Sequence record: NC_050154.1
Source: Escherichia phage D6
Length of the DNA: 64,000 bases
Reading direction: 5' to 3' (one strand)
In this document: piece after piece, positions 1-64,000 of the stretch
Position numbering within the stretch: the stretch's first letter is position 1
Layout: the number at the start of each line of letters is the position of its first letter
Made by a program: the position numbers and the translations under genes
Notes under the pieces: model-generated
The model's database searches: none
What the model was told of the DNA's origin: nothing
The model's input: the letters and a program-made list of their open reading frames with translations, nothing else

Positions 1-538
1 CGCGGTCTACATCTGTGAGTCTTTCTCGCACCAGTACGGGCATAGACATTTGCGAAATTTCGTCAGGATTCAGACCAAACTCTTTCGCATGGTCGATCAG
101 GTACTGGCGATACTCATCCGCCTGTCCTTGCTCATAGGCACGCCAGATACCCATACTCCTTCCGTTGCCGGATTCAACAACGTTGTCCGGACCAACTATC
201 GGCGCTCCGTGGCTGCTCATACCGGAATCCATTAATTGTGCCGGGCGTAAATCGGAGGCAATACGGTTAACCTGGAGTTTGCTGGATAGCCGGGTACGAT
301 CTCGTGGTTGGAGTTCTTCCGGGAAGGCCGGGTTAATCGTACCGTCAAGGTTGTTCGAAATGATCAGACTGCTGGCATCAACGACCTTAAAAGCCGTCTT
401 TACCTCTGCACCTTTGCTGGTGACTACGTAGCTACTTCGCCCCAGGCGTGTTTCTTTCCTCTCTAATGAAGAAACCAGAGCAATGACGCTGTTAATATCT
501 GCGGCCTCGGAAAGCGCAGAAGTAACTGATTTGTTCAA
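1..538 (-). CDS. hypothetical late-operon protein, truncated by window start (N-terminal ~179 codons present)
   Basis: Own translation: minus-strand frame open from about 538 to position 1 with no stop; GGAG 6 nt upstream of a TTG; absent from ORF track because no stop lies in the window. Confidence 0.4.
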   Translation of the reverse strand, partial: MNKSVTSALSEAADINSVIALVSSLERKETRLGRSSYVVTSKGAEVKTAFKVVDASSLIISNNLDGTINPAFPEELQPRDRTRLSSKLQVNRIASDLRPAQLMDSGMSSHGAPIVGPDNVVESGNGRSMGIWRAYEQGQADEYRQYLIDHAKEFGLNPDEISQMSMPVLVRERLTDVDR

Positions 539-577
539 AATACACTCCAACTATAGAGAAAGCTGTGAGTGTAAAAA

Positions 578-590
578 GAGTGTGATTTAT
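578..590 (-). promoter_or_regulatory. candidate late-promoter box (AAATCACA core, read on minus strand)
   Basis: Member of a motif family found upstream of several minus-strand late operons; here upstream of the truncated gene. Confidence 0.4.
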
Positions 591-632
591 GTGAGAACAG
601 AGAAGTGAAAGGGGCATTTCACCCCCTTTTGA

Positions 633-1007
633 TTACCCGGCATAACCGTTGGCTTTCACCCAGCTTATGGTCTGCTCTTTAGCCTGCTCCAACGTAAGGA
701 ATTCACCAACATAGTTTGAGATCCCACGCAGCGCATCAATAAATTCCATTTGTGTGGACTTTGTGAACACGCCGCCCAGGAAGTCAGTCACTATCTTAGG
801 AACTTCATCTGCAACAGGATCAGACTGTGGTTGTGGTTGCGGTTCCGACATCGGTTGAGCGGCAGTACCCAACCCCAGTTTAAGCATCAGATCAACAATC
901 TGCTTACCAATGGCGACGCGTTGTAATACTGGCGCGGTTTTCTGCGCCTGCATTAAATCTGATAGCTCTTTACCCAATTTCAGACGGTCTAAAACAGAGA
1001 TAGTCAT
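633..1007 (-). CDS. hypothetical protein (dar-operon-like small protein)
   Basis: 124-aa ORF; its start abuts the end of the upstream gene (coupled). Confidence 0.55.
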   Translation of the reverse strand: MTISVLDRLKLGKELSDLMQAQKTAPVLQRVAIGKQIVDLMLKLGLGTAAQPMSEPQPQPQSDPVADEVPKIVTDFLGGVFTKSTQMEFIDALRGISNYVGEFLTLEQAKEQTISWVKANGYAG

Positions 1008-2983
1008 TAAGCACCTCCCTGCTGAATTTCAGCCAGAATGTTGATCAGGTAGTCAACTGCTGCGCCAACCGTTGATTCGTTCTCGTCGTATCGACCAGCA
1101 CTGATAAGAGCGTTTGCAGCTTCCTGCACATGGTCAAGTTCGGCACTGATTACCGTCAGATCGCGAGATGTAAACTGCACCGGGACGGATTTAAGGTACT
1201 CCAACGCTTTATCTGCTTCCTGATCAGCTTCAGTTGCCGCTTCTTCAGCGTCTTCCGGCGTTGGCTGTTGCTCTGGTGCTGTTTGTGGGTGTGATTCTGG
1301 CTCAACTACAGGTGCTAATTCAGGATCTGGCGTTACTTCGTTTGAATGATTTTGAAGGGCGTTATATACGTCCATAATGAAAAGGTTCTCCCCATCACCA
1401 AGTGGATACGCCACGTTTGGAAACGCTTTGCGGAAAAGAATTTTCACTTGCGCCTTGAATGTTTTCAGGTCACTGCCAAACAGGTCTACATAGCCATCAA
1501 TATGTTTCGACATGCTGGACACAACCAATTGGCCTGCAAAATCTTTCAGCTCATCTTCATCAGGAAGATAGAGCAACTCGTACTGGCTGACTTCTTCATC
1601 TGTCAGTTTACGGTCATACGTAATGATACCGTGACGAGCATATTCGTAATACTGATCAGCCTGGTCAGGACGATCAAGCACGGCTTTATTTCCATCCGGC
1701 ACAGCACCAACACCAGCCGGGCGAGATAGAAGTGCATAGTGGTATTTACCTACATCCTGGCTCTCTGGTTGTGATACTGGGTTCGTCTCGGGGTCTGTCT
1801 GTGGTGGTTCGGGGTCTTCCTGCTGGCCTGGTAACACATCAACTTTATATTTATCTGCGTTATGCTCTCGGTAGGCTTTAAGTAATTTGGTTGCAGCATC
1901 TGCCAAACTGCCTCCTTTGACAGCACTGGCATTAATACTGAATTTACCTTCAGGTGCTACTATCGTAACGAAATTGTCACTGCCGGACGTGACATAATTA
2001 ACTTCAGCGCCATTATCCAGCACTGTTTTTCCGTCAATGGCAAGATTATGTTTTACATGTCGCAGCTGGTCGCTAAACGCTCGTTCTTTCGTTTTTTCAC
2101 CTTTAGCAGACAACAATTTATCGCGTGTTGCTTGTAATTCCTCGTTGATGGCTTTCTGGGCATCAAGTTTTTTTTGCATCTCCGTAAGAGCAGCACGCTT
2201 TTCAGTCAGCCCACGTTGCGCAACTTCCACCTGATCAATCATTATTGACCGTTCTTCTGCCAGTTTATCTGCTTCATTGAGATAACTCTCAATATCTGCC
2301 TTCATTTTGTCCTGGCGCTCTTTTGCTTTCTTAAATTTTTCGCTGTTACGCTCAATCAAATTAGATAGCGCCTGGCATACCTGGCTTAAAGAAACATCTC
2401 TCCCACCAATCGGGGCGACAACGTGAGTTACGTTACGCTTATTAAGTAAAAACTGAAATGCAACAAGCTCGTCGTTACTCTTTATTTTTGCCCCGTCAGC
2501 TGTTGGAGAGTGGAAAATTATGCTTGTACTCTGCCCGTCAGTAAGCGGTATCTGCGCGGTCAAAACAGGGATATTAGCTACCCGACGTACACGACCGATA
2601 ATCGCACCACCAATACAATTACGTCCATTTTCATCGGTCCCAGCTTCATCAGTCCCTGCCATAATATTCGTACCATTCAGGCCACGATTCAGCGCACGGA
2701 CGAAAGCTCGCATTGTTTGAGCTAACCGAATTCTGGTTGTAGTTATGGACTCAAACATAGCTTCGTCAGACACAACCAGAATTTCATTGCCCATATAGGC
2801 AAGCTCAATATCTTCTAAGGTCGCCGCCTCAAAAATCAGGTCATCTTCGCTTAATTCTTCTGAAGACCAGCGACTTGGCATATAGCCGGGGATCGTATCA
2901 GCAAAAGTAGACTGAATATTAATTCGTAAAGGATTGTTAATCATGCTCATCCTCCAGGCGCGCGATTTCTTCTTTAAGAGCAC
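1007..2983 (-). CDS. large coiled-coil virion protein, DarA-like (name tentative, from size and position next to lyd-like genes)
   Basis: 658-aa ORF, acidic Pro/Glu-rich N-terminus, central coiled coil; position matches the P1 lydA-lydB-darA arrangement. Confidence 0.55.
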   Translation of the reverse strand: MLLKKKSRAWRMSMINNPLRINIQSTFADTIPGYMPSRWSSEELSEDDLIFEAATLEDIELAYMGNEILVVSDEAMFESITTTRIRLAQTMRAFVRALNRGLNGTNIMAGTDEAGTDENGRNCIGGAIIGRVRRVANIPVLTAQIPLTDGQSTSIIFHSPTADGAKIKSNDELVAFQFLLNKRNVTHVVAPIGGRDVSLSQVCQALSNLIERNSEKFKKAKERQDKMKADIESYLNEADKLAEERSIMIDQVEVAQRGLTEKRAALTEMQKKLDAQKAINEELQATRDKLLSAKGEKTKERAFSDQLRHVKHNLAIDGKTVLDNGAEVNYVTSGSDNFVTIVAPEGKFSINASAVKGGSLADAATKLLKAYREHNADKYKVDVLPGQQEDPEPPQTDPETNPVSQPESQDVGKYHYALLSRPAGVGAVPDGNKAVLDRPDQADQYYEYARHGIITYDRKLTDEEVSQYELLYLPDEDELKDFAGQLVVSSMSKHIDGYVDLFGSDLKTFKAQVKILFRKAFPNVAYPLGDGENLFIMDVYNALQNHSNEVTPDPELAPVVEPESHPQTAPEQQPTPEDAEEAATEADQEADKALEYLKSVPVQFTSRDLTVISAELDHVQEAANALISAGRYDENESTVGAAVDYLINILAEIQQGGA

Positions 2984-3572
2984 GTGTCTTAGCTACTTCC
3001 TGAGACAAGGCAGCTTTAACATTACCCGTATCTTGCATTACTTTGTCTGACTTGCTCTGGAGTTTAGACAGTTTGTCGTTAGCATTAGCGATATCTTCAC
3101 GGAGTGCATCACGTGATTCTTTCGCTTCAGCTAATTTCTGAGCGTTAGATTTAACTCCCTGCCGCTTCTTATTTCCGTCATCAATATTTTTTGCTGCACG
3201 AGCAAGTTTTCGAGCTAATGACTTCTGGAAAGAAGTTGCTCCACGATTAAATAAAGCCGCAAGAGATTGCCCCAAAGCCGACATTGTTTTTACTGGCTTG
3301 AACGGTACTGTTTTACCATTCAGTTTGATCCCAGATATATCACCGGTATCGTTAACCTGAACTTCCATTGTCTGTTCATCAATACCAATAAGGGTAAACG
3401 TGCGCGTCATGATCCCATCTTTCTTCCTGCCATTACTTGCAGGGATCACCCTCGCTATCTTGTAACCACCTTTGCTGATTTCTTTGACGAGTTTTGACAG
3501 CCCCTTTTCGTTTAACTCATCATAATTAAGAAGAACATAATTATTTTTATTTGACATCCCAGTCTCCTTCAC
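2937..3572 (-). CDS. hypothetical coiled-coil protein
   Basis: 211-aa ORF in the same operon; coiled-coil C-terminus. Confidence 0.5.
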   Translation of the reverse strand: MKETGMSNKNNYVLLNYDELNEKGLSKLVKEISKGGYKIARVIPASNGRKKDGIMTRTFTLIGIDEQTMEVQVNDTGDISGIKLNGKTVPFKPVKTMSALGQSLAALFNRGATSFQKSLARKLARAAKNIDDGNKKRQGVKSNAQKLAEAKESRDALREDIANANDKLSKLQSKSDKVMQDTGNVKAALSQEVAKTRALKEEIARLEDEHD

Positions 3573-3993
3573 GCTTTTCGATCGTAAACTGGCGCTCTAT
3601 GCAGTCATTGATAGGGAAAATGCGATAAAGCGGATTCAGTCGGCAGTTACCGTTAGTCAATGTGACTTTCAGATCCCACTTCGTTGGCTCAAGATATTTC
3701 GTATCGATGAGCAAATACTCTTCTCTCTCACCGCGTTTTGAGGCGTCAACTGGTCGCGTTTTCCCTGAAATAACCACAGATGGATTTTTCAGGTCTTGCA
3801 ACCAATATTCGATTTGAGCATTGCTCACCCAGCTTCGCTTAACACGTAGCGAAACAGGAAATGCTATAGCGGATTCTTTCACTACAGCGTCACCAATACT
3901 CAAAATCTCAACACTCTTGCGACGAAAAATGAAACGGTCAATGATGGCAACAAATGCCATGATAAAAATGAAATAATTTCCAAAGTTACCCAT
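3547..3993 (-). CDS. putative antiholin/lysis regulator (LydB-like)
   Basis: 148 aa with one N-terminal hydrophobic segment; immediately downstream of the holin-like gene. Confidence 0.45.
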   Translation of the reverse strand: MGNFGNYFIFIMAFVAIIDRFIFRRKSVEILSIGDAVVKESAIAFPVSLRVKRSWVSNAQIEYWLQDLKNPSVVISGKTRPVDASKRGEREEYLLIDTKYLEPTKWDLKVTLTNGNCRLNPLYRIFPINDCIERQFTIEKREGDWDVK

Positions 3994-4319
3994 TATTTCT
4001 CTCCACCTTTTCCCCCATTCGCTATTACGCTTAAGAGATTCAAGACGTTACTAGCTCTGGACTTCAAGCCCTGTAAAATTTCACTACCGTTGTTACTGGC
4101 AATCAGAACAACGCAGAAAATGATACCTTCAGGCCATTCTTGGCTAACCGCCACCCCATACCCCGCAAGCCCGGCTGTTACCGCAGTAAACAATTCACTC
4201 GCAAGATTGAGCAGGGACGCAGAAATGCGCCCGTCTCTAACTCCGAGAAGGAATACGCCGGTTCCACTTAGTAGGGATGTTATGACTACTACAGCCAGAT
4301 TTTCATAATCTGCAAACAT
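3993..4319 (-). CDS. putative holin (LydA-like)
   Basis: 108 aa with several hydrophobic segments and a charged C-terminus; first gene of the late lysis/dar operon. Confidence 0.5.
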   Translation of the reverse strand: MFADYENLAVVVITSLLSGTGVFLLGVRDGRISASLLNLASELFTAVTAGLAGYGVAVSQEWPEGIIFCVVLIASNNGSEILQGLKSRASNVLNLLSVIANGGKGGEK

Positions 4320-4359
4320 ACCCCTCCAGAAATAACATCTAATGCGCCACTAACTTAGT

Positions 4360-4374
4360 CAGTTTGTTATTTCC
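4360..4374 (-). promoter_or_regulatory. candidate late-promoter box (GGAAATAACAAACTG on minus strand)
   Basis: One mismatch to the box seen at 10964 and 44949; upstream of the holin-like gene. Confidence 0.45.
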
Positions 4375-4424
4375 TTACAGGACATCTTCTAGAATCTCCC
4401 CCCTTAACATACAAGGGGGGACAT

Positions 4425-4985
4425 ATGCTTATTGGATACATTCGCGTATCAACTAATGACCAAAACACCGCTTTACAACGAAACGCCCTTGAAAGCGCAG
4501 GATGTGAGCTAATTTTTGAGGATAAGGCGAGCGGCAAAAAGGCTGAACGCCCAGGGTTAAAAAAGGTTCTGCGTATTCTTTCCAGAGGTGACACCCTGGT
4601 CGTATGGAAGTTAGATCGCCTTGGGCGCAGCATGCGTCACTTGGTTGTGCTGGTGGAAGAGCTGCGTGACAGAGGCATTAACTTCCGGAGTCTCACTGAC
4701 TCCATCGACACCAGTACACCAATGGGGCGCTTTTTCTTTCACGTAATGGGTGCGCTGGCAGAAATGGAACGTGAGCTTATCATTGAACGTACACGCGCTG
4801 GACTTGATGCAGCTCGCGCAGAAGGTCGTATAGGTGGGCGTCGGCCTAAATACCAAGAAGAAACATGGCAGCAAATGCGGCGATTGCTGGAGAAGGGCAT
4901 CCCTCGTAAGCAGGTTGCAATCATCTATGATGTGGCTGTTTCCACGCTTTATAAGAAGTTTCCGGCATCATCATTTCAATCCTAA
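4425..4985 (+). CDS. cin: serine DNA invertase, Cin/Gin/Hin/Pin family
   Basis: MLIGYIRVSTNDQNT...LVVWKLDRLGRS...GINFRSLTDSIDTS...IPRKQVAIIYDV; resolvase/invertase N-terminal catalytic motif and C-terminal HTH; AGGGGGG-type RBS. Confidence 0.95.
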   Translation: MLIGYIRVSTNDQNTALQRNALESAGCELIFEDKASGKKAERPGLKKVLRILSRGDTLVVWKLDRLGRSMRHLVVLVEELRDRGINFRSLTDSIDTSTPMGRFFFHVMGALAEMERELIIERTRAGLDAARAEGRIGGRRPKYQEETWQQMRRLLEKGIPRKQVAIIYDVAVSTLYKKFPASSFQS

Positions 4986-5003
4986 ACCTTGGTTTAAGAG
5001 AAC
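4978..5003. other. cix-type crossover site, left, overlapping the cin stop
   Basis: Imperfect 26-bp palindrome AATCCTAAACCTTGGTTTAAGAGAAC sharing ACCTTGGTTTAAGAGAA with the site at 9242. Confidence 0.7.
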
Positions 5004-5597
5004 TCGGTACCAGTGGTGAAAAGATCCCCCTGTTGAGTACGGCTAACACATGGAGTGCGCGCCAGACTTTCAATGGCGGGATCACCGGGGCGCTGATAGG
5101 GAACGCCGACACCGCGACGAAATTGAAAACAGCCATAAACATTAATGGCGTCAGGTTCGATGGTTCGGCTGACATTAATATCAATACTCTGGTATCGCGT
5201 GGTCGCGTAACGGCTCTGGGGGCGAATGCACAGGGGACATCCGGGATTCAGCTGTATGAGGCATACAACAATGGCTATCCTTCCCCCTATGGCAATGTGC
5301 TTCACCTTAAAGGTGCCACCGCTGCTGGCGAAGGTGAATTATTCATTGGCTGGAGTGTCTCGAGCGGTGACCATGCGCCCGTACATATCCGTTCGCGGCG
5401 TGATATTGATTCTGCCAACTGGTCTGAATGGGCACAGGTCTATACGTCAAAAGATTCAGTTCCCGGCGTTAATGCCAAAGGGAATCAGGATACCTCTGGT
5501 AATGCGGCTACAGCGACCAAATTGCAGACGGCGTGTACTATCAACGGTGTCTCGTTTGATGGTTCTAAAAACATTGAGCTAACGGCGGAAGATTTAA
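4997..5597. repeat. ~0.6 kb inverted repeat, left copy
   Basis: Encodes GTSGEKIPLLSTANTWSARQTFNGG...NIELTAEDLNL, near-identical to an internal segment of the 941-aa tail fiber on the opposite strand. Confidence 0.8.
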
Positions 5598-6553
5598 ATC
5601 TTGAGCAAACCGTAGAATTAGCCGCAGGAGCATTGCAGAAAAACCAGAACGGTGCAGATATTCCGAATAAAGATAAATTCATACAAAACACAGGGGCCTG
5701 TCGTGCATTTAGCGGTCAGACTGATATCGATGGTTCACAAGGTGAATGGTCGACAGTTGCATTTATCTCGTGGCTGGAGAATAACGGAGCTTTCCGACAT
5801 CCATACTGGATGTGTAAAGGGTCATGGTCCTATGCCAGAAACAGGGTTATTACGGATACCGGTTGTGGAAATATCTGCCTTGCCGGAGCCGTGATTGAGG
5901 TTATGGGAACCCGCGGCGCAATGACCATACGCGTTACCACGCCGAGCACGTCCAGCGGTGGCGGAATCACTAACGCTCAATTCACTTATATTAATCATGG
6001 TGATGCTTACGCTCCTGGCTGGCGACGAGACTACAACACGAAAAACCAGCAGCCTGCATTTGCTTTAGGGCAAACAGGACGCAGGGTCGCAAATGATAAA
6101 GCTGTTGGCTGGAACTGGAATAGCGGCGTTTATGATGCAGATATCAGTGGCGCATCGACATTAATCCTCCACTTTAATATGAATGCGGGGAGTTGCCCTG
6201 CTGTACAGTTCCGCGTGAATTACAGAAATGGCGGTATCTTTTATCGTTCAGCGCGTGATGGTTATGGCTTTGAAGCTAACTGGTCAGAGTTTTACACCAC
6301 AACACGCAAACCCTCTGCGGGAGATGTTGGTGCATATACGCAGGCAGAATGTAACTCAAGGTTTATTACAGGTATTCGCCTTGGCGGTCTGTCATCTGTT
6401 CAGACATGGAATGGTCCTGGCTGGTCTGACAGGTCAGGTTATGTCGTTACTGGTTCAGTTAACGGAAACCGTGATGAATTAATTGATACAACTCAGGCAA
6501 GGCCAATTCAGTATTGCATTAATGGAACGTGGTATAACGCGGGGAGTATTTAA
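5033..6553 (+). CDS. alternative tail-fiber variable C-terminal cassette (Sv'-type), silent in this orientation
   Basis: N-terminal ~190 aa equal the shared repeat, C-terminus diverges; no RBS or promoter of its own. Confidence 0.75.
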   Translation: MSTANTWSARQTFNGGITGALIGNADTATKLKTAININGVRFDGSADININTLVSRGRVTALGANAQGTSGIQLYEAYNNGYPSPYGNVLHLKGATAAGEGELFIGWSVSSGDHAPVHIRSRRDIDSANWSEWAQVYTSKDSVPGVNAKGNQDTSGNAATATKLQTACTINGVSFDGSKNIELTAEDLNLEQTVELAAGALQKNQNGADIPNKDKFIQNTGACRAFSGQTDIDGSQGEWSTVAFISWLENNGAFRHPYWMCKGSWSYARNRVITDTGCGNICLAGAVIEVMGTRGAMTIRVTTPSTSSGGGITNAQFTYINHGDAYAPGWRRDYNTKNQQPAFALGQTGRRVANDKAVGWNWNSGVYDADISGASTLILHFNMNAGSCPAVQFRVNYRNGGIFYRSARDGYGFEANWSEFYTTTRKPSAGDVGAYTQAECNSRFITGIRLGGLSSVQTWNGPGWSDRSGYVVTGSVNGNRDELIDTTQARPIQYCINGTWYNAGSI

Positions 6554-6555
6554 TT

Positions 6556-7089
6556 ATGATGCACTTAAAAAATATTACTGCTGGCAACCCTAAAACAAAA
6601 GAGCAATACCAGCTAACAAAGCAATTTAACATCAAATGGCTTTATTCAGATGATGGAAAAAACTGGTATGAGGAACAAAAGAATTTCCGGCCAGACACTT
6701 TGAAAATGGTCTATGACCATAACGGCGTTATTATTTGTATTGAAAAGGATGTTTCAGCAATTAATCCGGAAGGCGCAAGCGTCGTTGAATTACCTGATAT
6801 TACAGCAAATCGCCGGGCTGATATTTCGGGTAAATGGATGTTCAAAGATGGCGTAGTGATAAAGCGAACTTATACCGAGGAGGAACAGAGGCAGCAGGCA
6901 GAGAATGAAAAGCAAAGCCTGTTGCAACTTGTCAGGGATAAAACCCAGCTATGGGACTCACAGCTACGGCTGGGTATCATTTCCGACGAGAATAAACAAA
7001 AATTAACCGAGTGGATGCTCTATGCGCAGAAGGTCGAATCCACAGACACCTCCAGCCTGCCAGTAACGTTTCCAGAACAACCAGAATGA
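6556..7089 (+). CDS. tail fiber assembly chaperone, alternative copy (U-type)
   Basis: 177 aa, paralogous to the 176-aa ORF at 7118..7648 ([22 protein letters not shown]...ITANRRAD). Confidence 0.8.
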   Translation: MMHLKNITAGNPKTKEQYQLTKQFNIKWLYSDDGKNWYEEQKNFRPDTLKMVYDHNGVIICIEKDVSAINPEGASVVELPDITANRRADISGKWMFKDGVVIKRTYTEEEQRQQAENEKQSLLQLVRDKTQLWDSQLRLGIISDENKQKLTEWMLYAQKVESTDTSSLPVTFPEQPE

Positions 7090-7093
7090 AACA

Positions 7094-7110
7094 AGGCCCG
7101 CTATCGGGCC
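7094..7110. terminator. bidirectional hairpin between the two convergent chaperone genes
   Basis: GGCCCGCTATCGGGCC followed by a T-run. Confidence 0.6.
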
Positions 7111-7117
7111 TTAATTT

Positions 7118-7648
7118 TTATTCAGGCTTTTGTGGCCATTCAGGATTTGCCGTATCCACACGGCTGACCAGAACACTGTAGCGTTCCCATGACTCCAGTC
7201 GTGCGCGTTCCTCATCCGTCGCCATATTCAGTCTGACAGCGCGTTCCAGTGGCTGAATAACGTTTTCTGCTTCGGAAAGTAACGCGGCCTTTTGTGATTC
7301 GGCCTGTTGTTGTTGCTCGTCTGCCGTATAAATCCGTTTAACCACAGCTCCGTCCTTAAACATCCACTTCCCTGAATCATCGGCACGACGATTGGCTGTT
7401 ATATCTGGAATCTCAACGACGCTAAAGCCTTCGGGATTAAGCGTTGAGGCATCTTTGGTTATGGCAACAATAATATTATTTTCGTCGTATACAATCTTTA
7501 TGGTGTCGTCCTGAAAGTTATTTACTTCTTCATACCAGTTTTTACCGTCTTCGGACCATAACCAGATAACATCAAAATTCTTTGTTAGCTGATATTGTTC
7601 TTTCGTTTTAGGATTTCCAGACTTAATATTTTTTAAATGCTGCATCAT
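7118..7648 (-). CDS. tail fiber assembly chaperone (U'-type), expressed orientation
   Basis: 176 aa directly downstream of the tail fiber gene; paralog of 6556..7089. Confidence 0.8.
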
Positions 7649-10474
7649 TTACACCTGTGCGACGTTATACCATGTGCCATTGATGTATTTTTGTATTGGC
7701 CTGAAGATGGCTTCATCATCGCCATCTACTTCACCAATGATTCTTAATCCGGTAATTGCGTGTCCGGCTTTTTCATAACGACCACCACGCGCCATCAATT
7801 GAACAACACGTGTGCCAAGTCGGACATCTCTCACATAGCGTGAGTCAAAATTGCCATAATTGCCGGGAATAACTTGCGCACCACAAAGCCAGTTACCGTT
7901 ATTATCCATGTACGCCTGACCATCGGTGCCATTGGCTGTCCTTGAGTTATTAATCATGTAGATGCCAAATTGCTTGTTCCCCAGTCCACCTATCATGAAC
8001 TTTCGGTCGGCGTGATTCTGGCGAAGTAACGCCTGAGCGCTATCAGTGTTAACTATATTTTTCCCAAAGATAGCGTTGTTATCGCGCATCTGAATCCACA
8101 TACCATTACTGCTGTTAATAGCAAAACGGTCTGAAAGTGTCTCCCCTGAAACATTAAGACCACGTCCCATCGAAACAGCGCCAGTAGCGTTATTAATCCA
8201 TAATGGCCTTAATCCGTTATAAGTCCCCATGTTGTCACCGGAGTTTGTCAACATGAAGTATGTATTTGAACCATCATTACGAATAAAGAATCCGTAATTA
8301 CCATAAGCAATACGTAGGCCGTTTGCTGATTTTGATATGACTTCGCCATTTACAATGGCATTGACAAGAACATACAAAGCATCCCATTTAAGATTCATCA
8401 GGTCTTTTGTTGTGGTACTTTGTTTGCTTCTCCATTTGAAATATTCATTGCCGTTGTCGCCTGTCTCAAACCACATGTATGAATCAGTATCGCTGTCGGC
8501 ATCATTTTTAAAACCAATCTTCGCCCAGTCAGTATTCCGAATCCAGGCAAGGATTGAGTCGTTTTCAAAAGTAAGTCCACCGGACAAGGTATCGCCTGTC
8601 TTTTGAACCGCGTTATCAGCCTTGTTTACCGTTTCCTGTAGATTTAAATCTTCCGCCGTTAGCTCAATATTTTTAGAACCGTCAAACGAGACGCCGTTGA
8701 TAGTACATGCTATCTGCAATTTGGTCGCTGTAGCCGCATTACCAGAGGTGTCCTGATTCCCTTTGGCATTGACGCCGGGAACTGAATCTTTTGACGTATA
8801 GATCTGTGCCCACTCGGACCATGCCGCAGCAGTGCTATCTCTTTTGGATCGAATGAAAGCAGGTGCATGAGCGCCATTTGTGCCACTCCAGCCAATGAAT
8901 AACTCACCTTCGCCAGCAGCGGTGGCACCTTTAAGGTGAAGCACATTGCCATAGGGGGAAGGGTAGCCATTGTTGTATGCCTCATACATCTGCAATCCAG
9001 TAGCAGCACCTTGCGTTGTACCGGTAAGCGCAGTAACGCGTCCTCTAGACGTAATTGTTGGTATCGAAATGTTCGTAGAACCATCGAACCTGACGCCATT
9101 AATGTTTATGGCTGTTTTTAATTTCGTCGCGGTATCGGCGTTCCCTGTCAGCGCCCCGGTGATCCCGCCGTTGAAAGTCTGGCGTGCACTCCACGTGTTA
9201 GCCGTGCTCAACAGGGGGATCTTTTCACCGCTGGTACCGAGTTCTCTTAAACCAAGGTATTGGATAACGGCCAGTGTGCTTGTTTTAGCCAGAATATCGC
9301 GACCGACTGACGTTAAATCAGTCTGCGCTACCGTATCCTTACCGGTGAAATAAGGCAGTTTGTTTGCACCAGTCGCAAGGCCAGCGAGCGCGGTTAAAGT
9401 TGCATCCAGAGGCTGTTTGCCTGCCAGCGCATTTGTCATTGTTGTCGCAAAGTTCGGGTCATTACCAAGTGCTGCGGCAAGCTCATTCAGGGTATCAAGA
9501 GCTTCTGGTGATGAACCAACCAATGCGGATATGGCAGCTCTTACATAAGCGGTCGTAGCAATCTGCGTGTTATTCGTACCCTGTGCAGCGGTAGGCGCAG
9601 TAGGTATTCCCGTTAATGCAGGACTTGCTAAAGGAGCTTTAAGAGCCAGAGCATTGTTGATAGTTGTGCTGAAATTCGGGTCGTTATTGATCGCAGCCGC
9701 TATTTCTTTCAGCGTGTCCATCGTTCCCGGAGCACCATTGATAAGCGCATTTATAGCAGCATAGACAAAGGCCGCATTTGCGATCTGTGTGTTGTTTGTA
9801 CCGGGTTCAGGTGTCGGCGAAGTCGGCGTACCTGACAGATGCGGACTATCGAGCGGAGCTTTTGTATCAACCAAATCATGGAGAGTTTTGACAGCCAGAG
9901 GTGTAGCCGCTTTTCTTTCTTCTGTACTGCTTATTTCATTAGAGAATTCGACACCAACAGCACGGTTAACCCGGTATTTAAGCACAATCATTTCTTTAGT
10001 CACAGCCGTTGCGCCGTTAGGCACGATAACTCGACATAATTCAATTTGATTCTGCCCAATAGTATTGTCCGTACGCGCGTAAATTCTTGCAGCACTGACA
10101 GAAGATGCGCTATCTACCTGTGTCGTTTTTACACCATGTTCAAAATTGGCTTCCAGCACAATAATGTTGGTAGCCCCAGCCTTTACCGAGACAGTCACAT
10201 CTTCTATTTGCTGAACGGATATCTGAACATTATTTACATCTACTGAAGCAGCCCCTTTACCTTCTGAGTTTTCAGAAGTTATACGAACACTCAACCCTGT
10301 GCCGGGAACTGGTTCAAATCCACAGTAAAAGCCAGGCAAAACAATATTTTTAAGTTTTCTGTTAAGAGCCGAACTACTATAGAGTTCGAAATATTGAACA
10401 TCAGCAAGCAAAGGCTGTGAGACACCAGAGGATAGTGTCATTATGTTGTTCGTTTTATCAGCCCCCATAATCAA
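7649..10474 (-). CDS. tail fiber protein S (constant N-terminal part fused to the currently selected variable part)
   Basis: 941 aa; Gly/Ala/Thr-rich repeats; contains the inverted-repeat segment and the cix site mid-gene. Confidence 0.9.
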   Translation of the reverse strand: MIMGADKTNNIMTLSSGVSQPLLADVQYFELYSSSALNRKLKNIVLPGFYCGFEPVPGTGLSVRITSENSEGKGAASVDVNNVQISVQQIEDVTVSVKAGATNIIVLEANFEHGVKTTQVDSASSVSAARIYARTDNTIGQNQIELCRVIVPNGATAVTKEMIVLKYRVNRAVGVEFSNEISSTEERKAATPLAVKTLHDLVDTKAPLDSPHLSGTPTSPTPEPGTNNTQIANAAFVYAAINALINGAPGTMDTLKEIAAAINNDPNFSTTINNALALKAPLASPALTGIPTAPTAAQGTNNTQIATTAYVRAAISALVGSSPEALDTLNELAAALGNDPNFATTMTNALAGKQPLDATLTALAGLATGANKLPYFTGKDTVAQTDLTSVGRDILAKTSTLAVIQYLGLRELGTSGEKIPLLSTANTWSARQTFNGGITGALTGNADTATKLKTAININGVRFDGSTNISIPTITSRGRVTALTGTTQGAATGLQMYEAYNNGYPSPYGNVLHLKGATAAGEGELFIGWSGTNGAHAPAFIRSKRDSTAAAWSEWAQIYTSKDSVPGVNAKGNQDTSGNAATATKLQIACTINGVSFDGSKNIELTAEDLNLQETVNKADNAVQKTGDTLSGGLTFENDSILAWIRNTDWAKIGFKNDADSDTDSYMWFETGDNGNEYFKWRSKQSTTTKDLMNLKWDALYVLVNAIVNGEVISKSANGLRIAYGNYGFFIRNDGSNTYFMLTNSGDNMGTYNGLRPLWINNATGAVSMGRGLNVSGETLSDRFAINSSNGMWIQMRDNNAIFGKNIVNTDSAQALLRQNHADRKFMIGGLGNKQFGIYMINNSRTANGTDGQAYMDNNGNWLCGAQVIPGNYGNFDSRYVRDVRLGTRVVQLMARGGRYEKAGHAITGLRIIGEVDGDDEAIFRPIQKYINGTWYNVAQV
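8641..9250. repeat. ~0.6 kb inverted repeat, right copy
   Basis: Reverse complement of 4997..5597. Confidence 0.8.
9242..9267. other. cix-type crossover site, right, inside the tail fiber gene
   Basis: TTCTCTTAAACCAAGGTATTGGATAA; shares a half-site with the left site. Confidence 0.7.
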
Positions 10475-10917
10475 CCCTCAACTTGCTCGATTGTCATGAG
10501 AATACTGTAACGTTTACCTTTATAGAGGGTATCTTGCTGGGTGCAAAGCACACCAAAAGCCCGTTCCTCAGCATCAACAAGCACAAGCGTGTTAAAATCG
10601 TAAGGCGTGTTATCCGGCATTCTTTCTTGTGGGAAGGCTGCATTGATAGTGATAATCCCATCCACGCTGGACAATATCAGATCGGACACAGCAAACTGTT
10701 GAGCGTCACTCAATTTAAAATCGAGTGGAATGTCCGCTATATTCCAGCCTCCTGCACCATTAGCAGTTACCAGACTAGATTTGCACCAATACGCCTTAGA
10801 GATAACAAAACGCGCACCTTTGCCGATCGCCGACTCAGCGCGGCGTGAATAATAGTAGGAAAGCAATTGTGCCTTATACAGGCGGTTACCATCTCTTGCC
10901 TTTAAATTTTCAGCCAT
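10471..10917 (-). CDS. tail-fiber-associated protein (P1 R-like position)
   Basis: 148 aa immediately upstream of S with overlapping stop/start; AAGGAG RBS. Confidence 0.5.
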   Translation of the reverse strand: MAENLKARDGNRLYKAQLLSYYYSRRAESAIGKGARFVISKAYWCKSSLVTANGAGGWNIADIPLDFKLSDAQQFAVSDLILSSVDGIITINAAFPQERMPDNTPYDFNTLVLVDAEERAFGVLCTQQDTLYKGKRYSILMTIEQVEG

Positions 10918-10963
10918 ACGAACATAGCTCCTTCATAAGCAATGAACCAAAGGAGAGTATGCT

Positions 10964-10978
10964 CAGTTTGTGATTTCC
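10964..10978 (-). promoter_or_regulatory. candidate late-promoter box (GGAAATCACAAACTG on minus strand)
   Basis: About 45 bp upstream of the R-like start, followed by a CATACT -10-like hexamer. Confidence 0.5.
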
Positions 10979-11011
10979 GTTGTTCTTCCCCCAAATGCGG
11001 GGGAGGAATTA

Positions 11012-11857
11012 TTAAACAGGTTGAAGGTGGTAATCCAAAGGCCACGCATCGAGTGGGGTTACATCAAGATGTAATTGCTTTTCTGCCGTTCGGTTCGGTA
11101 TGGCGTTAAGAGAAATATTGTCTACCTGGCAGGAGGTATCACTACGGGATAGCATATCAGCCATACTCTCAGTAACATAAACACCTTCAATTACCGAAAC
11201 ATCCGTAGACAAGCAATTTAGTATTTCTGCCACTTCAGGGAATACAGCACTAAGCCGAAACGAGACGCCATCAAAAACAATATGCAATGGCAATAAAGGG
11301 GCTATTACTGTTTCGAAGTCAGATAACAATTTCTGTACAGCGGCTTCTTTATCCTGCTCTCCATATGAGCGATATAGCTTGTTCTGATCAACAACGACCA
11401 GCCCCCTTGATGTCAGGAAGAACTCACCGAATTGAGCCTGTGCCGTAGGTATTTCTATTTCGGTCGCAAAATATGAACCATAGGGGTGTTTTTCTATATT
11501 TACAGGTGCATACAGCGGTTCCCAACTAACAGGAATACAACCGAATTCACGCCAGAATGTCTGCTCAATTGGCAAGATAGTGCCTTTAAAGTGCACTTCA
11601 TCTAAACGTTGTGCCAGCAGCATTGGCCTACGAGCCTTATCTTTTTCAGTGATAACGAAAAAACGCCCGTATTCAGCAATGCGGGCATCCATGTCCTCAC
11701 TGTCCATAGTGAAGAAGGATTTTCTGTTACTTATTCTTGTTAATATTGGTTCTACTGCCTCATTCCAGACATCCTGTAAAGCGTCTATAAATGCACTCCA
11801 GAGATGTGAATCCTGTTTTACTTTAGTTAATCGTTCCTTAAGCCAATTATCTTTCAT
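11012..11857 (-). CDS. putative baseplate protein (P1 gene 16-like position)
   Basis: 281-aa ORF in the tail fiber/baseplate operon. Confidence 0.45.
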   Translation of the reverse strand: MKDNWLKERLTKVKQDSHLWSAFIDALQDVWNEAVEPILTRISNRKSFFTMDSEDMDARIAEYGRFFVITEKDKARRPMLLAQRLDEVHFKGTILPIEQTFWREFGCIPVSWEPLYAPVNIEKHPYGSYFATEIEIPTAQAQFGEFFLTSRGLVVVDQNKLYRSYGEQDKEAAVQKLLSDFETVIAPLLPLHIVFDGVSFRLSAVFPEVAEILNCLSTDVSVIEGVYVTESMADMLSRSDTSCQVDNISLNAIPNRTAEKQLHLDVTPLDAWPLDYHLQPV

Positions 11858-11867
11858 GCTAACCTCA

Positions 11868-13298
11868 TTACGGGTAAGAAATGCTGAACGTTGAAGATTT
11901 CACGTCAAGATAAATGAAGTCATTAAAGTAAACTGCATCTTTCATATTTTGTATTGTTATGTCATAAGAGAGAAACATATCCAGCGACTCTATTACTCGC
12001 CAAATATCTTTAACTTTTACCTGTGCATAACATTGCTGAGAATCATCATCACTCTGTAGTAATAAACTGAATGATGACGAATCACGACCAAAATTTTCTT
12101 CCAACGCTGCTTTAATAGCATTTTGAGCGTCGTCTATCAGAACATTTTTACGTGCAATACCTGTAAATTTTATAGTAAATGGTTGTTCATTTGTATCTAC
12201 ATACTCAAACCGCTTGTTCAACTCATTTGGAACATTCTCTAGAGCTTTCAGTATTTCTGATTTTAGCTGAGCCTGGCTTACACCTGGCTTATGTCCGCAA
12301 AAGAAAATCTTGTTGATGTTTCGAACGTCAAACCCAGTTATTTTCTCTTGCAACGCTTCGCCCCAAACGTTCAACCATGAAGTTCCATGAACAACATTCT
12401 GAATGAATTGGCGATAATCACCGCCCCATACCACTTGTTCATCGTATGCAACATAATACTGAGCACGATTTCGAGTTTCTTCTGTAGTTTCCATACCACT
12501 ACCACCGGTAATGATCGAATCAGTTTTAAACTCTAGTGACTCCACATATTGAGCGATATTTCCAGCCGGTTCTAACTTTTGTCCTTCAGCCAAAGTATAG
12601 TCGCCAAGGCTAGCCATAACATCGATTCGAACCTGACAGCCTGCTGGAGGCATCATACCCATAGAACCATCACCAAACTTGACTCCAAGTTGTTCTGTAG
12701 GTTTATATGCCAATGAATAGTGCTTACTCTTGTCTCTGGACATTCTAAATAATGGGTTATATGTCCATTTTTCTTCTACGCCATCTGTAATAACATAAAC
12801 ATCCAGGCTAGAGACTTCTTTTGTTAATTCTCTGGAAAGCAACAATGTCAGAAATAAAGTTTCCTTCTCAATATCAAATGTAACGCTAACAGCTTCATGC
12901 TGTTTAGTTTCTACGCCAGAAACAGTTCCTCCAGCAGGAATTACAACACTGTTAATAATTGCCAAAGGTGTTTGGTCATTGGCAAGCAATTCAGCCCCGG
13001 CTGGTAACGTAATATCCCGATCAGTTTTATTGGTTATAGACGTTGTTCCGTATGAAGCACTAACAAATCGCCCTACGTAGCTACGGTCTTCAGCAACCGC
13101 TAAAATACTTGAGCGGCGCGTAGCCGTTGAAATAAGTCCCTCAGTGAGGCCGCGGCTTGCAAATGTACGGGCAATATAAATAAGCTGTGATCCGAATATA
13201 GCGTGCATCTGCACAAACTGACTATTTACAAATCGTGACCACCATGTGTTTTCATTTAACTTGGCGTTAAATTTGTCCAGTAATTCTGTAATCGTCAC
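11868..13298 (-). CDS. putative baseplate protein (BplA-like position)
   Basis: 476-aa ORF, operon context. Confidence 0.45.
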   Translation of the reverse strand: MTITELLDKFNAKLNENTWWSRFVNSQFVQMHAIFGSQLIYIARTFASRGLTEGLISTATRRSSILAVAEDRSYVGRFVSASYGTTSITNKTDRDITLPAGAELLANDQTPLAIINSVVIPAGGTVSGVETKQHEAVSVTFDIEKETLFLTLLLSRELTKEVSSLDVYVITDGVEEKWTYNPLFRMSRDKSKHYSLAYKPTEQLGVKFGDGSMGMMPPAGCQVRIDVMASLGDYTLAEGQKLEPAGNIAQYVESLEFKTDSIITGGSGMETTEETRNRAQYYVAYDEQVVWGGDYRQFIQNVVHGTSWLNVWGEALQEKITGFDVRNINKIFFCGHKPGVSQAQLKSEILKALENVPNELNKRFEYVDTNEQPFTIKFTGIARKNVLIDDAQNAIKAALEENFGRDSSSFSLLLQSDDDSQQCYAQVKVKDIWRVIESLDMFLSYDITIQNMKDAVYFNDFIYLDVKSSTFSISYP

Positions 13299-13669
13299 GC
13301 GCCCACCCCACTTGATTTCTGCATAACAATATCCATGCTCCCACCTTTCGCATAAAAACTAATTAATAAAGAATCTTCAGAAATTGATGTGCAACGAATC
13401 CCCTGCACATCCAAACCTGGCAAGTCTTGTCGTAGTTTTTTCATCATTCTCCCTTCAATAGCCACTTCAACTATGTGCGAAGTTTCAGAGCCGAATGGTT
13501 CATGCTTAAATTCTTCCATTGGATTCCCCCAAGAGGGTAAACCATAAACACTCCCTTCAGGGGTTCGTAGCCACTCGTCAAGTCGGGCCATCCATGCTGC
13601 GGAACTTCCTTCTGCAATAATGACACCGCTCTCATTCGTTTGAAGTCTTGCGTCTATTTCATAAAGCAT
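13295..13669 (-). CDS. putative morphogenetic protein (PmgA-like position)
   Basis: 124 aa, coupled to neighbours. Confidence 0.45.
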   Translation of the reverse strand: MLYEIDARLQTNESGVIIAEGSSAAWMARLDEWLRTPEGSVYGLPSWGNPMEEFKHEPFGSETSHIVEVAIEGRMMKKLRQDLPGLDVQGIRCTSISEDSLLISFYAKGGSMDIVMQKSSGVGA

Positions 13670-13674
13670 CTTTA

Positions 13675-16600
13675 TTAATCCTCAAGCAGAGCATCCAGCG
13701 ACGGGTCATTAATAGTTGTGCTAGCACGTGGTCGCGGTTGCGGCTGCGATGTTTTGACAACCTTATCCGGATCGCCTTTTGTATTGTTCTTGTTCACATT
13801 CAGAAGATCGTTCAGGATAGAGCAGATGTTATCCAGCGCCTTCAACATAGCAGGATCGTTATTTATAGTGTCAGTAGTTAATGGTTGTCTTATTCCGCTT
13901 CGTGCGAGATCTGTTACAGTAGGAAGCTGTGGTGGCATAGCAAGAAAAGGTTCTTGCACGGCTGACGCAGAGCCAAATATGGCATTATTGGCTTCGTTTG
14001 ATATACCTCTAATGCTATCTGCGGTTTGTTGAATACCATTATTCAGCCAACTACCGGCGCTCCTGGTAAGCGGGCTAATAGCCCTAGCAATTGTTGAGTT
14101 CTGCCCAGTAGCCTGATAAACCAAATCATTAACAATGCCAGTGCCATCTACCCCACCAATAAGTCGTGAAACGTTATCGCCAATTGCAGGTAACACAGCA
14201 GAGCTAATACGTTTCAGACCTGTTAATGACGAGTCAAACAAAGAGCCAAGCACCCCCTTATCTTCACCATCAATTACCTTGTATCCATTGTCATAAACTG
14301 GAATCCCCCTTGAGTTTACAGGGATTTTTTCACTCTCACTTGCCGAAGAAACACCGGAAAGAAGATCCACTGAAGGCATATCGCGTTCAGCTTTTGGTCT
14401 TTTTTGTAAAGCGTCTCTTATATCAGTTACCTGGCTTGCTTTTTGAAATCCAAAAGATTTACCGGTTAAGCTGGATATCTTTTCAGTAAGAGCCTGATCC
14501 ATTCCTTTCGCTTTTTCGGAAAGCGAAGATATAGAACCAAACGAAGTCGCCGACGCAAAATCCTTAATCAGGCCAAGGCTTGTACCAGCAAGGCTGGTAG
14601 CCGCACCTCCAAATAAATTACCTACCCCGCTGTCATTTATAGCGATTAATCTCTCAAGCAGACTTGATGGAGAGCCAGTATTAACATCAACGTTCTCTGG
14701 ATTAATCGGTTGCGATTGATTGCCTGTTTTTTGTGGCTTTTTGACTGCCTGGGCATATTGTGCAACCTCAATTGGCTGTTGTGTTGCTGTCGGAACGGCA
14801 TTCAAAACTGGTTGAGCTGGAGATTTTCCATTAACATATTTTATCTTGCGACCAACACTATATTGCGAATCGCGGGCAATTAGCTGACCACCATTTTCTT
14901 TCTGAATTTTATTAATCCGCGCCAATGTTTCGTCAGAGAATTGTCCCTCCCATCGACCAGTATTTGTGTTAAATGCCCCAAGAGCATTCTTTATGAACTC
15001 ATTGTTAACCGCCGGGTTTCCACCTTCTTTCGTCGCTATTGCACGAACTAATTGCGTCATAACCTCTGGGTTGCTGACGTCTATTTTTTCATTAGGCGAG
15101 ACGCCAAGATATTTGCTGACGTTATCAATATATTGATTAGTATTGTTCTCCTTTGGGGGTGCCCATTTGGAAATAATACTGGATACCGTCTGTAGCTTCT
15201 GATACCCAGCAGCGGCGCTGGTGCCGTTGTAATAGCTTGACACCTGGTTTGCCAGCGCCCTGATCCCTTCTTCAGGCGTGTTAAATCGCGCAAAACGTTG
15301 TTCACCTTTTGCATTTGGTGCTTCCAGCGTCGCCCCTTCCTGATTAGCGAAAACAAGGTTGCCGAGATTATTATTCCGGTAATTGCGGTTTTTGGCGTTG
15401 CTGCCACCAATATTCAGATCCGCTGCAATGGTGTTGCTGGTAGGGGCATTAAATTCAGCCGGGGAAGTATACCCGTGCTCACCAACACCATCTTCACCAT
15501 CACGCCCGCCTTGTAGCTGCTCACCTAAAGAATGAATCGCATCGACAGTTTTTTTGGTGCCGTCTTCAACAGCTTTTTTTACTTGTTTTGTGTTTTCGTC
15601 AGTGGATAAAAATGTATCCTTAAGGCTACCAAAAACAGATTTTGTGATATCTACCGCGCCGTTAACACCACGAGCAATATCTCCGGTATCAAAATTCTGA
15701 AGTTTTTCACCTGCTCTTTCAAATCCTAGCGCAGAAATTCCTTTCCCTATCAAGTTTGTTGCGCCCGACACCAAGCCCCCCATATCGAGCACATTAGCTG
15801 TTGCGTAAGCCGTTTTTTGCTGTTCGGATACAGCATCATCGTCACTTAAACCAAAGGCTGCCTTTTGCGCCTCTGTATCTGTGTAACCATCTATGGCGTC
15901 ATATCCAGCCATTGCCAGCGAACCGATGATAGGGACCGCTCTTGCCGCAGTGGATGCTGCTGATTTAACTCCTATTTTTGCAGCACTTTTGAGGGCTACA
16001 GATTCAGTTTTTTTCTTTGCAATGGCTTCGCCGGTTTTAATGGTGGCATCTTCAGCCACAACACCAGCTGACTTCACGGCCTTAGCAGTATTTTTTGTTT
16101 CCTTTGCAATCCCCTTTGATGTATCGCTGATAGTGCTTACATCTTTGGGTTTGCTGATCTCATTTTTAACTACTTTTGCTGCTCCGACACCAGTGCCAGC
16201 TGCAGCGCTACCGGCAGCAACTTTTTCGCCAACGGAGAGTGCTTTTTTCCCAAGATTGCGGCCTTTCCTTTTCGATTTATTCCGTTTATTTTTTCCCGTT
16301 TGATCACCAATATTGATTTTATTTCTTCTGCTTGCTCGATTTTTCCAGAGATCACTTAAGCCGAACTTATTTCCAGAAGACACTGATTTCCGAAGCTTAA
16401 CTATCTCGTCAGAAACATTTTCCAGACCATCAATTATTTTGTTGTCATTGGTCTGAAGGATTTTGGTTTGCTCTTCTACTGCTTGTGCGGATTTTGTCTC
16501 AACAGCGTTATTGAACGCTTTTGCAGATGTTGCTTTTTGAGAATTCACCGCCGCCGGATAAGTAATTACTGGTGATATCGCTTTCGAGGTTGATGTTTCT

Positions 16601-17457
16601 TTTTTCCCCTTTTCTACCCATTCTTTAAGAGATTCTGCTTTACCTGTGATCTCTTTAGTTATGTCGTACATGCCTCGAGCCGCCATCCATAACGGCCCAC
16701 CAGCACCGACACCAGCTGCATTTGTTAAAGACTCTTCACTGGAAGACTGATTGCCATCTACCCCCATAATGGAACCTAGCTTTCTGAGAAAGCCAGCTTG
16801 TAATTTTGCGTCGGCTTTACGTGCGTTCTGCAATTCTTTTTTTCTGGCTATATCCTCATTGCTTTTTTGGGATACAAAACGTCCATTACTATCCCGCAGC
16901 GGGCCTTTTAGACTTTGGGGGGATTGTGGTTCAAGAGGGGCTGAATTAGCCGCTACCGGTATAAAACCGTCCGATTTTCGGATGGTCTGACGTGATTGCA
17001 CGGAGCGAACACTTTCTGGTGTGTTCGTTGCAACGATAGCGCGGTCCACGGTTTGGTTTATCGGTGCCCTTTCCTTTTTAGCAGGGAGACGTTTTTTATA
17101 TGGGTTAGTTTGGGCATCTCTAACGCTATCAGATGTACTTTGCTCGTAGTCTTTACGCCTGCGTGATAGTCTGTTGCTAACTCTGCCTTGCTTTTCGTCC
17201 TGTTGAGTTATGGTGCCTACCCCAGAAAGAATGGCGTCTTTTACCTCAGCAAGAGCTTTAAGTTCGTTTGTGCTCGCCTCCTGAATAGCGTCAATTATTG
17301 CGATACGGTCTTTATTCTCTTTCAAAATAACCTCTCTTTTACCAGCGCGATCAACGTTTCCCGGCTTGAGCTTTGTATTTTTCTTCCAGGGCTTTTGACA
17401 TATGGAGTGCTCGCCATTGCGGTAATTGTTCAACGTCGCTAACGGGCTGATATCCAT
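13675..17457 (-). CDS. large structural/injection protein, Sit-like (tape-measure-like)
   Basis: 1260 aa, low-complexity Ala/Gly/Ser/Lys-rich, with a globular domain near residues 630-760. Confidence 0.65.
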   Translation of the reverse strand: MDISPLATLNNYRNGEHSICQKPWKKNTKLKPGNVDRAGKREVILKENKDRIAIIDAIQEASTNELKALAEVKDAILSGVGTITQQDEKQGRVSNRLSRRRKDYEQSTSDSVRDAQTNPYKKRLPAKKERAPINQTVDRAIVATNTPESVRSVQSRQTIRKSDGFIPVAANSAPLEPQSPQSLKGPLRDSNGRFVSQKSNEDIARKKELQNARKADAKLQAGFLRKLGSIMGVDGNQSSSEESLTNAAGVGAGGPLWMAARGMYDITKEITGKAESLKEWVEKGKKETSTSKAISPVITYPAAVNSQKATSAKAFNNAVETKSAQAVEEQTKILQTNDNKIIDGLENVSDEIVKLRKSVSSGNKFGLSDLWKNRASRRNKINIGDQTGKNKRNKSKRKGRNLGKKALSVGEKVAAGSAAAGTGVGAAKVVKNEISKPKDVSTISDTSKGIAKETKNTAKAVKSAGVVAEDATIKTGEAIAKKKTESVALKSAAKIGVKSAASTAARAVPIIGSLAMAGYDAIDGYTDTEAQKAAFGLSDDDAVSEQQKTAYATANVLDMGGLVSGATNLIGKGISALGFERAGEKLQNFDTGDIARGVNGAVDITKSVFGSLKDTFLSTDENTKQVKKAVEDGTKKTVDAIHSLGEQLQGGRDGEDGVGEHGYTSPAEFNAPTSNTIAADLNIGGSNAKNRNYRNNNLGNLVFANQEGATLEAPNAKGEQRFARFNTPEEGIRALANQVSSYYNGTSAAAGYQKLQTVSSIISKWAPPKENNTNQYIDNVSKYLGVSPNEKIDVSNPEVMTQLVRAIATKEGGNPAVNNEFIKNALGAFNTNTGRWEGQFSDETLARINKIQKENGGQLIARDSQYSVGRKIKYVNGKSPAQPVLNAVPTATQQPIEVAQYAQAVKKPQKTGNQSQPINPENVDVNTGSPSSLLERLIAINDSGVGNLFGGAATSLAGTSLGLIKDFASATSFGSISSLSEKAKGMDQALTEKISSLTGKSFGFQKASQVTDIRDALQKRPKAERDMPSVDLLSGVSSASESEKIPVNSRGIPVYDNGYKVIDGEDKGVLGSLFDSSLTGLKRISSAVLPAIGDNVSRLIGGVDGTGIVNDLVYQATGQNSTIARAISPLTRSAGSWLNNGIQQTADSIRGISNEANNAIFGSASAVQEPFLAMPPQLPTVTDLARSGIRQPLTTDTINNDPAMLKALDNICSILNDLLNVNKNNTKGDPDKVVKTSQPQPRPRASTTINDPSLDALLED

Positions 17458-17471
17458 ATAGAGTCAGGTTG

Positions 17472-18293
17472 TTAATAATGGTTAGCCATCCATTCAGATC
17501 TAATTGATGGGATAAACTCTCTATTGAGAAAGGGGACGTACAGTGTGGTTGTCACATCTGCACCCTCCTTAGCGTTTTTGCAATGTTGCGGAGGCAGGAT
17601 CAGTCGGCTTGTGCCTCTCTCAATAGACATTTTCAGGCCGTGGCGTAGGTCTTTTTGCATAAGCTGTATGCGAGCCACAAGCGGAGTAAATTCGGTTTCA
17701 AGCGCCATGCTTTCAATGATGTCAAAGCGTCGGTTAGCGGCCTGCGTGAAGTCCTCCGGATCGTCTTCAAGCGCCGTGCATAAAGCGAGTTCAGCAATTC
17801 GCATCCGTGCCACGCCAGCACTGTATTCGGGGCTTTTCATATCAGGAAGTGACGCTCGCATTCGTTCAAGGAGTTCCGCGCCTTTCCCGGTTAATGGTTT
17901 AAGTATCCAGTCAGTTGGTATTCCATTTACTGGTACGTTGGTTTTCACGTAAGGAGGTACAGTGAGTATTTCTACTGTTTGGGCCAGGTCGCTCAGGTTA
18001 ATATCTGCATGATGCGTATTACCGCAGTGACTGCACTCATAGGAGTAGGTCATTACTGCATCGGGGCGCGAATTAACAAATATCCACCAAAGAGCAGTTC
18101 TGCGATCCTGAACTGTCCAGTTAGCACTGTCGTTAATTTCACCATCCTGCATAGAGTTAAGGTACTCTGTAGTAGTTGCCTCATCTTCTGCCGGGTTCAG
18201 GTCAGAATATTTCAGCGCATCCTTCACGGTAGGGGCGTGGAACTGAATTTCTGTCTCAGGACGGGAAGGCAATGGGAATTTTGGAATGTTCAA
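17472..18293 (-). CDS. putative morphogenetic protein (PmgB-like position)
   Basis: 273 aa, first gene of the operon. Confidence 0.45.
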   Translation of the reverse strand: MNIPKFPLPSRPETEIQFHAPTVKDALKYSDLNPAEDEATTTEYLNSMQDGEINDSANWTVQDRRTALWWIFVNSRPDAVMTYSYECSHCGNTHHADINLSDLAQTVEILTVPPYVKTNVPVNGIPTDWILKPLTGKGAELLERMRASLPDMKSPEYSAGVARMRIAELALCTALEDDPEDFTQAANRRFDIIESMALETEFTPLVARIQLMQKDLRHGLKMSIERGTSRLILPPQHCKNAKEGADVTTTLYVPFLNREFIPSIRSEWMANHY

Positions 18294-18339
18294 TTATTCC
18301 TCCGAAAAGCAGGTATCTGTTCATTTTCCAGAGGATAGG

Positions 18340-18355
18340 GAGTGTGTGATTTGCG
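18340..18355 (-). promoter_or_regulatory. candidate late-promoter box (CGCAAATCACACACTC on minus strand)
   Basis: Upstream of the pmgB-like start; same AAATCACA core. Confidence 0.45.
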
Positions 18356-18398
18356 ATGGGGATTGAATGAAGATCTTTGCCGGTCGAGAAGCGATTAT

Positions 18399-18660
18399 TG
18401 AGGGTGATTTTTACACCTTAAGTGACGCTACTCACATATCCACAGAGTATTTTTATAAACCTTTTTCCATTTTTAATCCTTTTTAGATCCTTTTTAGGCG
18501 TCGCTGGAGCCAGTAGTGGCGCGGGCTGTAGAGGAGGCTGGTGTAAGATTTGCCCTCAATTAAATACGATCGGTGTAAGATTTGCCCTCAAAAGGTGTAA
18601 GATTTGCCCTCAAAAGGTGTAGTAATTGCCCTCAAAGTGATGTAAAAATTGCCCTCACCA
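18399..18660. other. origin-like region: inverted iteron, DnaA-box-like TATCCACAG (~18437), AT-rich stretch, five direct iterons
   Basis: Read directly; classic iteron-plasmid origin layout upstream of the rep gene. Confidence 0.65.
18540..18657 (+). repeat. iteron array, 5 direct copies of GGTGTAAGATTTGCCCTCA (last two degenerate), mostly 22-23 bp spacing
   Basis: Copies begin near 18540, 18572, 18594, 18616, 18639. Confidence 0.85.
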
Positions 18661-18681
18661 TTTGAAGGATCACACAGGGTT

Positions 18682-19437
18682 ATGAACAGAGCGGAATTAA
18701 CAGCAAAAGCCGTCAGCCTGATTGAGTCAGCGACACCTATTAGTCGTAGTTTGGCACAAGCCAATGAGATCACGGAGGCTGCTTATCACCTGACTCGCGA
18801 CCAAAAGCGACTGTTGTTTATTGTGGTGGGAAGACTTCGCTATGCTTCTAAGGATGGCGTTCTTGGTTCAGGTGCCTGTGAGTTGACGGTCAACGAATAT
18901 GCAGAGATGTATAATTTGCCCTCTGCTGAAGCCAGCAAGGATATTCGTAAGGCCATTTCAGGTCTTAGCGAGAAGAAAGTTACGATATATAACCCTGATG
19001 AATCGACCGAATCAGAAGACAGTTATGAGTCTTATCCTTGGATGATTAAGGATGCCTATTCACCACGGCGCGGGACTTACATTATTCATCTTAATCCATA
19101 TCTCATGCCGTTTTTTACTCTGCTTGATAAGAGATTCACAAGGCTGAATTTTACCGAAGTATCTCGCCTTACAAATCCTTATTCTATGCGGCTTTATGAG
19201 TCCTTATGCCAGTACAGGAAGGATGATGGAAGCGGCTTTGCCATACTTGGCGTCGAATGGATGCGGGAGCGTTATGGGTTACCAAAAAGCTATCAGCGGT
19301 ATGCCGAATTTAAGAGAAGTTTTTTAACGAAGGCTGTAGCAGAGATTGAAAAAAATACAAAAATGAAAATAGTCTTCTCAGAGGTGACGGAAGGCGGCAA
19401 AGTTACCAGGATAAAATTTACCTATCAGCAGTCTTAA
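18682..19437 (+). CDS. iteron-binding replication initiator, Rep_3-like
   Basis: ANEITEAAYHLTRDQKRLLFIVVGRL N-terminal signature; flanked by iterons; start moved to the ATG at 18682 because the track start lies inside an iteron. Confidence 0.8.
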   Translation: MNRAELTAKAVSLIESATPISRSLAQANEITEAAYHLTRDQKRLLFIVVGRLRYASKDGVLGSGACELTVNEYAEMYNLPSAEASKDIRKAISGLSEKKVTIYNPDESTESEDSYESYPWMIKDAYSPRRGTYIIHLNPYLMPFFTLLDKRFTRLNFTEVSRLTNPYSMRLYESLCQYRKDDGSGFAILGVEWMRERYGLPKSYQRYAEFKRSFLTKAVAEIEKNTKMKIVFSEVTEGGKVTRIKFTYQQS

Positions 19438-19770
19438 GGGCAATTTTTACACCCTTCTCAAGGTGTAGAATTTGCCCTTAACGATCGGCAATTGAGGGCA
19501 ATTTTTACATCTTAATTGCATGTATCTTGTTATTAGCAAGTTGTGTTTTTATATAACGTATTGATATATAAGGGTTATGTAAAAATCACCCTCAACCAAT
19601 ATCGTGCGTATCGTGCATTCTTATTGCGCTTTTTTATTATCATTCACTGTGTTAACTGATTGATATTATTGAAATGTGTAAAGAATGCCTTCATTACAGA
19701 TGAATTGATGATGTAAAAAATGCCCTCAAAATTGCGCTACCTTCCCTACCCGCTATCGTTGAGGGCGTGG
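19437..19770. repeat. downstream iteron-like copies in both orientations within AT-rich DNA (inc-type control region)
   Basis: AGGGCAATTTTTACACC, GGTGTAGAATTTGCCCTTA, TGAGGGCAATTTTTACATC, GATGTAAAAAATGCCCTCA. Confidence 0.6.
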
Positions 19771-19818
19771 GTGCTGACGGGAAATGAGCAACCCTCCAGC
19801 ACACATAATTAAAGCGCT

Positions 19819-20526
19819 TCAGAATTTAATCACTCCACTCACAGCTCCCTTTAACGCACTTGTAGCCATGCCTGCGGCACCGTTGACCAAAGCAGAAACA
19901 CCTGAGCCTGCGGATGTGTATTTCTGGAAAGTGATTGGGTATGACAAGAACTCTGACACCTGATCACGTGAGCGAGTGATTTCCCCAAGTTGTGTAGGAA
20001 ATACGCGCATTTCTTCTTCCAGTTCTTTTCCGCCGTCCTGAGTTACCCGGTAGACACGGATTTTCATCAGATATTCCGGAGGAAGGTTTATTGTTCCATC
20101 AGGATTTGTTACACGAGAACGACGCTCTTTGAACCAGTCCATGATCTTGCCATCTTCGGTATCCCTCACGGTCATAGTGACCGGTCCGGCGCTAACATAG
20201 GTTGGCTTGCTGAATTCTACGCTGCCGATCACCTTGCTTTCTGTCTCGATGTTCCCACTGCTGTAGGTGATATCCTTCACGAACATATCGAAGCCGTTCA
20301 GACCATCCACTTCAACGGTCCACTGCCACCCCTGGGCGTAACGGATACGCATAGCGGCAGCAACAATATTTTTCCCGTAGGCAATATCGCTACTGTAATT
20401 CCCGCTTACCCCGCCGCCTGATATGGCTTTATCAAGAATGTCGCTAATGAGGTTGCTGGTGAATGATTTCGTGTTAAATGACAATGCGGTGGTCAACGTT
20501 CTACCAACGCTGCTGAAAATACTCAC
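19819..20526 (-). CDS. hypothetical virion structural protein
   Basis: 235-aa ORF, last gene of the minus-strand structural operon. Confidence 0.5.
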   Translation of the reverse strand: MSIFSSVGRTLTTALSFNTKSFTSNLISDILDKAISGGGVSGNYSSDIAYGKNIVAAAMRIRYAQGWQWTVEVDGLNGFDMFVKDITYSSGNIETESKVIGSVEFSKPTYVSAGPVTMTVRDTEDGKIMDWFKERRSRVTNPDGTINLPPEYLMKIRVYRVTQDGGKELEEEMRVFPTQLGEITRSRDQVSEFLSYPITFQKYTSAGSGVSALVNGAAGMATSALKGAVSGVIKF

Positions 20527-20541
20527 TCTGCGCCTCCAGCG

Positions 20542-21093
20542 TTAAAAAATGGTAGCCCCCGGAATAATGGCCCGGTTTGAGGACATTTTTTCCTCAATCT
20601 CCTGCACGCGGGCATATAGCGTGGCTTCATCGGGCAGATCGGAGTAGTCAAATTTCCCGTCGATGGATGCTCTACGCTGCCGGGCGACATTTCTTACGTT
20701 GATAAGCGCCTCCAGATATTCCTCCAGCATTCCAATGATTGCAGGAGGCACTTGCCATTCATCCAGCTTTCTGTCGCGTAGATTAACCAGATACAGCATT
20801 CGAAAAGGCCAGCGTTCTGAACCTGTTAGCTCTAATTCAATAAAGCCGGATAATTCATCCGAATAGACCAACAGGCCGTTGTTGTCGGTAACATGAACCA
20901 GAGAGAGATAATCTTCTGGCAACGGGATTGCAGTACCACCAGCTCTTTCAAGTTTTAACGTTTTCACTACCCCTGCCCTGTCCTGATACGTGGTCAGAGC
21001 TTTGATCAGGAATGCTTTCAACGTTTCTTCTTCACGCACAAGCAGCGGATTAAATCGCTCTTTAACGCTTTCTAATAATTCAATTGGTGTCAT
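20542..21093 (-). CDS. hypothetical virion structural protein
   Basis: 183-aa ORF, operon context. Confidence 0.5.
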   Translation of the reverse strand: MTPIELLESVKERFNPLLVREEETLKAFLIKALTTYQDRAGVVKTLKLERAGGTAIPLPEDYLSLVHVTDNNGLLVYSDELSGFIELELTGSERWPFRMLYLVNLRDRKLDEWQVPPAIIGMLEEYLEALINVRNVARQRRASIDGKFDYSDLPDEATLYARVQEIEEKMSSNRAIIPGATIF

Positions 21094-21147
21094 TGTTGCC
21101 TACAACTCAATAACAAGGATGTTCCCGCCACAAGGGCGGGATAGGGA

Positions 21148-21639
21148 TTATTCCGCCCAGTTGTAAACAATGCGCAGGGAAGGTTTAACGACCGCCGTTA
21201 CGTCTTCGGATGAGAAGTCCACGGCGTCGGAATACACTTTGCAATGAGAATATGTGCGGATCAGACCTTTATGGTTACCGCTATTCGATTCAGCCGCCGC
21301 CTGTAAGGTAATTTCCAGATATTCTTTTCCGTATACCATCTGTTTTACAGCGGCGAGAACTGCGCCTTCGATAGTTTCCGCGCATGTGACCTGAAATTCA
21401 CCAGAGTTGCGTAATGGTCCGTGCTGGTTGAATTTCATGCCACCAGGGGCGTAATCCTCCACATCTTCACGTGTCATTTCTGGTAACTGAGCTGTACGAA
21501 CTAGTACAGACAGATGTTCGTAACCCTTAATGGTCATCCAATATTCAGAACCAATAAGTTTTTCGCCTGCAGCCAGGTTTTTATTAAACCGGGATTTTAG
21601 AAAGGCCATATCGGCTTTTGTATTTGCAAAACCGGACAT
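21148..21639 (-). CDS. hypothetical tail protein
   Basis: 163-aa ORF, operon context. Confidence 0.45.
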   Translation of the reverse strand: MSGFANTKADMAFLKSRFNKNLAAGEKLIGSEYWMTIKGYEHLSVLVRTAQLPEMTREDVEDYAPGGMKFNQHGPLRNSGEFQVTCAETIEGAVLAAVKQMVYGKEYLEITLQAAAESNSGNHKGLIRTYSHCKVYSDAVDFSSEDVTAVVKPSLRIVYNWAE

Positions 21640-21647
21640 AAATACTC

Positions 21648-22238
21648 CTACACAAAAACAGATGAGATATTGCTACGGTTGATCGATGTGTTACCGCTGC
21701 ATTGCAGGGTTACCGTGTTATGAGTGAAATAGCCTTCCGGTGTGCGCGGGGCGTCCAGTTGGTAACTCACGCTTTTGATAACAACGTCGGTAAGGGCTAT
21801 GTTCCTACCTATGTTTAACGTTACTGTCTCCGGGCGACGACCGAATGGCGCTACATTGTTCAGTTCCGGCGATTCCATCTTCAGCAATGCTGTAATGGCT
21901 GCGTTCACTTCAAGTTGCGCATTCACTGTCGCCATGAAATCAATTACCAGATTAAATTCAGGCGGTTGCTGACCTTCCCAAACAAGCATTGAGTTGAAGA
22001 GGGTTTTTGTTGTTACGCCGGTTGCGGTCTGAAGCGTATCTGCAAGAGAGCCAGCCGCAGCGCTAATACCGCCAAGCAAACCTCCTACTGACTGGTTTTC
22101 AAATGGTGATTGCCACATTGATGACAGTTCTGCGGTAGATCCTTCACCGATATAACCGACGACCATATCCTCTGAAGAGAGGATATAAACCTTCATTAAC
22201 GGACTTATTCCGTCAGGCATTATCGCGCCGCAAATCAA
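21648..22238 (-). CDS. putative tail tube protein
   Basis: 196 aa, two genes downstream of the sheath-like gene; size matches myovirus tube proteins. Confidence 0.4.
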   Translation of the reverse strand: MICGAIMPDGISPLMKVYILSSEDMVVGYIGEGSTAELSSMWQSPFENQSVGGLLGGISAAAGSLADTLQTATGVTTKTLFNSMLVWEGQQPPEFNLVIDFMATVNAQLEVNAAITALLKMESPELNNVAPFGRRPETVTLNIGRNIALTDVVIKSVSYQLDAPRTPEGYFTHNTVTLQCSGNTSINRSNISSVFV

Positions 22239-22287
22239 ACGCTATTTCTCCCAGGTAGAGGCCACCTTTGCAGGCGGCCTGTGTCAC

Positions 22288-23028
22288 TTACAAACCGCGT
22301 TTTTTGCGAATGCGCATTGATTTTTTGCGGTTGATATTCGCTACGGATGTATGTGCTTTGCGGCGTGCTTTTTTCAGCGCCTGTTTTTGCAATGACGTCA
22401 TGCGGCGAGGACGCGGGCGTTTACGGATGATGGTAACCTTGCCATCACGAACCACTTTTTTACGTACCGCTTCCAGCATTGCGCTATCACCACCAGCAAC
22501 GGTGTAAATGGCAATAGCTGTTTCCATCATGTCGGTGTCGCTTTCGGAAAGAGCGTCATAAACACGTTCGGCAGCTGAGTCATCTTCATCGTCGATCATT
22601 TCGGTTACATCGTCCTGATCAGCGCCAAGCGCAACAGCTGCATCAGCAAGAGCTGCGAGAGCATCGTTATAAGCATCGATTTGCTCATCGGTGAAATCGG
22701 TGTCTTCATCGATATCAGCCAGGCCAGCCATAGTGATTGCTAATGCATCAAATGAGTCAGCCTCCGGATCACCATCTTCAACCCAACCAGCAAGCATGGA
22801 AGCTGCCAGGCTGCGCATATCACCTTGTGCACGGGATTCAACCGCTTCCATCATCGCGGTTTCAATGTCGTCTTTGGGCTTTGGTTGAGTGTCCTTTCCT
22901 TTCTGTCCTGCGCTTTCCAGCATGGCGTTATCATTATTGTCCTGCGTGGATTTATCACCGCTTTCAAAGCAGCCAGAACCGAAAATCGCACGCATAAAAG
23001 GATCAGCAGTATAATTTTTCATATTCAA
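22288..23028 (-). CDS. acidic protein with basic C-terminal tail (scaffold/internal-protein-like)
   Basis: 246 aa, Asp/Glu-rich core and KKARRKAH...RKKRGL tail. Confidence 0.45.
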   Translation of the reverse strand: MNMKNYTADPFMRAIFGSGCFESGDKSTQDNNDNAMLESAGQKGKDTQPKPKDDIETAMMEAVESRAQGDMRSLAASMLAGWVEDGDPEADSFDALAITMAGLADIDEDTDFTDEQIDAYNDALAALADAAVALGADQDDVTEMIDDEDDSAAERVYDALSESDTDMMETAIAIYTVAGGDSAMLEAVRKKVVRDGKVTIIRKRPRPRRMTSLQKQALKKARRKAHTSVANINRKKSMRIRKKRGL

Positions 23029-23065
23029 ACCTCTCTCCCCCGCATCATTTAGCGGGGGTTATAAA

Positions 23066-24724
23066 TCAGCGCATCAGAATTGGCTTACCGACGATTCGGC
23101 GAGCTGTACCGGTCGGACAAACAGACCAGGACACTTCCCACAGATCGATGTCCTTTTGGACAACCTGAACAACATATGGATCTTCACCCTGGGACTTGTC
23201 ACGTGGAGTAACCAGCGCACCGGCTGCAACGTAACGGTCAAGCAATTCAGTCATTGCTTTCATTAGCGTTTCTTTGGTAATGCCATCCGGTTCGTGCTTA
23301 ATCGCCTGAGCTACTTCATAGAAATCTCTGGCGATGGCGTTCATCAAGGAAGACACATGCTGGAATCGCAGATAGTTGTTTTTGCTGTAAGTTGTTAAAG
23401 AGTCGTCAATGTAAACGGACCCGTCAGCAGCAACTGAAACTGGATTAATGCGCGCAAGAACGAACGCTTCACGATCAACTGCACCGATATTTGGAATTCG
23501 GGCAATGTTCTGTCGATCAATAATCGCGCGTGATATACCTGCCGGTGCGTAATGCCAACCACCAACATCCGGTACCAGCGCCACTCCTTTTGCTTTCGCT
23601 ACGAATGCGTCGCAGCTAATGCCATAGACGACATTCATTCCAGTGAAAGTATCTCGGCAGGAGAGCGGGAAGTAGTAACGGCTTGGTTGATGTGAGCCGC
23701 CAAAACTATGGCTTTTCGCTTCTGAAATAGCGTTTTCAGGTGTCTGGTTGCCCTTCAGGTCATAGAACATGTCTACGCGAACATCTTCAGCCAGCTTTTT
23801 GATTGCGGCTAAGGCGGATGCGTCATAACAACCCAGTGACAGCAATGCGGTGTAATTAACCTCTGAAGCTTCGAGAACCTTTAATGCTTCCAGATAGTCT
23901 TCAGTGTCAATTTCGGACAGATCTCCATCAGTACCACCTTCAAAAGCTACATCCTCAAAAATGAGTTGAGCAGCGGATGCTTCTGCATTATCTGCCAGTA
24001 CGGCACCAATGCGAGTGGACTGGCTTTCAAGCAGTGTCGGAATCCATGCTGGTTGGCCCATGTCGTTAGTGCCTTCTGGATTGAAAGACACTTGGTGGCT
24101 TTCCAGCACCTCAATGGACCCATCGGTTTGTTTTTCTTTCAGCGTCAGCGTAAAGAGTTCGCTTTCTTCATCATCGCGAGTTAGTGATAACGTGCGATTT
24201 TGAGATGCATCACCATCTTTGATGAAGAATAATGCCTTCTCTTCACCTTTAATCTGGGGCGTCTCTTTGGGTGTGAAGGACACTGATTGAGTCGTTGCAG
24301 TTGAAGCAACACCAACGCTTAATGTGTCACCTGGATTTACTGTGGTTTCAGTAGGTTCAACGGAAAGTTCTTTGCTCGCCTTTGCCGCTTTTGCTTTGCC
24401 CACAACGGAAACAGAAATACCCGGCACCTTCATGTCTTTAGCGCAAACTCGAACGACATATCCAGATCCGCCTTTTACTGCACGCTCCACGTGGCGATAT
24501 GGTTCAAATGCCGCGCCCTGGCGAGGGTGAATCGGTGAACCTAATACGCTTTGATAAGTCGTATCGTCAACTTTCAGTACCTTACCCGGTGCGCCACGAC
24601 GCGATATTACAAGCCCAGCAAAGACGGATGCGCCACCGCTGGTATTGGTGAGGGTAGCGTCAGCATTTACTGACATTACAGCAACGCCAGCTGCCTGCCC
24701 TACCGAAAAACTAATCTTATTCAT
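23066..24724 (-). CDS. putative contractile tail sheath protein
   Basis: 552 aa next to the largest structural gene; assignment by size and order. Confidence 0.45.
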   Translation of the reverse strand: MNKISFSVGQAAGVAVMSVNADATLTNTSGGASVFAGLVISRRGAPGKVLKVDDTTYQSVLGSPIHPRQGAAFEPYRHVERAVKGGSGYVVRVCAKDMKVPGISVSVVGKAKAAKASKELSVEPTETTVNPGDTLSVGVASTATTQSVSFTPKETPQIKGEEKALFFIKDGDASQNRTLSLTRDDEESELFTLTLKEKQTDGSIEVLESHQVSFNPEGTNDMGQPAWIPTLLESQSTRIGAVLADNAEASAAQLIFEDVAFEGGTDGDLSEIDTEDYLEALKVLEASEVNYTALLSLGCYDASALAAIKKLAEDVRVDMFYDLKGNQTPENAISEAKSHSFGGSHQPSRYYFPLSCRDTFTGMNVVYGISCDAFVAKAKGVALVPDVGGWHYAPAGISRAIIDRQNIARIPNIGAVDREAFVLARINPVSVAADGSVYIDDSLTTYSKNNYLRFQHVSSLMNAIARDFYEVAQAIKHEPDGITKETLMKAMTELLDRYVAAGALVTPRDKSQGEDPYVVQVVQKDIDLWEVSWSVCPTGTARRIVGKPILMR

Positions 24725-24791
24725 GCTGGTTCTTATCCTCTAAAGCGAGAGAACGAGGCAAGGCTACCCACGGTTAATGGGCAGCCTCTGA

Positions 24792-25070
24792 TCAGGATTC
24801 GCTTACCGTGAAGTTGTCGCCTACGGTTACTTCTTTCGTAGTTGGTTCAACACTGACGGCGCTTACGCTTTTAGGTGCCTCCCTAACAGTGACTGTGCAC
24901 TGTGCGGTTTTATTGCCGTCATTTGTTTTGATTGTCAGCACTGCCTGCCCGGCCTTAAGAGCGGTACATGTAGTGCCATCAACCTGGACAATTTCAGGGT
25001 GATCTGACTCAACAGTGAAAGATTTGTCTGTTGCGTCAGATGGCGTGATAGTTACTTGAATGTTTGCCAT
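24792..25070 (-). CDS. Ig-like domain protein (decoration/accessory)
   Basis: 92 aa, Thr/Val-rich beta-strand pattern. Confidence 0.45.
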   Translation of the reverse strand: MANIQVTITPSDATDKSFTVESDHPEIVQVDGTTCTALKAGQAVLTIKTNDGNKTAQCTVTVREAPKSVSAVSVEPTTKEVTVGDNFTVSES

Positions 25071-25217
25071 TCTTTTCTCCTGAACGCCCCTTATTCAGGG
25101 GCGTGTTTTTGCCTTACTTCTGCTTTGTTTTTTTCTGTGCCTTTGAAGTGTTCGCGGCGATAGTTTCACCTTCATCTACGTCAAGTGACGTTGGTGATAC
25201 CGACACGTTCGCCACCA

Positions 25218-26915
25218 TCACTTTTTTTCGTTAACCTTGCCTGTCAGCATGTCGATAGCACCTTCTTTGGCACGAGTCAGACGCAGGCGGGTGAAGTAGT
25301 TTTCACCGTTGCGAGGATGTACTTCGTTGATGGCACTGCCCCAGAGAGTGGTACGGTTAACGAGAGACGGATTGGTTTCGTGCACGTAAGGGATTGCTGG
25401 GACTGCATCACCAGCAATCAGACCGGCTTTACCGATGCCTTCGCCACGCCCATAGAAGAAGATGTCATCCAGCCCGAAGTCATATCCCTGTGCCTGGAAT
25501 TGCTCACAGACAGGTTGCGGCACTTCGTAAATACGAATCGTGCCAAACAGGGTGCCGATGTACTGTACATACGGCGACTGAACGTAACCTGGTGCGATCT
25601 GGAAGTGCTGTGGAGGCAGAGAGCGCAGGAAGTTCGCGGCGTCACCACCAGCAAAGCCGCCACGAATACCCGTTGTCAGGGTACGATTTGCCATTTCTTG
25701 AGACAGAGCGTTTACTACGTGACGCAGGAGGCCGACCCAGGACTCATAGTTTTGAGCTTCCGGCAGAGCCACATCAAATTCACGACCATAAACGGTATGG
25801 AATACCAGGGTGCGCAGACGCATGATGTCGGTTTCATGGGAGATCCAGTTACGCATCGCGGAGAACTGAAGTGCCGCTAATTCAAGGCCGTGCTCACGGC
25901 TTAAATCGGATGCGGACATTACCGTGTGTTCGGAAGCAATTACGTACTGGGACGGACGAACTTCGTACTTACGCATAGCCTGGTTGATCACCGGAATCAG
26001 GCTTGGATTGCGCTCGATGTTAATTTCGACCTGAACAGCAATTTCAGTACCTTCTGGCGGAGCCTGGGTAAATGTAATGTCAATGACACCAGTGTCATAG
26101 GCAACTTTGGCAGTCGCTGAGAAAGCATTACCTTTGCTGTCTTTAGCATTGAAATAAAGGTTGCCATCGCCGTCGTCAACTTTGGACGGTTTGCGGTTGA
26201 TCAGCAGTTTGTTATAACCAGCGCGAAGCGGGCAGGATTGTCCCTCAAAATTTTGGATGTCGAACTGGAAGGTTTTGGTGCTGCCATCCCCTTTAGTGGA
26301 AAGGGTATACAGGCGCTTCATTTGAGAATAAACACCAGCTGACTGCATATTCAGTTCGTCACCTTGTTTGAAGGTGCCGAATTTTGTGCCTGCTACGTTG
26401 ACCAGTTCATAAATATTTGACTCGTCACGATCACAAGGAACAAAAGTACAGGCATCACTGGTAGCAGCGCCCAGAGAGGCAGGCAGAATTAGAGCAGCAT
26501 ATTGAGCAACTTTCATTACGCCGTCAGAGCTACGCATTGATTGCGCGACAGACTCAAACATTGCCTTACCCGTGCCTTCATGGGTATCACTGGCACATTC
26601 AGTCATCAAGCGTTCAAGAGCCATGTGTGCGTTCGCCAGGATGTCACTTGCCGGGTAATGACCATGTTGACGTTTATACTCATGCAGAGACATAGCCCAC
26701 CCACCAGTGATCTGACGAGCGACCTCTGGATTTACGCCTTCAAACATAGGCACTTTCTGGATTGCTTTATCCAGGTTTTCCATCATTACTGCCTGGTCAG
26801 CAATCATGTTTCCTGCTGCATCGGTGGTCGGATCGACGGTCATAGCCATGACGCTTGCCGCCCGATTCATAATCTCGCGCTCGCGATCACGAGCTGGCTG
26901 AATGTTTTTATTCAC
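25218..26915 (-). CDS. putative major capsid protein
   Basis: 565 aa, first gene after a late-promoter box; assignment by size and order. Confidence 0.45.
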   Translation of the reverse strand: MNKNIQPARDREREIMNRAASVMAMTVDPTTDAAGNMIADQAVMMENLDKAIQKVPMFEGVNPEVARQITGGWAMSLHEYKRQHGHYPASDILANAHMALERLMTECASDTHEGTGKAMFESVAQSMRSSDGVMKVAQYAALILPASLGAATSDACTFVPCDRDESNIYELVNVAGTKFGTFKQGDELNMQSAGVYSQMKRLYTLSTKGDGSTKTFQFDIQNFEGQSCPLRAGYNKLLINRKPSKVDDGDGNLYFNAKDSKGNAFSATAKVAYDTGVIDITFTQAPPEGTEIAVQVEINIERNPSLIPVINQAMRKYEVRPSQYVIASEHTVMSASDLSREHGLELAALQFSAMRNWISHETDIMRLRTLVFHTVYGREFDVALPEAQNYESWVGLLRHVVNALSQEMANRTLTTGIRGGFAGGDAANFLRSLPPQHFQIAPGYVQSPYVQYIGTLFGTIRIYEVPQPVCEQFQAQGYDFGLDDIFFYGRGEGIGKAGLIAGDAVPAIPYVHETNPSLVNRTTLWGSAINEVHPRNGENYFTRLRLTRAKEGAIDMLTGKVNEKK

Positions 26916-26971
26916 GGTTAAGCCCTAAATTCGGGCGCGGCGTGAAGGTTCTTTTGACGGGCTAACAATAC

Positions 26972-26987
26972 CTACTTTGTGATTTAG
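26972..26987 (-). promoter_or_regulatory. candidate late-promoter box (CTAAATCACAAAGTAG on minus strand)
   Basis: Upstream of the capsid-like gene, followed by TATTGT. Confidence 0.45.
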
Positions 26988-27044
26988 TCAATAGGTTTAG
27001 TAAAATAAAATCTATTAACACTCATGTTGTTATGTGATTTAATT

Positions 27045-27067
27045 TTGGTTTTCTAACACAAATCATT
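27045..27067 (+). promoter_or_regulatory. candidate C1-type operator (TTTCTAACACAAA)
   Basis: Member of a recurring TGTGTTAGAAA family; directly upstream of the ATG at 27074. Confidence 0.5.
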
Positions 27068-27073
27068 AGAGTT

Positions 27074-27466
27074 ATGGCGTATCGAATCTTTGTTTCGTAT
27101 AAAAATGGCGCTAAGAGCCACTCTCTGAACACAACAAGTCGCTTTCTTGTTGAGGCGCAGTTGGCATCAATTCTTGCCGAAAGTGAGATACTCTCGCTCG
27201 CTGAACGGATCGTTATCCAGTTTTCTGGTAGAGATATACTCAATGCCCCCGCCCTCACTCCGGCCTCCGAAGTTATGGAATCAATTAAATGGCCTGTATG
27301 CGGATGTCCTGCCAGGGTTGAAGAGCCGGTAACAGCAACGCTCTACATGCCGAAAGCAGTAAGAGATTGGCTTGCTATGGTTGGTAATGGGAAAGTCAGT
27401 GCTGGACTTCGCAAGTTAATTGAAATGGCAGATATTCCTGAGTTAAAAAATGCATGGCGACAATGA
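27074..27466 (+). CDS. hypothetical protein, operator-controlled
   Basis: 130-aa ORF right after the operator-like motif. Confidence 0.55.
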   Translation: MAYRIFVSYKNGAKSHSLNTTSRFLVEAQLASILAESEILSLAERIVIQFSGRDILNAPALTPASEVMESIKWPVCGCPARVEEPVTATLYMPKAVRDWLAMVGNGKVSAGLRKLIEMADIPELKNAWRQ

Positions 27467-27482
27467 GTAAACAAGGGACAAA

Positions 27483-27941
27483 ATGAGTCACGTTAACCCA
27501 TCAAAAACACAATATCGCTTAATGCTGGCGATCGCGTCAGCTATACCAACCAGCCTGAATCCCCCGGCAGGCTATCCCGCTGTTGTTGATGATTGTTTTC
27601 AGTATTACGGAGAAGACATCCTGAGCCAGTCAAAAGCGCTCAAGCAGTTATGTAAGGCAGGTATTCTTCACTGTATCGGAGATCCGGACGATTTTGTTGT
27701 TATGCTGGCGGATCGTGACTCTTTTCTACTGTCCTGGAAAGCTGGTGCGCGCGAAGCACGTTTGGGGAATGGTATTGGTTACATAGACTATAGCGATTGT
27801 CCGCTGGCATTTGCTGGTGGATATATGCATTGGCATGAGCGAAATAGGGGCCGTCAGCGTCAGTATCGTTTGAGTGACTTTAACGTCTGTCACGGTTTCG
27901 AAGAAGCTGACAGCCAGGACATCTGGCTTCAGGAGCCTTGA
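27483..27941 (+). CDS. hypothetical protein
   Basis: 152-aa ORF, second gene of a plus-strand cassette inside the late region. Confidence 0.55.
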   Translation: MSHVNPSKTQYRLMLAIASAIPTSLNPPAGYPAVVDDCFQYYGEDILSQSKALKQLCKAGILHCIGDPDDFVVMLADRDSFLLSWKAGAREARLGNGIGYIDYSDCPLAFAGGYMHWHERNRGRQRQYRLSDFNVCHGFEEADSQDIWLQEP

Positions 27942-28240
27942 TCCCCCTTCCCTTCCCAAATCTCCCTGTTTCTTTGGTTATTCAGTGCGTTTCGTTGGTT
28001 GCATTCGTCGATCGTGCTGAATAACTGTTCAGCGTATGTCGGATACTTGTTTAACAGCACTGGCGTGTCTTCTGGCACTAAACAAGGGGAGTAATCAATC
28101 AGATTTGCCTGCGGCTTGCTGGTGGCTTCTACGGTAATTTTCACTGGCACGCTGGTTGATGGCTTTTGCCCGTTCCCGCTGCATCCTGATAACGTCATCA
28201 GGCACACGCACATCGTTAATCCCAGCACGGCGTAACGCAT
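27929..28240 (-). CDS. o-spanin (outer-membrane lipoprotein), overlapping the i-spanin 3' end
   Basis: Signal peptide with lipobox LMTLSGC, Pro-rich body; start chosen at MRYAVLG. Confidence 0.65.
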   Translation of the reverse strand: MRYAVLGLTMCVCLMTLSGCSGNGQKPSTSVPVKITVEATSKPQANLIDYSPCLVPEDTPVLLNKYPTYAEQLFSTIDECNQRNALNNQRNREIWEGKGDQGS

Positions 28241-28568
28241 TTTCAAGGCGAGTGATTTCATTCTGGCTTTCCTCTCGTTGTTTGATTAGGTTGGCATTCA
28301 GTTCTGCTGTTTTGCGCTGGTACTCCTTTTCCAGTGCTTTAATTCTTTCGTTTTCGGTCAGCATGGCTGAGCGAGCGTTCTCACTTAACTGTAATGCGGT
28401 AGAAAGCGTGTTGTTCGTGCTTTCCAGTTGTGATTTTGAGTCTTCAAGCGATCGGACATACCTGATGTGTTCGATAACTGCCGTCGTTGTTCGGTAAATT
28501 CCAGAAATGGCTAAAAGCGCAATTACAATCAAAATTATCTTTTTCAAAACCATCCTCTTCAGGTTCAT
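28095..28568 (-). CDS. i-spanin (inner-membrane, Rz-like)
   Basis: 157 aa, N-terminal TM anchor then long coiled coil; overlaps the o-spanin gene. Confidence 0.7.
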   Translation of the reverse strand: MNLKRMVLKKIILIVIALLAISGIYRTTTAVIEHIRYVRSLEDSKSQLESTNNTLSTALQLSENARSAMLTENERIKALEKEYQRKTAELNANLIKQREESQNEITRLENALRRAGINDVRVPDDVIRMQRERAKAINQRASENYRRSHQQAAGKSD

Positions 28569-28623
28569 TTTCGGTGTTAAACATGTACCAAATTACATCC
28601 TTTTGTGTGCCTAAGTGGTGTTG

Positions 28624-29430
28624 CTATGGTTCCTTTTTGGTGTTCTTTTGGAGCGCATCGATAACGCCTTGTGGCATGATTAAACTGATTGCCGGACTCA
28701 TTACTGCATCATCCAGTAGAGAACCAGTTAACGTGATGGCGACAGCGTTCTCTAAACCTTTGGTTGCCTGAGTGGTTGACGTTTTAATGCGACCTGTAAG
28801 GGCTACGACACTCTCACTTGCTGAGTTAATTTCGGAGAGTAAAGCTTCGGCGGCTGTCACTGCTTCCCGTAAAGCATCAATTTCATCCTGAGTAATGACT
28901 GGAGCCTGAGCGCCCCCAGCACCACCCTGTCCACCATTGCTATCACCACCACCAGCACTTCCGGCAGCTTCAATTTTTGCGTTAATGGCGTTCATGGCGG
29001 TTTTCAGAGCATCAAGTTTTAGCGCCGTCAATGCGTCCGTTAGAGATTGCGGAATGGAAACATTCCCCATTCCCTCAACAAGGGCGAAAGCAGGTATGGG
29101 GGTCAGCTCGTTACCTTTTGCGTAGCATTCCCAGCCAATCTTCATCTGTAACAGCTCTGATGGCTTGGTGTATGGGGAAAGAGAATCAGCCAGTAATGAA
29201 GACGCTTTGCTGGCCTCATTGAGCTGTTCAGAAAAGCCAAGCAATTGAGTAGTCCAGGCCGAAACAGAATCAGGATAGGTTTTATCGGCGTGAACTATTC
29301 CCTGTATGGCGCTGGCGAGCGATGAGGCTTTTACAGAAGCTGCTCGGCTTATGGTTATAGATTCTGGTGTAGAGATACCGGCATCTGACAGAATTTTGAA
29401 GGCTTTAACTTCACCTATTGAATCAAGCAT
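28624..29430 (-). CDS. hypothetical structural protein
   Basis: Start moved to MLDSIG; its ATG overlaps the TAA of the upstream gene. Confidence 0.5.
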   Translation of the reverse strand: MLDSIGEVKAFKILSDAGISTPESITISRAASVKASSLASAIQGIVHADKTYPDSVSAWTTQLLGFSEQLNEASKASSLLADSLSPYTKPSELLQMKIGWECYAKGNELTPIPAFALVEGMGNVSIPQSLTDALTALKLDALKTAMNAINAKIEAAGSAGGGDSNGGQGGAGGAQAPVITQDEIDALREAVTAAEALLSEINSASESVVALTGRIKTSTTQATKGLENAVAITLTGSLLDDAVMSPAISLIMPQGVIDALQKNTKKEP

Positions 29431-29714
29431 TATGCAACCTGAAAAATATCCTCGCCGTTGGCGATAACAGAACCACAAGAAAGCAGATCGCCTACACAGA
29501 CAACTCCCTTTCCACCTATCGAAAACCATGCTCGCGTCGATACAGCTGCCCCTGGATGTGCACTGTTACCGTCAGTGTGACTGGGAAACATGGCACCATC
29601 TACAACAACTGGCTTACCGTTAACGGTGAACCAGGGAACGGTTTCAGCTACCAGTCGCGGCGGAAATCCTCCGTGACCAGAACAAAGGGTGTCGCTGGTG
29701 GCTATTGCGCTCAT
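29430..29714 (-). CDS. PAAR-like spike-tip protein
   Basis: 94 aa with Gly/Cys pattern (CSGHGG, VNGKPVVVDGA, VCVGDLLSCGSVI). Confidence 0.55.
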   Translation of the reverse strand: MSAIATSDTLCSGHGGFPPRLVAETVPWFTVNGKPVVVDGAMFPSHTDGNSAHPGAAVSTRAWFSIGGKGVVCVGDLLSCGSVIANGEDIFQVA

Positions 29715-29789
29715 TCTTCACCTCCTGGTTATCCTTCTATTGTCATCACTTTGTTATTTCGTCATTCAAACGGAGAGTTAAATTTCGGA

Positions 29790-29965
29790 ATATTTTTGTA
29801 TTCTCAATTCGCTCTCAAATTTATCTCACTATCAGACCATCATTCGGTGGGTGATTAAGATATTCTCAAAATAAACTCAACAAGCGCCCTTTTTTATCTC
29901 GTTTGGTGTGGATTTTTGGGGGCTTCTCTTTTAAAATTACATTTTGATTCTCAAATGTGTCTCAG
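29790..29965 (+). repeat. parC-like centromere candidate, 5-7 copies of (A/T)TTCTCAAA
   Basis: GTATTCTCAATT, GCTCTCAAATTT, ATATTCTCAAAAT, GATTCTCAAATG, GTCTCAGAAG in the 190 bp before parM. Confidence 0.4.
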
Positions 29966-29980
29966 AAGTGGAGCAAGAAG

Positions 29981-30937
29981 ATGCGCATTTTTATCGATGA
30001 TGGTTCAACCAATATCAAAATGCTGTGGGAGCACGACGGGGAAACTCGCACTCACATCAGCCCTAACAGCTTTAAGCGCGGATGGTCAGCAACATTTGGT
30101 GCGGGCAAGCCGTTTAACTATGTCATTGACGACGAAAAGTATTCATACGACTTGATATCGCCAGATGTTCTGCCGACGAATAATGTGGAATGGCAATACA
30201 GCCCGCTTAACGTCCTGGCTGTTCACCATGCCCTGCTGACAAGCGGTATTGAGCCGCAGGAAGTAGAAATTGTGGTCACGCTGCCTCTGGCAGAGTTTTA
30301 CGACGACGACGCGCAATACAATCTCGATAACATCGAGCGCAAGAAAGCCAGTCTTATGCGCCCCGTCACGCTGAATAAAGGCAATGTATTCACTATTAAG
30401 AAAGTTACGGTACGCCCGGAGTCTATCCCGGCGGGAATTAGCCTGTGCGACAATCTGAACCCTGCCCACTCTGTTCTTATCGTCGATTTGGGTGGAACTA
30501 CCCTTGATGTTTCAATGGTCGCTGGACAAATGACGGCAGTTTCCCGTGTTTTTGGCGATTCGAATCTTGGTGTATCACTGGTCACCAGGGAAGTAAGGCA
30601 AGCACTTGCAAGGGCCAATACCGAAACGTCAAATTACAATGTTGATCAGCTCATTATTAACCGCCACGATGAAGATTATCTGAACGACAATATCAATGAC
30701 CCATCAGCGATTGGTGATGTGAAAAAGGCCATTGCCGCAAGCATTGACCGTCTGCGTACCCGCGTTCTTGATGTGATTGGCGACTTTAAAGGATATACGC
30801 ATGTCATGGTGATCGGTGGTGGCGCACCGCTGGTGGCAGATGCAATTCGCGAGCAAGTTAATATTCGTGATGACCGTTTCTTCGTGGCGGATGACCCGCA
30901 ACTTGCTCTTGTTCATGGCCTGAAAGCAATCGGTTAA
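29981..30937 (+). CDS. parM: actin-like partition ATPase ParM/StbA
   Basis: MRIFIDDGSTNIK...ISPNSFK...AVHHALLTSG...LIVDLGGTTLDVS; start moved to the RBS-supported ATG. Confidence 0.9.
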   Translation: MRIFIDDGSTNIKMLWEHDGETRTHISPNSFKRGWSATFGAGKPFNYVIDDEKYSYDLISPDVLPTNNVEWQYSPLNVLAVHHALLTSGIEPQEVEIVVTLPLAEFYDDDAQYNLDNIERKKASLMRPVTLNKGNVFTIKKVTVRPESIPAGISLCDNLNPAHSVLIVDLGGTTLDVSMVAGQMTAVSRVFGDSNLGVSLVTREVRQALARANTETSNYNVDQLIINRHDEDYLNDNINDPSAIGDVKKAIAASIDRLRTRVLDVIGDFKGYTHVMVIGGGAPLVADAIREQVNIRDDRFFVADDPQLALVHGLKAIG

Positions 30938-30943
30938 CGAGGT

Positions 30944-31288
30944 ATGTCCATGTCTCAGGAACGTAAGAAAGTGATGATTTATCTTCGCCCAGAGGCTTAT
31001 GCCAATGAAAAGGCGGCGAGCGAGAAGATAAAAAAACATAGCGATATGGCAAGAACTGCATTGTTGGCAGGGCTTGCGCTGGGAGAAGTCGATAGCAGGC
31101 TTCCAGGATTACTGGCTTCCCTGCTGACCGAAGACAATAACCCGGAGCTGATCCGAAAAATGCTGGCATCCTTCTTGGAACTACCAGCTGCGGTTGAGGA
31201 GCGCCCTGCCTCCATTGAGCCAGTGAAGGAGCAATTTGTTGCCAAAAGCGCGTCGGCGCGCAATCTGGCTGACTCTCTACCTGATTGA
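30944..31288 (+). CDS. parR: ParR/StbB-like centromere-binding protein
   Basis: 114 aa immediately after parM; N-terminal RHH-like region, acidic C-terminus. Confidence 0.6.
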   Translation: MSMSQERKKVMIYLRPEAYANEKAASEKIKKHSDMARTALLAGLALGEVDSRLPGLLASLLTEDNNPELIRKMLASFLELPAAVEERPASIEPVKEQFVAKSASARNLADSLPD

Positions 31289-31307
31289 CAGAAGATGTGC
31301 TGGTTTA

Positions 31308-31333
31308 AGGCTGCAAATTGCAGCCTTTTTTAT
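31308..31333 (+). terminator. intrinsic terminator after parR
   Basis: AAGGCTGCAAATTGCAGCCTT followed by TTTTT. Confidence 0.7.
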
Positions 31334-31344
31334 GCCTTAATGGT

Positions 31345-31420
31345 GTCTAATTAGTGTTAATCTGGCACCAGTTAGGTGCTGTTATGGTGCAATTTTGTAT
31401 CTGGTTCCAATTTGGGGCTG
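31345..31420. repeat. GGTGC(A/T) and GGTTCCAATT boxes upstream of the parA-like gene
   Basis: CTGGCACCAGTTAGGTGCTGTTATGGTGCAATT...CTGGTTCCAATTTGG; same motifs recur after the RHH gene. Confidence 0.45.
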
Positions 31421-31575
31421 CTTTCGTGTTAAATAGGATGCAATATAAGGTGTATTTGGTCTGATTGATGTTATACTTTGCCAAACATTCATGACTCCAT
31501 TATAGAGCCTGTCCCGCATCAAAAAGGCTCTTATCTGGAACCGTTTTGATACCAAAATCACACCGAGGAACGGAT

Positions 31576-32217
31576 ATGATTATATTGGTAGTCAGCCAAA
31601 AAGGTGGCTGTGGAAAATCAACCACAAGCGTAAACATCTGTGCGGAGCTTGCCCGCGAAAATAAGGATGTAGTGTTACTAGATGCAGACAAGCAAGGAAC
31701 AGCTGCCCGCTGGGCAGCTGACCGTAACACGGCAGAGGTTTCTCCTGTAATTCATTGTGTCCAGAAGTTTGGTAATATTCGAGAAACACTTCTCGATCTG
31801 GATAAGCGTTATGAATTTGTAGTTGTTGATACAGCCGGGCGCGATAGCAAAGAGATGCGTACAGGCATAACCGCTGCAGATATTGTGTTGGTCCCATTCA
31901 GACCATCTCAACCAGATTTAGACACGCTGGCACACTTTGTTGAAGTGTTTGAAGAGGCTTTGGACCTGATGCCTAATCCTAGCATCAAGGCGTTCGCAGT
32001 CTTAACAATGGCCCCATCCAATCCGGTTGTGAATGAAACCAATGAGGCCAAAGAGTACCTGGCTGAATATCCGCAACTGAAGTTGCTGAAAACCATCATT
32101 CGTGATCGTAAGGTTTACCGCGATTGCATGGCTGAAGGGAAGGGCGTTGTTGAGATGGACAACGGGAAAGCTAAAGGTGAAATCCAGATGTTGGTTAAGG
32201 AGTTATTAAGTGATTAA
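31576..32217 (+). CDS. small Walker-type partition ATPase (ParA/ParF-like, type Ib)
   Basis: deviant Walker A VVSQKGGCGKST; about 213 aa; GAGGAA RBS. Confidence 0.85.
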   Translation: MIILVVSQKGGCGKSTTSVNICAELARENKDVVLLDADKQGTAARWAADRNTAEVSPVIHCVQKFGNIRETLLDLDKRYEFVVVDTAGRDSKEMRTGITAADIVLVPFRPSQPDLDTLAHFVEVFEEALDLMPNPSIKAFAVLTMAPSNPVVNETNEAKEYLAEYPQLKLLKTIIRDRKVYRDCMAEGKGVVEMDNGKAKGEIQMLVKELLSD

Positions 32218-32497
32218 GCCTCGTAAATCGGTAAAAGCCCCCGAAGTAAAAGACCCTGATCTTGAACGCCGAATTGAGGATTTTGCCAGTAAGGCTGATT
32301 TGGTGCCGGGTGAGCAACCAGAAGACAACAAAGTGCTCGATAAGGACGCTCCACGTGATTTTAAATCTATTCGTGTTGGTTTCAATGAATACGAGTACCA
32401 AGTACTTGATGCGTTAAGTAAAAAGCATAATCGCAGCAAATTGAATATGATCCGCCATGCTATCCTCATGTTAGCGGAGTCTGAGGAAGCAAAATAA
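32210..32497 (+). CDS. ParG-like RHH centromere-binding protein
   Basis: 95 aa overlapping the ParA stop; C-terminal RHH-like FKSIRVGFNEYEYQVLDALSKKHNRSKLNMIRHAILMLAE. Confidence 0.55.
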   Translation: MIKPRKSVKAPEVKDPDLERRIEDFASKADLVPGEQPEDNKVLDKDAPRDFKSIRVGFNEYEYQVLDALSKKHNRSKLNMIRHAILMLAESEEAK

Positions 32498-32539
32498 AGT
32501 CTTTCAGGTTGGTTTTAGAACTTAAAAAGTCTTGAACCA

Positions 32540-32620
32540 AAGGTGCACCAATACACCACTAATTTGGTGCACCTTTACATCCTTTTTGGTTCCAATTGTG
32601 TACCATTTGTCATTAATTTA
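32540..32620. repeat. 13-bp perfect inverted repeat AAAGGTGCACCAA plus a GGTTCCAATT box
   Basis: Palindrome with 13-bp spacer; matches the boxes upstream of the parA-like gene. Confidence 0.5.
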
Positions 32621-32765
32621 CTTATGCGCAAAAGTGGGCTTCATGAAAAAGCTCATTATTGAAATAACGATAGAAAGCAATTTCTAATCAACTAGTGGTT
32701 GTCAGCCTATTCGGCTTATAAGATCATACGCTGTTATACGTTGTTTACGCTTTGAGGAATCCACA

Positions 32766-34427
32766 ATGAGTGAGGCAGAAGCCCGCCCGACTAACTTTAT
32801 TCGTCAGATCATCGATGAAGATCTGGCCAGTGGTAAGCACACCACAGTACATACCCGTTTCCCGCCGGAACCGAATGGCTATCTGCATATTGGTCATGCG
32901 AAATCTATCTGCCTGAACTTCGGGATCGCCCAGGACTATAAAGGCCAGTGCAACCTGCGTTTCGACGACACTAACCCGGTAAAAGAAGATATCGAGTACG
33001 TCGAGTCGATTAAAAACGACGTTGAATGGTTAGGTTTTCACTGGTCTGGCAACATCCGTTACTCCTCCGATTATTTTGACAAACTCCATGCCTATGCTGT
33101 TGAACTGATCAACAAAGGCCTGGCGTATGTTGACGAACTGACGCCGGAACAGATCCGCGAATACCGCGGCACCCTGACGCAGCCGGGTAAAAATAGCCCG
33201 TACCGCGATCGCAGCGTTGAAGAGAACCTGGCGCTGTTCGAAAAAATGCGTGCCGGTGGTTTTGAAGAAGGTAAAGCCTGCCTGCGTGCGAAAATCGATA
33301 TGGCTTCGCCGTTTATCGTGATGCGCGACCCGGTGCTGTACCGCATTAAGTTTGCTGAACACCACCAGACTGGCAACAAGTGGTGCATCTACCCGATGTA
33401 CGACTTCACCCACTGCATCAGCGATGCGCTGGAAGGTATTACGCACTCTCTGTGTACGCTTGAGTTCCAGGACAACCGTCGTCTGTATGACTGGGTACTG
33501 GACAACATCACCATTCCTGTTCACCCGCGCCAGTACGAATTCTCGCGCCTGAATCTGGAATACACTGTGATGTCCAAGCGTAAGCTGAACCTGCTGGTGA
33601 CCGACAAGCACGTTGAAGGCTGGGATGACCCGCGTATGCCGACCATTTCCGGTCTGCGTCGTCGTGGTTACACTGCTGCTTCTATTCGTGAGTTCTGCAA
33701 ACGCATCGGCGTGACCAAGCAGGACAACACCATTGAGATGGCGTCGTTGGAATCCTGCATCCGTGAAGATCTCAACGAAAATGCGCCGCGCGCAATGGCG
33801 GTTATCGATCCGGTGAAACTGGTTATCGAAAACTATCAGGGCGAAGGCGAAATGGTCACCATGCCGAACCATCCGAACAAACCGGAAATGGGGAGCCGTC
33901 AGGTGCCGTTTAGCGGTGAGATTTGGATTGATCGCGCCGATTTCCGCGAAGAAGCTAACAAGCAGTACAAACGTCTGGTGCTGGGTAAAGAAGTGCGTCT
34001 GCGTAATGCTTATGTGATTAAGGCAGAACGCGTCGAGAAAGATGCCGAAGGTAATATCACCACCATCTTCTGTACTTATGACGCCGATACCTTAAGCAAA
34101 GATCCGGCAGATGGTCGTAAAGTCAAAGGTGTTATTCACTGGGTGAGCGCGGCACATGCGCAGCCGGTTGAAATCCGTTTGTATGACCGTCTGTTCAGCG
34201 TGCCGAACCCAGGTGCTGCGGATGATTTCCTGTCGGTGATTAACCCGGAATCGCTGGTGATCAAACAGGGCTTTGCTGAACCGTCGCTGAAAGATGCGGT
34301 TGCGGGTAAAGCATTCCAGTTTGAGCGTGAAGGTTACTTCTGCCTCGACAGCCGCCATTCTACGGCGGAAAAACCGGTATTTAACCGCACCGTTGGGCTG
34401 CGTGATACCTGGGCGAAGTTAGGTTAA
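32766..34427 (+). CDS. glnS: glutaminyl-tRNA synthetase, host-like
   Basis: 553 aa with class I HIGH motif and VMSKR (KMSKS) motif; full-length match to E. coli GlnRS as I recall it; the upstream leader ends in TTTACGCTTTGAGGAATCCACA as in the E. coli glnS leader. Confidence 0.97.
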
Positions 34428-34451
34428 TAGGTATTTCGCCACATAAAAAAG

Positions 34452-34477
34452 TAAACGCCGCTACTGCGGCGTTTTTT
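34452..34477 (+). terminator. glnS intrinsic terminator, overlapping the last codons of the convergent methyltransferase gene
   Basis: AACGCCGCTACTGCGGCGTT followed by TTTTTAC. Confidence 0.8.
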
Positions 34478-35477
34478 ACTTCATTATTGCAATTATATCG
34501 TTAGCAACTACACGTGTTGACGCCTTGCAGGACACCGACCGTCTGGCTGCCATATGATGTACTTTAAACCCGTTTCCTTCATATAGTTCACGGATGTTTG
34601 GCGCACCACTATTTGTTATCACTACCTTAGCGCCGCGCTGGTGGGCTTCCACCAATAGAGATACCAGCCGTTTCTGTTCGTCGAAACGGAAGCTATTTCC
34701 TGAATAACTGGTAAACCCTTCTGTATCCGGCAGCGGTTCATACGGCGGATCGCAAAAAATCACATCGCCTTCACCAGCCGCCTCGATGACGCCAGCAAAG
34801 TCACCTGATACAAAGGACGTGTTTTTGAGTACGTCATCAGCCAAAAATGCCTCCATCTCTGCATGTGGGAAGTAGGGCGCTTTGTATTTGCCATACCCCA
34901 CGTTGAACTCGCCATTTTGGTTGTACCGCGTTACGCCATTAAAACAGTGCCGATTAAGGTACAAAAAGGCGGCAGCATGATGTAGCTGGTCATACTTTCC
35001 TCTGTTAAATGCCTCACGCACTTCGAGGTAAGCGTCAGCGTTGTTGTAATTTTGGAAAAAACTATATGACAGCGTGACGAGCGAATGTCCTTCTCGCTGC
35101 AATGTCTGATAGAAGTTAATCAGGTCACCGTTAATATCATTAAGCAGGTTGTGGCGAAATCCTGCATTCGTAAATACGGAACCGCCACCAACGAATGGTT
35201 CTATTAACCGCTTACCGTGTGGTAGATGCTCAAGCACTGTAGGCAATTCTGAGAATTTACCACCTACCCATTTGAATATCGGACGCTCATATTCATCCGG
35301 AGTCCGAATGGTGCGCATATAGCTAATTTCAGCCATCGTATCCTGTTTTTCTATGGCTATGCTTGCTATAGATTTACTCATAGAGCACCCCCTTATTCGC
35401 TTCGAAAACTGCCTTTGCGAATCCATGTGGAGTAGCACTTCGAAAATTAGCCCTGTCAGGCCCTGGTGGCGCGGCAT
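34476..35477 (-). CDS. Dam-family N6-adenine DNA methyltransferase domain protein (C-terminal half of a dmt-like locus)
   Basis: FKWVGGK AdoMet motif and DPPY catalytic motif. Confidence 0.85.
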   Translation of the reverse strand: MPRHQGLTGLIFEVLLHMDSQRQFSKRIRGCSMSKSIASIAIEKQDTMAEISYMRTIRTPDEYERPIFKWVGGKFSELPTVLEHLPHGKRLIEPFVGGGSVFTNAGFRHNLLNDINGDLINFYQTLQREGHSLVTLSYSFFQNYNNADAYLEVREAFNRGKYDQLHHAAAFLYLNRHCFNGVTRYNQNGEFNVGYGKYKAPYFPHAEMEAFLADDVLKNTSFVSGDFAGVIEAAGEGDVIFCDPPYEPLPDTEGFTSYSGNSFRFDEQKRLVSLLVEAHQRGAKVVITNSGAPNIRELYEGNGFKVHHMAARRSVSCKASTRVVANDIIAIMK

Positions 35478-36054
35478 GGATTCTGTTATCTGGCTTGCCT
35501 AATGATTCGTCCATTAGGGCATCAGGCATGACAAAGCCCTGGCCGCTCCAGAGGCATGTTTTTTTGGTGTAGTTATCTTCCTGACAATATGCAGTGAAGA
35601 AGTAAGGGTGAAAGATGTGATCTGGCTTACGCCAGAATGTCGATATTTTGCTGACCGGATTTTCAATCATGTACGGACAACCGATCATCTTTGCAATGTC
35701 ATAACACTGCCAGACAACCTGCATTGCTTTGAACTGGAAAACCGGATCTTTATTAGCCTTGTCCGAAAACCAGCGCGCGCCGGAAACAGCCAGGTCAGTA
35801 CACGGTGGGAACCCGGCCAGAAACACGATGCGCTGCAAATTCTTACGGAGAAAAGCGTATACTTCATCGCTATCGATGATCGCACTAATACGCGTCAGAA
35901 CGGCACCTGATTGCATCCGCTCGTCACTGGTCGATAAGTGCTGTGGATCGACGATAGCGGCATCGACACCGTATTCCAGCCAGGGGGCAACCATTGCCCC
36001 CGTAAAATCACAAAGACTCACAACAAGCGGTCGGTTATTATCGTTCTGCTTCAC
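35374..36054 (-). CDS. C5-cytosine methyltransferase-like domain ORF (N-terminal half of the dmt-like locus); overlaps the Dam ORF in another frame
   Basis: GFPPC (PC motif) and IENP (ENV-like) motifs; start moved to a GTG with GGAGG RBS because the track start would overlap hrdC by ~90 nt. Confidence 0.5.
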
Positions 36055-36943
36055 CGCCAATGGCCTCCACCAGCGCGTTAAACAGTGCAGATAATTCGCC
36101 CGTAAAGAGCACGAAATCAGCATCAAATCGTTGTGCTACATCCTCCCGGTCGATATCGTCGTTCTGGTCATAGAGATCATCACAGAATGTCAGGGCTTTG
36201 ATACTCATATCATCGTTGACTCTGAACGACGCGCGGTCCATCCAGTTAATTGCAACGGTCGTAGCTACTTTCCCCGCCTCAATGTGAGACATAATCTCGT
36301 CGGACTGTAGATCAACTTTGTTGCAGCGAACGGCACCACCATTATCGAGCAGACCCTTTAATGTGGCGTCTTCACCTGCTGTAAATCCGGCAGGGAAGCC
36401 GTTTTTAAACCACTCGGTCATTGTAATTTCCAGCGGTTCGCGTGGTGTGAATGGAATGACAGGCAGGCTGCCGAGCGATTTTCGCAATAAAGCCAGCTGG
36501 TCCTCTGCCTTTTTGGCGCTGCTTGCCTCAACGAATACCAGATGGTTTCTGCGGTCGATCAGGATTTTGGCGAGTGATTTTCTCGTGAAAGCACGAGGAA
36601 GAAGAGAGTGAAGCACTTCATCCTTCAGCGAATCTTTTTCGGTCTTCTTCAGCTTTCTGTCTTGCTCTTCTTCAAGTGTCAGGATTTTTTTCTGTAACTC
36701 TTCTTTGAGCACTTGAGAAGGTAGGATTTTTTCCTCTCGTTTATGCTGTATCAGAAGAAAACCCTGGTATTCATGGGTGAGGTTGTCACCAAGAACGGAG
36801 GTCCAACCAGCTTTAGCCATATCCTGAGAACCGCATGGGGTAAACACAAACTTGCTAAGGGCTGCATTTACTTCTGCAGTATCCCAGCTAACTTCGCGTG
36901 AAAGACGATAGATGAAGATATTTTTGAAAGCGACTGATCTCAT
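36038..36943 (-). CDS. hrdC: RdgC-family recombination-associated protein (P1 hrdC-like)
   Basis: Near-colinear with E. coli RdgC: [91 protein letters not shown]. Confidence 0.9.
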
Positions 36944-36950
36944 GTCTCAC

Positions 36951-36992
36951 CATTTGTGTTAGAAAATACATATTAATTATCTAACACAAATG
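36951..36992. promoter_or_regulatory. palindromic pair of candidate C1-type operators just upstream of hrdC
   Basis: CATTTGTGTTAGAAAATACATATTAATTATCTAACACAAATG. Confidence 0.55.
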
Positions 36993-37002
36993 GGTGCATT
37001 TT

Positions 37003-37656
37003 CTATCCTTTCTTGAAATCGAAGTTGCCAGCAGTGGCCTGAAAGGTTCCTCCTGCCTTGAAAGCTATGTCTCCGTTAGCGGTGACAGCTATATTTTCCC
37101 CATTAACATTGATGTTGTTGGCTGATTTGACGTTAACACTCCCTCCTGCATTCACGATTACATCAGCCGGACCAATGATATATATCTGCCCGGACTCATT
37201 CATGCCAATCCTTGCGCCTGCTGCCGTATTGGCAATTTCATAGCCGCCACCAGCAGTTCGTACTTCAAGAATATTGTTGCGGTGAATAACGAAGTCTTTC
37301 GTTGCTGAGATTTGGGGGCGGGGAGGTGCTCCATCTACTTCCGGCGGCGTCCAGCCGTTGCCTTTGCCAGATGCTTCTGGTGCAACGTTTGGAATTCCTC
37401 CCGGTGCATCCTGAGCGGCACCAACTATCATTGGGCGTCTGGTGTCTATTCGACCGTTAACATCTAAATAAGGAAACTCTACCCAGACCAGGTCACCTTT
37501 GACTGTGGGTACAAAAGCGTTTCCGATGGGTAACAGGTATTCCGCCCAGGGTAGATCGTCATCAGGAACGCCATTCCAGTCAGGTAAAACACGGACTTGA
37601 GCACGCATAAGCCCTGCCGGGTGCACAGTTCCAACAATTTGCGCTCTACGCTTCAT
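37003..37656 (-). CDS. hypothetical protein with beta-helix-like repeats
   Basis: 217 aa; C-terminal VNAGGSVNVKSANNINVNGENIAVTANGDIAFKAGG repeats. Confidence 0.5.
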   Translation of the reverse strand: MKRRAQIVGTVHPAGLMRAQVRVLPDWNGVPDDDLPWAEYLLPIGNAFVPTVKGDLVWVEFPYLDVNGRIDTRRPMIVGAAQDAPGGIPNVAPEASGKGNGWTPPEVDGAPPRPQISATKDFVIHRNNILEVRTAGGGYEIANTAAGARIGMNESGQIYIIGPADVIVNAGGSVNVKSANNINVNGENIAVTANGDIAFKAGGTFQATAGNFDFKKG

Positions 37657-38633
37657 TTGTTCGGCACTCCCAATATCATTCGTGTTGTGTAGCCTACGCG
37701 GTCTTCAAAGTGCGCAACATTTTTTACTATCAGCTTACGGGGCATTGATTCATCAATGCGGTTTTCCTGGTCATAGCGGTATACGATAATCTCTATCACC
37801 ATCCCCGGTTTTATATCAGGATTGCCTGCGACTTCTATATCCATTTTGGGGACGAGAGACAGCTGCATATTGCGAAGAGTTTCCATATCAGAGTCGGATA
37901 TATAACGCACTGGGAGTGAGCTATCGCCATATTCGACGTAGCCATCGGTCATGGAATACCCAACAAAACGATATTGATTCTTTGCTGTTGTCGCATGTTC
38001 CTGTTGGAGTAGGCGCATTTTGGACAAAGTGTATTCTGCTTTAGGGTTATTCCCCTCGTAGGTAAATGATGGCGTTTGCTTCATCAGATCAGCCAGGGTG
38101 TAAAAGTTAAATTCCCCCCGGCATACCCAACATAATGCACCTTTGTCTCGCGCTATCTCCGAAAGCATTTTTGACGGTTTGTCACCGGCATTCAGATGAT
38201 ATGTAACTGCGCGTTTTAGCACGCTGCTGGTAATTTTAAGCTTGCCGGAATATGCCTTGAATATAGCGTCTGGTGTTTTGTTGGTATGTAAATTTGTGCG
38301 CGGGGAGGGGATCTTAAACCTGCGCACGTCTTCACTGACAGCAATAACGGTAACAACATCACCAGCCAGCATTGCAGACGTAACAAAGAAATCTGTTTTA
38401 AAAGTGCCTGCATTACCGTTTGGATCGCCCATTTCAGCCACCAGCGATGCACCGTATTTGGCTTTCCAGTCATCAATTACGGTGCCGGTAGCGTCATGAA
38501 TTTCCAGTTTTAGCAAAGGGGCTTTGAGGCTGGTTTTTTCTACATATACTGCGGTAAAAATCCAGTCTCGTGGCACTTTGTTATCGTTAATGAGCACTGA
38601 CTGTAGAAAATATTGTTGTAACTCCTGGGCCAC
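37653..38633 (-). CDS. hypothetical protein
   Basis: 326-aa ORF coupled to neighbours. Confidence 0.5.
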   Translation of the reverse strand: MAQELQQYFLQSVLINDNKVPRDWIFTAVYVEKTSLKAPLLKLEIHDATGTVIDDWKAKYGASLVAEMGDPNGNAGTFKTDFFVTSAMLAGDVVTVIAVSEDVRRFKIPSPRTNLHTNKTPDAIFKAYSGKLKITSSVLKRAVTYHLNAGDKPSKMLSEIARDKGALCWVCRGEFNFYTLADLMKQTPSFTYEGNNPKAEYTLSKMRLLQQEHATTAKNQYRFVGYSMTDGYVEYGDSSLPVRYISDSDMETLRNMQLSLVPKMDIEVAGNPDIKPGMVIEIIVYRYDQENRIDESMPRKLIVKNVAHFEDRVGYTTRMILGVPNK

Positions 38634-38636
38634 TTA

Positions 38637-39404
38637 TCACCCCATAGATATCGAGGTTTCGGTAATAATACGTTTTGCGTCCAACTCCCATGCTGTGATC
38701 ACGTCTGCAATCACACTTATCGGCGCTTGTGTGGCATAAATACGCTCTTCTCCAATTGGTGCTGAAACATCCGTAAAGCCGACTTCTTTGGCATCCTGTA
38801 TCGAGCAAATCAGCGGGACCGGGACACGAACAAGGTGAGTGGTTGCTTCAAATTGTGTACCTGTCATCAGGCGAAGCCGTGCGCCCAGCGAATTACACAT
38901 CAGACTCATGGTCGCTTTATCAGTTGCCATTAACGTAACGTCATACGTCAGAATAGCCTGGGTGTATTCCAGTTCTGCTAAAGGCATTCCGGTATCCGGT
39001 TCGCAAAAACTGGCTACTTTTTTGCGGTCAATCTGCTGATCATCGTTGATATAATTGATATCCATAGTGCGTGAGATATTGACCAGGGGGAGAGCATCCC
39101 GGTTAATGTTCTGGTTTTCAGGTTTTCTCCCTTGCCCGGCATTTGCGCGACGAACTGCTTTAAGAAACTCGATCGCATTGTCGAAACGGGCCACATAAAC
39201 ACGCTCTGCTGGTGGACGATTCAGGAATGACGCAAAGCGTTTTTCTTCCGGCGCGGGGGCCACCAGTAAGATATCAGAAAAAATGTTGCTGATTAGCGTC
39301 GCAAACGCGTTATCCACGTTTTCAAAGCCCGTGGTCTGGAATTTTCCTGTGCGTGAGGTTTGCCATTCACCTGTTCGCGCCAGGAGGGTTTTATTTGAAG
39401 TCAT
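38637..39404 (-). CDS. hypothetical protein
   Basis: 255-aa ORF. Confidence 0.5.
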   Translation of the reverse strand: MTSNKTLLARTGEWQTSRTGKFQTTGFENVDNAFATLISNIFSDILLVAPAPEEKRFASFLNRPPAERVYVARFDNAIEFLKAVRRANAGQGRKPENQNINRDALPLVNISRTMDINYINDDQQIDRKKVASFCEPDTGMPLAELEYTQAILTYDVTLMATDKATMSLMCNSLGARLRLMTGTQFEATTHLVRVPVPLICSIQDAKEVGFTDVSAPIGEERIYATQAPISVIADVITAWELDAKRIITETSISMG

Positions 39405-40204
39405 TCGATCACTCCGTTTTGAGTCGTATCAAAATTCCTGGCAGGTATGCAGTAGTAAAGCGAACCAACATGCTGTGTGCCGTAGCTAAAAATACGGTGC
39501 ACGTACCACCAGCGGCGCGCTACGCCGTTTACCATCTCTTCATTCCATTCAAGAATTGAGCCGACGGGGACGTTATTTGCTGCAATACGCAGAATCAGAA
39601 CATCATCGGTTAAGCCATCCTGCTCACCGTCTGCGTCAATCGCATGGAAAGAGTCACGCCCGTCAGGGTTATCCAGCACATAAACGATTTCAGGTTCCTG
39701 GTAAGTCAGTTCGCGTTGGTTGTTATCCAGTTCAGTGAATGACTCTTCTCCTGTTTCGTCGCTGACTACCCCATATGTGCCAACATCTGGTCGATATAAG
39801 AGAGCCTGAAACGCGTCTGGGCTGGATTCAATAATCAGCATCCAGTCTGCGCGGATTTGGTCGTTAAAGGCTTTATGCCCGTTATAGCGTGCTTTTAGCT
39901 GTGGAGTTGATTCTCTGCCAGCCAGGGAAGGTGGAAGTATGGCTATATCTGATTCGCCAGCATCCGGAGTAAGGCCACCGTTGCTATCAGCAAAATTATC
40001 ATGGCTATCAGCTTTGGCGGCGGGTTGCTCTTCCAGAATGCTGAATGAATCCGAACCGGTATTGCCATGTTCCGGCGCGCCTCCTGCATTCACTTCAATC
40101 GGCGCTGGCGTTTCTCTCTGCGTGCTGTCATGTTCTGACTCCTTACTTGCCAGGTTTGCATCGTCAGCAAACCATTCGTCAAAACGGCCCATAAGCATCC
40201 TCAA
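39401..40204 (-). CDS. hypothetical acidic protein
   Basis: 267-aa ORF; an AAATCACAA-type box lies ~40 bp upstream (40242..40257). Confidence 0.5.
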   Translation of the reverse strand: MRMLMGRFDEWFADDANLASKESEHDSTQRETPAPIEVNAGGAPEHGNTGSDSFSILEEQPAAKADSHDNFADSNGGLTPDAGESDIAILPPSLAGRESTPQLKARYNGHKAFNDQIRADWMLIIESSPDAFQALLYRPDVGTYGVVSDETGEESFTELDNNQRELTYQEPEIVYVLDNPDGRDSFHAIDADGEQDGLTDDVLILRIAANNVPVGSILEWNEEMVNGVARRWWYVHRIFSYGTQHVGSLYYCIPARNFDTTQNGVIE

Positions 40205-40354
40205 AGGTCGATCTGTCAGGTATCGAAAGGAAGATTTTCGGGAGATTGTGATTTTGGATGAAGGAGGGGGAATTCATAAAATGCACTTGCGCACAGTGCA
40301 ACGGTGCGCTATAGTTATGGCATTCGGTAATCATCACGGAGGATCAAATGACTA

Positions 40355-40657
40355 ATGACCAAAAAAATTAACATAAAGGATTTCAGGGATGCGTGGCTTG
40401 ATGATTTTTTTGAATTTTCAACACCACATAGAAAGATACCTCCTGATATTCATATGACATTGTCACGGAAGTTGGACATTATCAATGCCGCAACTACCTG
40501 TAAGGATTTAAGATCACCACCAGGTAATCGGTATGAGGAACTGTCAGGGAAGCTAAATGGCTATTCATCAGTAAGGGTGAATAAGCAATATAGGTTAATT
40601 TTTAAGTGGGTTAACGGAAAGGCCGAGGACTTGTATCTCGACCCTCACAAATACTAA
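40355..40657 (+). CDS. higB: HigB-type toxin (RelE/ParE superfamily, plasmid killer)
   Basis: 100 aa, C-terminal YRLIFKWVNGKAEDLYLDPHKY; toxin-first order with an HTH partner. Confidence 0.75.
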   Translation: MTKKINIKDFRDAWLDDFFEFSTPHRKIPPDIHMTLSRKLDIINAATTCKDLRSPPGNRYEELSGKLNGYSSVRVNKQYRLIFKWVNGKAEDLYLDPHKY

Positions 40658-40727
40658 AACAGATACCCGGTTACGGACCGGGTTCTGACCAGAGTCCACT
40701 TAATACGCACGCTAGTAAGGGCAAAAA

Positions 40728-41066
40728 ATGAAACAGGCAACCAGAAAACCGACGACCGTAGGTGATATCCTGCTGTACGAATACCTGGAGCCGTTAGAGC
40801 TGAAGATCAACGAGTTAGCAGAAATACTTCATGTTCATCGTAACACCGTAAGTGCTCTTGTTAATAATAATCGTAAGCTAACGATGGATATGGCATATCG
40901 CCTGGCAAAAGCATTCGATACTTCTGTAGATTTTTGGATTAATCTTCAGACCGCAGTAGATCTGTGGGAAGTCGAAAATGATATGCGCGTTCAGGAAGAG
41001 TTAAGTCGTATCAATACTGCTGAAAAATTTATTTCTCAGCGTAACCTGAATAAAAAAGCAGCCTGA
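40728..41066 (+). CDS. higA: HigA antitoxin (XRE HTH)
   Basis: GDILLYEYLEPLELKINELAEILHVHRNTVSALVNNNRKLTMDMAYRLAKAFDTSVDFWINLQ. Confidence 0.8.
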   Translation: MKQATRKPTTVGDILLYEYLEPLELKINELAEILHVHRNTVSALVNNNRKLTMDMAYRLAKAFDTSVDFWINLQTAVDLWEVENDMRVQEELSRINTAEKFISQRNLNKKAA

Positions 41067-41085
41067 TATAGTAAAACACATACAA

Positions 41086-41110
41086 AAAGCCCACTTAGCA
41101 AGTGGGCTTT
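41086..41110 (+). terminator. intrinsic terminator after higA
   Basis: AAAGCCCACTTAGCAAGTGGGCTTT. Confidence 0.7.
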
Positions 41111-41122
41111 CCTTTGTAATTA

Positions 41123-41482
41123 ATGAACATTAAACCTATCCGTACAGAACAAGATTATGAGGCCGCACTGCGTGCGGTCGAACCGATGTTCGATAACGAA
41201 CCGGAAATGAATACTCCGGAAGGTGATTTCTTTGAGGTTATGAGTCTTCTCATTGAGGAGTACGAGAAGAAACATTACCCAATTGAGCCACCATCACCTA
41301 TTGAGGCCATTAAATTCCGTATGGAACAGCAAGGGCTGACCGTGAAGGATCTGGAACCGGCGATTGGTAAGTCAAATCGTGTTTACGAAGTGCTAAATGG
41401 GACACGAAATTTGACGTTACCTATGATTCGCCGTTTACATTCCCAGTTTGGCATTCCTCTTGAAAGCTTGGTTGGTATTTGA
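41123..41482 (+). CDS. second HigA-like antitoxin-type HTH protein, no adjacent toxin
   Basis: 119 aa; C-terminal HTH IGKSNRVYEVLNGTRNLTLPMIRRLHSQFGIPLESL resembling E. coli HigA-type antitoxins. Confidence 0.65.
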   Translation: MNIKPIRTEQDYEAALRAVEPMFDNEPEMNTPEGDFFEVMSLLIEEYEKKHYPIEPPSPIEAIKFRMEQQGLTVKDLEPAIGKSNRVYEVLNGTRNLTLPMIRRLHSQFGIPLESLVGI

Positions 41483-41544
41483 GTTTGGCGGTCTGGATGA
41501 CCGCTATTTTCATAAAATAGATATTAGAAATCACGGTAGTTTAT

Positions 41545-42273
41545 ATGAATACAGATTCATCAACAGAAAAATTGACTGAAAATGATCTAATCAAAGTATC
41601 TTTTGGAGATGCCATAAAAGACAAGCTTTTTAATAAAGTGTTTGCATATATATTAATTTCTTTTCTAATTATTAATTGGAAAGATATACTAATATTGATG
41701 AAGTCAAAGGATGATATCCTATATACTTTATCTGTAACATTTGTTGGAGGTAAGATTCCTCTAGTTTATGAAGGCGTTTTGTCTCCTTGGCTTTATCATT
41801 TTTGCTTGCCATTTATTTTTGGAATTATTGCATCAATTGCAGCTCCGATTGTCACTCTTTGCGTATCAAAGCTAACAAGTAAAATATATACAGAGATAAG
41901 GTATTTGGATGCCGACATGGATCAAAATAAAAGAAAGGCGTTGCAAATAAAAGAGACTGAAATAATAAAAAGTATTAATGATACACAATTCAACAAAAGA
42001 ATTATGGATGAAAATAAAAATGAACTTGAGAGATTGCTTAGGCAGCAAAAAGAGATTATGGCGGCAATAAAGTTATTATATGATGATGTTGGAGTTATCA
42101 TTGAGCTTTTTAAAAGTAGAGGGGTTGGTATTGACTCCCCAGAAAAGTTATATGATTTTGTAATGGCAATAAAGAAGACTTCGCTTTATAATGGCGATCA
42201 TGATTTTAATAAATTGGTTGCTGATATTTCAAATTTATTTGATAAAACGGAAATTGATTTTTCAAAAAGATGA
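41545..42273 (+). CDS. AT-rich hypothetical membrane protein (2 TM segments plus coiled-coil C-terminus)
   Basis: 242 aa, visibly lower GC than flanks; 62 bp after the orphan HigA-like gene. Confidence 0.65.
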   Translation: MNTDSSTEKLTENDLIKVSFGDAIKDKLFNKVFAYILISFLIINWKDILILMKSKDDILYTLSVTFVGGKIPLVYEGVLSPWLYHFCLPFIFGIIASIAAPIVTLCVSKLTSKIYTEIRYLDADMDQNKRKALQIKETEIIKSINDTQFNKRIMDENKNELERLLRQQKEIMAAIKLLYDDVGVIIELFKSRGVGIDSPEKLYDFVMAIKKTSLYNGDHDFNKLVADISNLFDKTEIDFSKR

Positions 42274-42274
42274 A

Positions 42275-42297
42275 AGCCTAGCCTAGGCAGCTAGGCT
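42275..42297. terminator. hairpin between convergent genes
   Basis: AGCCTAGC...GCTAGGCT palindrome. Confidence 0.5.
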
Positions 42298-42306
42298 ATG
42301 TGTAGT

Positions 42307-43500
42307 TTATGCTTTTTTTACATACTCCATGAACATTTTTTCAGCTTGTGCTGGTGGTGTTCCAGCCATGACAAGCGCATCAATGAACGCCTGCTTCTTC
42401 AGTGCGAACTGATCGGCAAGGCGTTGCTGAAGCTCCTTGTTTTTCTGTTTCTCACGTTGCAAGGCCGCTTCTTTTGCTGCCGCCCGTTTTTTCTGTGCAT
42501 CTGACAACTTTCTGGCCTTGGTCAATTGGTCACGTAGTTTGTCGATCTTGCCGTTGTCCTTTGCCAGTTTTGTACTTAAAGCTGCCTGGCGCTTCTGATA
42601 GAGCCTCCATTCGCGTTTGGCGGCTTCAACGTTCGTTTTACTGCTACGATTGCGATTAAACTCCTTCTCGTCTTCTTTTGAGAAGTGTTTGGTTGTACGG
42701 CGGCGATCGTCACCAAATGCAATTTGCGTTGCAGCCTTTTGTAGCGCACGAGCAATACTCATTTGCCAACTGGCGGACTGTAACCGCGTCATTGAGTGGA
42801 TCACGTGTTTACAGGCGACGCCTTGCAGCTTCGGGTTGCGAACTTTTGGATAGGCGTATTCTTTTGGCGGTGCCAGGGCAAAGTTACCCGCAGTGGCGAT
42901 GTAACGATACCAGTATTGATGACGACCACAGTCACAATCGAAAGACACTCGCCCGGCGCACAGTGATTTAGTGATTTTGAGAGCTGATTTATCGTCTTCT
43001 GCGATGTCATCAACCATCTGATCCCATTCTTCAAAGCGTATCCGGACGATATGGTGCTGGTGGACGGATATATCCGATGCTTCTACGCGGATATTAATCA
43101 CATTGTGGCGAAGAGATACGGGTGTAGCTCTTTTGATACCAGATCCGTCATCCACGGCGTTATTTGCACGCTTAATATCGATTGCCTGGCTGGATGCCAC
43201 CAGCTGGGCGTATGTGATGCCAGCCGTCTTGCTGTCATATTTTTCGCGCGTTTTACTCCGTAGCTTTTCGAAACCTTTCAGGTCGTCTCGCGTGAAGAAC
43301 GTGCCGCCTTTTTTCTTCCCTAACTTGAGAATATCTTCGGCGGATTTGTTCCTCAGTCTACTTGGCGTCAGCGTCCGGTGAGCTTGTCGGCGCTTACGGG
43401 TTTGTTCTTTCCTGATAAGCTCGAATAAACGCGTGAAGTCCTTAGAGGACAGGCCGTCAGTGATATAGCGCCCGTCCTGGTTTTTCAGGAAATCAGGCAT
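42307..43500 (-). CDS. hypothetical protein with SWIM-type zinc finger and Lys/Arg-rich coiled coil
   Basis: 397 aa; CDCGRHQ...GVACKHV (CxC...CxH). Confidence 0.55.
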   Translation of the reverse strand: MPDFLKNQDGRYITDGLSSKDFTRLFELIRKEQTRKRRQAHRTLTPSRLRNKSAEDILKLGKKKGGTFFTRDDLKGFEKLRSKTREKYDSKTAGITYAQLVASSQAIDIKRANNAVDDGSGIKRATPVSLRHNVINIRVEASDISVHQHHIVRIRFEEWDQMVDDIAEDDKSALKITKSLCAGRVSFDCDCGRHQYWYRYIATAGNFALAPPKEYAYPKVRNPKLQGVACKHVIHSMTRLQSASWQMSIARALQKAATQIAFGDDRRRTTKHFSKEDEKEFNRNRSSKTNVEAAKREWRLYQKRQAALSTKLAKDNGKIDKLRDQLTKARKLSDAQKKRAAAKEAALQREKQKNKELQQRLADQFALKKQAFIDALVMAGTPPAQAEKMFMEYVKKA

Positions 43501-43822
43501 TTTCTATCTCCGGTTCCGCGCTCGCGTAATCACGGATCTTGTTCCTCAGCCATGCCACATCAGGAAGAGTTAACGTGGTCCCGGCGGGCATTTCTTCCAT
43601 TTCTGACTCATGGCCCACCAGCACCCGGAATACCCAGCGCAAATCTGCATTGCCATACGCCCTGTAGGCTGCAAGGTCTGAACGATATACTTCATCAATC
43701 TTTATCGTGTACTGGAAATTATCAGAGTGATACTCCGATACCCGCTTAATCATTTCCTGGTGAAACAGCGCACGAAAAATATCGTCTTCAATGTACCTAT
43801 CGTCGAGTCTGCTATAGCCCAT
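43493..43822 (-). CDS. hypothetical protein
   Basis: 109-aa ORF coupled to the downstream gene. Confidence 0.5.
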   Translation of the reverse strand: MGYSRLDDRYIEDDIFRALFHQEMIKRVSEYHSDNFQYTIKIDEVYRSDLAAYRAYGNADLRWVFRVLVGHESEMEEMPAGTTLTLPDVAWLRNKIRDYASAEPEIENA

Positions 43823-44015
43823 AACAAAGCCTCTCAGTCATAACCTGGGGGAAACTGTATGCAGGGTGTGAAATGCGAGAAACAGACAGGCCACCAGTTC
43901 AGGGGGATGTGGTTCATAAATCCCCTCACTGGTGACAAGTGACTTTCATTAATCTTTATGCGTGGGCCAGCTTCATTTGCTGGCATTAGATTAAAAATTA
44001 AACGGAGTGAATGAC

Positions 44016-44150
44016 ATGGATGTTATCTTCGAATTATTAATGCTAATTGATCTGTTTATGAACGCTTCATTGACCACGCAAATACTGGCGTCAATATTTT
44101 TGTTACTCTTCTACCTGGTATTGAGGGAGTTAACAAAGCTACTAATGTGA
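44016..44150 (+). CDS. small hydrophobic peptide (44 aa)
   Basis: Own translation MDVIFELLMLIDLFMNASLTTQILASIFLLLFYLVLRELTKLLM with GGAG RBS; not in ORF track. Confidence 0.35.
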   Translation: MDVIFELLMLIDLFMNASLTTQILASIFLLLFYLVLRELTKLLM

Positions 44151-44804
44151 TCAAAGTATCACGGTATCTTCATCAACTTCTTTCCCAGCCAGTGACTTTG
44201 GCTGGGAGGTGCCTGCTTTAACTTTTTCATGCCCAATAATGGAAAGGAACGAAGCGAGTATGCCTGTTTTTTGCTCTTTCTCGACTGTACCGATCATCTG
44301 CTCTACGTAATCCGCACTGGCAACGTTGTGGTATACGGTCGCGTAGCAACACAGGATCATCAGAATATGCTCCGGCCTGATATCCTGCCAGTTCACCCTG
44401 TAGACTTCTTCTCCGTTACCGTTGTATTCGGTATCAACGATAGAGTCGGGGATTTCGAAAGCACCTTTGTTATTTTGCGGCAGGGATAATAGTTTCTGGA
44501 GTTTTAACTCTCTGTATCTTTCCATCCCGACGATGATTGCTGCTCTACCATCGGCATGACGGGTCTTGAGAGTCACCTGGCTTGCTCCGGTGCCAGCGGA
44601 GATCGTTGGCGTAATTTCGTCTACTAGAACCTTGAATTTGCTTTTCCGCAGGGCTGCTATAGCTGGAGGAATTTTTTGCTTTTGCTCCAATGCTGACGCA
44701 GGAAGGGGTTTTACTTCGTTAATAATGAGAGCACCGTCTTTCAGTATTGCAGTGAGCATTTGAGGCTTGCTGGTGGTCAGGCTGAATATTGCGATCTTTT
44801 CCAT
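44151..44804 (-). CDS. hypothetical protein
   Basis: Start moved to MEKIAIF with GGAGGAAGG RBS. Confidence 0.55.
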   Translation of the reverse strand: MEKIAIFSLTTSKPQMLTAILKDGALIINEVKPLPASALEQKQKIPPAIAALRKSKFKVLVDEITPTISAGTGASQVTLKTRHADGRAAIIVGMERYRELKLQKLLSLPQNNKGAFEIPDSIVDTEYNGNGEEVYRVNWQDIRPEHILMILCCYATVYHNVASADYVEQMIGTVEKEQKTGILASFLSIIGHEKVKAGTSQPKSLAGKEVDEDTVIL

Positions 44805-44822
44805 TGTCCTTCCTCCACGGAT

Positions 44823-44856
44823 GACGGATACAAAAAAAGGCCGCACATGGCGGCCT
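44823..44856 (-). terminator. intrinsic-terminator-like hairpin in the 5' leader of the 44804 gene
   Basis: Minus strand: AGGCCGCCATGTGCGGCCT followed by TTTTTTT, between the late box and the RBS. Confidence 0.5.
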
Positions 44857-44948
44857 GCTTTGGCGTTATGACTCCCTACCGCGCTTCGGCTGAAAGTTAA
44901 TCGTCAAAAGAACCTTCAACGGGAGCCGTTAGCGCGATGGATTATGTG

Positions 44949-44963
44949 CAGTTTGTGATTTCC
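44949..44963 (-). promoter_or_regulatory. candidate late-promoter box (GGAAATCACAAACTG on minus strand)
   Basis: Identical 15-mer to the one at 10964; followed by CATAAT. Confidence 0.5.
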
Positions 44964-45149
44964 AAAATAGTGTCAACCACTTTTTGTGGATTTTATTTTT
45001 TGACAGAAATTTGGCCTAAATCATGTTGATTTGGCTGATTATTTTTATAACATAAAAGTCATTTTGATTGCATGAAGGACGGTGCAGTGAAGTTAATGGT
45101 TTTAGGGACCGCGCTCGCGGCTAAGATGGTAAGGTATGGAGTTAATGAA

Positions 45150-45983
45150 ATGTTTTTTATAAAAAATGGAAAAAGATTTTCCTCAACAATACTAGCTACT
45201 GTTGTTGCTCTTTTTGTTCCCACACTCACCTTTGCTTATGATTTTAGCAAAATTGACTGCAATTCCCCTAAAACTAGGCAGATGTTAATCGATGATTATA
45301 ATGAACTGCTGAAGGACGAGCAGGAAGCAATCTCTGTAATTGATGCTTATAATCAGATCAATGAGATAAGAGAAAACAATAAGCTCCAATGCCTGGGAAC
45401 GTATGAATTCTCAGATGGAAGTGCGCTTAGGGTTAGATATAAGTTATATTTAAATAGCCTCGGCACACCCATATATGAATTTGCTCCAGTTGAGGAATTA
45501 ACGCAAGATGATGTAAGCGCATCTATTCATAATTCCCCTGCAACTCCTGCAAGCATGGCTGGACATGATAAAAAAAATAATGGTGAAACGTATGCCTGTA
45601 AGGTGGCTGTAACTTACAAGGGGGAGCGTTCTAACTATATGGGGGATTCCGGAACATGGGATCGTGTGATTACTGACTATGGCACTTATTTTTCATGGGA
45701 TTTGCCACGCGGAAACCGAGGCAACAGCACAGGTCAGGATGCTTTTAGTGGCATGGACGAATCAAAGCCTGTATTAGAAAATCAGCTAGTGAGAAAGGAA
45801 ACTGAAAAAGATGGTAGCGTGGTTGATGAATTTAGGACTGATGTAAGTTATGGGGAAAAACAACCAGTTCATAAGTTTGTATATGCTCGTAGAATAAAAC
45901 CTACAGGCATGAGAGAGTATTATGTTACGGATTTAACAGACAAGCGGGCGTTTATGTTTCTGAATTGTCAGAGAGATTCGTGA
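45150..45983 (+). CDS. hypothetical secreted/periplasmic protein
   Basis: Signal peptide MFFIKNGKRFSSTILATVVALFVPTLTFA; moderately AT-rich; start moved to the RBS-supported ATG. Confidence 0.6.
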   Translation: MFFIKNGKRFSSTILATVVALFVPTLTFAYDFSKIDCNSPKTRQMLIDDYNELLKDEQEAISVIDAYNQINEIRENNKLQCLGTYEFSDGSALRVRYKLYLNSLGTPIYEFAPVEELTQDDVSASIHNSPATPASMAGHDKKNNGETYACKVAVTYKGERSNYMGDSGTWDRVITDYGTYFSWDLPRGNRGNSTGQDAFSGMDESKPVLENQLVRKETEKDGSVVDEFRTDVSYGEKQPVHKFVYARRIKPTGMREYYVTDLTDKRAFMFLNCQRDS

Positions 45984-46022
45984 TTGACATAGCAGGCTTA
46001 CTATTAAGCCTGCTTTTTGGCT

Positions 46023-46382
46023 TTACTCGGTAATAGTTTTGCAGTTGTTTTGATTTAATGACAATCCTAGCTTGCTAGCAGCCAACTCATTTTCTGTGTG
46101 AGAACCAGCAAAAATGAAGCCTTGTTTTATCTTATTTACGGTGAAATATTTATTATACATGAACGCCCAGATAAATGAGGCAATCCACGGGCCAATTCCG
46201 GCTGTGAGGAATGCCAGTATCAGCATCACTACAAATACCCCAATAAAAGTTATAAAGTCTTTCCTGAACAAAGCTGGAAAAGCACCAAACAAGAATGTAG
46301 TCCAGGAAAAACCATAAAAACCGGTGATTGATTCGCCAGTTTGAGGGTTTTCAAGTTTAATTTTAGTAGCCACGATTATCAT
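46023..46382 (-). CDS. small inner-membrane protein (2 TM)
   Basis: 119 aa, GFSWTTFLFGAFPALF...FIGVFVVMLILAFLTAGIGPWIASFIWAF. Confidence 0.55.
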   Translation of the reverse strand: MIIVATKIKLENPQTGESITGFYGFSWTTFLFGAFPALFRKDFITFIGVFVVMLILAFLTAGIGPWIASFIWAFMYNKYFTVNKIKQGFIFAGSHTENELAASKLGLSLNQNNCKTITE

Positions 46383-46518
46383 CCTTTTACATAAAAAACA
46401 TATAGTTATAGTGCTGTGTGAGATTCTAATGTTACTAATTTACACTTTGTAATGCAATTAAATAACTTTAGGCAGTGGAAGTAACTATTCGTGGCAGACT
46501 ATCGTTAAGATCTTTCAA

Positions 46519-46803
46519 TTATGGTTGCTGTAAGTGGAGGGGAACAGCCTGTTCTATCATCTCGCGTATCAAGCCAACTTCAAGTAGTTCCTCGTATTCC
46601 CAGTATCTGTTTGTCACCAGATCCAGGCTGGCTATGACCTTGTGCCGGTCATTCGGCATAGCCAATTTTTCTGCTATAACCATCAGTGAAAACTCTTCAT
46701 CCAGTAGAATTTGATAGCAGTTTTTTGATAGTTCCACTTCCCTTATGAGACTGAAACGTCGCTGGATTGTGGCAGCAGAGTAAGTGAAATCTATTTTCTT
46801 CAT
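46519..46803 (-). CDS. hypothetical protein
   Basis: 94-aa ORF. Confidence 0.45.
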   Translation of the reverse strand: MKKIDFTYSAATIQRRFSLIREVELSKNCYQILLDEEFSLMVIAEKLAMPNDRHKVIASLDLVTNRYWEYEELLEVGLIREMIEQAVPLHLQQP

Positions 46804-46835
46804 CGTGCGGAGAATCCGGTTATTTAGTAGTTAAA

Positions 46836-46854
46836 GCCCCGGACAGGCCGGGGC
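46836..46854. terminator. hairpin after the ant-like gene
   Basis: GCCCCGGACAGGCCGGGGC. Confidence 0.6.
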
Positions 46855-46862
46855 AACAGTAA

Positions 46863-47804
46863 TTAACTAACAATCCAGTCCGTAGCAACAACATCCTCTG
46901 GAGCTAAATCAATCGCATGGATTTTCCCATCCCGGATAGTGCGCCAGTGCTTTCGTGATCCACCTTCGGGCCACACCCATACACCTTCAGGCCAGGATGC
47001 TCGACGGCATACGATTGCATAGCCTGTTTTAATCCTCTCTCTGGCGGTATGCAACGACAGGTTTGCCTTTGGACTTTCAGGCACAGGATGGTGGATTGCC
47101 TGAAACATCCCCATCTTTGGATGATACCAGCGTTTATTGCGTGGTTCTGCCTCCGACATCACCTGCTTAAAGGCTTTCCGGAAGGGGGCCAGGGCCACAA
47201 TGGAGCGTTGCGCAAGCAAACCATCGGGAGTTAAAAACTCATGCGTATCGGTGGGAATCCGGTAAGCGTTAACCAGGTTTCGGCATTTGGCTTCAGTCAG
47301 GCCACATTTCGCCGCCAGCTGGCGGTAGCCAATGTAGCCTTCCGGAATATTGCCTTTCTTTATTTGCTCGAGTGTTTCAGCGACCATCGATACTTGTGCT
47401 GATACCTCGGCTACCTGGGCATTTACGGCGTTGATCCGGCGTTCATGCTCAAGATGCATTTGCGCCATTTCAGCCAGAATTTCGGCTTTTGATTTTAACT
47501 GTACCCGGGCATTCTCCAGTTCGCGCCAGCGGTCCACCAGCCGGGCGGTGAATTCGGGAGAGAGCTGCGCGACGACAACAATGCTGTCTCGTTTGCCTTG
47601 CTCGCCTTCGAAGACATAGACCGGATCTTTGACAACCTTCCCTAAGTTATTGATTCTTTCGACGAACTCATTTTGAGTTTCTCGGATGACACCGCTAGCC
47701 ATCATATTGCGAATGGTACGTAAAACATTGCCGTGACGACTACCAACTAACTCTGCAATATCTAGGCTACTCATTGTCGCTTTTTGAGAGATGGACAGAT
47801 TCAT
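46863..47804 (-). CDS. antirepressor-like protein (Rha/Ant-type N-terminus)
   Basis: 313 aa; N-terminal SSLDIAELVGSRHGNVLRTIRNM; sits downstream of an icd-like ORF and a c4-like RNA. Confidence 0.55.
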   Translation of the reverse strand: MNLSISQKATMSSLDIAELVGSRHGNVLRTIRNMMASGVIRETQNEFVERINNLGKVVKDPVYVFEGEQGKRDSIVVVAQLSPEFTARLVDRWRELENARVQLKSKAEILAEMAQMHLEHERRINAVNAQVAEVSAQVSMVAETLEQIKKGNIPEGYIGYRQLAAKCGLTEAKCRNLVNAYRIPTDTHEFLTPDGLLAQRSIVALAPFRKAFKQVMSEAEPRNKRWYHPKMGMFQAIHHPVPESPKANLSLHTARERIKTGYAIVCRRASWPEGVWVWPEGGSRKHWRTIRDGKIHAIDLAPEDVVATDWIVS

Positions 47805-48019
47805 CAGCGCACCTCCACGCAGTTCATCGGCAGATTCCAGTAATTGAGGATCTCCATCGCATCAAGAGTGAAGCGAGCAGCAAAAATGCAGGGTTCTTCG
47901 GGAAGGTATGAGCGCGCCTCTGATTCGGTAGCAGCCATGACGCAGATATACAGGTGCTTTTGGCAGGAATAGAAACGCCAGATAAATTCAGAATGAGTTG
48001 GGGTAGGGATAGTAGCCAT
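47804..48019 (-). CDS. Icd-like small protein
   Basis: 71 aa, stop overlaps the ant-like start; AAAAGGAGG RBS. Confidence 0.45.
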   Translation of the reverse strand: MATIPTPTHSEFIWRFYSCQKHLYICVMAATESEARSYLPEEPCIFAARFTLDAMEILNYWNLPMNCVEVR

Positions 48020-48079
48020 ATTGGCAGCCTCCTTTTGCTAATTTAAGGAGCTACCGCGTGAGGTCTCAATCTCAATGGC

Positions 48080-48155
48080 GGTAGCACTGGCTGGGTTGAG
48101 ACTACCGGCGCAAAAGGGAACCGGCCTGCCTTTCGGCAGCCCAGCCAGCACTACC
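48080..48155 (-). ncRNA. candidate c4-type antisense regulatory RNA (~76 nt)
   Basis: 16-bp closing stem with two G-U pairs enclosing a GAAA-looped hairpin; a loop GUCUCAA is complementary to two UUGAGAC sites, one just before the icd-like RBS. Confidence 0.4.
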
Positions 48156-48206
48156 ATTGATCTTGGAGCTATACGCTACGTATGGCTGTGCGATGGCATG
48201 ACACAA

Positions 48207-48228
48207 AAAAAGACGCTTTCGGCGTCTG
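48207..48228 (-). terminator. intrinsic terminator upstream of the c4-like RNA
   Basis: Minus strand GACGCCGAAAGCGTC followed by TTTTTTT. Confidence 0.6.
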
Positions 48229-48817
48229 TGTCGCCTTTTGCATTATCCGGGGTCTCAATCCCGGCACCCGTTTTTCTAAGGTGCCGTAGAAATATACCCC
48301 ACGATAATGCCAGGGCGCAACAGTCAGTATTTTATGCTTTGGCGGATTTCTTCCGGGCTTGCTTGCAGGCGTAGGCCATTGCTTTAGCTTTCACTTCATC
48401 CAGCTTCCCGGTGATCACTTCTTTTCCGAGAGTGACAAACCAGTCATAGCAACCGCCAGTGATGTTCTGGATTTGAAAGTTGAGGTAGCGAACTGTCATT
48501 TTGACCCCCCCAGCGCGAGTAAAGAATGCAGATTATCGCGTGAGTGGCGGACAACGAGTGATGGGAAAAGACAGTAGCTGTTCATAGTGTAGTGACTCCT
48601 TGCTTTCGGAGCCGCCATCGACTGTTCCACGGTCTGGTGGCGGCGCAATAAAGGCTGGAACACCGTGAGTCAACGGGGGCTTTTCAGCCACCTATATTGC
48701 ACCGCCATAGGTATAGCGGCGGCAATAATACGAAAAACTAAACAGTTTGTCTCAAAAAGTTGACCGGTGTGCCAATCGGTAGTGAATGTACATCGGAGAA
48801 ATTTACAATTCAACTTA

Positions 48818-48839
48818 AAATGTTAGAAAACTAATTTAT
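48818..48839. promoter_or_regulatory. candidate C1-type operator upstream of the immI-like unit
   Basis: AATGTTAGAAAACTAATTTAT, 17/19 identical to the motif at 62787; overlaps the ref-like stop. Confidence 0.5.
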
Positions 48840-49409
48840 CAATTCAATCGCCATCTGATACAACGTCATTTCATCGGCATTGTGCCGCATGAAATCTGCT
48901 TTTCCGCCTATTTTTCCGTCAGCATGAACAGGGACCAGCCAGGGATATTGTTCTCGGACCTCGGCTGGCGCTGCGTACTGGTGGTGCCATTTACACAAAG
49001 GGAGGACATATTTATGCGCGTTCTCTGCCGTTCTCCCGAAGATATGGTGCAGGGATACCACTGGGCTATGTTGCCCGTGAATATGGCAGGCAATGCAGGG
49101 GAGAGCACCGATAGCGGTCTGTATCCGGCGTTCATCGGCTGTGAGTGATCTGCCTTTCAGGCCGCGTGACGTGCGTGTTTTTTTGGACGGAGCGGATACA
49201 GCTTTATCTTTTCTCCGCTGTTCATATTGCTTTGCTTTTTCAATTTTCTTTTGCCGATATTCAGGCGATGCGGCTTTTTCTCTCGCTCGCTGCTGCTGGC
49301 GTTGAGCTTGTTGAAGGCACTTTGCCCTTTGTTCCTCTCGCCAGGCTGGGTCAGCCAATTTTTGCATGGCTTTTTGTCTCTGTTTCTCCCAATAGCTCTG
49401 TTTCTGCAT
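48831..49409 (-). CDS. HNH-type endonuclease with Lys/Arg/Gln-rich N-terminal extension (P1 Ref-like)
   Basis: 192 aa; CIACHIHGQHSPVVSLHHIFGRT...LPLCKWHH; operator-like motif ~60 bp upstream. Confidence 0.55.
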   Translation of the reverse strand: MQKQSYWEKQRQKAMQKLADPAWREEQRAKCLQQAQRQQQRAREKAASPEYRQKKIEKAKQYEQRRKDKAVSAPSKKTRTSRGLKGRSLTADERRIQTAIGALPCIACHIHGQHSPVVSLHHIFGRTAENAHKYVLPLCKWHHQYAAPAEVREQYPWLVPVHADGKIGGKADFMRHNADEMTLYQMAIELIN

Positions 49410-49472
49410 GATGGCTGCCTCTTACTTTTCAGCGATTTTTCTATGATTGATCAAAATGATTAGATATTCAAA

Positions 49473-49493
49473 ATTGATTTTCTAACACAAAAC
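49473..49493. promoter_or_regulatory. candidate C1-type operator in a divergent promoter region
   Basis: ATTGATTTTCTAACACAAAAC. Confidence 0.55.
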
Positions 49494-49681
49494 ATTAATA
49501 TCATTCCTGATAACTGTTTGGAGGACATGATGCTTATAGCTTTAAGTGCGATCCACCAGCCATCTGTGAATGAGATTGGCCTGTTCTATGTGTTGTTTTT
49601 CGGGGCGTTGGCGCTACTTGAGCTTGGTATTGAGCTTTTCGCAGTGCTTATGTTTTGCGTCACGATTTTGGGGAAATTTTG

Positions 49682-50293
49682 ATGGTGAAACGTGTTTTGA
49701 AAATTTACATCGCGGGGCCGATGACTGGTTATCCAGATTACAACCGTGCTGCGTTTAATGCGAAAGCGAGCGAGCTGATGGCTGAAGGGCATATCGTTCT
49801 GAATCCAGCTGTGTTACCTGGTGGCCTTTGTCAGAGTGAATACATGGATATTTGCCTGGCAATGGTGCGTTCTGCTGATGCGATCTACTTGCTCAATCGA
49901 TGGGAGGAATCGATTGGTGCTCGTGCAGAGCACGCGCTGGCTGAAAAGCTGGGGCTGACTGTAATTTATGAGTCACCAACCAACATTGAATGCCAGGTTG
50001 CTCCGCATATTTACCGGGAACTGGTCAATGCACTGTGTGATATCGCTGCTGTATATCACGGCACAGAACAGCTTCGTGAGCGTTTAGCCCATACCATTTC
50101 CTATTACCTGTCTTTATCTCATGAGCACAAGCTCCGCCAGAAGGTAATGATCAAATTTATCATGAGGTTATCGAAATCCCTGGCAAACGCCGATCCAAAG
50201 AATCCATTACCGAAAGAGGCAATGAATTACCTGAAGTCCTGCAACGTTGTTTCTGAAGATGGCGTGCTTTTGGTTAGAAGGAGTTCTGCGTGA
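49682..50293 (+). CDS. DUF4406-like protein with C-terminal extension
   Basis: KIYIAGPMTGYPDYNRAAF N-terminus; C-terminal HIYRELVNALCD...GTEQLRERL module also present in the 56427 ORF. Confidence 0.6.
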   Translation: MVKRVLKIYIAGPMTGYPDYNRAAFNAKASELMAEGHIVLNPAVLPGGLCQSEYMDICLAMVRSADAIYLLNRWEESIGARAEHALAEKLGLTVIYESPTNIECQVAPHIYRELVNALCDIAAVYHGTEQLRERLAHTISYYLSLSHEHKLRQKVMIKFIMRLSKSLANADPKNPLPKEAMNYLKSCNVVSEDGVLLVRRSSA

Positions 50294-50607
50294 GCTGGCG
50301 GGGATGGGGAAGGGCAGAAATCATGATACTCCGCCAGTGCGCCGGGACTATGACAGTCGAGAGTATTGGGAGGCTGATCGGGCGTACCGGTAGTGCTGTC
50401 AGAACCAAAGCGCGGCAACTGCGGATCTGCATGATTCTGAAAGGAGACTTTCACCCGTCAGCCAAATACCGGCAGGGCGATATAGAACTGGCACGGCAAC
50501 TTCATCGGTGTGGTGTTCCCCGCCGTGAGATCGCGGAAAAACTCGAAATGCCCCTAGGCATGATTAATCAGTACGTTTATTTCGAAAGGAGAGTGTATGA
50601 AGTCTGA
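50290..50607 (+). CDS. putative HTH DNA-binding protein
   Basis: 105-aa ORF coupled to the upstream gene. Confidence 0.5.
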   Translation: MSWRGWGRAEIMILRQCAGTMTVESIGRLIGRTGSAVRTKARQLRICMILKGDFHPSAKYRQGDIELARQLHRCGVPRREIAEKLEMPLGMINQYVYFERRVYEV

Positions 50608-50953
50608 AGGTTTAACGCCCGCACAACTGGCAGAGCGTAACGCTGAGTATGTAACGGAAATTTCCCGACTTGAGAAAGCGTGTGCTGCGCTGGCGGCGGA
50701 GAATGCTGGGCTGAAACATGCAATGGCTGTAACTCTTGAGCATGTGTCGGTCACGGATGCAGGTCAGGCCGGAGTTGCTGCAATGATTATCAACGATGCC
50801 CTGCACCACAGCGAAACTCCAGCCACCGATGATTTTCTGGCTGAAGTACGTGCGCAGGGCGTGGAGATGTTTGCTGAGTGCGCATACACACTTGAACATC
50901 ATGATCACGCAGTAGCTTTTGCCGCTGAGCTTCGTACAGGAAATAAACAGTGA
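50597..50953 (+). CDS. hypothetical protein (paralogous module family)
   Basis: 118 aa; LAEVRAQGVEMFAE module similar to [13 protein letters not shown] in the next ORF. Confidence 0.5.
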   Translation: MKSEGLTPAQLAERNAEYVTEISRLEKACAALAAENAGLKHAMAVTLEHVSVTDAGQAGVAAMIINDALHHSETPATDDFLAEVRAQGVEMFAECAYTLEHHDHAVAFAAELRTGNKQ

Positions 50954-51618
50954 ATGAGATTTACTACCTGACGTTACGTGAACGTTATTCACCAAAACCA
51001 GCGCCTAAATGCTCTGTTTGTGGCGAGGAAATGTCAATGCAGCGCATATCTGGATCACATGTTGTTTATGCCTGTTCTGGCATGGAGGATGACGGATGCT
51101 TCAAAACTGGACGAACTTATGCTGACGAGCATTACAAAAAATCGCGCATAACAGTAGTTGATGATAGCGATCCTGATGTGATTGAACTGCTGGACGAGAA
51201 CGTGGAGATGGCTCTAACGCTTGAGAATCTGCGTGTTGAGCTGGAAGCCGCTAAAAAGTGTATTGCAGAGCTGGAAAGCAATTGCGGGGCGCTGGTGGCG
51301 GAATGCCAAAACAAAAAAGCAGCACTTGAGGAAATTCTTAGCCATCTCCCAATTAATCATCCAGATATAGACATCGCATGTGTAGCGAACATAGCTCATA
51401 ACAAATTAGGCGAGGCGAAAAGCACTACATCTGAAGCTTACCTTGTTGAAATACAGGCTCAGGGATTGGAGGCATTCGCTTTGACGATGCGCGATACCGG
51501 AGATGATCCATTTTTTGATTCCGTTGCTTCTGCTTGCGCGGATGCGGCTGACAGGTTCGCAGCCCTGCTTCGTAAAGGACAATCCTGCCTGCGCCCGAAC
51601 TTTGAAGGGAAAAGATGA
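50950..51618 (+). CDS. hypothetical protein with N-terminal Cys cluster and coiled coil
   Basis: 222-aa ORF, overlapping stop/start. Confidence 0.5.
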
Positions 51619-51938
51619 TGACCACATCGCATTCTGCAATTACCCAAGAAAAAGCCTTCAACATACTCGAACGACTAGAGACGCTCGCTACGGAGGAGGA
51701 TATATCCCCGGAGAAACTGGTTGAGTTCAGCCGTGTGATATTGCGTCGCAAGAACGATATGGAGCGGCTGACATCTGGCGCTCCATCCTTATCAGTCAGT
51801 CCAGCGCTTTATTGCAGCTTCTGCAACAAATCCCAGCACACCGTTAAAAAGTTAATTGCTGGGGACGCCGTTTTCATCTGCGACGAGTGTGTGGATGCGT
51901 GCAACAACGTTATCCGGGAAGAGGGCTTAAGAAAATGA
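51615..51938 (+). CDS. small protein with ClpX-type N-terminal zinc-binding domain at its C-terminus
   Basis: [39 protein letters not shown], near-colinear with the E. coli ClpX zinc finger as recalled. Confidence 0.75.
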
Positions 51939-52029
51939 ATGACGAATTTGACCGCTTTGAATTTTAACGGGGCGCACCGTCGCCCCGCATGGGAGGGGGA
52001 TACGATGAAAAAAGATGAGGCAGAATCCA

Positions 52030-52305
52030 ATGAATATCGACACGACAATAACGATCGATACGCTCCTAAATTCCGGTCTGGCACTTCTCGGTTGGTTTTA
52101 CATCATGTTCAGTGCGGGGAAGTGGGCGGCCTCTGTTTTTCTAAAGCAGTGGGGAAAGCGCCGCAAACAGGAAAAACGCCAGAAAGCGTTGGAGGCGTTC
52201 TATGACGCATTTGAACTTAGCCGCATTGAACCAGGCACAACAGCCAGGATAGCGACAAAAGGCGACCTGATGATAGTGATGTTCAGACAGGAGAAAACCA
52301 AATGA
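52030..52305 (+). CDS. small membrane protein
   Basis: Hydrophobic LALLGWFYIMFSAGKWAASVF then basic tail; coupled to the next gene. Confidence 0.45.
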   Translation: MNIDTTITIDTLLNSGLALLGWFYIMFSAGKWAASVFLKQWGKRRKQEKRQKALEAFYDAFELSRIEPGTTARIATKGDLMIVMFRQEKTK

Positions 52306-52526
52306 CAGAACAGACGATGACAAATCGCGAACTTGTTGATGCCGCGATTGAACTTGCTGGCGATTTTTATTCCATGATGGGGTACACGCATCGCCCAGGC
52401 TTCAAATATTGGGAGTCTCCGCACCCGCAAGAGCAACGGGTATTTCAAATGGCCTGTCGCGCTTTTGAAGTTATTCGCGGTTCTGATGTGATGGACGCGG
52501 TTGCTGATTTGGAGGATGAAGAGTGA
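52302..52526 (+). CDS. hypothetical protein
   Basis: 74-aa ORF. Confidence 0.5.
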   Translation: MTEQTMTNRELVDAAIELAGDFYSMMGYTHRPGFKYWESPHPQEQRVFQMACRAFEVIRGSDVMDAVADLEDEE

Positions 52527-52834
52527 ACACAATTAAAGAAATGCCGGTAGAACGTGATGAATATGGCTGCTGGACACATCCGGAGTATGAAAAGTTTTGC
52601 GCAGGTCGTGAATATATATCCACTGAGGAATTTGACGCCTGGATGAAGGAAAATAATCTTCAGTGGACTATTCGCAGTATGGATGAAGATGATTTTGATC
52701 TGGACGCAGCTGGTCCCGATATTGCCGTCTGGGAACCGGAGCGACCAGAGGGTGAAGGCTGGTTTGTTGGCTCTATTCATGACACTGAAGATGGTCCAGT
52801 TTGTATCTGGCTGCGGGAGAAGGTTGCCGCATGA
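52523..52834 (+). CDS. hypothetical protein
   Basis: 103-aa ORF. Confidence 0.5.
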
Positions 52835-53523
52835 TCCAGACTATGCATGAAGTGAATTTATATAGCCGTATTGATGGTTCTGGCTACAGAAACATATGGG
52901 TTGTTGGTGATCTGCATGGTTGCTACACCAGACTGATGTCCGAACTCCATCGTGTGGATTTTGACCCGGCGCAGGATTTACTGATATCTGTTGGCGACCT
53001 TATCGATCGCGGTACTGAAAATGTCGAATGTCTGGAACTATTGCAGATGCCCTGGTTCAGGGCAGTAATGGGGAACCATGAGCGGTTGATGCTTGATGCG
53101 TTAAGTCCTGATGGCAACGTGAATAACTGGCTAATGAATGGCGGACAATGGTTCTTCATGCTGGACACTGATCAGGAAATATTAGCCTGGGCGCTGGTGG
53201 AGCTGGTAAAGCGTCTGCCATATATCATTGAGTTGAACACCGGGCATGAAACTATCGTTATAGCCCATGCCGACTATCCAGGTGGAGAGTACCAGTTCGG
53301 TAAGGATGTGTCGCTTTTTGATGTTGTCTGGTCGCGCAGTCGCGTCGGTGATTCGATAGATGGCATTGGTGGAGAAATCACAGGCGCAGATCGCTTTATC
53401 TTTGGGCACACACCGGTACGAAGACCAAAAGCATACTGGAATCAGCACTACATAGACACGGGCGCGGTTTTTTGCGGAAATCTGACGCTAATGCAGGTGA
53501 AGGGAGGGCAGCTTAAAGTCTGA
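52831..53523 (+). CDS. Ser/Thr protein phosphatase, lambda-phosphatase/PrpA family
   Basis: GDLHGC, GDLIDRG, GNHE metallophosphatase motifs; colinear with E. coli PrpA as recalled. Confidence 0.9.
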
Positions 53524-53550
53524 TCAAATCATTTACGCACTCAAAATTAC

Positions 53551-53580
53551 GTTAGAACATTGATTTTAGTTTTCTAACAT
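53551..53580. promoter_or_regulatory. inverted pair of candidate C1-type operator half-sites
   Basis: GTTAGAACATTGATTTTAGTTTTCTAACAT, ~40 bp upstream of the 53622 ATG. Confidence 0.5.
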
Positions 53581-53621
53581 ATTATTTTACCGCTCGGAAC
53601 AAAACAGAGTCGGTATACATT

Positions 53622-54617
53622 ATGAGTGCAATAATCACACCTCATTTCGTAAACGGAGCTGGTGTGGCTGTCTTTCCGGTAGACAAGCCCACCAGTAACT
53701 ACATTGGCGCAGGTCGCCGTTTCATTATCTCCCCACTTCCGCGTGAACAGGCTGAAAACACGCCAGATGGCGTAGTGGATCTGAATTATTCGCTGGTTGC
53801 CAACCAGTCTCTGAAACCGTTTTTTCAAAGCGAGCGCGTATTTAACGCGTTAGGCGGTGAAGATTCGCTTGTTCATTGGGTAAGTTCCAATATCCACGAT
53901 TGCCAGGCGCACGATAAGCGCGATTGTAGCCACCAGCTAACCACTCATTTCTATAACGGCTCTGCCGTTCGCCTGTGCTGGAAGCATGATGCGGAATACA
54001 TGATGAAGGGGTACAGCAAGCTGGACGACCAGTTATCCCTGAATCGCGCCAACTGGGTTATGAACTGGGCTGCGAGCGAGTTAAAACTACCGCCAGAACG
54101 CGATCTGAGCATGGTTGAACTCACTTTTTGGGCCATTCGCCGGAATCTGAAAGATGAGCTGCCAGATGAAGCCGGTCGCATTGCATTTTGTCAGCCAAAA
54201 ACTGAAATCCCTACCGGTACGCTGAAAGAATCAGATATCACTTGGGAGCACAGTACCCGCGAGCTGGTGGACATAACCGCAGAGCAGATCGTCAACCTGT
54301 CTGTAGATGAGGATTCCGGCCTGCTTTATATGCGCCGACCAAAAGTGGTCCTCGGTAAAAGCCCAGCTTATCTCCGGTTTGTGGTTTCTCGTCCGTGCAT
54401 CGGATGCGGTGGCAAAGTTAACCACCCGTTCATGTACCGCGTCCGCTCGTTAAACGAACACGACCGCTGGGCTGTTCCTCTTTGCGATGACTGCGCCAGA
54501 AGCGCAGAAAACGATGTCCGGGCATGGGAAAAAGCACATGGCATACGACTTTATGTAGCCGCTAACCAGCTTTTCGACTTCGCCATCGAGCGCGGAGTGA
54601 TCACGTTTAATAACTGA
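53622..54617 (+). CDS. hypothetical protein with C-terminal zinc-ribbon-like Cys motifs
   Basis: 331 aa; PCIGCGG...PLCDDC. Confidence 0.5.
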   Translation: MSAIITPHFVNGAGVAVFPVDKPTSNYIGAGRRFIISPLPREQAENTPDGVVDLNYSLVANQSLKPFFQSERVFNALGGEDSLVHWVSSNIHDCQAHDKRDCSHQLTTHFYNGSAVRLCWKHDAEYMMKGYSKLDDQLSLNRANWVMNWAASELKLPPERDLSMVELTFWAIRRNLKDELPDEAGRIAFCQPKTEIPTGTLKESDITWEHSTRELVDITAEQIVNLSVDEDSGLLYMRRPKVVLGKSPAYLRFVVSRPCIGCGGKVNHPFMYRVRSLNEHDRWAVPLCDDCARSAENDVRAWEKAHGIRLYVAANQLFDFAIERGVITFNN

Positions 54618-54630
54618 TGGGAACAACGCA

Positions 54631-54930
54631 ATGAGTCAAGGTAACGGTGACGGAGCTGCAAAGTGCAGAATCTCCACTTGTTTGATTAATGGCAGAAAAA
54701 TAGAACCGTGCGCGGCGCTGGCACAATCTCTGGAGCAGGATGCTGAATACACGACGCGAAAAGGCCTGCTGAAATACAAAGTCTATAACCATGAATTAAT
54801 TCATTCACAGGACCTGATCATGCTGCGGTCTGGTGAATTTTCTAAATCGCCTATTCGAGTTTCATTTTGCCCATTCTGTGGTGAAAGTCTGAAAACGTGG
54901 GAAGCGGAGGCAACCAGTGAGCAAGATTGA
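54631..54930 (+). CDS. hypothetical zinc-ribbon protein
   Basis: 99 aa; C-x4-C ... CPFCG. Confidence 0.45.
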   Translation: MSQGNGDGAAKCRISTCLINGRKIEPCAALAQSLEQDAEYTTRKGLLKYKVYNHELIHSQDLIMLRSGEFSKSPIRVSFCPFCGESLKTWEAEATSEQD

Positions 54931-55564
54931 TTATCAAAAGCTTCGTGAAATCGCTGAAAAAACAAAAATTGCTGGTGAAGCACCTGTAATGCCTTTCGAT
55001 CAGCGAATTAATGCGCTTAACGATTTTATGAAGCACTTTTCGCCAGATATCGCGCTGGCATTGTTGGATGAACGGGAAAGAAACCTGCAATACATCAAAA
55101 GCCGCGATCAGGAGAACGAGGATATTGCGCTAACGGTAGGGAAGCTGCGTGTTGAGCTGGAAGCAGCAGAGAACAACCTTATTGATAGTGAATGCCATGT
55201 TGCTGAACTGGAAGAAGCGCTACGCGATAAGCAGGCGTTACTTGAAGCATCAGAAAAGCGCATAGCAGAACTGGAAGCACGGGAAATAAAACCAGCCAAA
55301 GGTGAAGTTCTTGTCGTTGTTTCTGGTTTTACTGGTTGCGGAAAAAGCGCCATCGCCGGGGAAATAGAAATCGCGATGAAGGCTATTGGTGTACCGGTTA
55401 AGTGGACTAATGGCGATGCAGAAAAGCGCATGACTGGCGCTGACTGGCTGACAGCGATTGAGATGTACAAACCAACAGTGCGCATCGTGGAAGTTAATGT
55501 GCCACGCGTCGCTGGCATTTGCATCAAAGGAGACGCAGGAGAGCAAAACGATGAAAAACCGTAA
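54917..55564 (+). CDS. hypothetical coiled-coil protein (paralogous module family)
   Basis: [14 protein letters not shown] resembles [14 protein letters not shown] in the 50950 ORF. Confidence 0.5.
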   Translation: MSKIDYQKLREIAEKTKIAGEAPVMPFDQRINALNDFMKHFSPDIALALLDERERNLQYIKSRDQENEDIALTVGKLRVELEAAENNLIDSECHVAELEEALRDKQALLEASEKRIAELEAREIKPAKGEVLVVVSGFTGCGKSAIAGEIEIAMKAIGVPVKWTNGDAEKRMTGADWLTAIEMYKPTVRIVEVNVPRVAGICIKGDAGEQNDEKP

Positions 55565-55742
55565 AGCTAAGATGCTTATCTCCCGTGTATACAGACTTTG
55601 CTATCCCAGCCAGTGGTTGAGAGTTAGCAATCGTCGTGTGGTGTTGTTTTCATTTTCTGGAATTGCCAGAGAGGGAGTCCGAGATAAGGGCAGCGCGGCG
55701 CAAAACCGCTGGAAAAACCACCTGCGCACTAAAGGAGACTGA
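55551..55742 (+). CDS. hypothetical small basic protein
   Basis: RBS-supported ATG inside a longer track ORF. Confidence 0.4.
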   Translation: MKNRKAKMLISRVYRLCYPSQWLRVSNRRVVLFSFSGIAREGVRDKGSAAQNRWKNHLRTKGD

Positions 55743-55743
55743 T

Positions 55744-55959
55744 ATGGCTATTGCCGCAAGTTACACCATGCATCTCTACTGTGATTGTCGCCAGTGTACA
55801 AATGGTAAATATCAAACGCCAGACTTCGGTGAGTATATCGGTACGTCATGGGCTGGCTGTGCAAAAGAGGCGCGTAAGGATGGCTGGCGAATAAGCGCCG
55901 ACAAAACGCGTGCTTTTGCGCCAGGTCATAAAATTTTGAGGATCAACAAAGGAGAGTGA
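55744..55959 (+). CDS. hypothetical Cys-rich small protein
   Basis: AAGGAG RBS before MAIAASYTMHLYCDCRQC. Confidence 0.45.
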   Translation: MAIAASYTMHLYCDCRQCTNGKYQTPDFGEYIGTSWAGCAKEARKDGWRISADKTRAFAPGHKILRINKGE

Positions 55960-55960
55960 T

Positions 55961-56416
55961 GTGCCGACATTATTCAGAAAAGAATATCCGCGAAGAAGCA
56001 GGGCTATAGAACTCTTGTTTCTCATTCTGTTTATCGTGCTGCTGATACCGATATCCTCAATATTAGTGACTGTTCTAGTGGGGAAAGCATTTGAACCGTT
56101 AGTTGACCTGTATATCGATATAGTGTGTAAACCATTCGGGGCACTACACAATAAAATTAACCCATACAAGGAAACTGATATGGCAACTTTGACAAAAGAA
56201 GAGAGTTTTACCAAAAAACAAATCGCCGAGGCAAAAATCCTCGACAATAACGGAACCTACTTTATCAACGGCTCCATCCTTCCTGTTTATATCAATGAAA
56301 ATGGCGACACTTACCTTATTGAAGAGTACGAAAAAGGCAAGCCGAGCGAACACCTCATTAAAGACTTATTCGCCGACGGCGTTCTTGTTGCTGTTAATCC
56401 GATTGGCTACAACTGA
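55961..56416 (+). CDS. AT-rich hypothetical protein with N-terminal TM segment (possibly two short genes)
   Basis: GTG start after GGAG; an internal Met at MATLTKEE could begin a second product. Confidence 0.45.
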   Translation: MPTLFRKEYPRRSRAIELLFLILFIVLLIPISSILVTVLVGKAFEPLVDLYIDIVCKPFGALHNKINPYKETDMATLTKEESFTKKQIAEAKILDNNGTYFINGSILPVYINENGDTYLIEEYEKGKPSEHLIKDLFADGVLVAVNPIGYN

Positions 56417-56426
56417 GGCATAAATT

Positions 56427-57509
56427 ATGACCGTTTTAACCGACAAAGAACTGATTAAAGAAATCAAAGAGCGCATAGGCAGTCTGGACGTTCGAGACAA
56501 TATTGAGCGCCGTGCTTATGAAATTGCGCTGGCATCGCTGGAAGCAGAGCCTGTTGGTGAGTTTTATGAATACAAACCGGGTGACTGGTATCAGCGTTCG
56601 GTCGGGGATAAAGCACCAAAGTGGGTGCCGTTATATGCTACTCCGCCAGTTCGGGAATTGCAGGCTGATGTCGCGCAAGCAATTGAAAATCTCAAGCAGA
56701 AGTTAGTGGAATGCAATCGCTATAACTACTGCGCAGATGCCGTTAAAGGTGTTGAGGATGCCAGCCGCGTCTTGGCACTCCAAAATCAAAATATGTCAGC
56801 GCCGATAACGCCGGAGGCCATTGAAAACGCAATTGAATACATCCGCAGTATCGCTTTTCACATCGATGAAGACGATTACCACGGCAAACATATTGCGTAT
56901 TTCATGCGACAAGCATTGGCCTGGCTGGAAGGGCATTCATGCAGCAACGACAGACTGGGTAAAGCCGATAATCAACCAGTACGCGGCAACCAGGCTGCCG
57001 AATCCAATCGCGGTAATGAGTGGACCGGCAATCCTGATATTGATAACGCCATCATCATGCTCGATCGCATAGATACGCTGGAAAATTGCGATGATGACCG
57101 TATTGAGGCTGTTAAGGCCGTTTTGCGTAGACTGGCTGGCAACTATCCGGATATTCCGGATAGTTCGGTGCCAGCGCCAGGAAAGGGCGTCACCGGTGAA
57201 CGTATCCGAATTAAGCCGCATGTTTATCGCGAACTGGTTAACCGTCTCCACGATACAGCGATCAAGAGTGCGGGCACCCAGCAATTACGAGAAAGAATTA
57301 GCCGTGTTTTGGGCGACGTTATTACACCAGATCATCATAAACAAGCCGAGAAAAGTGGCTTGGAAAGGTGTCACCTTGAGGCGGCATTAAACATTAAGCC
57401 GGGGCATACGCTTGGCATTATTGATGCACTATTGGTTCATAAGATGGCCAGGGCTTTATTGCCGCTGGTGGCTGAAAAGCATGAGGCGGACCATGCCAAC
57501 GAAAGCTGA
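56427..57509 (+). CDS. hypothetical protein, mosaic with the 49682 ORF
   Basis: 360 aa; shares the HVYRELVNRLHD...GTQQLRERI module. Confidence 0.55.
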   Translation: MTVLTDKELIKEIKERIGSLDVRDNIERRAYEIALASLEAEPVGEFYEYKPGDWYQRSVGDKAPKWVPLYATPPVRELQADVAQAIENLKQKLVECNRYNYCADAVKGVEDASRVLALQNQNMSAPITPEAIENAIEYIRSIAFHIDEDDYHGKHIAYFMRQALAWLEGHSCSNDRLGKADNQPVRGNQAAESNRGNEWTGNPDIDNAIIMLDRIDTLENCDDDRIEAVKAVLRRLAGNYPDIPDSSVPAPGKGVTGERIRIKPHVYRELVNRLHDTAIKSAGTQQLRERISRVLGDVITPDHHKQAEKSGLERCHLEAALNIKPGHTLGIIDALLVHKMARALLPLVAEKHEADHANES

Positions 57510-57645
57510 ATTACAGGTGCGCGTAGATGAGCTTGAAAAAGAGAACGCGAGCCTCAAAAAAATGCTGTCGCGGGATTATCAGGCAAATTATTGCCAGAAG
57601 AACTGCCACCAGCAGATATACCTGATCGAGTGTCCTGGTGGATGA
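57493..57645 (+). CDS. hypothetical small protein
   Basis: Start chosen at MPTKAELQVRVDELEKENASLKK. Confidence 0.4.
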   Translation: MPTKAELQVRVDELEKENASLKKMLSRDYQANYCQKNCHQQIYLIECPGG

Positions 57646-57751
57646 AGTATTTCCGTGCACCGTGGGAGGCGTTTTGGTGCTACGACCATCGCAGATGGTG
57701 TGATGAACTTGATAGCAGTTTTCCCTACTTTGCGGAAGGGAACACCTGCCC

Positions 57752-58102
57752 TCAATGCAGGGGATAGCATTTGACGAAATCGATCACCCTATCCTGAACT
57801 TCAGAAAGAAGGTCTTTTTCACGCGCCAGGACGTCAGGATATTGACGTTCTGGCCTTACTAGATGCCGGAGCTTCCCATTAAGCAGAATGGCCTCAGAAA
57901 ACACTTTTACGCTGTGCTTTATCCCCTCTGTTTCACTTTTCAGCGTCAAAATAAAGCGCAATTGCTTATTAGCCTGATTCAGATTCAATACACGAATTTG
58001 CAGTTCGTCTATGCTGTTTCGCAATGGGATTGATGCCACCACACTGGTGCAGTCTCTGATTGTCTGAATTGAACGGCTAACATTGAGAACGTTATTGTGC
58101 AT
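57752..58102 (-). CDS. hypothetical protein
   Basis: 116-aa ORF, divergent from the hot/humD promoter region. Confidence 0.45.
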   Translation of the reverse strand: MHNNVLNVSRSIQTIRDCTSVVASIPLRNSIDELQIRVLNLNQANKQLRFILTLKSETEGIKHSVKVFSEAILLNGKLRHLVRPERQYPDVLAREKDLLSEVQDRVIDFVKCYPLH

Positions 58103-58134
58103 GTGCCTGATCCACTAACTCCTGGAGGTTTCTT

Positions 58135-58281
58135 GTGTCAGATCGAAATATAGCAGCTAAAAGCCAGGAAGAGCGAGACAAGGTGAACGTAGACCTTGCC
58201 GCCAGCGGCGTTGCTTACAAACCCCGCTTTCACAAACTATGCCTTTTCAATGTATACTGTATGAATAAACAGTATCATTGA
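58135..58281 (+). pseudogene. hot: truncated hot (homolog of Pol III theta, HolE) remnant
   Basis: GTG after GGAGG; ERDKVNVDLAASGVAYKPRF aligns with HolE DKVNVDLAAAGVAFKERY, then homology stops and the frame ends inside the LexA box. Confidence 0.5.
58255..58274. promoter_or_regulatory. LexA box (SOS operator) upstream of humD
   Basis: TACTGTATGAATAAACAGTA, perfect CTGT-N8-ACAG. Confidence 0.8.
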
Positions 58282-58292
58282 GGTAAAACGCT

Positions 58293-58682
58293 ATGGGCTT
58301 CCCTTCTCCTGCGGCGGATTATGTTGAAAGCCGAATTTCTCTTGATCAGCAACTAATTAGACATCCATCAGCAACCTACTTCATGCGGGCAGCTGATAGC
58401 CATCACCGTGAGGGAATATTGCAGGGTGCTTTGCTGGTGGTTGATTCCTCACTTACTCCGGTTGATGGCTCACTGCTTATATGCGCTATGGAGGGGGAAT
58501 ATCGCGTAAAAAGATACCGGAAGTATCCGCGCCAGCACCTGGAGGATTTAAGCACCGGGAAGAAAGAGGCGTTACCAGTAGATGACGATGGTTACACGGG
58601 TAGTAATGCTGTTTTTGGTGTGATCACCCACATTATCAATGACGCCAGGGGCGGTGAATTTGATGATAGTCCTGCTATATGA
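58293..58682 (+). CDS. humD: UmuD'-like S24 peptidase-fold protein
   Basis: 129 aa; SATYFMRAADSHHREGI...GALLVVDSS; lacks the UmuD N-terminal arm. Confidence 0.85.
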   Translation: MGFPSPAADYVESRISLDQQLIRHPSATYFMRAADSHHREGILQGALLVVDSSLTPVDGSLLICAMEGEYRVKRYRKYPRQHLEDLSTGKKEALPVDDDGYTGSNAVFGVITHIINDARGGEFDDSPAI

Positions 58683-58816
58683 TTTGTTTTCAGAGAAACC
58701 ATAGAGAGGCATGACTGGATCTATATCGCCCTGGCCATTTAAATGATTCCTCCCATTAGACGCGGTTACTCACTTGAAGATAAGATGAGGTTATAATTCT
58801 CTTTTTAGGTACGCGA

Positions 58817-59239
58817 ATGAGTTCGTCTGCTTTTGTCACTGTTGTCACTGGAGTAAGCGTTTTTGTCCTAGGTCGACTCATCATCAAGGGGGTTGAGTCT
58901 TACATTTCATTCAAGGAACAGTTGGGGGAAATATCGCATCTGTTATTGTCTAACCAAGCAAAGCTATCGAATCCCCGCTCTGACTTAAAACAAGAAATCA
59001 TCCATGATTTGAAAGATGCGGCAGCACAGTTACGGGTGAAGTACGAACTATTACCTTTCTATATCAAAATGTTACACATCGGTTTTCGCCTTGTTCCATC
59101 AGAAACTGAAATTCGTAAAGCGGCGCAAGAATTGAATCTGATAGCCTCGATACATGACGGTAAAACCGGAGAGCTGCCATATGAGCACATAGCCAAGATT
59201 GGATTACTGCTCAGAATTCCAACCACTTATTCTGCTTAA
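58817..59239 (+). CDS. AT-rich hypothetical membrane-anchored protein between humD and phd
   Basis: 140 aa, N-terminal TM FVTVVTGVSVFVLGRLII; lower GC than flanks. Confidence 0.55.
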   Translation: MSSSAFVTVVTGVSVFVLGRLIIKGVESYISFKEQLGEISHLLLSNQAKLSNPRSDLKQEIIHDLKDAAAQLRVKYELLPFYIKMLHIGFRLVPSETEIRKAAQELNLIASIHDGKTGELPYEHIAKIGLLLRIPTTYSA

Positions 59240-59347
59240 TCCCAGCAATTGCAAGACTGCATCTCGAGGATTTAAGGCACCAAGAAGTGGTATTCAGCAT
59301 CATTAAAACCTATAATTGCGTACACATAACGAGCACACGAGGTGTTT

Positions 59348-59569
59348 ATGCAATCCATTAACTTCCGTACCGCGCGCGGCAACCTTTCTGAAGTGCTCAA
59401 CAATGTTGAAGCCGGGGAAGAGGTTGAAATCACCCGCAGAGGCCGTGAGCCAGCAGTAATTGTTAGCAAGGCTACTTTTGAAGCCTACAAAAAAGCGGCG
59501 CTGGATGCCGAATTTGCATCCCTGTTTGACACCCTGGACTCCACCAACAAGGAACTGGTTAACCGATAA
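59348..59569 (+). CDS. phd: Phd antitoxin
   Basis: [73 protein letters not shown], matches P1 Phd as recalled. Confidence 0.97.
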
Positions 59570-59949
59570 TGAGGCATATATCACCGGAAGAACTTATTGC
59601 GCTTCATGATGCGAATATAAGCCGCTACGGTGGCCTGCCGGGAATGTCAGATCCGGGTAGGGCAGAGGCCATTATCGGGAGAGTTCAGGCCAGAGTTGCC
59701 TACGAAGAGATCAGCGACCTTTTCGAAGTCTCCGCCACCTACCTGGTGGCTACAGCGAGAGGGCATATATTCAATGATGCCAATAAGCGTACCGCGCTAA
59801 ACAGTGCGCTGCTATTTCTACGCCGTAACGGGGTTCAGGTATTTGATTCACCTGAACTGGCAGACCTTACTGTAGGCGCTGCGACTGGCGAGATATCTGT
59901 ATCTTCTGTCGCCGACACGTTACGTAGATTGTATGGTTCTGCGGAGTAG
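59569..59949 (+). CDS. doc: Doc toxin (Fic-fold kinase)
   Basis: [11 protein letters not shown] Fic-type motif; full-length match to P1 Doc as recalled. Confidence 0.97.
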
Positions 59950-59953
59950 ATTA

Positions 59954-60151
59954 ATGGCACGTAAATACAACAAGTTGTCCCGTGAAGCGTTAAAGATGCT
60001 TCTTGATGGCGTGAGTCGCCGCGAGGTAAAGCAATACCTGGTTGGTAAGCAAATTGGTGCCAGGACCGCTATTGCTGTGTTATGCCGTCAGGAAATGGTT
60101 GTGCTTAAACAGAGAATGCTTGGTAGCAGACAAAGTGCTTCCAGTATTTGA
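59954..60151 (+). CDS. hypothetical small protein downstream of doc
   Basis: Start chosen at MARKYNKL. Confidence 0.4.
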   Translation: MARKYNKLSREALKMLLDGVSRREVKQYLVGKQIGARTAIAVLCRQEMVVLKQRMLGSRQSASSI

Positions 60152-60156
60152 AAAGA

Positions 60157-60179
60157 AGCCCGCCATACCAAGCGGGCTT
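60157..60179. terminator. bidirectional terminator
   Basis: AAGCCCGCCATACCAAGCGGGCTT flanked by A- and T-runs. Confidence 0.7.
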
Positions 60180-60183
60180 TTTG

Positions 60184-60960
60184 TTATTCCACCTCTTCTG
60201 CCGCTGTATCATTGGACTGTTCTTCTTTGGCCCGTTCTGCAATCGCCGCACGGCATTTCGCCCTGGCTGTAGCGATTGCTTCTGCTCGCACATCGTCTGG
60301 AATCGTTGACGTGATATACATATCCAGTTCTTCGGCACGGAATACTGTTTGGTCCAGATATTCGCGTAGCATCCAGGTAAATTCGAAATCACACGCGATA
60401 ATCTCTGCGCTACCTTCTGCACCATTTGGGAAATGAATAAATGCCTGTTTAGCCAAACCGATAACACGACATGCGGTTGCCAAAACAGCGACAACCAGGT
60501 TTACATTTTCACACGCTACGGGCTGATTAACGCCGGAGATTACTCCATTTAACTGTCGGTTATATGGAAGGTAGTTTGAGATGCGTTCTACGCGCCATGT
60601 GCCAGTCAGGCTGCCATTCTTAAAGATAATTGGTGTAACGGATAGCCCAAGCTCGCGTATAAGTCGTTGCGCTATAGCAGGATCATTAAACATGTCTAAT
60701 GCTACACATTCGAAAGACTGTGCAAGGGTAAACAGTTCTTCCAGAGAGTAGTCTTTGCCCCTGGCGGTGATGTAACGATGAACGCCGCTTTCTGCATCGC
60801 TCCATATAGCTACGCCATGCTCTTCATTCAGTTCTTCATTAAAGCCGAGATATGTCATGATAGTGCGTTCAATCGTGTCAAACGGCAGTGACATGTCGGC
60901 GTTAACAGCCACCAGCAGGCCATTACGCAAGCGGTATTGAATTGCTTTAGTATTTTCCAC
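60184..60960 (-). CDS. hypothetical protein
   Basis: 258-aa ORF. Confidence 0.55.
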   Translation of the reverse strand: MENTKAIQYRLRNGLLVAVNADMSLPFDTIERTIMTYLGFNEELNEEHGVAIWSDAESGVHRYITARGKDYSLEELFTLAQSFECVALDMFNDPAIAQRLIRELGLSVTPIIFKNGSLTGTWRVERISNYLPYNRQLNGVISGVNQPVACENVNLVVAVLATACRVIGLAKQAFIHFPNGAEGSAEIIACDFEFTWMLREYLDQTVFRAEELDMYITSTIPDDVRAEAIATARAKCRAAIAERAKEEQSNDTAAEEVE

Positions 60961-60966
60961 GTTAAA

Positions 60967-61407
60967 TCACTCCACCACAAACCAGTCACATGCCAGTAAG
61001 TCGCCTACAGAAGGAACCCACGGAACAACTACACCTTGTGCATTTTTTAAGGCGAAATAAGCACCATACGGAACGAGGTCGCCGGGGAAATATCCCTTAA
61101 TGGCTTCCATTCGTGCCGGGTACTGTCCTTCAGGAACCAGCCAGCAGAATTGGTTTTCGCCGTTCCACCCGCGTCGAGCAACTTTCTTGCCATCCTTCAG
61201 CCACATCAGCGCGTCAGAAAAGTCGGCTGCTTCAAGGTCGATTTCTTCTTGCTGGGTGGTGATGCCACCAGCAGAAATAGTTACGCTCCCGGTAAGATTA
61301 ATCATCACGCCGTTGTCATCCGTAATGATGACCGTGGTTCCATTTTTTTTGTGAGCTTTGTATTTTGGAAGGAACTTAAAAAGCTCTTTCGTTGCCATGT
61401 TATTCAT
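60967..61407 (-). CDS. DUF2829-like protein (Tad2-type fold candidate) with N-terminal extension
   Basis: FSDALMWLKDGKKVARRGWNGENQFCWL in the C-terminal ~85 aa. Confidence 0.55.
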   Translation of the reverse strand: MNNMATKELFKFLPKYKAHKKNGTTVIITDDNGVMINLTGSVTISAGGITTQQEEIDLEAADFSDALMWLKDGKKVARRGWNGENQFCWLVPEGQYPARMEAIKGYFPGDLVPYGAYFALKNAQGVVVPWVPSVGDLLACDWFVVE

Positions 61408-61421
61408 AGTCTTTTCTCTGC

Positions 61422-61916
61422 TTATAACTTTTCGTACTGAAGCGGTGAACGCTTAATTTCAAAGTGGCCTTCCGATGTGCTACCAAAGCCACCATCACCA
61501 CGTTCCGTTTCGTTGAGTTCCTCAACCTCGACTAGTGAGACTTGTTCAACACGCTCAAAAATTCCTTGCATGACAGCCATTCCAGGCTTGAGACAAACGC
61601 CTTCCCCGCCGGGATCAGTAATCAGTTTTGCCATGATTTCGCCGCGATAATCGGAGTCGATAATTCCTACGCAGTTAGCCAGGCGAGTATGTTTTTTGCA
61701 GCCCAATCCGGATCGCGGATAGAGTTTCAGACACCAGCCGGGCGGGATCTCCATAGCCAATCCGGTGTACACCCACCAGCTTGAGGAAATTGCACCATTG
61801 CTATCGACACATGGTTTTATTTCAACAGCCTCAAAATCCATCGCCGCCGATCCGGAGGTGGCATAAGCTGGAAGTTTTGCTGCCGGATGTAGGCGTTTCA
61901 CTTTTACGTAAATCAT
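61422..61916 (-). CDS. dut: dUTP diphosphatase
   Basis: GIIDSDYRGE and RGDGGFGSTS dUTPase motifs. Confidence 0.92.
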   Translation of the reverse strand: MIYVKVKRLHPAAKLPAYATSGSAAMDFEAVEIKPCVDSNGAISSSWWVYTGLAMEIPPGWCLKLYPRSGLGCKKHTRLANCVGIIDSDYRGEIMAKLITDPGGEGVCLKPGMAVMQGIFERVEQVSLVEVEELNETERGDGGFGSTSEGHFEIKRSPLQYEKL

Positions 61917-62389
61917 TGTTTTTTAGCTCTCTGCGTGAAGGTGTAAACCCGACGTTTGATATGTGGAACGGTTGGAACAGGAAGACAGGAACTTTCAATA
62001 ACTCCTTGCTCCTCCAGCGATCGCACCGCCCGCAAGAACTGCGACGTGTCGCCGCCAAACTGGCGGGCATAGGTGCTGCCGTTATGAAGTATTTGAGCTA
62101 TTACCCGAGCTTTTGTCTGGCTGTCACGATATGCGAATAGCCGCACGGCCTCTTCTGGCGCAATCGATAACTGATAGCCTTTACCGGCACGGTGTCGAAT
62201 GAATCCATGCGCCAGTAGGTTTTTGAGTTCGTTACGAGTGCGAACAGATCCGTAATCCAGGAAGTGTGGATTGATAACGACTGGCTTAAACCATTCCGTA
62301 GGTGCTTTAGCTAATAGAGCTAACAGCTTCCCGGACAATCCTGGATAGGAAGACGGGTAACAATTCAGAGATGGGTAATAAGTTTTCAC
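61913..62389 (-). CDS. hypothetical protein
   Basis: 158-aa ORF coupled to dut. Confidence 0.5.
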   Translation of the reverse strand: MKTYYPSLNCYPSSYPGLSGKLLALLAKAPTEWFKPVVINPHFLDYGSVRTRNELKNLLAHGFIRHRAGKGYQLSIAPEEAVRLFAYRDSQTKARVIAQILHNGSTYARQFGGDTSQFLRAVRSLEEQGVIESSCLPVPTVPHIKRRVYTFTQRAKKQ

Positions 62390-62742
62390 CGACGCCCCCT
62401 TGCCGGATATCGACCTGCATTAGTATCCGGTGCAATAAAGCCGGTAGTGGGGCGAGTGAAAGCGAGATTAATCTTCTCGACCATAGTGCGATAATTTTCC
62501 TGATAGTGGGCCAGGAGTTTTTCGGCGGCAATGATGGTTACTTTCCGGACGTAGCTTTCTGCTTCCTCCAGATTTCGCCAGTTTTTTTCGAGGGTAAACA
62601 CAGGGACGGCCTCAAGCCCGGTCATGATGCCGAATACAACGACAGCATGACTGTTCTTAACACCAGCGGCGAAGGTTACGGTGTAACCATCCACCGTGAA
62701 GCGTCTTGATTCCGTGATTTGACTCTGCAAAGCACCCTCCAA
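62386..62742 (-). CDS. hypothetical protein
   Basis: 118-aa ORF, first gene after the operator-like motif. Confidence 0.5.
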   Translation of the reverse strand: MEGALQSQITESRRFTVDGYTVTFAAGVKNSHAVVVFGIMTGLEAVPVFTLEKNWRNLEEAESYVRKVTIIAAEKLLAHYQENYRTMVEKINLAFTRPTTGFIAPDTNAGRYPARGRR

Positions 62743-62786
62743 AATAGGCGAGGGTACTTTACAGCAAAGATATCAATCTAAAAAGA

Positions 62787-62807
62787 TGTGTTAGAAATTT
62801 AATTTAT
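62787..62807. promoter_or_regulatory. candidate C1-type operator, overlapping the recombinase stop
   Basis: TGTGTTAGAAATTTAATTTAT. Confidence 0.5.
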
Positions 62808-63832
62808 GAATCCATCAAGCGGCTATTAGCCCCCACAGACACACCGCCACGGCGCAGATACCGCATAAGTGTTTCCGGTTTCTTCCAGGTTCCTTCCTGC
62901 ATAATCTCCACCATAGACACCTGCTTTTCAGCCATATCGATAGCGGCCCCGACACGAGCACTATGCCCGGTCCACGTCCGGTATCTCCCTTTGTTTGGCG
63001 TGGCATCCCTTTTATTCAGCAACACCCAGGCGTCGCTGAATATTTTCTCCATTGCAGGTGCAGTAAGGGGCGTTGTCGTAATCCTGGCCTTATTGCTACG
63101 GTGTATCGGCGGGAACAGCACCGCGTCAGGATGTTCACGAAGCCCGGAAACATCCAGCCAGTCATTCAGCACAGCAGTAGTGCGACGGGAAAGCACCTTA
63201 TCAAGCCCGGCGGCGGTCGTTATTGTCTTCGTGTGTGAAATATGTAGCGTGACAGTGTCACCTGTTTGGTCCAGATCTCCTACACGAATACGCGAGATTT
63301 CCGACATACGCATCAGCGTATTGTATGCAACAAAGAGAAAAGCCCGGTTGCGCAGGTCCACCAGCCGTTCTGACCTGGACAACAGGACGTCGAGCAGTTT
63401 CAGGTCGTCCCATCGCAGCGGTATAGCCTGGCCTGTTCGTTCGCCTTTTTCCGTTGCCGCTTCGCGCCGGATACGCCGCATAGCCAGAGAAACACTTTTA
63501 TCATCCGAAAGTGGCGGAAGGCCACAATGAGAAAGCAGCATGTTAAGCATGGCGTAGTGCTTATCAATGGTGGTCGAAGCCAGATCGGCATCATGCAACT
63601 GAAGAAAATACTCGCGGGCCATTTCTGGTGAGATCGGAAACCAGGCAAGCTGGCGAGCGTGACACCAGCGCGCCCAGGAATGAAACACCAACCGGAGGTC
63701 GCGCAGAGTATTCGGCGCATAAGCACCCTGATCATTCATGAACCGCATAAAGTTTTCTGCGGCTTCCTGGTACTCTTTGCCAATGTTGCGCAGAAAACCA
63801 CCGGAACTGCCAGAGATAATTAATTCACTCAT
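62804..63832 (-). CDS. Cre-family tyrosine recombinase (Dre-like)
   Basis: 342 aa colinear with P1 Cre at reduced identity: HSWARWCHARQLAWFP, SVSLAMRRIRRE, GHSARVGAAIDMA; rox-like half-site follows. Confidence 0.9.
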   Translation of the reverse strand: MSELIISGSSGGFLRNIGKEYQEAAENFMRFMNDQGAYAPNTLRDLRLVFHSWARWCHARQLAWFPISPEMAREYFLQLHDADLASTTIDKHYAMLNMLLSHCGLPPLSDDKSVSLAMRRIRREAATEKGERTGQAIPLRWDDLKLLDVLLSRSERLVDLRNRAFLFVAYNTLMRMSEISRIRVGDLDQTGDTVTLHISHTKTITTAAGLDKVLSRRTTAVLNDWLDVSGLREHPDAVLFPPIHRSNKARITTTPLTAPAMEKIFSDAWVLLNKRDATPNKGRYRTWTGHSARVGAAIDMAEKQVSMVEIMQEGTWKKPETLMRYLRRGGVSVGANSRLMDS

Positions 63833-63984
63833 GAAACCATTTCACCTCTATATACAGATGACGCTACGCGAAAAATATAAAAATGACAGGGTAGCTATAA
63901 GTTAATTTTCAAAATACAAGCCTTTGATTGGAGGTACGTATTTTCAGTGATGTCAATACTGTTCATCTACACATGATTATAGCC

Positions 63985-64000
63985 TAACTTTAAATAATGC
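63985..64000. other. partial rox-type recombination site (first 16 bp, cut by window end)
   Basis: TAACTTTAAATAATGC equals the first 16 bp of rox (TAACTTTAAATAATGCCAATTATTTAAAGTTA) as I recall it. Confidence 0.6.

Follow-up and report, generated by a model that had tools for sequence, protein, structure and literature searches.

The Cin/C-segment switch became a textbook system in the early 1980s. In the Din family, which includes Salmonella Hin with its hix sites, Pin of e14 and Min of p15B, a serine invertase acts with 26-bp sites that carry a 2-bp core and with a Fis-dependent enhancer; Pin and Min likewise switch tail-fibre genes. For D6 and D6-like elements, a “tail fiber gene inversion region” comprising cin, gpR, gpS, gpU, gpU′, and gpS′ has been described (PMC6799933), and the D6 genome with its tail-fibre inversion region has already been published (Gilcrease and Casjens, 2018, as cited in PMC6799933).

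The window analysed here, a 64-kb stretch of DNA, is on the basis of its sequence that of D6, a P1-related plasmid prophage. In an exact protein look-up, S, U, U′, Sv′, and Cin were each identical to deposited Escherichia phage D6 proteins. Megablast and blastn with the backbone gave no hit in a phage collection that evidently does not include D6, and the assignment was made from the protein look-up and from related plasmids. The feature is already known, and its analysis adds no new biology. We assign a probability of about 95% to the interpretation that the region is the Cin-dependent invertible C-segment of phage D6, which serves as a tail-fibre specificity switch.

The cin gene, the crossover sites, and the fibre cassettes

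The cin gene (4425–4985, plus strand) encodes a 186-aa DNA invertase of the serine type, in which the Pfam Resolvase domain (E 5e-51) and the C-terminal HTH_7 domain are both intact. The protein is 97.8% identical to P1 Cin and carries Ser9 in the motif MLIGYIRVS, where the nucleophile is expected near residue 9–10. The gene adjoins the invertible segment, which spans 4265 bp between the crossover points (4990–9254, no strand assigned). The cin stop codon TAA (4983–4985) sits within cixL, on the outer side of the crossover point; therefore, cin is unaltered by inversion. An ORF on the minus strand (4367–4633) that overlaps cin was treated as spurious. Positions 4443–4514 (no strand assigned), within the 5′ part of cin, are identical at 68 of 72 nt to the annotated P1 “enhancer of Cin-mediated C-segment inversion.” Based on this homology, the stretch is a putative recombinational enhancer (sis), and inversion in D6 would be Fis-dependent. 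The sequence preceding cin shows no relationship to that in P1, so the regulation of cin in D6 may differ from that in P1.

Two crossover sites bound the segment, namely cixL (4977–5002, plus strand, core TT at 4989–4990) and cixR (9242–9267, minus strand, core AA at 9254–9255 on the plus strand). The sequence of cixL is CAATCCTAAACC TT GGTTTAAGAGAA, and the reverse complement of cixR is TTATCCAATACC TT GGTTTAAGAGAA. The two 26-bp sites are inverted relative to each other and have a 12-2-12 layout with the common core TT; compared with cixL and cixR of P1, no difference was found over 31 nt. The first-pass annotation, which had placed cin next to a segment of ~4.3 kb bounded by two 26-bp cix sites and inverted repeats of ~0.6 kb, was correct on each of these points. 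The repeats, ~0.64 kb in length and located just inside the cix sites, extend far above chance. The left arm (4979–5614, plus strand) encodes the proximal, shared part of Sv′, and the right arm (8627–9265, minus strand) encodes the proximal part of Sv. Complementarity is 93% over the outer 198 nt of the arms, low over a patch of ~70 nt, and 86% over the inner 366 nt; overall, the arms are 85% identical, with ~90 differing positions. The left arm is ~94.5% identical to either P1 arm, whereas the right arm reaches only ~87%; right-arm alleles at 93–97% identity were found in other plasmids.

A search for further cix-like sites in the 64-kb window yielded at best 17 matching positions of 26, which is the level of shuffled sequence. 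Since no extra site rose above chance, a multiple inversion system of the Min type was rejected. A 40-nt inverted match (6500–6539 and 7663–7702), considered as an inner recombination site, was also discarded, as it corresponds to the conserved C-terminal coding ends of the two tips.

The tail fibre S, expressed in the window orientation (7649–10468, minus strand), consists of the constant part Sc (9255–10468, minus strand), located outside the segment, and the variable part Sv (7649–9254, minus strand), located inside it. S contains a Gp34_trimer domain and is the exact match of the D6 “long tail fiber protein” ASR76338.1/YP_009914712.1. The earlier pairing of this fibre with the chaperone gene at 7118 was upheld; however, the length of 941 aa assigned to the fibre resulted from a mechanical TTG start. 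Translation of S likely starts at the ATG at 10468, preceded by GAGGG, which gives 939 aa, in exact agreement with the length of the deposited protein. The chaperone itself, U (7118–7648, minus strand), would assist the assembly of S and is expressed in the same orientation; it contains a Caudo_TAP domain (Pfam, E 2.4e-37) and is identical to D6 ASR76337.1.

R (10471–10917, minus strand), recognised by its homology to P1 R (45% identity), heads the R-S-U tail-fibre operon; PF26881 (Phage_P1_tail_fiber_R) is assigned to the identical gene in locus L008. A candidate late promoter of the operon is located at 10956–10978 (minus strand), where the box GGAAATCACAAACTGA is followed by CATACT. This 16-nt box is found again upstream of other minus-strand operons; 6 matches occur where 1.3 would be expected, and four of them are accompanied by a −10-like hexamer at constant spacing. 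The pattern suggests late-promoter control of R-S-U.

The alternative 3′ fibre cassette Sv′ (4990–6553, plus strand) is promoterless and silent in the window orientation. It lacks a start of its own, its frame is open from the crossover point, and its ORF is identical to D6 ASR76335.1. The TTG at 5033, from which the cassette had been counted, lies inside the repeat. Independent expression from this codon was rejected, because no promoter-like site above chance was detected upstream of the ORF and its frame differs from that of cin. For annotation, the 506-aa “tail fiber protein” should accordingly be read as a cassette lacking a promoter rather than as a gene that starts independently. The cassette is followed by U′ (6556–7089, plus strand), the assembly chaperone for S′, with a Caudo_TAP domain (Pfam, E 1.5e-36) and an exact match to D6 ASR76336.1; U and U′ are 56% identical. 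A bidirectional hairpin (7093–7112, no strand assigned), terminator-like on both strands and conserved in P1, separates the convergent U′ and U genes.

Natural isomers and the position of the crossover

When the segment was flipped in silico at the cix cores, Sc was fused in frame to Sv′, which produced an S′ of 925 aa followed by U′ and left cin unchanged. Both S (939 aa, then U) and the simulated S′ (925 aa, then U′) are open through to the stop codon, and the predicted S′ is exactly the deposited protein SUH68578.1. The proposal that inversion would join the constant part to the second cassette and to the chaperone at 6556 therefore stands, apart from the start at 5033.

Both orientations, which the first-pass annotation had suggested looking for, were found in sequenced DNA. 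D6 was discovered in Salmonella serovar Oranienburg, and one assembly contig from this serovar carries the region twice, with 91,159 bp between the copies (UGXZ01000001.1, 127 kb; GCA_900456605.1). One copy corresponds to the window and the other to the simulated inverted isomer, with 0 mismatches in each case. In this contig, a circular plasmid has been assembled beyond its true length; the two copies show the presence of both isomers in the sequenced DNA, not their ratio. Positions 1–20468 of the window matched the S. Oranienburg plasmid contig with 0 mismatches, and the simulated cix-core inversion agreed with locus L009 at every position over 18,475 nt. Because this assembly contains both isomers, the D6 switch is active, and the publicly available S. 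Oranienburg record constitutes evidence of its activity; crossover takes place at cix despite flanking repeats that are 15% diverged.

Long inverted repeats could in principle allow homologous inversion, in which case the isomers would have arisen by RecA-dependent recombination between the 0.64-kb repeats rather than by the action of Cin at cix. However, the arms are only 85% identical, and the natural inverted isomer nevertheless equals the cix-core inversion without a single mismatch. The crossover was mapped to a 28-bp stretch (4986–5013) that includes the cix core and over which the arms are identical; chimeric arms would be expected from a crossover at any other point of the repeats. Homologous recombination as the inversion mechanism was rejected on the basis of this mapping, and we regard it as very improbable.

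Inversion by Cin is also in line with records from other plasmids. The S. Thompson plasmids CP092511 and NZ_CP092628 are near-identical and differ only by inversion between the cix sites. This pair is consistent with crossover at cix, with arms that are too alike to resolve the crossover point. Among PLSDB plasmids, both junction types were found, in 62 and 30 records.

The switch might still be a frozen relic, with its anatomy intact and Cin or the enhancer non-functional in the D6 element. Compared with P1, Cin carries four substitutions (V6I, E12D, M51I, and V119I), the enhancer has four changes in 72 nt, and a GC hairpin overlaps the likely ribosome-binding site of cin. However, the substitutions are conservative, the exact D6 Cin protein was seen on 326 contigs in the exact protein look-up, and the S. 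Thompson plasmids found in both orientations encode a Cin 98.9% identical to that of D6. In addition, both isomers of the exact D6 sequence occur in one assembly. Neither a single orientation nor an inactive cin, which had been named as grounds against the switch, was found, and a relic is hardly credible.

The two fibre tips and their predicted receptors

In the Cin-dependent switch, late transcription of R-S-U would start outside the segment, pass through Sc, cross cixR, and enter whichever cassette faces the operon. The window orientation would thus yield S, 939 aa in length and with a P1-S-like tip, together with the chaperone U. Cin would pair cixL with cixR, exchange strands at the 2-bp core, and flip the 4265-bp segment, probably aided, as homology to P1 implies, by host Fis bound to the enhancer within cin. 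From the flipped segment, the in-frame Sc-Sv′ fusion S′ (925 aa, with a Mu-S′-like tip) would be produced, followed by U′. As inversion would give either S with U or S′ with U′, a lysogen population would release mixed particles with two receptor specificities.

The variable C-termini, whose comparison with known receptor-binding domains had been recommended, match domains of solved structure. The S tip matches the receptor-binding domain of Mu S (5YVQ, E 1e-189), and the unique 312 aa of Sv′ match that of Mu S′ (8JU3, E 2e-193). The S tip shares 98% of its residues with that of P1 S. For Sv′, identity to the P1 counterpart is 86% and to Mu S′ 88%; for the S′ tip compared with the P1 and Mu S′ tips, it is 86–89%. 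The earlier statement that the variable regions are unrelated outside the repeat is approximately right; however, the two tips can be aligned over their C-terminal ~70 aa, with 38% identity (E 1e-7), and the chaperones are likewise related, at the 56% given above.

P1(S) and P1(S′) have different host ranges and receptors (bioRxiv 10.1101/2022.07.24.501295). By analogy, the receptor would be LPS outer-core glucose for S and O-antigen-containing LPS for S′. Because the Sv′ tip is only 86–89% identical to the tips of P1 and Mu, the specificity of S′ may be unlike that of P1 or Mu S′. D6 S′ may bind an O-antigen or LPS structure other than the P1(S′) target, for example, on Salmonella; if so, a distinct S′ receptor would lead to alternation of D6 between E. 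coli and Salmonella hosts. For engineering, knowledge of the system is of use wherever D6- or P1-type particles are to be adapted to deliver to different hosts.

Comparison with D6-like plasmids, P1, Mu, and other invertible systems

A comparison with pYU39_89, a D6-like plasmid prophage of Salmonella Typhimurium ST213, revealed a backbone 99% identical to that of D6, the same cin, and the same flanking R and Sc; the cix sites are near-identical, with one base differing in the inner half-site. However, the segment of pYU39_89 is only ~2.5 kb long, and its fibre tips are unrelated to those of D6. Similarity to the window ends at 5002 and returns at 9242, so the whole cassette has been exchanged at the cix boundaries. 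Since the arms are 85% alike and the cassette is swapped exactly at cix, exchange between co-resident elements could occur by intermolecular Cin recombination and not by homologous recombination. That this exchange and a D6-specific S′ receptor are both meaningful is a tentative suggestion, which we consider rather unlikely.

The P1 C-segment has the same gene order as that of D6, identical 26-bp cix sites, and the enhancer in the same place. Over the cin/C-segment region, the two are 90.9% identical at the DNA level in one colinear piece. Segment lengths are close (4265 bp in D6 and 4256 bp in P1), the repeats are ~0.64 kb in both, and P1 U and U′ are 96 and 95% identical to U and U′ of D6. 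P1 differs in its backbone, as seen in the low identity of R and in the region upstream of cin. In addition, Sc is shorter in D6, where S has 939 aa, compared with 987 aa in P1. The repeat arms are 85% alike in D6, compared with 98% in P1; across P1 and three further relatives that were examined, the figure is never below 98%.

In the Gin/G-segment system of Mu, the inner ~3 kb with the tips and chaperones is ~90% identical to D6 at the DNA level, and Mu U and U′ are 98 and 97% identical to their D6 counterparts. In contrast, Mu Gin is only 77% identical to D6 Cin, and Mu Sc is unrelated to D6 Sc and much shorter. In place of the 0.6-kb repeats, Mu has repeats of 34 bp. Among the other invertases, Hin flips a flagellin promoter, whereas D6 Cin flips the 3′ end of a gene, and the Min system has six crossover sites, whereas D6 has only the two cix sites.

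Components of the C-segment

The cin invertase gene (4425–4985, + strand) was followed by a cassette ORF (5033–6553, +), a 177-aa ORF encoding the chaperone U′ (6556–7089, +), a 176-aa ORF encoding the chaperone U (7118–7648, −), and the long fibre ORF (7649–10474, −). Repeat finding revealed an outer pair of inverted arms (4979–5176 and 9068–9265, 93%) and an inner pair (5249–5614 and 8627–8992, 86%), which merged in a gapped alignment into a single ~636-nt pair with a barely alignable patch of ~70 nt. The 26-bp sites cixL (4977–5002, CAATCCTAAACC-TT-GGTTTAAGAGAA) and cixR (9242–9267, other strand, TTATCCAATACC-TT-GGTTTAAGAGAA) did not differ from the annotated P1 cixL and cixR over 31 nt, and a scan of the whole window found no further cix-like site above 17/26, the level of shuffled sequence. 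The segment between the core dinucleotides comprised 4265 bp (4990–9254), versus 4256 bp in P1. Thus, all elements described in the first-pass annotation (cin, a ~4.3-kb segment, two 26-bp cix-type sites, and ~0.6-kb inverted repeats) were present.

Cin was 97.8% identical to P1 Cin, with four conservative changes, and contained Ser9 and the Resolvase and HTH_7 domains; the enhancer region in the 5′ part of cin matched that of P1 at 68 of 72 positions. Both chaperones carried a Caudo_TAP domain, U being 96% identical to P1 U and 98% to Mu U, and U′ 95% and 97% identical to the respective U′ proteins. The hairpin between U and U′ is conserved in P1 and is predicted to be terminator-like on both strands. 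The long fibre ORF had been read as a 941-aa protein; however, its probable start is ATG 10468, located 2 nt past the R stop codon and preceded by GAGGG, which yields 939 aa and the deposited D6 protein S. The 939-aa S, U, U′, and the 506-aa Sv′ ORF exactly match proteins deposited under “Escherichia phage D6” (ASR76335–ASR76338); the exact Cin sequence is also deposited. D6 itself is a deposited phage genome, MF356679 (PMC6799933), and the feature is the already known, published C-segment switch of this sequenced phage.

Inversion was simulated in silico at the cix cores. It left cin unaltered because the stop codon lies outside the crossover, and joined the second cassette to the constant part Sc in frame, followed by U′, as had been anticipated; the resulting S′ had 927 aa if translated from TTG and 925 aa if translated from ATG 10468, the probable start. 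The switch interpretation is therefore supported.

Orientation isomers and crossover position

Both orientations, which the first-pass annotation had proposed to look for, were found in one public assembly. A 925-aa “phage tail fiber” of Salmonella Oranienburg (SUH68578.1) was identical, residue for residue, to the simulated S′. Contig UGXZ01000001.1 of the assembly (GCA_900456605.1; 127,471 bp) encoded both S and S′, whose genes begin 91,159 bp from each other. The D6 genome has this same length, which makes the contig an over-unit-length assembly of a circular plasmid (~1.4 units of 91,159 bp) whose two overlapping copies carry the C-segment in opposite directions. The first copy showed 0 mismatches to window positions 1–20468, and the second showed 0 mismatches over 18,475 nt to the window inverted in silico. 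The two copies also differed by small indels, which broke darA into three ORFs in one of them (217, 185, and 64 aa, versus 645 aa); these indels are probably assembly errors.

The arms differed at ~15% of positions, yet were identical across 4986–5013; therefore, the natural crossover occurred within this 28-bp stretch, which includes the cix core. This position excluded general homologous recombination inside the arms as the route of inversion. Related plasmids lent independent support. The Salmonella Thompson plasmids CP092511 and NZ_CP092628 (92,361 bp each), whose Cin was 98.9% identical to that of D6, differed solely by an inversion between their cix sites, the segment being 99.93% identical in reverse and the flanks identical. 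In PLSDB, the cin–Sv′ junction occurred in 62 records and the cin–Sv junction in 30 (coverage of at least 80%). For NZ_CP122833, a P1-like plasmid of E. coli, the annotation shows the other orientation and a full-length S′.

Fibre tips and putative expression

The unique parts of the fibres comprised 325 aa (Sv) and 312–313 aa (Sv′). Comparison of the variable C-termini with known receptor-binding domains matched Sv, which contains a Gp34_trimer domain, to the Mu S structure 5YVQ (E 1e-189), and Sv′ to the Mu S′ structure 8JU3 (E 2e-193). Sv was 98% identical to P1 and 88% to Mu, and Sv′ 86% and 88%, respectively. The variable regions had been called unrelated outside the repeat, but their final ~70 aa aligned at 38% identity (E 1e-7), so that the tips are not wholly unrelated; U and U′ shared 56% identity. 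The two fibres of P1 have been assigned different hosts (bioRxiv 10.1101/2022.07.24.501295), with E. coli K-12 and C as hosts of S and outer-core glucose of LPS as its receptor according to the literature. By analogy, we infer on good grounds that D6 has two receptor specificities.

Expression of the R-S-U operon (−) probably depends on a late promoter ahead of R. Gaps upstream of minus-strand genes contain a 16-nt box, GGAAATmACAAACTGA, at 4359–4374, 10963–10978, 29746–29761, and 44948–44963 (all −), with a −10-like hexamer (TAAGTT, CATACT, GACAAT, and CATAAT) 1–2 nt further on. Six matches were found versus 1.3 expected. The box is probably a late-promoter element of the D6 lineage; the late promoter sequence of P1 is unlike it. 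Transcription and translation would proceed out of Sc, through cixR, and on through the cassette that faces it and the accompanying chaperone gene, ending at the bidirectional terminator in the centre of the segment. Cin would flip the segment, aided by Fis at the enhancer as in P1, and lysogens would thus yield mixed progeny. Directly upstream of the cin ATG, a 9-bp GC-rich hairpin (4397–4421, CCCCCCUUA...AAGGGGGG; −16.7 kcal/mol, z = −2.35) is predicted to overlap the likely Shine-Dalgarno sequence and would sequester this ribosome-binding site, which could hold Cin levels low. P1 lacks the hairpin, and its region upstream of cin is unrelated to that of D6.

Comparison with related elements

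Plasmids of ~90 kb from Salmonella and E. coli, among them the D6-like pYU39_89 (CP011430), matched the backbone (9300–30000) at 98.5–99.2% identity. Positions 10400–30000 had no blastn or megablast match among 50,697 phage records; the collection therefore evidently lacks D6. A 1260-aa protein (13675–17457) showed only ~40% identity to proteins of P1-group phages, over its transglycosylase domain. Rfam detected a C4 antisense RNA (48074–48161, −; 76 bits) and an adjoining isrK (48206–48284, −; 59 bits), a pair that constitutes a P1/P7-type immI immunity region. No tRNA genes were found in the 64-kb window.

Compared with pYU39_89 (52500–66000), similarity ended at 5002, the inner edge of cixL, and resumed at 9242, the inner edge of cixR. 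Its ~2.5-kb segment carries tips unrelated to those of D6 within a 99% identical backbone, so the two elements differ by exchange of the entire cassette at the cix boundaries, as has also been noted previously (PMC6799933). Alignment offsets imply one additional 222-nt repeat unit in Sc of pYU39_89.

Our additions to the known switch are modest: both isomers were shown in a public assembly, the crossover was mapped to cix, and the repeat arms proved unusually diverged. The D6 arms (4979–5614 and 8627–9265) were only ~85% identical, whereas those of P1 and three related plasmids were 98–99% identical. The left arm was 94.5% identical to the P1 arms, and the right arm represents a separate allele, which other P1-like plasmids carry at 93–97% identity. 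Because of this divergence, S and S′ differ at 30 residues inside the “shared” part; inversion occurs nevertheless, and arm identity is therefore not needed. Among phage records, megablast matched P1 at 90.9% identity in a single colinear piece (4423–9877) from the cin start to within Sc, and the G-segments of Mu and D108 were 90–93% identical to the inner 3 kb of the D6 C-segment.

Follow-up and report, generated by a model that had tools for sequence, protein, structure and literature searches.

Candidate Lpa-type late promoters with a lineage-specific box, and a mat leader RNA complementary to the capsid mRNA, in a D6-like plasmid prophage

Introduction

The closest described counterpart of the system analysed here is the late promoter class of bacteriophage P1, in which Lpa is a sequence-specific DNA-binding activator working with E. 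coli SspA (PMC1891329) and whose 11 members share a conserved Lpa site (PMC10695390). In the P1 record each of the 11 annotated late promoters consists of a 9-bp '-22 region' followed by 4 nt and a -10 element, and alignment of the 11 yields the consensus ACAAGTGACTT-N4-TAnAAT. Activator-dependent promoters that do without a -35 element also comprise the MotA-dependent middle promoters of T4, the Mor- and C-dependent promoters of Mu, and the late promoters of P2 and P4 that respond to Ogr and Delta, respectively. In these systems too, a phage DNA-binding protein replaces the recognition of the -35 and thereby times the late or middle genes; the proteins are unrelated to Lpa, and the positions and sequences of their boxes differ. 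For P1-like phages we know of no sigma appropriation factor.

The window under study, that is, the whole stretch of 64,000 nucleotides from Escherichia phage D6 (NC_050154.1), represents about 64 kb of a D6-like plasmid prophage. A megablast of its DNA against a collection of phages that does not include D6 gave no close match. Over 8 kb it shares 98.8% identity with about a hundred non-mobilizable plasmids of ~92 kb from E. coli, Salmonella and Shigella, and its capsid promoter region is 99.8% identical to pYU39_89, which has been called a D6-like plasmid prophage (PMC6799933). The gene order is P1-like, comprising lydA-lydB-hdf-darA, cin with an invertible tail-fibre segment, R-S-U, 16-bplA-pmgA-sit-pmgB, 23-22-21 onward, 26-25, 7-24-6-5 and mat, and the proteins are distant from those of P1, the capsid being 44% identical to P1 gp23 and Sit matching in the transglycosylase domain alone. 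About two thirds of the complete relative CP088384.1 corresponds to the window. Here we describe a set of putative late promoters in this element, the box that defines them, and a structured RNA encoded upstream of mat (Table 1).

Table 1. Predicted promoter sites and RNA elements in the window.
Feature	Position	Strand	Sequence elements	Context
Predicted late promoter	568-588	-	box AAATCACACTCT (588-577), -10 TACACT (573-568)	upstream of TTG 538 of a gene cut by the window edge (ddrB position); CP088384.1 counterpart at 51939
Predicted late promoter	4352-4372	-	box AAATAACAAACT, -10 TAAGTT	before holin gene lydA (ATG 4319); position of P1 LPdar
Predicted late promoter	10956-10976	-	box AAATCACAAACT, -10 CATACT	between gene 16 and R (ATG 10917); position of P1 LPs
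Predicted late promoter	18332-18352	-	box AAATCACACACT, -10 TATCCT	before pmgB (TTG 18293), sit, pmgA, bplA, 16; equivalent of P1 LPsit
Predicted late promoter	26965-26985	-	box AAATCACAAAGT, -10 TATTGT	before major capsid gene 23 (GTG 26915); P1 LP23
Predicted late promoter	29739-29759	-	box AAATAACAAAGT, -10 GACAAT	before PAAR-like upfC homologue (ATG 29714)
Predicted late promoter	40234-40254	-	box AAATCACAATCT, -10 GAAAAT	before gene 7 homologue (start 40204/40192)
Possible weak late promoter	43854-43874	-	ATTTCACACCCT-GCA-TACAGT	~30 nt before gene 26 (ATG 43822); position of P1 LP26
Predicted late promoter	44941-44961	-	box AAATCACAAACT, -10 CATAAT	before leader RNA and mat; P1 LPmat
Conserved structured RNA (mat leader or sRNA)	44826-44934	-		outer stem around two hairpins, then intrinsic terminator
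Antisense segment	44902-44918	-	UGAAGGUUCUUUUGACG	5' arm and loop of the first leader hairpin
Target segment	26943-26959	-	CGUCAAAAGAACCUUCA	capsid transcript expected from the late promoter, about +1 to +17
C4 antisense RNA (Rfam RF01695)	48074-48161			sole C4 match in the window

Results

A box at fixed distance from a -10-like hexamer

A preliminary description of this DNA had proposed that a conserved box lies upstream of the late operons on the minus strand, and indeed all eight copies that it named are present. On that strand positions 10964-10978 read GGAAATCACAAACTG, a 15-mer that recurs identically at 44949-44963, and the eight sites have one layout in common, in which a 12-nt box, AAAT(C/A)ACA-NNN-T, is followed by 3 nt and by a hexamer NANNNT. 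The -10-like hexamer said to follow each box is thus found in eight out of eight sites, always at the same spacing (7 nt after AAAT[CA]ACA) and always with an A as its second and a T as its sixth base. Its first base is T in only half of the sites, which is weaker than the P1 consensus TAnAAT, and some of the hexamers (GAAAAT, GACAAT, TAAGTT) are poor -10 elements. The genes found downstream are lydA, R-S-U, pmgB-sit, gene 23, upfC/PAAR, gene 7, mat and the gene at the ddrB position.

Written as the pattern AAATMACANNNTNNNNANNNT (AAAT(C/A)ACA-N3-T-N3-NANNNT), which was refined after the sites had been seen, this layout has exactly eight matches in the window, all of them intergenic and on the minus strand, as compared with 0.12±0.33 matches (maximum 1) in dinucleotide shuffles of the window. 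Allowing one mismatch adds just two further matches, both intragenic. A position weight matrix assigns 19-28 bits to the eight sites (10-26 bits when each is left out in turn), while the next best match in the 128 kb of sequence searched reaches 10.5 bits; the shuffles and this gap in scores exclude chance or base composition as the source of the motif. The sequence AAAT[CA]ACA has 17 copies in the window, and a NANNNT hexamer at the fixed spacing is found in precisely the eight intergenic ones. A blind count of 8-mers, which bears on the motif enrichment that the preliminary description had put forward as a check, places AAATCACA among the top intergenic-enriched families of the window, with 7 of its 13 copies falling in the 9.8% that is non-coding (p = 6e-5).

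Two further claims stood in part. The boxes had been placed 25-100 bp upstream of the genes that they precede, which applies to seven copies, found 45-70 bp upstream of a late-type gene start, and not to the mat copy, located 157 nt before ATG 44804. The sites had also been said to lack an obvious -35, and in seven of them the best match to TTGACA at a spacing of 15-19 bp is indeed limited to 2-4 of the six positions; the capsid copy is the exception, having TTGACT 15 bp upstream of its -10.

Comparison with the positions of P1 late promoters

Five of the eight sites have counterparts among the mapped or annotated late promoters of P1, namely LPdar, LPs, LPsit, LP23 and LPmat. The copy originally flagged, at 10956-10976, precedes the tail fibre genes R-S-U and corresponds in position to LPs, which is annotated in the P1 record between genes 16 and R. 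The equivalent of LPsit has been displaced by the insertion of a repB replicon, which also splits the operon, and has orthologues at 66782 in an E. hormaechei plasmid and at 16986 in a Citrobacter plasmid. At the position matching the site before the PAAR-like gene, no late promoter is annotated in P1; a Citrobacter orthologue is found at 38367, again before a PAAR gene. The P1 operon 26-25-7-24-6-5 is split in the present element by a toxin-antitoxin insertion that cuts gene 7 off from gene 26, and the site before the gene 7 homologue has a Citrobacter orthologue at 45977. The possible weak promoter at the LP26 position has a weight-matrix score of just 10 bits. The E. hormaechei plasmid has variants of the box: AAATTACAGACT precedes the holin gene, and R and mat are preceded by ATTTCACA, the variant that the possible weak promoter also carries.

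The conservation of the sites was analysed in relatives retrieved from IMG/VR. Within 21 distinct capsid-upstream regions the box and the -10 are kept between variable flanks, and the same two elements are kept in 20 distinct mat-upstream regions, the flanks of which are poorly conserved. In CP088384.1, beyond the part that corresponds to the window, three more perfect sites were found before the portal gene (compare LPpro), a lysozyme-like gene (compare LPlyz) and darB, the lysozyme-like gene being on the opposite strand. A search for the box before pacA or a hot equivalent in the E. coli lineage found none.

An Lpa homologue and two box dialects

In CP088384.1 a late promoter activating protein is annotated at 29164-29556, directly upstream of pacA-pacB as in P1 and at a position which lies ~4 kb past the right end of the window. 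P1 Lpa aligns with this protein at 31% identity (E = 1e-16), its entire length is covered by Pfam PF25716 (BPP1_LPA; E = 5e-57), and there is also a match to the PHROG 'Lpa-like transcriptional activator'. The gene falls outside the window, and we infer the presence of lpa in this very molecule from relatives that are at least 98.8% identical to it.

From the start of the box to the -10 there are 15 nt in the window sites and in the 11 P1 promoters alike. The boxes themselves have 3 of 11 positions in common when aligned in register, and the D6-type box is not an inverted repeat. Identity of the two was assessed by forward, reverse and shifted alignments and was rejected; we treat them as different because a match of six out of eight positions (AAATCACA versus AAGTCACT) requires the opposite strand as well as a shift of 2 nt. 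The P1-type core AAGTNACTT is absent from all eight sites and occurs once in the window, on the plus strand at 43937-43945.

A comparison of five complete genomes (the E. coli plasmid CP088384.1, the E. hormaechei plasmid, the Citrobacter plasmid, P1 and Cronobacter phage JK004) evidences how the two types are distributed. Sites found with the D6-type weight matrix number 11 in CP088384.1 and 9 in the plasmid of E. hormaechei, whose DNA is only ~75% identical to that of the E. coli plasmid, as against only 1-2 in P1 and JK004, with a single good match in P1 and no notable one in JK004; in the two plasmids the sites precede pmgB, darB, the portal gene, gene 26, lyz, R, mat and others. The P1-type matrix behaves conversely, with 10-11 sites in P1 and JK004 and 0-1 in the D6-like elements, the one being in CP088384.1. 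The box of P1 and JK004 is ACAAGTGACTT, and that of the D6-like and Citrobacter lineages AAAnnACAnACy, the Citrobacter dialect reading AAA-n-(T/C)ACA-(G/A)AC-(T/C) followed by 3 nt and TAnnnT before eleven late operons, pacA included. The Lpa proteins form clades that split in the same way as the box types: identity is 60% within a clade, as between the two D6-like proteins, and 23-31% between these and the P1 and JK004 proteins, and the Citrobacter Lpa is 37% identical to the D6-type one. Because its distance to the -10 stays the same and its type follows the Lpa clade, we regard the box as a re-specified dialect of the same system. The assignment to the P1 Lpa class made in the preliminary description is hence borne out as to geometry and positions, whereas the sequence of the box is lineage-specific and is not that of P1.

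The window and P1 each carry, in addition, one promoter of the other type. A perfect P1-type late promoter, ACAAGTGACTT-TCAT-TAATCT, is located on the plus strand at 43935-43955 and is kept in D6-like elements, persisting even where its flanks and the downstream ORF have been replaced; in the window it faces a small hydrophobic ORF (44016-44150, phrog_38362), for which homology to PmgL was ruled out. In P1, for its part, a single perfect site of the D6 type is located at 31571-31591, 39 nt before the holin-like lydC. More speculatively, these two cross-dialect promoters could let each phage sense the late activator of the other.

A conserved structured RNA upstream of mat

At the mat copy, a terminator-like hairpin in the leader had been taken to suggest an additional attenuation step. 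An intrinsic terminator is indeed present and conserved, with a stem at 44838-44856 (7 pairs, 6 of them GC) and TTTTTTT at 44831-44837, 30 nt before mat; however, it closes a leader which as a whole is a structured RNA with a segment complementary to the capsid leader. From the promoter to the start codon of mat, which is ATG 44804 and not GTG 44846, the leader measures ~130 nt, of which the structured RNA occupies ~110 nt. Conservation of this RNA far exceeds that of the flanking DNA, also where the Mat of a relative is just 77% identical, and the changes within the stems and terminator of the RNA preserve pairing.

In each of the D6-related lineages retrieved, a covariance model built from close relatives detected the RNA in full length and at the same place before mat, with E values from 1e-30 to 1e-4. 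In the resulting alignment, which is fitted to the model and from which the structure counts are taken, 91.4% of the cells are paired, as against 40-54% in controls slid by 1-3 columns, and 25 of the 38 pairs are changed on both sides. The covariation score is 0.443, compared with at most 0.106 in the slid controls, and none of 500 shuffles reaches it. When the leaders of the window, Citrobacter, P1 and JK004 are folded singly, each independently adopts one and the same arrangement, in which two hairpins, the first with a large U-rich loop and the second small, sit inside an outer stem and the terminator comes after. The covariance model did not detect the P1 and JK004 leaders, and RNAalifold found no structure in MAFFT alignments that included these two and the terminator only in the D6-related set; the equivalence of the P1 and JK004 leaders is drawn from their position, the independent folds and the complementarity described below. 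A search of Rfam with the mat leader returned no family with E below 0.1 and no match to the C4 model. A leader peptide was considered and rejected, the sole ORF being one of 17 codons with a TTG start and no SD, in which 5 of the 17 residues vary between lineages.

The same comparison bears on the annotation of P1. Between LPmat and an ATG at ~2827, the P1 sequence contains the whole leader including the terminator AAGCCGCCGCUGGUGGCUUUUCUUUUUU, and this ATG aligns with the start of every other Mat, for which reason the annotated mat start at 2716 is probably wrong. Judged from this alignment, the P1 copy of the leader RNA is hidden in the annotated 5' end of the mat ORF.

Complementarity between the mat and capsid leaders

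A short-word BLAST of the leader against the genomes returned one non-self match, in which the segment 44902-44918 is perfectly complementary, over 17 of 17 nt, to the segment 26943-26959. The latter starts 6 nt past the capsid -10 and lies 28 nt before the capsid start codon. When G.U pairs are allowed, this is the best ungapped complementary run in the entire genome of the E. coli plasmid, and the orthologous pair is likewise the best run genome-wide in the Enterobacter plasmid; in P1 and JK004 it ranks just second or third. By sampled duplex free energy, the capsid leader does not stand out (z = -0.6 to -1.9).

We have extended the analysis by scanning IMG/VR with Mat and capsid alignments and pairing the loci by contig. 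In 10 lineages a segment located ~44-46 nt before the capsid start is complementary to one found 104-118 nt before the conserved Mat N-terminus, and the paired sequences vary from lineage to lineage. The capsid and mat leader segments are, respectively, GAAAAGGGAUUCA and UGGAUCCCUUUUC in P1, UGAAAAGAGUUCCA and UGGGACUCUUUUCA in JK004, and GUCAAAAAUUCC and GGAAUUUUUGAC in contig L109 (lineage F). In a 10 x 10 matrix of best runs the own-genome pairs sum to 290, versus 218±14 when the partners are permuted, and 0 of 20,000 permutations reach this value (p < 5e-5). Within the curated registers, several positions are occupied by three to five different standard pair types. The locus as a whole thus has features of a trans-acting antisense sRNA, in that a late-type promoter and a terminator flank ~110 nt which have a covarying structure and are complementary to their own partner.

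Discussion

It is very probable, in our view, that the boxes are the activator-binding elements of late promoters in a D6-like, P1-related plasmid prophage. We accept this Lpa-type reading on the strength of the statistics, the P1 positions, the Lpa homologue and the co-variation of the box with the Lpa clade; with five sites at P1 promoter positions and Lpa encoded in relatives, the suggestion of activator-dependent late promoters of the P1 kind made in the preliminary description is supported. One may consider instead that the sites are ordinary weak sigma-70 promoters, or incidental A-rich sequence, and that the motif reflects common descent of the intergenic regions. Every site has, after all, a nAnnnT hexamer, the capsid copy has its TTGACT at 15 bp and a conserved TTGACA is found 24 bp upstream in the mat copy. 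Nevertheless, seven of the sites have no more than four of six matches to TTGACA at any spacing of 15-19 bp, and the intergenic regions have the box and the -10 in common and nothing else. Common descent or plain sigma-70 recognition also fails to account for a box that is retained while its flanks diverge and that switches type with the Lpa clade, the geometry remaining fixed, and we regard this explanation as most improbable. Somewhat less remote, yet still improbable, is that the box is bound as an operator not by the Lpa homologue but by some other regulator, for instance a repressor, Mat or a factor of the host. The box is non-palindromic, unlike the Lpa site of P1, and a P1-type box is conserved in D6-like elements as well, both of which would suit such an operator. 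On the other hand, the start of the box is exactly 15 nt away from the -10, the distance found for the P1 Lpa box, and the E. hormaechei and Citrobacter relatives lack the P1-type box and yet encode Lpa. As to a C1-type operator, TGTGTTAGAAAA, an intergenic motif with six copies before early-type genes, is the better candidate.

Under the Lpa-type reading, and by analogy with P1, the Lpa homologue encoded beside pacA outside the window would, after induction, bind the box at about -27 to -16 and, together with host sigma-70 RNA polymerase and probably SspA, start transcription ~7 nt past the -10. Each promoter would lack a functional -35 and consist of the 12-nt box, 3 nt and a weak nAnnnT -10. 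Transcription units for lysis, head and tail would thereby be switched on, at least eight of them in the window and eleven in the complete relative. Lpa binding, transcription starts and timing are all transferred here by homology with P1, and since the D6-type box is not an inverted repeat, unlike that of P1, the binding mode of the D6-type Lpa may differ. Given the perfect P1-type promoter kept in D6-like elements, the resident Lpa may read one type of box or both.

From the mat promoter (44941-44961) a structured RNA of ~110 nt would be transcribed up to a strong terminator that precedes mat. The hairpin loop of this RNA would most likely base-pair with the very start of the capsid mRNA, itself expected to originate from the late promoter at 26965-26985. 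As judged from the comparative data, the chances that this RNA-RNA interaction is functional are close to evenly balanced. The same locus could be read differently, with the leader acting as a purely cis-acting attenuator of mat and the complementarity resulting from two DNA sites for a co-evolving protein. A strong intrinsic terminator 30 nt before mat is what an attenuator would have, compensatory changes would equally arise if one protein bound both copies of its site, +1 falls within the capsid copy, as in a classic operator, and the duplex energies are unexceptional. We consider this reading unlikely, without dismissing it, on account of the manner in which the copies differ: the non-Watson-Crick cells in the paired spans comprise 22 G.U and 4 A.C, a bias that a DNA site does not predict and that favours RNA-RNA pairing over two protein-binding DNA sites. 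Moreover, the mat-side segment always coincides with the 5' arm and loop of a covarying hairpin, which is the usual layout of an antisense RNA, and in the MFE folds of four lineages no alternative antiterminator fold is apparent. Taken together, the properties of the mat leader point to an RNA-RNA regulatory link rather than, or besides, simple attenuation.

We tentatively propose, at somewhat less than even confidence, that the mat leader constitutes an undescribed RNA family across the P1 supercluster which acts in trans on the first ~17 nt of the gene 23 late mRNA. Different forms of control can be envisaged, as the sRNA may protect or activate the capsid mRNA, it may repress it, or the capsid mRNA may titrate the mat leader. 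Neither a mat leader RNA nor its co-evolving complementarity to the capsid leader was found in Rfam or in the papers that could be searched, and we regard this RNA as a more interesting result than the box. If the interaction holds, a late-phase riboregulator would couple 'maturation control' to capsid synthesis, the annotated start of mat in P1 would have to be revised, and the 'maturation control' locus, long obscure, would open up to direct tests. A functional capsid pairing would then represent an unnoticed post-transcriptional control in the late programme of P1, a seventy-year-old model phage.

With respect to the promoters, the class as such is known from P1, and the D6-lineage box, the common geometry and the co-variation with the Lpa clade would be new unless the D6 genome paper already lists these promoters. 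In the open-access literature that could be searched, we found no link of D6 to Lpa or late promoters and no motif reported in that context. The box provides a ready map of late transcription units in the D6-like plasmid prophages commonly found in E. coli, Shigella and Salmonella. The Lpa system would have diverged into at least two DNA dialects with unchanged promoter geometry, and this pair of dialects offers natural material for studying a specificity change in an SspA-dependent activator, as well as a source of orthogonal late promoters.

Comparison with known systems

The likeness of the D6-type promoters to the Lpa (gp10) late promoters of P1 lies in a -10 accompanied by a conserved element that starts 15 nt upstream and replaces the -35, in the service of the same lysis, head and tail operons (five of the eight window sites and two more in the complete relative) and in the Lpa-family protein encoded next to pacA in complete relatives. 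They differ in that the 9-bp inverted repeat AAGTnACTT of P1 is replaced by the non-palindromic AAAT(C/A)ACAnnnT and in that the Lpa proteins are just 23-31% identical. Additional D6-type promoters are found at upfC/PAAR, gene 7, the ddrB position and darB, whereas no LPpac was detected in the E. coli lineage.

As for the RNA, the nearest parallel is the C4 antisense RNA of P1 (immI), which is likewise a small structured phage RNA with a terminator and with loops complementary to an mRNA leader of its own phage; a possible second pairing block in the mat leader RNA (GCGCGG with CCGCGC) extends the resemblance. In contrast to C4, however, the mat leader would be made from a late and not from an immunity promoter, it is at the same time the 5' leader of mat, and its putative target is the 5' end of the capsid mRNA, encoded 15-56 kb away.

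The mat leader RNA and its promoter region

In the mat leader RNA, the structured RNA between the mat late promoter and the mat start codon, the loop of the first hairpin is complementary to nucleotides 1 to ~17 of the late mRNA of the capsid gene, and this complementarity co-evolves across ten lineages of P1-like elements, P1 among them. The P1 mat ORF as annotated begins at position 2716 (AF234172) and reads through the terminator hairpin. Its first ~37 codons are probably leader RNA, since it is the methionine encoded by the ATG at ~2827 that lines up with the N-terminus of every other Mat protein.

Upstream of the mat promoter, the spacing of the TTGACA hexamer in the window is too long for a normal -35. 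P1 carries this hexamer 19 nt ahead of the LPmat -10 (annotated Pmat), and in the Enterobacter lineage the mat promoter has TTGATA at 18 nt, with a putative operator directly upstream. Considering these spacings and the putative operator, an early, repressor-controlled input may add to mat-leader transcription. At the neighboring gene 26, a degenerate box occupies the position of the annotated P1 late promoter LP26; it was left out of the eight D6-type sites because its score of 10 bits is at noise level.

Coordinates and strands of the features discussed
Feature	Record and position	Strand	Remarks
mat leader RNA, structured, with terminator	window 44826-44934	-	between late promoter and mat; conserved
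Capsid mRNA segment complementary to mat leader RNA	window 26943-26959	-
mat leader RNA, P1	L004 (P1) 2703-2824	+
P1 capsid-side segment	P1 record 58805-58817 (10805-10817 of its stretch L005)	-
mat leader RNA, Cronobacter phage JK004	L008 39285-39404	-
TTGACA	window 44971-44976	-	24 nt upstream of mat promoter -10; conserved in E. coli lineage
Degenerate box ATTTCACACCCT, 3 nt, TACAGT	window 43854-43874	-	30 nt upstream of gene 26
P1-type late promoter, perfect: ACAAGTGACTT TCAT TAATCT	window 43935-43955	+	between gene 26 and mat
44-aa hydrophobic ORF, phrog_38362	window 44016-44150	+	the P1-type promoter points at it
D6-type box and -10, perfect: AAATCACAAAGT ACA TACCGT	L004 (P1) 31571-31591	-	39 nt upstream of lydC
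D6-type box	L006 (E. hormaechei plasmid) 18642-18662	+	upstream of type I toxin family protein gene
Perfect GC hairpin CCCCCCTTGTATGTTAAGGGGGG	window 4398-4420		directly before cin start codon (4425, +)
TTGAGGGCAAnTTTTACAcc repeats	window 18400-18650 and 19440-19760		either side of repB (18649-19437)
TGTGTTAGAAAA(n)nAAnTT, intergenic, six copies	window 27058, 36957, 48821, 49487, 53579, 62789	-, +, +, -, -, +
C4 antisense RNA	window 48074-48161	-	Rfam, above gathering score, 76 bits
isrK	window 48206-48284	-	Rfam, above gathering score, 59 bits

Other sequence elements

The copies of TGTGTTAGAAAA(n)nAAnTT precede genes of early type (ref, rdgC, the cre-like gene and the gene that diverges from the capsid gene) and are probably C1-type repressor operators of the D6-like lineage, differing from the P1 operator. 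The C4 and isrK matches precede icd and the ant-like gene, and they show that the window has an immI-type immunity region. The hairpin before cin falls within the 105-bp divergent region common to cin and the lydA late promoter. The repeats flanking repB are presumably replication iterons, and this replicon interrupts a late operon that is single in P1 (pmgC-tub and pmgB-sit).

In the E. hormaechei plasmid, the gene annotated as type I toxin family adjoins lpa-pacA-pacB on the upstream side, and the location of the D6-type box before these genes hints that the lpa-pac region of this lineage may be (auto)activated late. No counterpart to this box was found preceding the lpa-pac region in the E. 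coli lineage.

Putative late promoters of the other element's type

The P1-type late promoter occurs in a single copy in the window and is conserved among relatives, including those with other flanks and a different ORF sequence; the ORF itself is left without annotation in the relative CP088384.1. The Enterobacter and Citrobacter lineages lack this promoter. The only perfect D6-type site in P1 precedes lydC, a holin homologue without an annotated promoter. This match could have arisen by chance, as ~0.1-0.5 such matches are expected per genome. P1's lone D6-type site mirrors the lone P1-type promoter retained by the D6-like elements.

Follow-up and report, generated by a model that had tools for sequence, protein, structure and literature searches.

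The locus examined here raises the question of what kind of replication system lies among the late genes of Escherichia phage D6, and whether it belongs to the type of phage P1 or to another. In the stretch of 64,000 nucleotides that was analyzed from sequence record NC_050154.1 (hereafter, the window), positions 18350–19791 hold a compact iteron replicon, which is real and well formed. In order, the cassette contains one iteron in inverted orientation, the DnaA box, the AT-rich stretch, five iterons, the rep gene, and six iterons of mixed orientation. Its limits are those of the part that differs from the D6-like plasmid pE2863-2 (L012), which has a P1-type replicon there. On the opposite strand, the cassette is bordered by genes for virion proteins, namely a Sit-like transglycosylase of 1260 aa, a T4-baseplate-like protein, and proteins of the tail/baseplate. 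The replicon is located beside the late operon, as a preliminary description of this DNA had stated.

The origin contains an array of five direct 19-bp repeats (18541–18658, plus strand), identified with a repeat finder and by reading of positions 17800–20400. The iterons are located at 18541–18559, 18573–18591, 18595–18613, 18617–18635, and 18640–18658, with start-to-start spacings of 32, 22, 22, and 23 bp (22–23 bp in three of the four gaps), and their consensus is (G/A)TGTA(A/G)NA(T/A)TTGCCCTCA. Another copy in inverted orientation (GGTGTAAAAATCACCCTCAA on the minus strand, 18398–18417) precedes the DnaA box. The cluster downstream of rep (19434–19729), presumed to be a copy-control array of the incC/incA kind, includes six copies in both orientations at 19434–19452 (minus), 19463–19481 (plus), 19492–19510 (minus), 19577–19595 (plus), 19676–19694 (plus, degenerate), and 19711–19729 (plus). 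The pattern TGTANNANTNNCCCTYA, with one mismatch at most, has 12 matches in the 64 kb against 0.55 expected, all of which are within 18399–19728, and this number was reached in none of 100 shuffles; the full 19-mer with up to three mismatches has seven matches in the window against 0.01 expected. The cognate iterons beside rep therefore comprise the five direct upstream repeats and seven others, including one within rep. Both the upstream array and the downstream copies of the preliminary description are borne out by these searches.

The site within rep (ATGTATAATTTGCCCTCTG, 18907–18925, plus strand) was found as a match to the degenerate pattern and provides the codons for MYNLPS. The 18 nt GATGTATAATTTGCCCTC (18906–18923) are identical in relatives from Pantoea and Erwinia despite a Rep identity of just 60–62%, and F repE lacks such a site. 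We regard this conserved intragenic iteron-like site as a modest lead, as are the slot exchange and the P1-type relics described below.

The putative DnaA box (ATATCCACA, 18436–18444, plus strand) matches the consensus at eight of nine positions, aligns with a DnaA box of F ori2, and is invariant in the D6-like variants, which agrees with the earlier mention of a DnaA-box-like site. Boxes with one mismatch are no more frequent in the window than by chance (10 against 16 expected); hence, a single 8/9 box is not significant alone, and it is the position and conservation of this one that speak for it. The adjacent AT-rich region (18445–18507), presumed to be the DNA-unwinding element, contains repeated CCTTTTT motifs and one GATC site. 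Its A+T content is 68%, compared to 53.5% for the window, and reaches 40 of 50 nt in the core (18448–18497), so the AT-rich stretch noted upstream of the initiator is also present. Across the D6-like variants, 87% of its columns are invariant.

The rep gene (18682–19437, plus strand) encodes a 251-aa RepE-like Rep_3 initiator with WH1 and WH2 domains, as assigned from Pfam, PDB, and RefSeq. Both winged-helix domains, Rep3_N (102.7 bits, E = 2.9e-29, gathering cutoff 22.4) and Rep3_C (58.3 bits, E = 9e-16, cutoff 21.1), score above the Pfam gathering thresholds (PF01051 and PF21205), in agreement with the Rep_3-like initiator that had been proposed. Residues 21–249 match the structures of F RepE (PDB 1REP and 7UXY) with an E-value of about 1e-74, and Rep is 50% identical to RepE of an IncFIA plasmid. 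The top match in NCBIfam is the RepE model NF010305 at 280.6 bits, which does not reach the equivalog cutoff of 342. By sequence comparison, Rep is a homolog of RepE and not an equivalog. The protein is identical to RefSeq WP_001077897.1. Among plasmids, Rep identity is at least 95% within the D6-like group, followed by a gap down to the ordinary RepE proteins at approximately 50%. A tblastn search of Rep against approximately 50,700 phage records, which do not include D6 itself (MF356679/NC_050154), retrieved only distant plasmid-type Rep proteins, and a megablast search of the replicon against the same records gave no match. Among characterized proteins, Rep is closest to F RepE and not to a protein of phage lytic replication.

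The preliminary description placed the start of the open reading frame inside an iteron and proposed on this basis that iteron binding could autoregulate the promoter. The mechanical start, an in-frame TTG at 18649, does fall inside iteron 5. However, the start that RefSeq gives for the identical gene, like the alignment with RepE, favors the ATG at 18682, 23 nt past the end of iteron 5 (18658), so the TTG is probably unused and the start within the iteron is likely an artifact of ORF calling. Autoregulation through the iterons is still likely, on a different basis: the distance from iteron 5 to the ATG is only 23 nt, so that the iteron array and the promoter must overlap. A standard sigma-70 consensus scan upstream of rep found no promoter. 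A relaxed scan gave a weak best candidate at 18620–18649 (plus strand), which would combine the extended −10 element TGTAAAAAT in iteron 5 (18641–18649) with a weak −35 element, TAGTAA, in iteron 4. An Rfam scan of 17400–20600 detected no RNA family, and thus nothing suggests antisense-RNA control. Terminator-like hairpins after rep (19604–19629) are not conserved in the variants and are not claimed.

Comparison with phage P1 indicates that the designation "non-P1 type" in the preliminary description was correct, since neither Rep nor the iterons have detectable similarity to those of P1. A BLASTP comparison of Rep with P1 RepA found no significant similarity (E = 0.057), and the iterons of P1 (GATGTGTGCTGGAGGGAAA) and of the D6-like replicon (GTGTAAGATTTGCCCTCAA) are unrelated. 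P1-type iterons (ATGTGTGCTGGAGGGAAA) occur in the window only as two relics at 19767–19806, and the replicon does not belong to the P1 RepA/oriR family. The geometry of the P1 replicon is nearly the same, with DnaA box(es), five origin iterons extending up to rep, a promoter inside them, and a downstream array according to the P1 annotation, but the GATC-rich heptamer region of P1 is absent from the D6-like replicon. In addition, parAB-parS adjoins the replicon in P1, unlike in the D6-like element. In the neighboring 44 kb that was searched against the phage records, only an invertible tail-fiber segment (4423–9877 of the window) resembled P1 DNA, at approximately 91%. P1 has an IncY replicon, in which replication incompatibility is set by the iterons (PMC10999674). 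Because the D6-like iterons differ from them, an incompatibility type other than that of P1/IncY is a sound inference from the sequence.

The replicon can be described more precisely than as "non-P1". On the sequence evidence, it is of the F-ori2/RepE-like type with its own iteron specificity. F and the D6-like replicon have in common, and in the same order, the DnaA box(es), the AT-rich region, 19-bp iterons phased at approximately 22 bp, the rep gene for a 251-aa Rep_3 initiator, and the downstream iterons. The two origins align through CAC(T/A)TATCCAC followed by TATTTTTATAA and then TTTTTAGATC, the segment TATTTTTATAA...TTTTTAGATC of the AT-rich region being common to both. In the F iteron TGTGACAAATTGCCCTCAG, the determinant of IncFIA specificity, the right half TTGCCCTCA is identical to that of the D6-like iteron, whereas the left half is not (GTGTAAGAT in the D6-like replicon versus TGTGACAAA in F). 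The identical right half implies that some cross-reaction with F RepE is possible. The origin architecture differs in several respects. The D6-like origin has five iterons abutting rep and one DnaA box, while two iterons and two adjacent DnaA boxes are present in the F-type plasmid examined. The extra inverted iteron to the left of the DnaA box is not found in F. In F-type replicons, an inverted-repeat operator for autorepression by Rep dimers overlaps the rep promoter; the F-type plasmid carries the repeat tgtgacaatctaaaaaattgtcaca between its iterons and rep, but no such repeat is present in the 23 nt between iteron 5 and the rep ATG of the D6-like replicon. The partition genes are also placed differently: sopABC adjoins repE in F, while the partition genes of the D6-like window (ParM, 29957–30937; StbB-like, 30944–31288; ParA-like, 31546–32217) are located approximately 10.5 kb from the replicon.

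RepE-like replicons with Rep proteins 60–63% identical to the D6-like Rep are present in Pantoea sp. pAPP145_3 and in an Erwinia aeris contig. They share the same plan of DnaA boxes, an AT-rich region, five iterons spaced at 22 bp and abutting rep, and a downstream array. Their iteron consensus, TGTAGAAATTGCCCTCA, is near-identical to the D6-like one, the intragenic iteron-like site is kept, and TTATCCAC is found at the position of the D6-like DnaA box. They differ from the D6-like replicon in having two adjacent DnaA boxes, as in F, and long downstream arrays that are nearly all inverted. Since the downstream iterons of the D6-like replicon are few and of mixed orientation, unlike these arrays and that of F, in which all copies are inverted, their role in control is less certain.

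Conservation was examined in four sequences, namely the window and the variants L009 (E. fergusonii), L010 (E. marmotae), and L011 (E. coli), which diverge from the window by 10–25% in the flanking late genes. The upstream inverted iteron is invariant in 100% of its columns, compared to 56% in its left flank, and the DnaA box is also 100% invariant. The five origin iterons are 95–100% invariant, as opposed to 23% for the spacer that separates iterons 1 and 2. The six downstream iterons retain 74–89% invariant columns and the spacers between them 10–39%. Rep is 98–100% identical in amino acid sequence among the variants at 90–92% nucleotide identity, which points to strong purifying selection. 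The retention of iterons and Rep, while spacers and synonymous sites drift, argues for function.

The 1.5-kb replicon region is 99–100% identical to 65 plasmids, mostly of approximately 90 kb, from E. coli, Salmonella, and Shigella, and the plasmid records matching it number 111 in total, 108 of which are typed as non-mobilizable. The identity is 99.9–100% over 1501 bp in more than 60 records, with the flanking Sit and tail genes in collinear arrangement; in Salmonella Typhimurium pYU39_89 (CP011430), it is 99.9% identical. This near-identity to D6-like plasmids indicates that the window is a D6-like plasmid prophage and that the feature is its plasmid replicon. An assignment to the pSLy3/SSU5-type phage-plasmids was dropped, as that group is SSU5-related, while the window has a P1-like tail sheath and Sit. 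On this sequence comparison, the feature is the plasmid-maintenance replicon of the D6-like plasmid prophage, and it has already been annotated and mentioned in the literature. Plasmid pYU39_89 was reported in 2019 to be 99% identical to phage D6 and to carry a repB gene linked to iterons as well as a separate lytic repL (PMC6799933). A 2025 preprint used D6 repB as a screening marker and stated that plasmid-typing databases lack the D6 replicon (bioRxiv 10.1101/2025.09.12.675607). A report of autonomous replication of a replicon fragment was not found in the literature. MOB-suite assigns rep_cluster_1704 as the sole replicon in four plasmids of this kind with a single typing, and a fifth, L011, is typed as IncFIA plus rep_cluster_1704.

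The slot occupied by the replicon is variable among D6-like elements. In pE2863-2 (L012), homology with the window ends at 18349 and resumes at 19792, with flanks that are 97–99% identical, and the cassette in the same slot encodes a RepA 84% identical to P1 RepA, with five P1-type iterons upstream and seven downstream. According to the criteria cited in PMC10999674, the L012 cassette should be IncY. In the window, two P1-type iteron relics are found at the right edge of the RepE-like cassette (GTGGGTGCTGACGGGA, 19767–19782, plus strand; ATGTGTGCTGGAGGGT, 19791–19806, minus strand), compared with 0.17 expected in 64 kb; the second relic shares homology with the final iteron of the L012 cassette of P1 type. 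Variants L009 and L011 carry up to three such relics. When the P1-type L012 cassette was searched for relics of RepE-type iterons, none was found, which fits replacement of a P1-type by a RepE-type replicon in the lineage of the window, though it does not prove the direction. Together, the relics at the right edge and the P1-type cassette in the L012 slot suggest that, in the lineage of the window, a P1-type cassette gave way to the RepE-like one. Such an exchange agrees with the general view that phage-plasmids escape incompatibility by swapping their replication modules (PMC10879196). A more far-reaching proposal, which we consider unlikely as a whole, is that the late-gene slot is a replicon-exchange site where the RepE-like cassette displaced an ancestral P1/IncY replicon, that the two or three leftover P1-type iterons may be more than inert scars and might, by continued binding of IncY RepA, sense a P1-type prophage in the same cell or interfere with it, and that two sites lacking in F, the conserved iteron within rep and the one to the left of the DnaA box, are added control sites.

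We propose that 18350–19791 is very probably the theta replicon of the prophage (plasmid) state of a D6-like phage-plasmid, built like F ori2/repE, with predicted RepE-like initiation, autoregulation and handcuffing through the iterons, and its own predicted incompatibility. An alternative would be a true IncFIA (F-type) replicon, in which RepE and Rep cross-recognize their iterons and which makes the element incompatible with F-like plasmids. F RepE is indeed the closest characterized homolog, the origin is homologous to that of F, the iteron half TTGCCCTCA is identical, and L011 is typed by MOB-suite as 'IncFIA,rep_cluster_1704'. Nevertheless, the 50% identity of Rep to RepE, the NCBIfam score below the cutoff (280.6 against 342), the different left half of the iteron (GTGTAAGAT versus TGTGACAAA), the separate MOB-suite cluster (1704), and the absence of the F-type operator inverted repeat make such an assignment improbable.

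Two further explanations deny the cassette its role as the origin of the plasmid state. If the replicon were decayed or redundant, maintenance of the prophage would depend on another origin, such as the lytic repL, which D6-like elements also carry (PMC6799933), or an unrecognized one; the consensus scan without a promoter would agree with this. We consider it very improbable, given the strong purifying selection on Rep, the footprints of the iterons, DnaA box, and AT-rich region across the variants, and the status of the cassette as the sole typed replicon in the four singly typed plasmids. Moreover, L012, which does not have the RepE-like cassette, has a complete P1-type plasmid replicon in the slot, indicating that the slot is needed. 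It is more improbable still that the repeats serve mainly as regulatory operators for the neighboring late (virion) operons, as might be supposed from the location of the cassette between two late gene blocks on the opposite strand and from the leftmost inverted iteron, which lies approximately 105 nt upstream of the start of a 273-aa late gene (18293). The repeats have the layout of an iteron origin homologous to F ori2, the same layout is found in the Pantoea and Erwinia replicons, and the unit as a whole can be substituted by a P1-type replicon with the same late genes on either side.

For the theta replicon proposed here, a scheme can be drawn by analogy with known iteron plasmids. As with F RepE, Rep monomers would bind the five phased iterons (18541–18658), and Rep and host DnaA at the adjacent box would open the AT-rich region (18445–18507). 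The host helicase and replisome would then be loaded, leading to theta replication. Rep bound to the last iterons should repress its own synthesis, as annotated for PrepA of P1; the F-type dimer operator is not applicable. Copy number would be limited by the six downstream iterons, and probably also by the inverted one that precedes the DnaA box, through titration of Rep and through pairing with the iterons of the origin (handcuffing). The left half of the iteron differs from those of both F and P1, and so the replicon is predicted to have its own incompatibility specificity and to coexist with P1/IncY prophages.

The plan of iteron replicons is very well understood, and the D6-like replicon leaves the current understanding of iteron replication unchanged. 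Although infrequent, D6-like phage-plasmids have a wide distribution in E. coli, Shigella, and Salmonella, and invasive S. Typhimurium ST213 is among their hosts. Describing their replicon as RepE/ori2-like, with its own iteron specificity and exchangeable with an IncY cassette, will aid the typing of these elements and help to predict the plasmids and prophages with which they may coexist.

Sequence comparison aligned window positions 18350-19791, the RepE-like iteron replicon cassette, with positions 2251-3616 of the D6-like plasmid pE2863-2 (NZ_AP018804). In this plasmid, the slot is filled by a complete P1/IncY-type replicon that replaces the RepE-like one, and its flanks are 97-99% identical to those in the window. 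The plasmid RepA shares 84% identity with P1 RepA, and P1-type iterons are present in the same replicon. The same two-piece match was obtained with a second record, NZ_CP044179. P1-type iteron-like sequences are also located where the RepE-like cassette ends on its right side, both in the window (19767-19782 on the plus strand and 19791-19806 on the minus strand) and in two divergent D6-like variants, L009 from E. fergusonii (about 2800-2880) and L011 from E. coli (about 2790-2872). They resemble remnants of an array of P1-type iterons that has been displaced.

Two further features were found in the cassette. An iteron-like site at 18907-18925 lies inside rep and spans its MYNLPS codons, whereas repE of F has no such intragenic site. 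The 18-nt sequence GATGTATAATTTGCCCTC (18906-18923) is the same in Pantoea and Erwinia relatives, including at synonymous positions, and the Rep proteins of these relatives are just 60-62% identical to that of the window. Among the downstream iterons, the motif TAACnnATTGATAT occurs at 19556-19570 and 19653-19667, each copy about 10-20 nt upstream of an iteron. It is kept in four D6-like variants, with a variable spacer around it, and could be part of a longer repeat unit or a host-factor site.

Genes for ParM, a StbB-like protein, and a ParA-like ATPase adjoin a PAAR-motif gene at 29430-32217. Because about 10.5 kb separates these partition genes from the replicon, the window has no linkage between replication and partition, unlike P1 and F.

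When window positions 1-44000 were compared with deposited phage genomes, the only DNA-level match was the invertible tail-fibre (C-segment/cin) region at 4423-9877, which is about 91% identical to P1; megablast gave no match to these genomes elsewhere in 1-44000. The central part of this region (about 5630-8640) also matches Mu and D108 (92-93%).

An 11-kb contig (CALWLV010000256.1), binned in a metagenome assembly under the name 'uncultured Roseburia sp.', encodes a Rep 100% identical to that of the window, and is most likely a mis-binned contig of an enterobacterial phage-plasmid. The replicon region of plasmid NZ_CP122910 is likewise 100% identical to that of the window. Comparison of positions 9659-11994 of that plasmid with window 13675-18293 shows an IS91-family insertion that truncates the Sit-like transglycosylase gene and the 273-aa late gene. 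Since the window has intact copies of the two genes, it derives from a different member of the D6-like family, one that is probably phage-competent.

Follow-up and report, generated by a model that had tools for sequence, protein, structure and literature searches.

The two small genes lying between the capsid gene and the spanin genes of Escherichia phage D6 probably form a bicistronic, C1-controlled early accessory operon of a D6-like phage-plasmid, a reading to which a probability of roughly 0.6 is assigned. The window analysed here, i.e., the whole stretch of 64,000 nucleotides taken from sequence record NC_050154.1, is 99.9% identical to pYU39_89, a D6-like element related to P1 that has been described as a D6-like plasmid prophage with 99% identity to D6. 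Both genes are located on the plus strand and start with ATG; ORF1 (27074–27466) encodes 130 aa and ORF2 (27483–27941) encodes 152 aa. On the minus strand, they are flanked on one side by the gene 23 capsid homologue (25218–26915) and on the other by an Rz1/Rz pair consisting of the o-spanin gene (27929–28261), which has an LSGC lipobox and a match to the Rz-like phrog_456, and the i-spanin gene (28095–28568), which matches phrog_214 (E 7.6e-16). An earlier sequence-only reading of this DNA had placed two plus-strand ORFs of 130 and 152 aa between a capsid-like gene and the spanins, with the end of the second overlapping the end of the o-spanin gene. Its coordinates and sizes proved exact, and the tail-to-tail overlap amounts to 13 nt (27929–27941). 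Conservation of the overlap is lacking, as an Enterobacter relative has no overlap but a canonical bidirectional terminator between ORF2 and the o-spanin gene, directly after ORF2, where it marks the end of the unit.

The arrangement of the two ORFs points to joint expression. The 16-nt gap between them contains the Shine–Dalgarno sequence of ORF2, AAGGGA (27473–27478), and in the Enterobacter relative the two reading frames overlap by 4 nt (GTGA). Co-transcription of ORF1 and ORF2 as a bicistronic unit is therefore predicted from this layout. Both are real genes, because they have full-length matches in PHROG and low dN/dS values. ORF1 matches phrog_7830 (E 9e-79) and ORF2 matches phrog_8101 (E 8e-98) from end to end. 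The dN/dS ratio is 0.07–0.21 for ORF1 and 0.02–0.03 for ORF2, compared with 0.04–0.06 for the capsid gene, and both genes are under purifying selection. ORF1 is absent from the 2019 re-annotation of pYU39_89. The two PHROG families carry no annotation, and a regulatory class, genomic contexts, and selection data are added to them here.

On the downstream side, the window shows no intrinsic terminator that would separate ORF2 from the spanins, and an Rfam scan of 26700–28300 returned no known RNA family. A hairpin with a 14-bp stem and no U-tract begins 35 nt past the ORF2 stop codon (27976–28026), in the 3′-terminal part of the o-spanin gene. It has a folding z-score of −2.2, and its pairs are kept across relatives, with changes on both sides at 4 of 17. 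Early and late transcripts would converge here, and the structure may keep them apart; the evidence is weak, since the hairpin falls within coding sequence.

The regulatory assignment rests on a predicted operator, TTTTGGTTTTCTAACACAAA (27043–27062, plus strand), which lies between a candidate promoter and the ORF1 start codon, 12–31 nt upstream of the ATG, and is overlapped by a weaker inverted half, CTCTAATGATTT (27060–27073, minus strand). The sequence-only reading had noted an operator-like motif ahead of the cassette, and the motif does recur exactly within the 64 kb, far above chance. The 14-mer TTTTCTAACACAAA at 27049–27062 has two further exact copies, at 36953–36966 (minus strand) and 49478–49491 (plus strand), against a calculated chance expectation of about 5e-4 exact matches, and a copy with one mismatch is located at 36977–36990 (plus strand). 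A weight matrix built from 13 sites, including the one at 27043–27062, gave 11 matches in the window (six of them training sites) compared with a mean of 2.6 in shuffled sequences, and all strong matches are intergenic. With 26.8 bits, the site ahead of ORF1, itself a member of the training set, is among the best-scoring in the genome. Further copies occur in the remainder of pYU39_89. Ahead of the ORF1 ATG, six D6-like plasmids with DNA identities as low as 74% all have the TTTTCTAACA core unchanged, and it is also present in two more relatives, i.e., eight in total. The resulting consensus is AATTA(A/G)TTTTCTAACA(C/T)A.

In D6, this motif precedes ref, isrK-c4-icd-ant, rdgC-dam, the lpa homologue, and c1 (87684–88721 of pYU39_89); in P1, too, c4 has a C1 operator. 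The P7 record annotates C1 operators as Op(ref), Op(lpa), Op(c1a–d), Op(dam), and Op(ban). Because its copies occupy the places of the C1 operators of P1 and P7, the motif at 27043–27062 can be assigned, by position and recurrence, as a D6-type C1 operator, and D6 C1 would be expected to bind there. Its sequence is specific to D6 and differs from the P1 consensus, ATTGCTCTAATAAATTT, which does not occur in the window even when three mismatches are allowed. The P7 operator ATTGCTCTAATAAATAT and the D6 operator have a TCTAA core in common, and 10 of 17 positions are identical when the two are aligned there. Two other candidate elements near the ORF1 start did not stand out: the minus-strand 17-mer AACTCTAATGATTTGTG adjoining the ATG has no second copy, and the TGTGATTTA repeat (26978 and 27033) is not enriched, with 25 matches compared with 20 expected.

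For transcription of the cassette, a candidate sigma-70 promoter was read from the sequence on the plus strand, composed of TTAACA (27015–27020), a 17-nt spacer, and TTTAAT (27038–27043). It stops at 27043, where the predicted operator starts, and five of six relatives have largely kept its two hexamers. A consensus promoter scan did not call it, because there is no A at −11; the scan proposed a second candidate instead, TTGTGA-18-TAAAAT (26977–27006, plus strand).

The neighbouring genes belong to a different regulatory class. A D6-type late promoter of gene 23 (26965–26985, minus strand) consists of the box AAATCACAAAGT, 3 nt, and the −10 element TATTGT, an organization analogous to that of LP23 annotated in P7, where a −22 box is followed by a −10. 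This promoter and that of ORF1 are arranged back to back, 58 bp apart. The late-promoter pattern AAATCACAAAGT-N4-A-N3-T has seven matches in the window at up to two mismatches, compared with 0.74 expected, and none of 100 shuffles reached seven. All seven boxes are on the minus strand, 5′ of late operons, including the two that flank the cassette, gene 23 and upfC-upfB-spanins. A pattern scan of the window found no such box on the plus strand upstream of ORF1. An early unit inside a late block is not unusual here, because early and late operons alternate along the window. The proposal of a repressor-controlled, early-class unit among late genes is therefore borne out as a prediction, as the cassette appears to share its operator with ref, c4, rdgC-dam, lpa, and c1 and lacks a late box.

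A further suggestion, that the cassette encodes a late activator, did not hold up. What makes it unlikely is a true Lpa homologue elsewhere in the element, encoded at 84395–84787 of pYU39_89, upstream of pacA and outside the window, and provided with a paired operator of its own; this protein matches phrog_1704 ("Lpa-like transcriptional activator", E 2.8e-60). Neither ORF1 nor ORF2 is similar to Lpa, as their PHROG matches are limited to phrog_7830 and phrog_8101, and ORF2 is lost or replaced in D6-like plasmids whose examined flanks still carry the late genes. The precedent for such an activator, P1 Lpa (gene 10, late promoter activator), is likewise a small protein (130–150 aa) under the control of a C1 operator, but it shows no sequence similarity to either protein, and the D6 element keeps its own Lpa upstream of pacA, as P1 does.

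More broadly, the cassette could regulate late transcription or the lysis–lysogeny switch, for instance with ORF1 acting on the 158-bp intergenic region shared with gene 23 and ORF2 serving as a cofactor. This possibility is improbable, even though it explains several features of the locus: the predicted C1 control, which is also that of lpa; the possible DNA-binding C-terminus of ORF1; the back-to-back position of the ORF1 and capsid promoters; and the retention of ORF1 beside gene 23 in every D6-like variant seen, including those that have lost ORF2. However, one box is common to all seven late promoters, including those distant from ORF1, so that an extra local factor is not needed. In addition, ORF1 is the faster-evolving of the two genes (44–80% identity), P1 and P7 lack a homologue of it although their late system is otherwise analogous, and its assignment to the ribbon-helix-helix proteins is weak.

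This assignment concerns the C-terminus of ORF1, a predicted soluble protein with a pI of 8.6. Its AlphaFold2 model (mean pLDDT 79) comprises an N-terminal α/β domain (residues 1–70) and a basic C-terminal segment (86–120) with a ribbon-helix-helix-like pattern; in the monomer model, helices 94–103 and 108–118 come after an extended TLYMP segment, and residues 86–93 are unstructured. The order of β-strand, P, helix, G-x-S, and helix resembles that of P22 Arc, Mnt, CopG, and ParG, and P93, G106, and S109 are invariant. In contrast to the known ribbon-helix-helix repressors, the motif is C-terminal, behind a 70-residue α/β domain. A single hhalign comparison of the ORF1 C-terminus with a hand-assembled set of seven ribbon-helix-helix sequences gave P 0.008 in the correct register, that of P22 Arc. 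Conversely, Pfam returned no ribbon-helix-helix domain in ORF1 at E values up to 10, sequence and profile searches of the PDB with ORF1 and with its C-terminus yielded no meaningful match and no ribbon-helix-helix protein, and Foldseek with the model gave no significant match and none to this fold. The C-terminus may form a ribbon-helix-helix domain, with weak support. The best PDB match of the model, T4 Dmd (Foldseek E 0.25), was treated as noise, and the best BFVD matches are unnamed phage proteins of 60–85 aa (E 0.01–0.05). The ORF1 family comprises no more than 18 database clusters, all of them lacking a Pfam domain, and is confined to the D6-like phage-plasmids of Enterobacteriaceae. UpfA of P7 (upf62.1) was considered as an equivalent, since it also has 130 aa, and was rejected because it belongs to phrog_1453 and is encoded on the spanin strand.

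ORF2 is likewise predicted to be soluble and has a pI of 5.4. Its conserved motifs are FL.S(F/W).AG..EA..G, Y.DYS, AF..G..H, and CHGF. The family is represented by 23 sequences among 1.84 billion proteins, and a scan of a genome collection with a closer ORF2 alignment retrieved one species only. No signal peptide or membrane span was seen in either protein sequence, and neither has a family match in Pfam, NCBIfam, or PADLOC. Megablast and tblastn against a phage collection, from which D6 itself appears to be absent, gave a single match, a 34% hit of ORF2 in Vibrio phage douglas 12A4, where the homologue is found amid early DNA-metabolism genes (RdgC, oligoribonuclease). In 16 other phage-plasmid-sized contigs, ORF2 homologues are located between cre and ref, and the relatives lie within long co-directional early arrays adjoining ref and DNA-metabolism genes. 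In 17 other elements, the homologue has no ORF1 partner and its neighbours are variable. These contexts mark the ORF2 family as a rare one among the early genes of P1-like phage-plasmids, and an effector role would fit its surroundings. The AlphaFold2 model (mean pLDDT 45) is of low confidence, and its Foldseek matches (best E 0.14) are meaningless; a PDB profile search with two ORF2 alignments gave nothing meaningful, and a Pfam scan of 19 ORF2 relatives gave chance matches only. A literature search with the protein accessions found no paper. The homology and structure searches that the sequence-only reading had proposed thus placed both proteins in PHROG families and yielded neither an annotated function nor a fold relative. 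The two genes do not resemble virion structural or lysis genes either: they lack a late-promoter box, their products are predicted to be soluble, and they match only PHROGs of unknown function. As a separate observation, the constraint on ORF2 exceeds that on the capsid gene, which is awkward for a purely accessory role.

The interval between gene 23 and the spanins is a variable accessory locus. In one plasmid, an ImmI-like antirepressor cassette stands in the place of ORF2, and the truncated match seen there recurs in three more; in a metagenomic relative, ORF2 has been lost next to TnpB. Late genes are still present in the examined flanks of the D6-like plasmids without ORF2, and ORF2 is thereby shown not to be needed for carriage of the element as a plasmid. 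The Raoultella version of the cassette is longer and also encodes a Zn-ribbon protein and a Tad2-like protein; the Tad2-like neighbour occurs in one lineage only, and its match (E 6e-5, 23.9 bits) falls just below the 25-bit Pfam cut-off. Among the options that had been offered from the sequence, an accessory gene is the best fit.

This variability, with gene swaps between conserved modules, together with the opposite strand and a candidate promoter of its own, would also suit a moron expressed from the prophage for superinfection exclusion or anti-phage defence, in which the operator-like site represses weakly or has another role. Such a moron is improbable. The operator is among the best-scoring of the genome and invariant across relatives, PADLOC gave no match, and the relatives of ORF2 are embedded in early arrays near ref and DNA-metabolism genes. 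A foreign origin of the cassette was also considered and rejected: its GC and GC3 match those of the rest of the element, and it is therefore not a recent import, which likewise speaks against a moron. Finally, a type II toxin–antitoxin or addiction module (ORF1 as antitoxin, ORF2 as toxin) stabilizing the plasmid prophage is very unlikely, despite two small, neighbouring, translationally linked genes, a possible ribbon-helix-helix in the first, the phd-doc and higBA modules already present in the element, and the persistence of ORF1 where ORF2 is lost, as for an orphan antitoxin, since neither the two proteins nor the 19 ORF2 relatives match any toxin, antitoxin, or defence model (Pfam, NCBIfam, PADLOC), an operator for the prophage repressor implies that the genes are silent in the plasmid, whereas addiction requires the opposite, the genes are not obligately linked (each also occurs without the other), and a dN/dS of about 0.02 and solitary occurrence are not expected of a toxin gene.

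A C1-controlled early accessory operon would work as follows. In the plasmid-prophage state, D6 C1 bound at 27043–27062, abutting or overlapping the sigma-70 promoter, would keep ORF1 and ORF2 off. Upon infection or induction, C1 would be inactivated and host RNA polymerase would produce a single mRNA for both genes, so that expression is predicted to be early. This transcript would meet the Lpa-dependent late upfC-upfB-Rz-Rz1 operon head-on, and at late stages the cassette would probably be damped by antisense read-through from these late genes. Two soluble cytoplasmic proteins would be made, neither virion nor lysis components. ORF1 would most likely be a small dimeric protein that binds DNA via a C-terminal ribbon-helix-helix and targets the divergent promoter region in front of its own gene, either for autoregulation or as a local modulator. 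ORF2 would be an accessory early effector, involved in host takeover or counter-defence and placed outside the core lytic programme.

A bolder version of the same scheme can be envisaged, in which ORF2 is a new kind of early effector of P1-supergroup phage-plasmids and ORF1 a new ribbon-helix-helix regulator coupling the cassette to the capsid promoter. It is unlikely as a whole. If true, ORF2 would represent a counter-defence or host-takeover family that is rare, conserved from Vibrio to Enterobacteriaceae phage-plasmids, and without any detectable sequence or fold relative. Likewise, ORF1 would fuse a ribbon-helix-helix to a small domain common in uncharacterized phage proteins.

The regulation of D6-like phage-plasmids has so far been inferred mostly from P1. 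As in D6, one master-repressor operator is scattered over the genomes of P1 and P7 (ref, ImmI, dam, lpa, c1), and early units are interleaved with Lpa-dependent late operons. The early operons of these phages (Op(ref)-ref, Op(dam)-upf64.0-hrdC-dam, and Op(lpa)-lpa-pacAB) likewise have an asymmetric operator of about 17–20 bp upstream of a short early operon. The content of the locus differs: neither ORF1 nor ORF2 has a homologue in P1 or P7, and in P7 the equivalent position past the spanins is occupied by upf62.1, on the spanin strand, and then by oriR-repA-parAB. The results are consistent with the current understanding of P1-type regulation, and the layout of the cassette is normal for phages of this type.

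Phage-plasmids of the D6 type are frequent in E. coli, Salmonella, and Shigella, and matches were found in 121 plasmid records and in 101 of 5426 complete E. coli genomes. For this group, working consensus sequences are now defined for the predicted D6 C1 operator and for the D6 late promoter, and two "hypothetical" genes can be placed, by prediction, in the C1-controlled early class. ORF2 is a reasonable candidate for the screening of early phage-plasmid effectors.

The two plus-strand reading frames, ORF1 (27074-27466, 130 aa) and ORF2 (27483-27941, 152 aa), lie exactly where the sequence-only reading had placed them, between the capsid gene and the spanins. According to S1 Table of PMC6799933 and RefSeq, from which the neighbourhood gene names were taken, the sheath gene 22 and an Ig-like gene come before capsid gene 23 (25218-26915, minus strand) in window order. 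On the other side, the minus strand encodes the o-spanin (27929-28261), the i-spanin (28095-28568), upfB (28624-29529) and the PAAR gene upfC (29430-29714), past which parM/stbA is found on the plus strand. The overlap between the ends of ORF2 and the o-spanin gene, also claimed earlier, is tail to tail and measures 13 nt. The 1.1 kb surrounding the cassette is 99.9% identical to the Salmonella plasmid pYU39_89 (NZ_CP011430.1), a D6-like plasmid prophage with 99% identity to phage D6, P1 being distantly related (PMC6799933); the window is antiparallel to that record (window x corresponds to pYU39_89 ~63288-x). The same 1.1 kb is matched in 121 plasmid records of ~90 kb each from Escherichia, Salmonella and Shigella, and plasmids with a match occur in 101 of 5426 complete E. 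coli genomes; neither set contains a chromosomal match.

As judged by sequence comparison, both reading frames are real genes. ORF1 matches phrog_7830 (E 9e-79) and ORF2 matches phrog_8101 (E 8e-98), each end to end. Comparison with D6-like plasmids of 75-85% DNA identity gives dN/dS values of 0.07-0.21 (ORF1), 0.02-0.03 (ORF2) and 0.04-0.06 (capsid gene); ORF1 evolves faster than ORF2. An AAGGGA ribosome-binding site is located in the 16 nt between the two genes, and in an Enterobacter relative they overlap by GTGA, which argues for a single transcription unit. RefSeq annotates both as hypothetical (ORF1 as WP_000331485.1). In the 2019 re-annotation of pYU39_89 only ORF2 is listed (SE14_05092); ORF1 (pYU39_89 ~35822-36214) is missing, as S1 Table holds no CDS between 35805 and 36418. 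Some records start ORF1 14 codons further upstream, an extension that is closed by a TGA in the window.

Each 14-mer of the 158-bp intergenic region was checked for recurrence elsewhere in the window. This search singled out TTTTCTAACACAAA at 27049-27062, which has two more exact copies and one single-mismatch copy, with ~5e-4 exact matches expected by chance (our own arithmetic). The extended D6 sites, with the consensus AATTA(A/G)TTTTCTAACA(C/T)A, often pair up in inverted orientation (TTAGA-N16-TCTAA), the two centres being separated by about two helical turns. Such pairs are found at 36953-36990 (next to rdgC-dcm-dam), at 49454-49491 (the gene of a Ref-like endonuclease, start 49409, phrog_2321, and a divergent early operon) and at 53546-53583 (an early operon with an HNH nuclease, 53564). 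One more, in pYU39_89 sequence that the window does not cover (L003 22285-22320), is 86 bp upstream of the lpa homologue. Further sites are located next to the gene adjoining cre (62785) and, as a single site outside the window, directly upstream of c1 of pYU39_89. A strong site at 48817-48836 is upstream of the isrK and c4 RNAs of the ImmI region, with icd and ant next in line; on the minus strand Rfam detects the C4 antisense RNA (48074-48161, 76 bits) and the isrK Hfq-binding RNA (48206-48284, 59 bits). The annotated P7 genome has C1 operators marked at ref, lpa, c1 (four sites), dam and ban, and the D6 motif agrees with this annotation at all four comparable positions. The P7 operator ATTGCTCTAATAAATAT and the D6 motif have the TCTAA core in common and, aligned on it, are identical at 10 of 17 positions. 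At ORF1 the upstream partner is only degenerate (TTATG). Ahead of ORF1, six plasmids ranging down to 74% identity all keep the TTTTCTAACA core unchanged, and two further relatives have it as well. The spacer around it drifts. The "operator-like motif" originally noticed is therefore recurrent, occupies P7 C1-operator positions and has an invariant core; from these comparisons we conclude that it is a D6-type C1 operator (27043-27062), to which C1 would be expected to bind.

The likely sigma-70 promoter of the cassette is TTAACA-17-TTTAAT (27015-27043), ending at the operator start; a promoter scan called an alternative at 26977-27006. A different motif, AAATCACAAAGT followed by three bases and a -10-like hexamer, was found while tracing the driver of capsid gene 23. 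Its candidate consensus, AAAT(C/A)ACAA(A/C/T)(G/C)T, 3 nt and the hexamer, yields seven sites in the window at up to two mismatches versus 0.74 expected, a number reached by none of 100 shuffles. All are on the minus strand, directly upstream of morphogenetic operons: the tail-fibre region (4352-4372), gpR (10956-10976), pmgB-sit (18332-18352), gene 23 (26965-26985), upfC-upfB-spanins (29739-29759), gp7 (40234-40254) and mat (44941-44961). The motif is the counterpart of the P7 "-22 box plus -10" late promoters, such as LP23 (AAGTGACTT-N4-TAAAAT), with a box analogous to the P1/P7 "-22 box" AAGTGACTT but different from it. By this distribution, Lpa-type late promoters flank the cassette on both sides (26965-26985 and 29739-29759), the cassette itself lacking one. 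As a separate observation, an exact 17-nt repeat, TGAAGGTTCTTTTGACG, occurs at 26943-26959 (+) and 44902-44918 (-), two matches versus 0.19 expected at up to three mismatches. Placed by the late promoters, the copies are in the predicted 5' leaders, sense in mat and antisense in gene 23, which would give a 17-nt complementarity between the two leaders. Around the capsid copy, a block (26923-26958) hardly varies among six relatives ranging down to 74% identity; the repeat may be bound by a protein or take part in RNA-RNA pairing.

The suggestion that the cassette encodes a late activator was not borne out. In pYU39_89, a gene annotated lpA (84395-84787), upstream of pacA, matches phrog_1704, "Lpa-like transcriptional activator" (E 2.8e-60), and has its own operator pair; the role is thus already filled. 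Neither ORF1 nor ORF2 resembles Lpa, and one box is common to all late promoters regardless of genome position.

At the 3' end, no intrinsic terminator follows ORF2 in the window, and early and late transcripts are therefore predicted to converge. A conserved hairpin with a 14-bp stem (27976-28026), lacking a U-tract, is found just past ORF2 in the o-spanin 3' coding end. In the Enterobacter relative, ORF2 is free of any overlap with the o-spanin gene; the space between the two contains a canonical bidirectional intrinsic terminator, AAAAGGCCGC-ATA-GCGGCCTTTTT (L022 2643-2680).

The ORF1 family is restricted to D6-like elements of Escherichia, Salmonella, Klebsiella, Raoultella and Enterobacter, and none of its 18 clusters contains a Pfam domain. 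The AlphaFold2 model (pLDDT 79) begins with an alpha/beta domain (1-70), whose only resemblances are to small phage proteins without a name and, weakly, to T4 Dmd. It is followed by a low-confidence linker and three helices (94-103, 108-118 and 122-129). The segment TATLYMP-KAVRDWLAMV-GNGKVS-AGLRKLIEMA looks like ribbon-helix-helix proteins in its succession of strand, P, helix, G-x-S and helix; in this C-terminal segment (pI 9.4) P93, G106 and S109 are invariant. No library searched recognised it; the sole positive came from hhalign, with P 0.008 and the register of Arc, against a hand-assembled set of seven ribbon-helix-helix references. The assignment may serve as a lead and does not amount to membership.

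ORF2 has no relatives in Pfam, NCBIfam, PADLOC or the PDB, and when 1.84 billion representative proteins were searched exhaustively with a profile, only 23 relatives came up, nearly all of 135-152 aa. Throughout the family, Y41, F81, G88, G95, Y100, F110, G113, H116 and C136-H137-G138 are invariant. The GC content is unremarkable, and fold searches were uninformative because the AlphaFold2 model is poor (mean pLDDT 45). In 15 viral contigs (46-106 kb) and a 91-kb Rosenbergiella contig, homologues belong to an array of co-directional early genes, either lying between cre and ref or following them closely; Vibrio phage douglas 12A4 has its homologue between rdgC and an oligoribonuclease gene. 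At all these loci the upstream gene varies and no ORF1 homologue is present. Within the D6 group, CP043746.1 has ORF2 precisely swapped (window 27463-27943) for a minus-strand cassette resembling the immunity region ImmI (1.6 kb, L024 4664-6304), with genes for a small regulator, an Icd-like protein and an ORF6N antirepressor. Over 665 nt this cassette shows 95% identity to the ant region that the window itself carries (46833-47497). The exchange alters the final o-spanin codons as well, and three further plasmid records give the same truncated match. A metagenomic relative lacks ORF2 and has an adjoining TnpB. In a Raoultella ornithinolytica plasmid (L026/L027 4865-5826), ORF2 is followed by two extra plus-strand genes, for a Cys-rich protein (116 aa, phrog_11861) and a Tad2-like protein (96 aa, phrog_7385; PF11195 E 6e-5, just below the Pfam cut-off). 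The phrog_7385 domain recurs at residues 252-312, the C-terminal end of Ant as encoded in the window (46863-47804).

Taken as a whole, the preferred reading, to which we give a probability of roughly 0.6, is that C1 would silence the cassette in the plasmid prophage and that, upon C1 inactivation, host RNA polymerase would produce a bicistronic early mRNA. ORF1 would probably bind DNA as an autoregulator or local regulator, ORF2 would be an accessory early effector common to other P1-like phage-plasmids, and antisense read-through from the late promoter of upfC would damp the cassette at late stages of infection. Most of this weight is placed on the regulatory class and on the view that the products are neither structural nor Lpa; specific protein functions receive much less. 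An auxiliary late or switch regulator is quite unlikely, and a moron expressed in the lysogen slightly more so, each being at odds with at least one tested feature. The same applies to a toxin-antitoxin pair, the least probable of the three.

It is doubtful whether ORF2 is the founder of a new class of early phage-plasmid effectors. The cassette adds one more case to a known arrangement, a C1-operator early operon among the late operons of a P1-type genome, and encodes two uncharacterised proteins.
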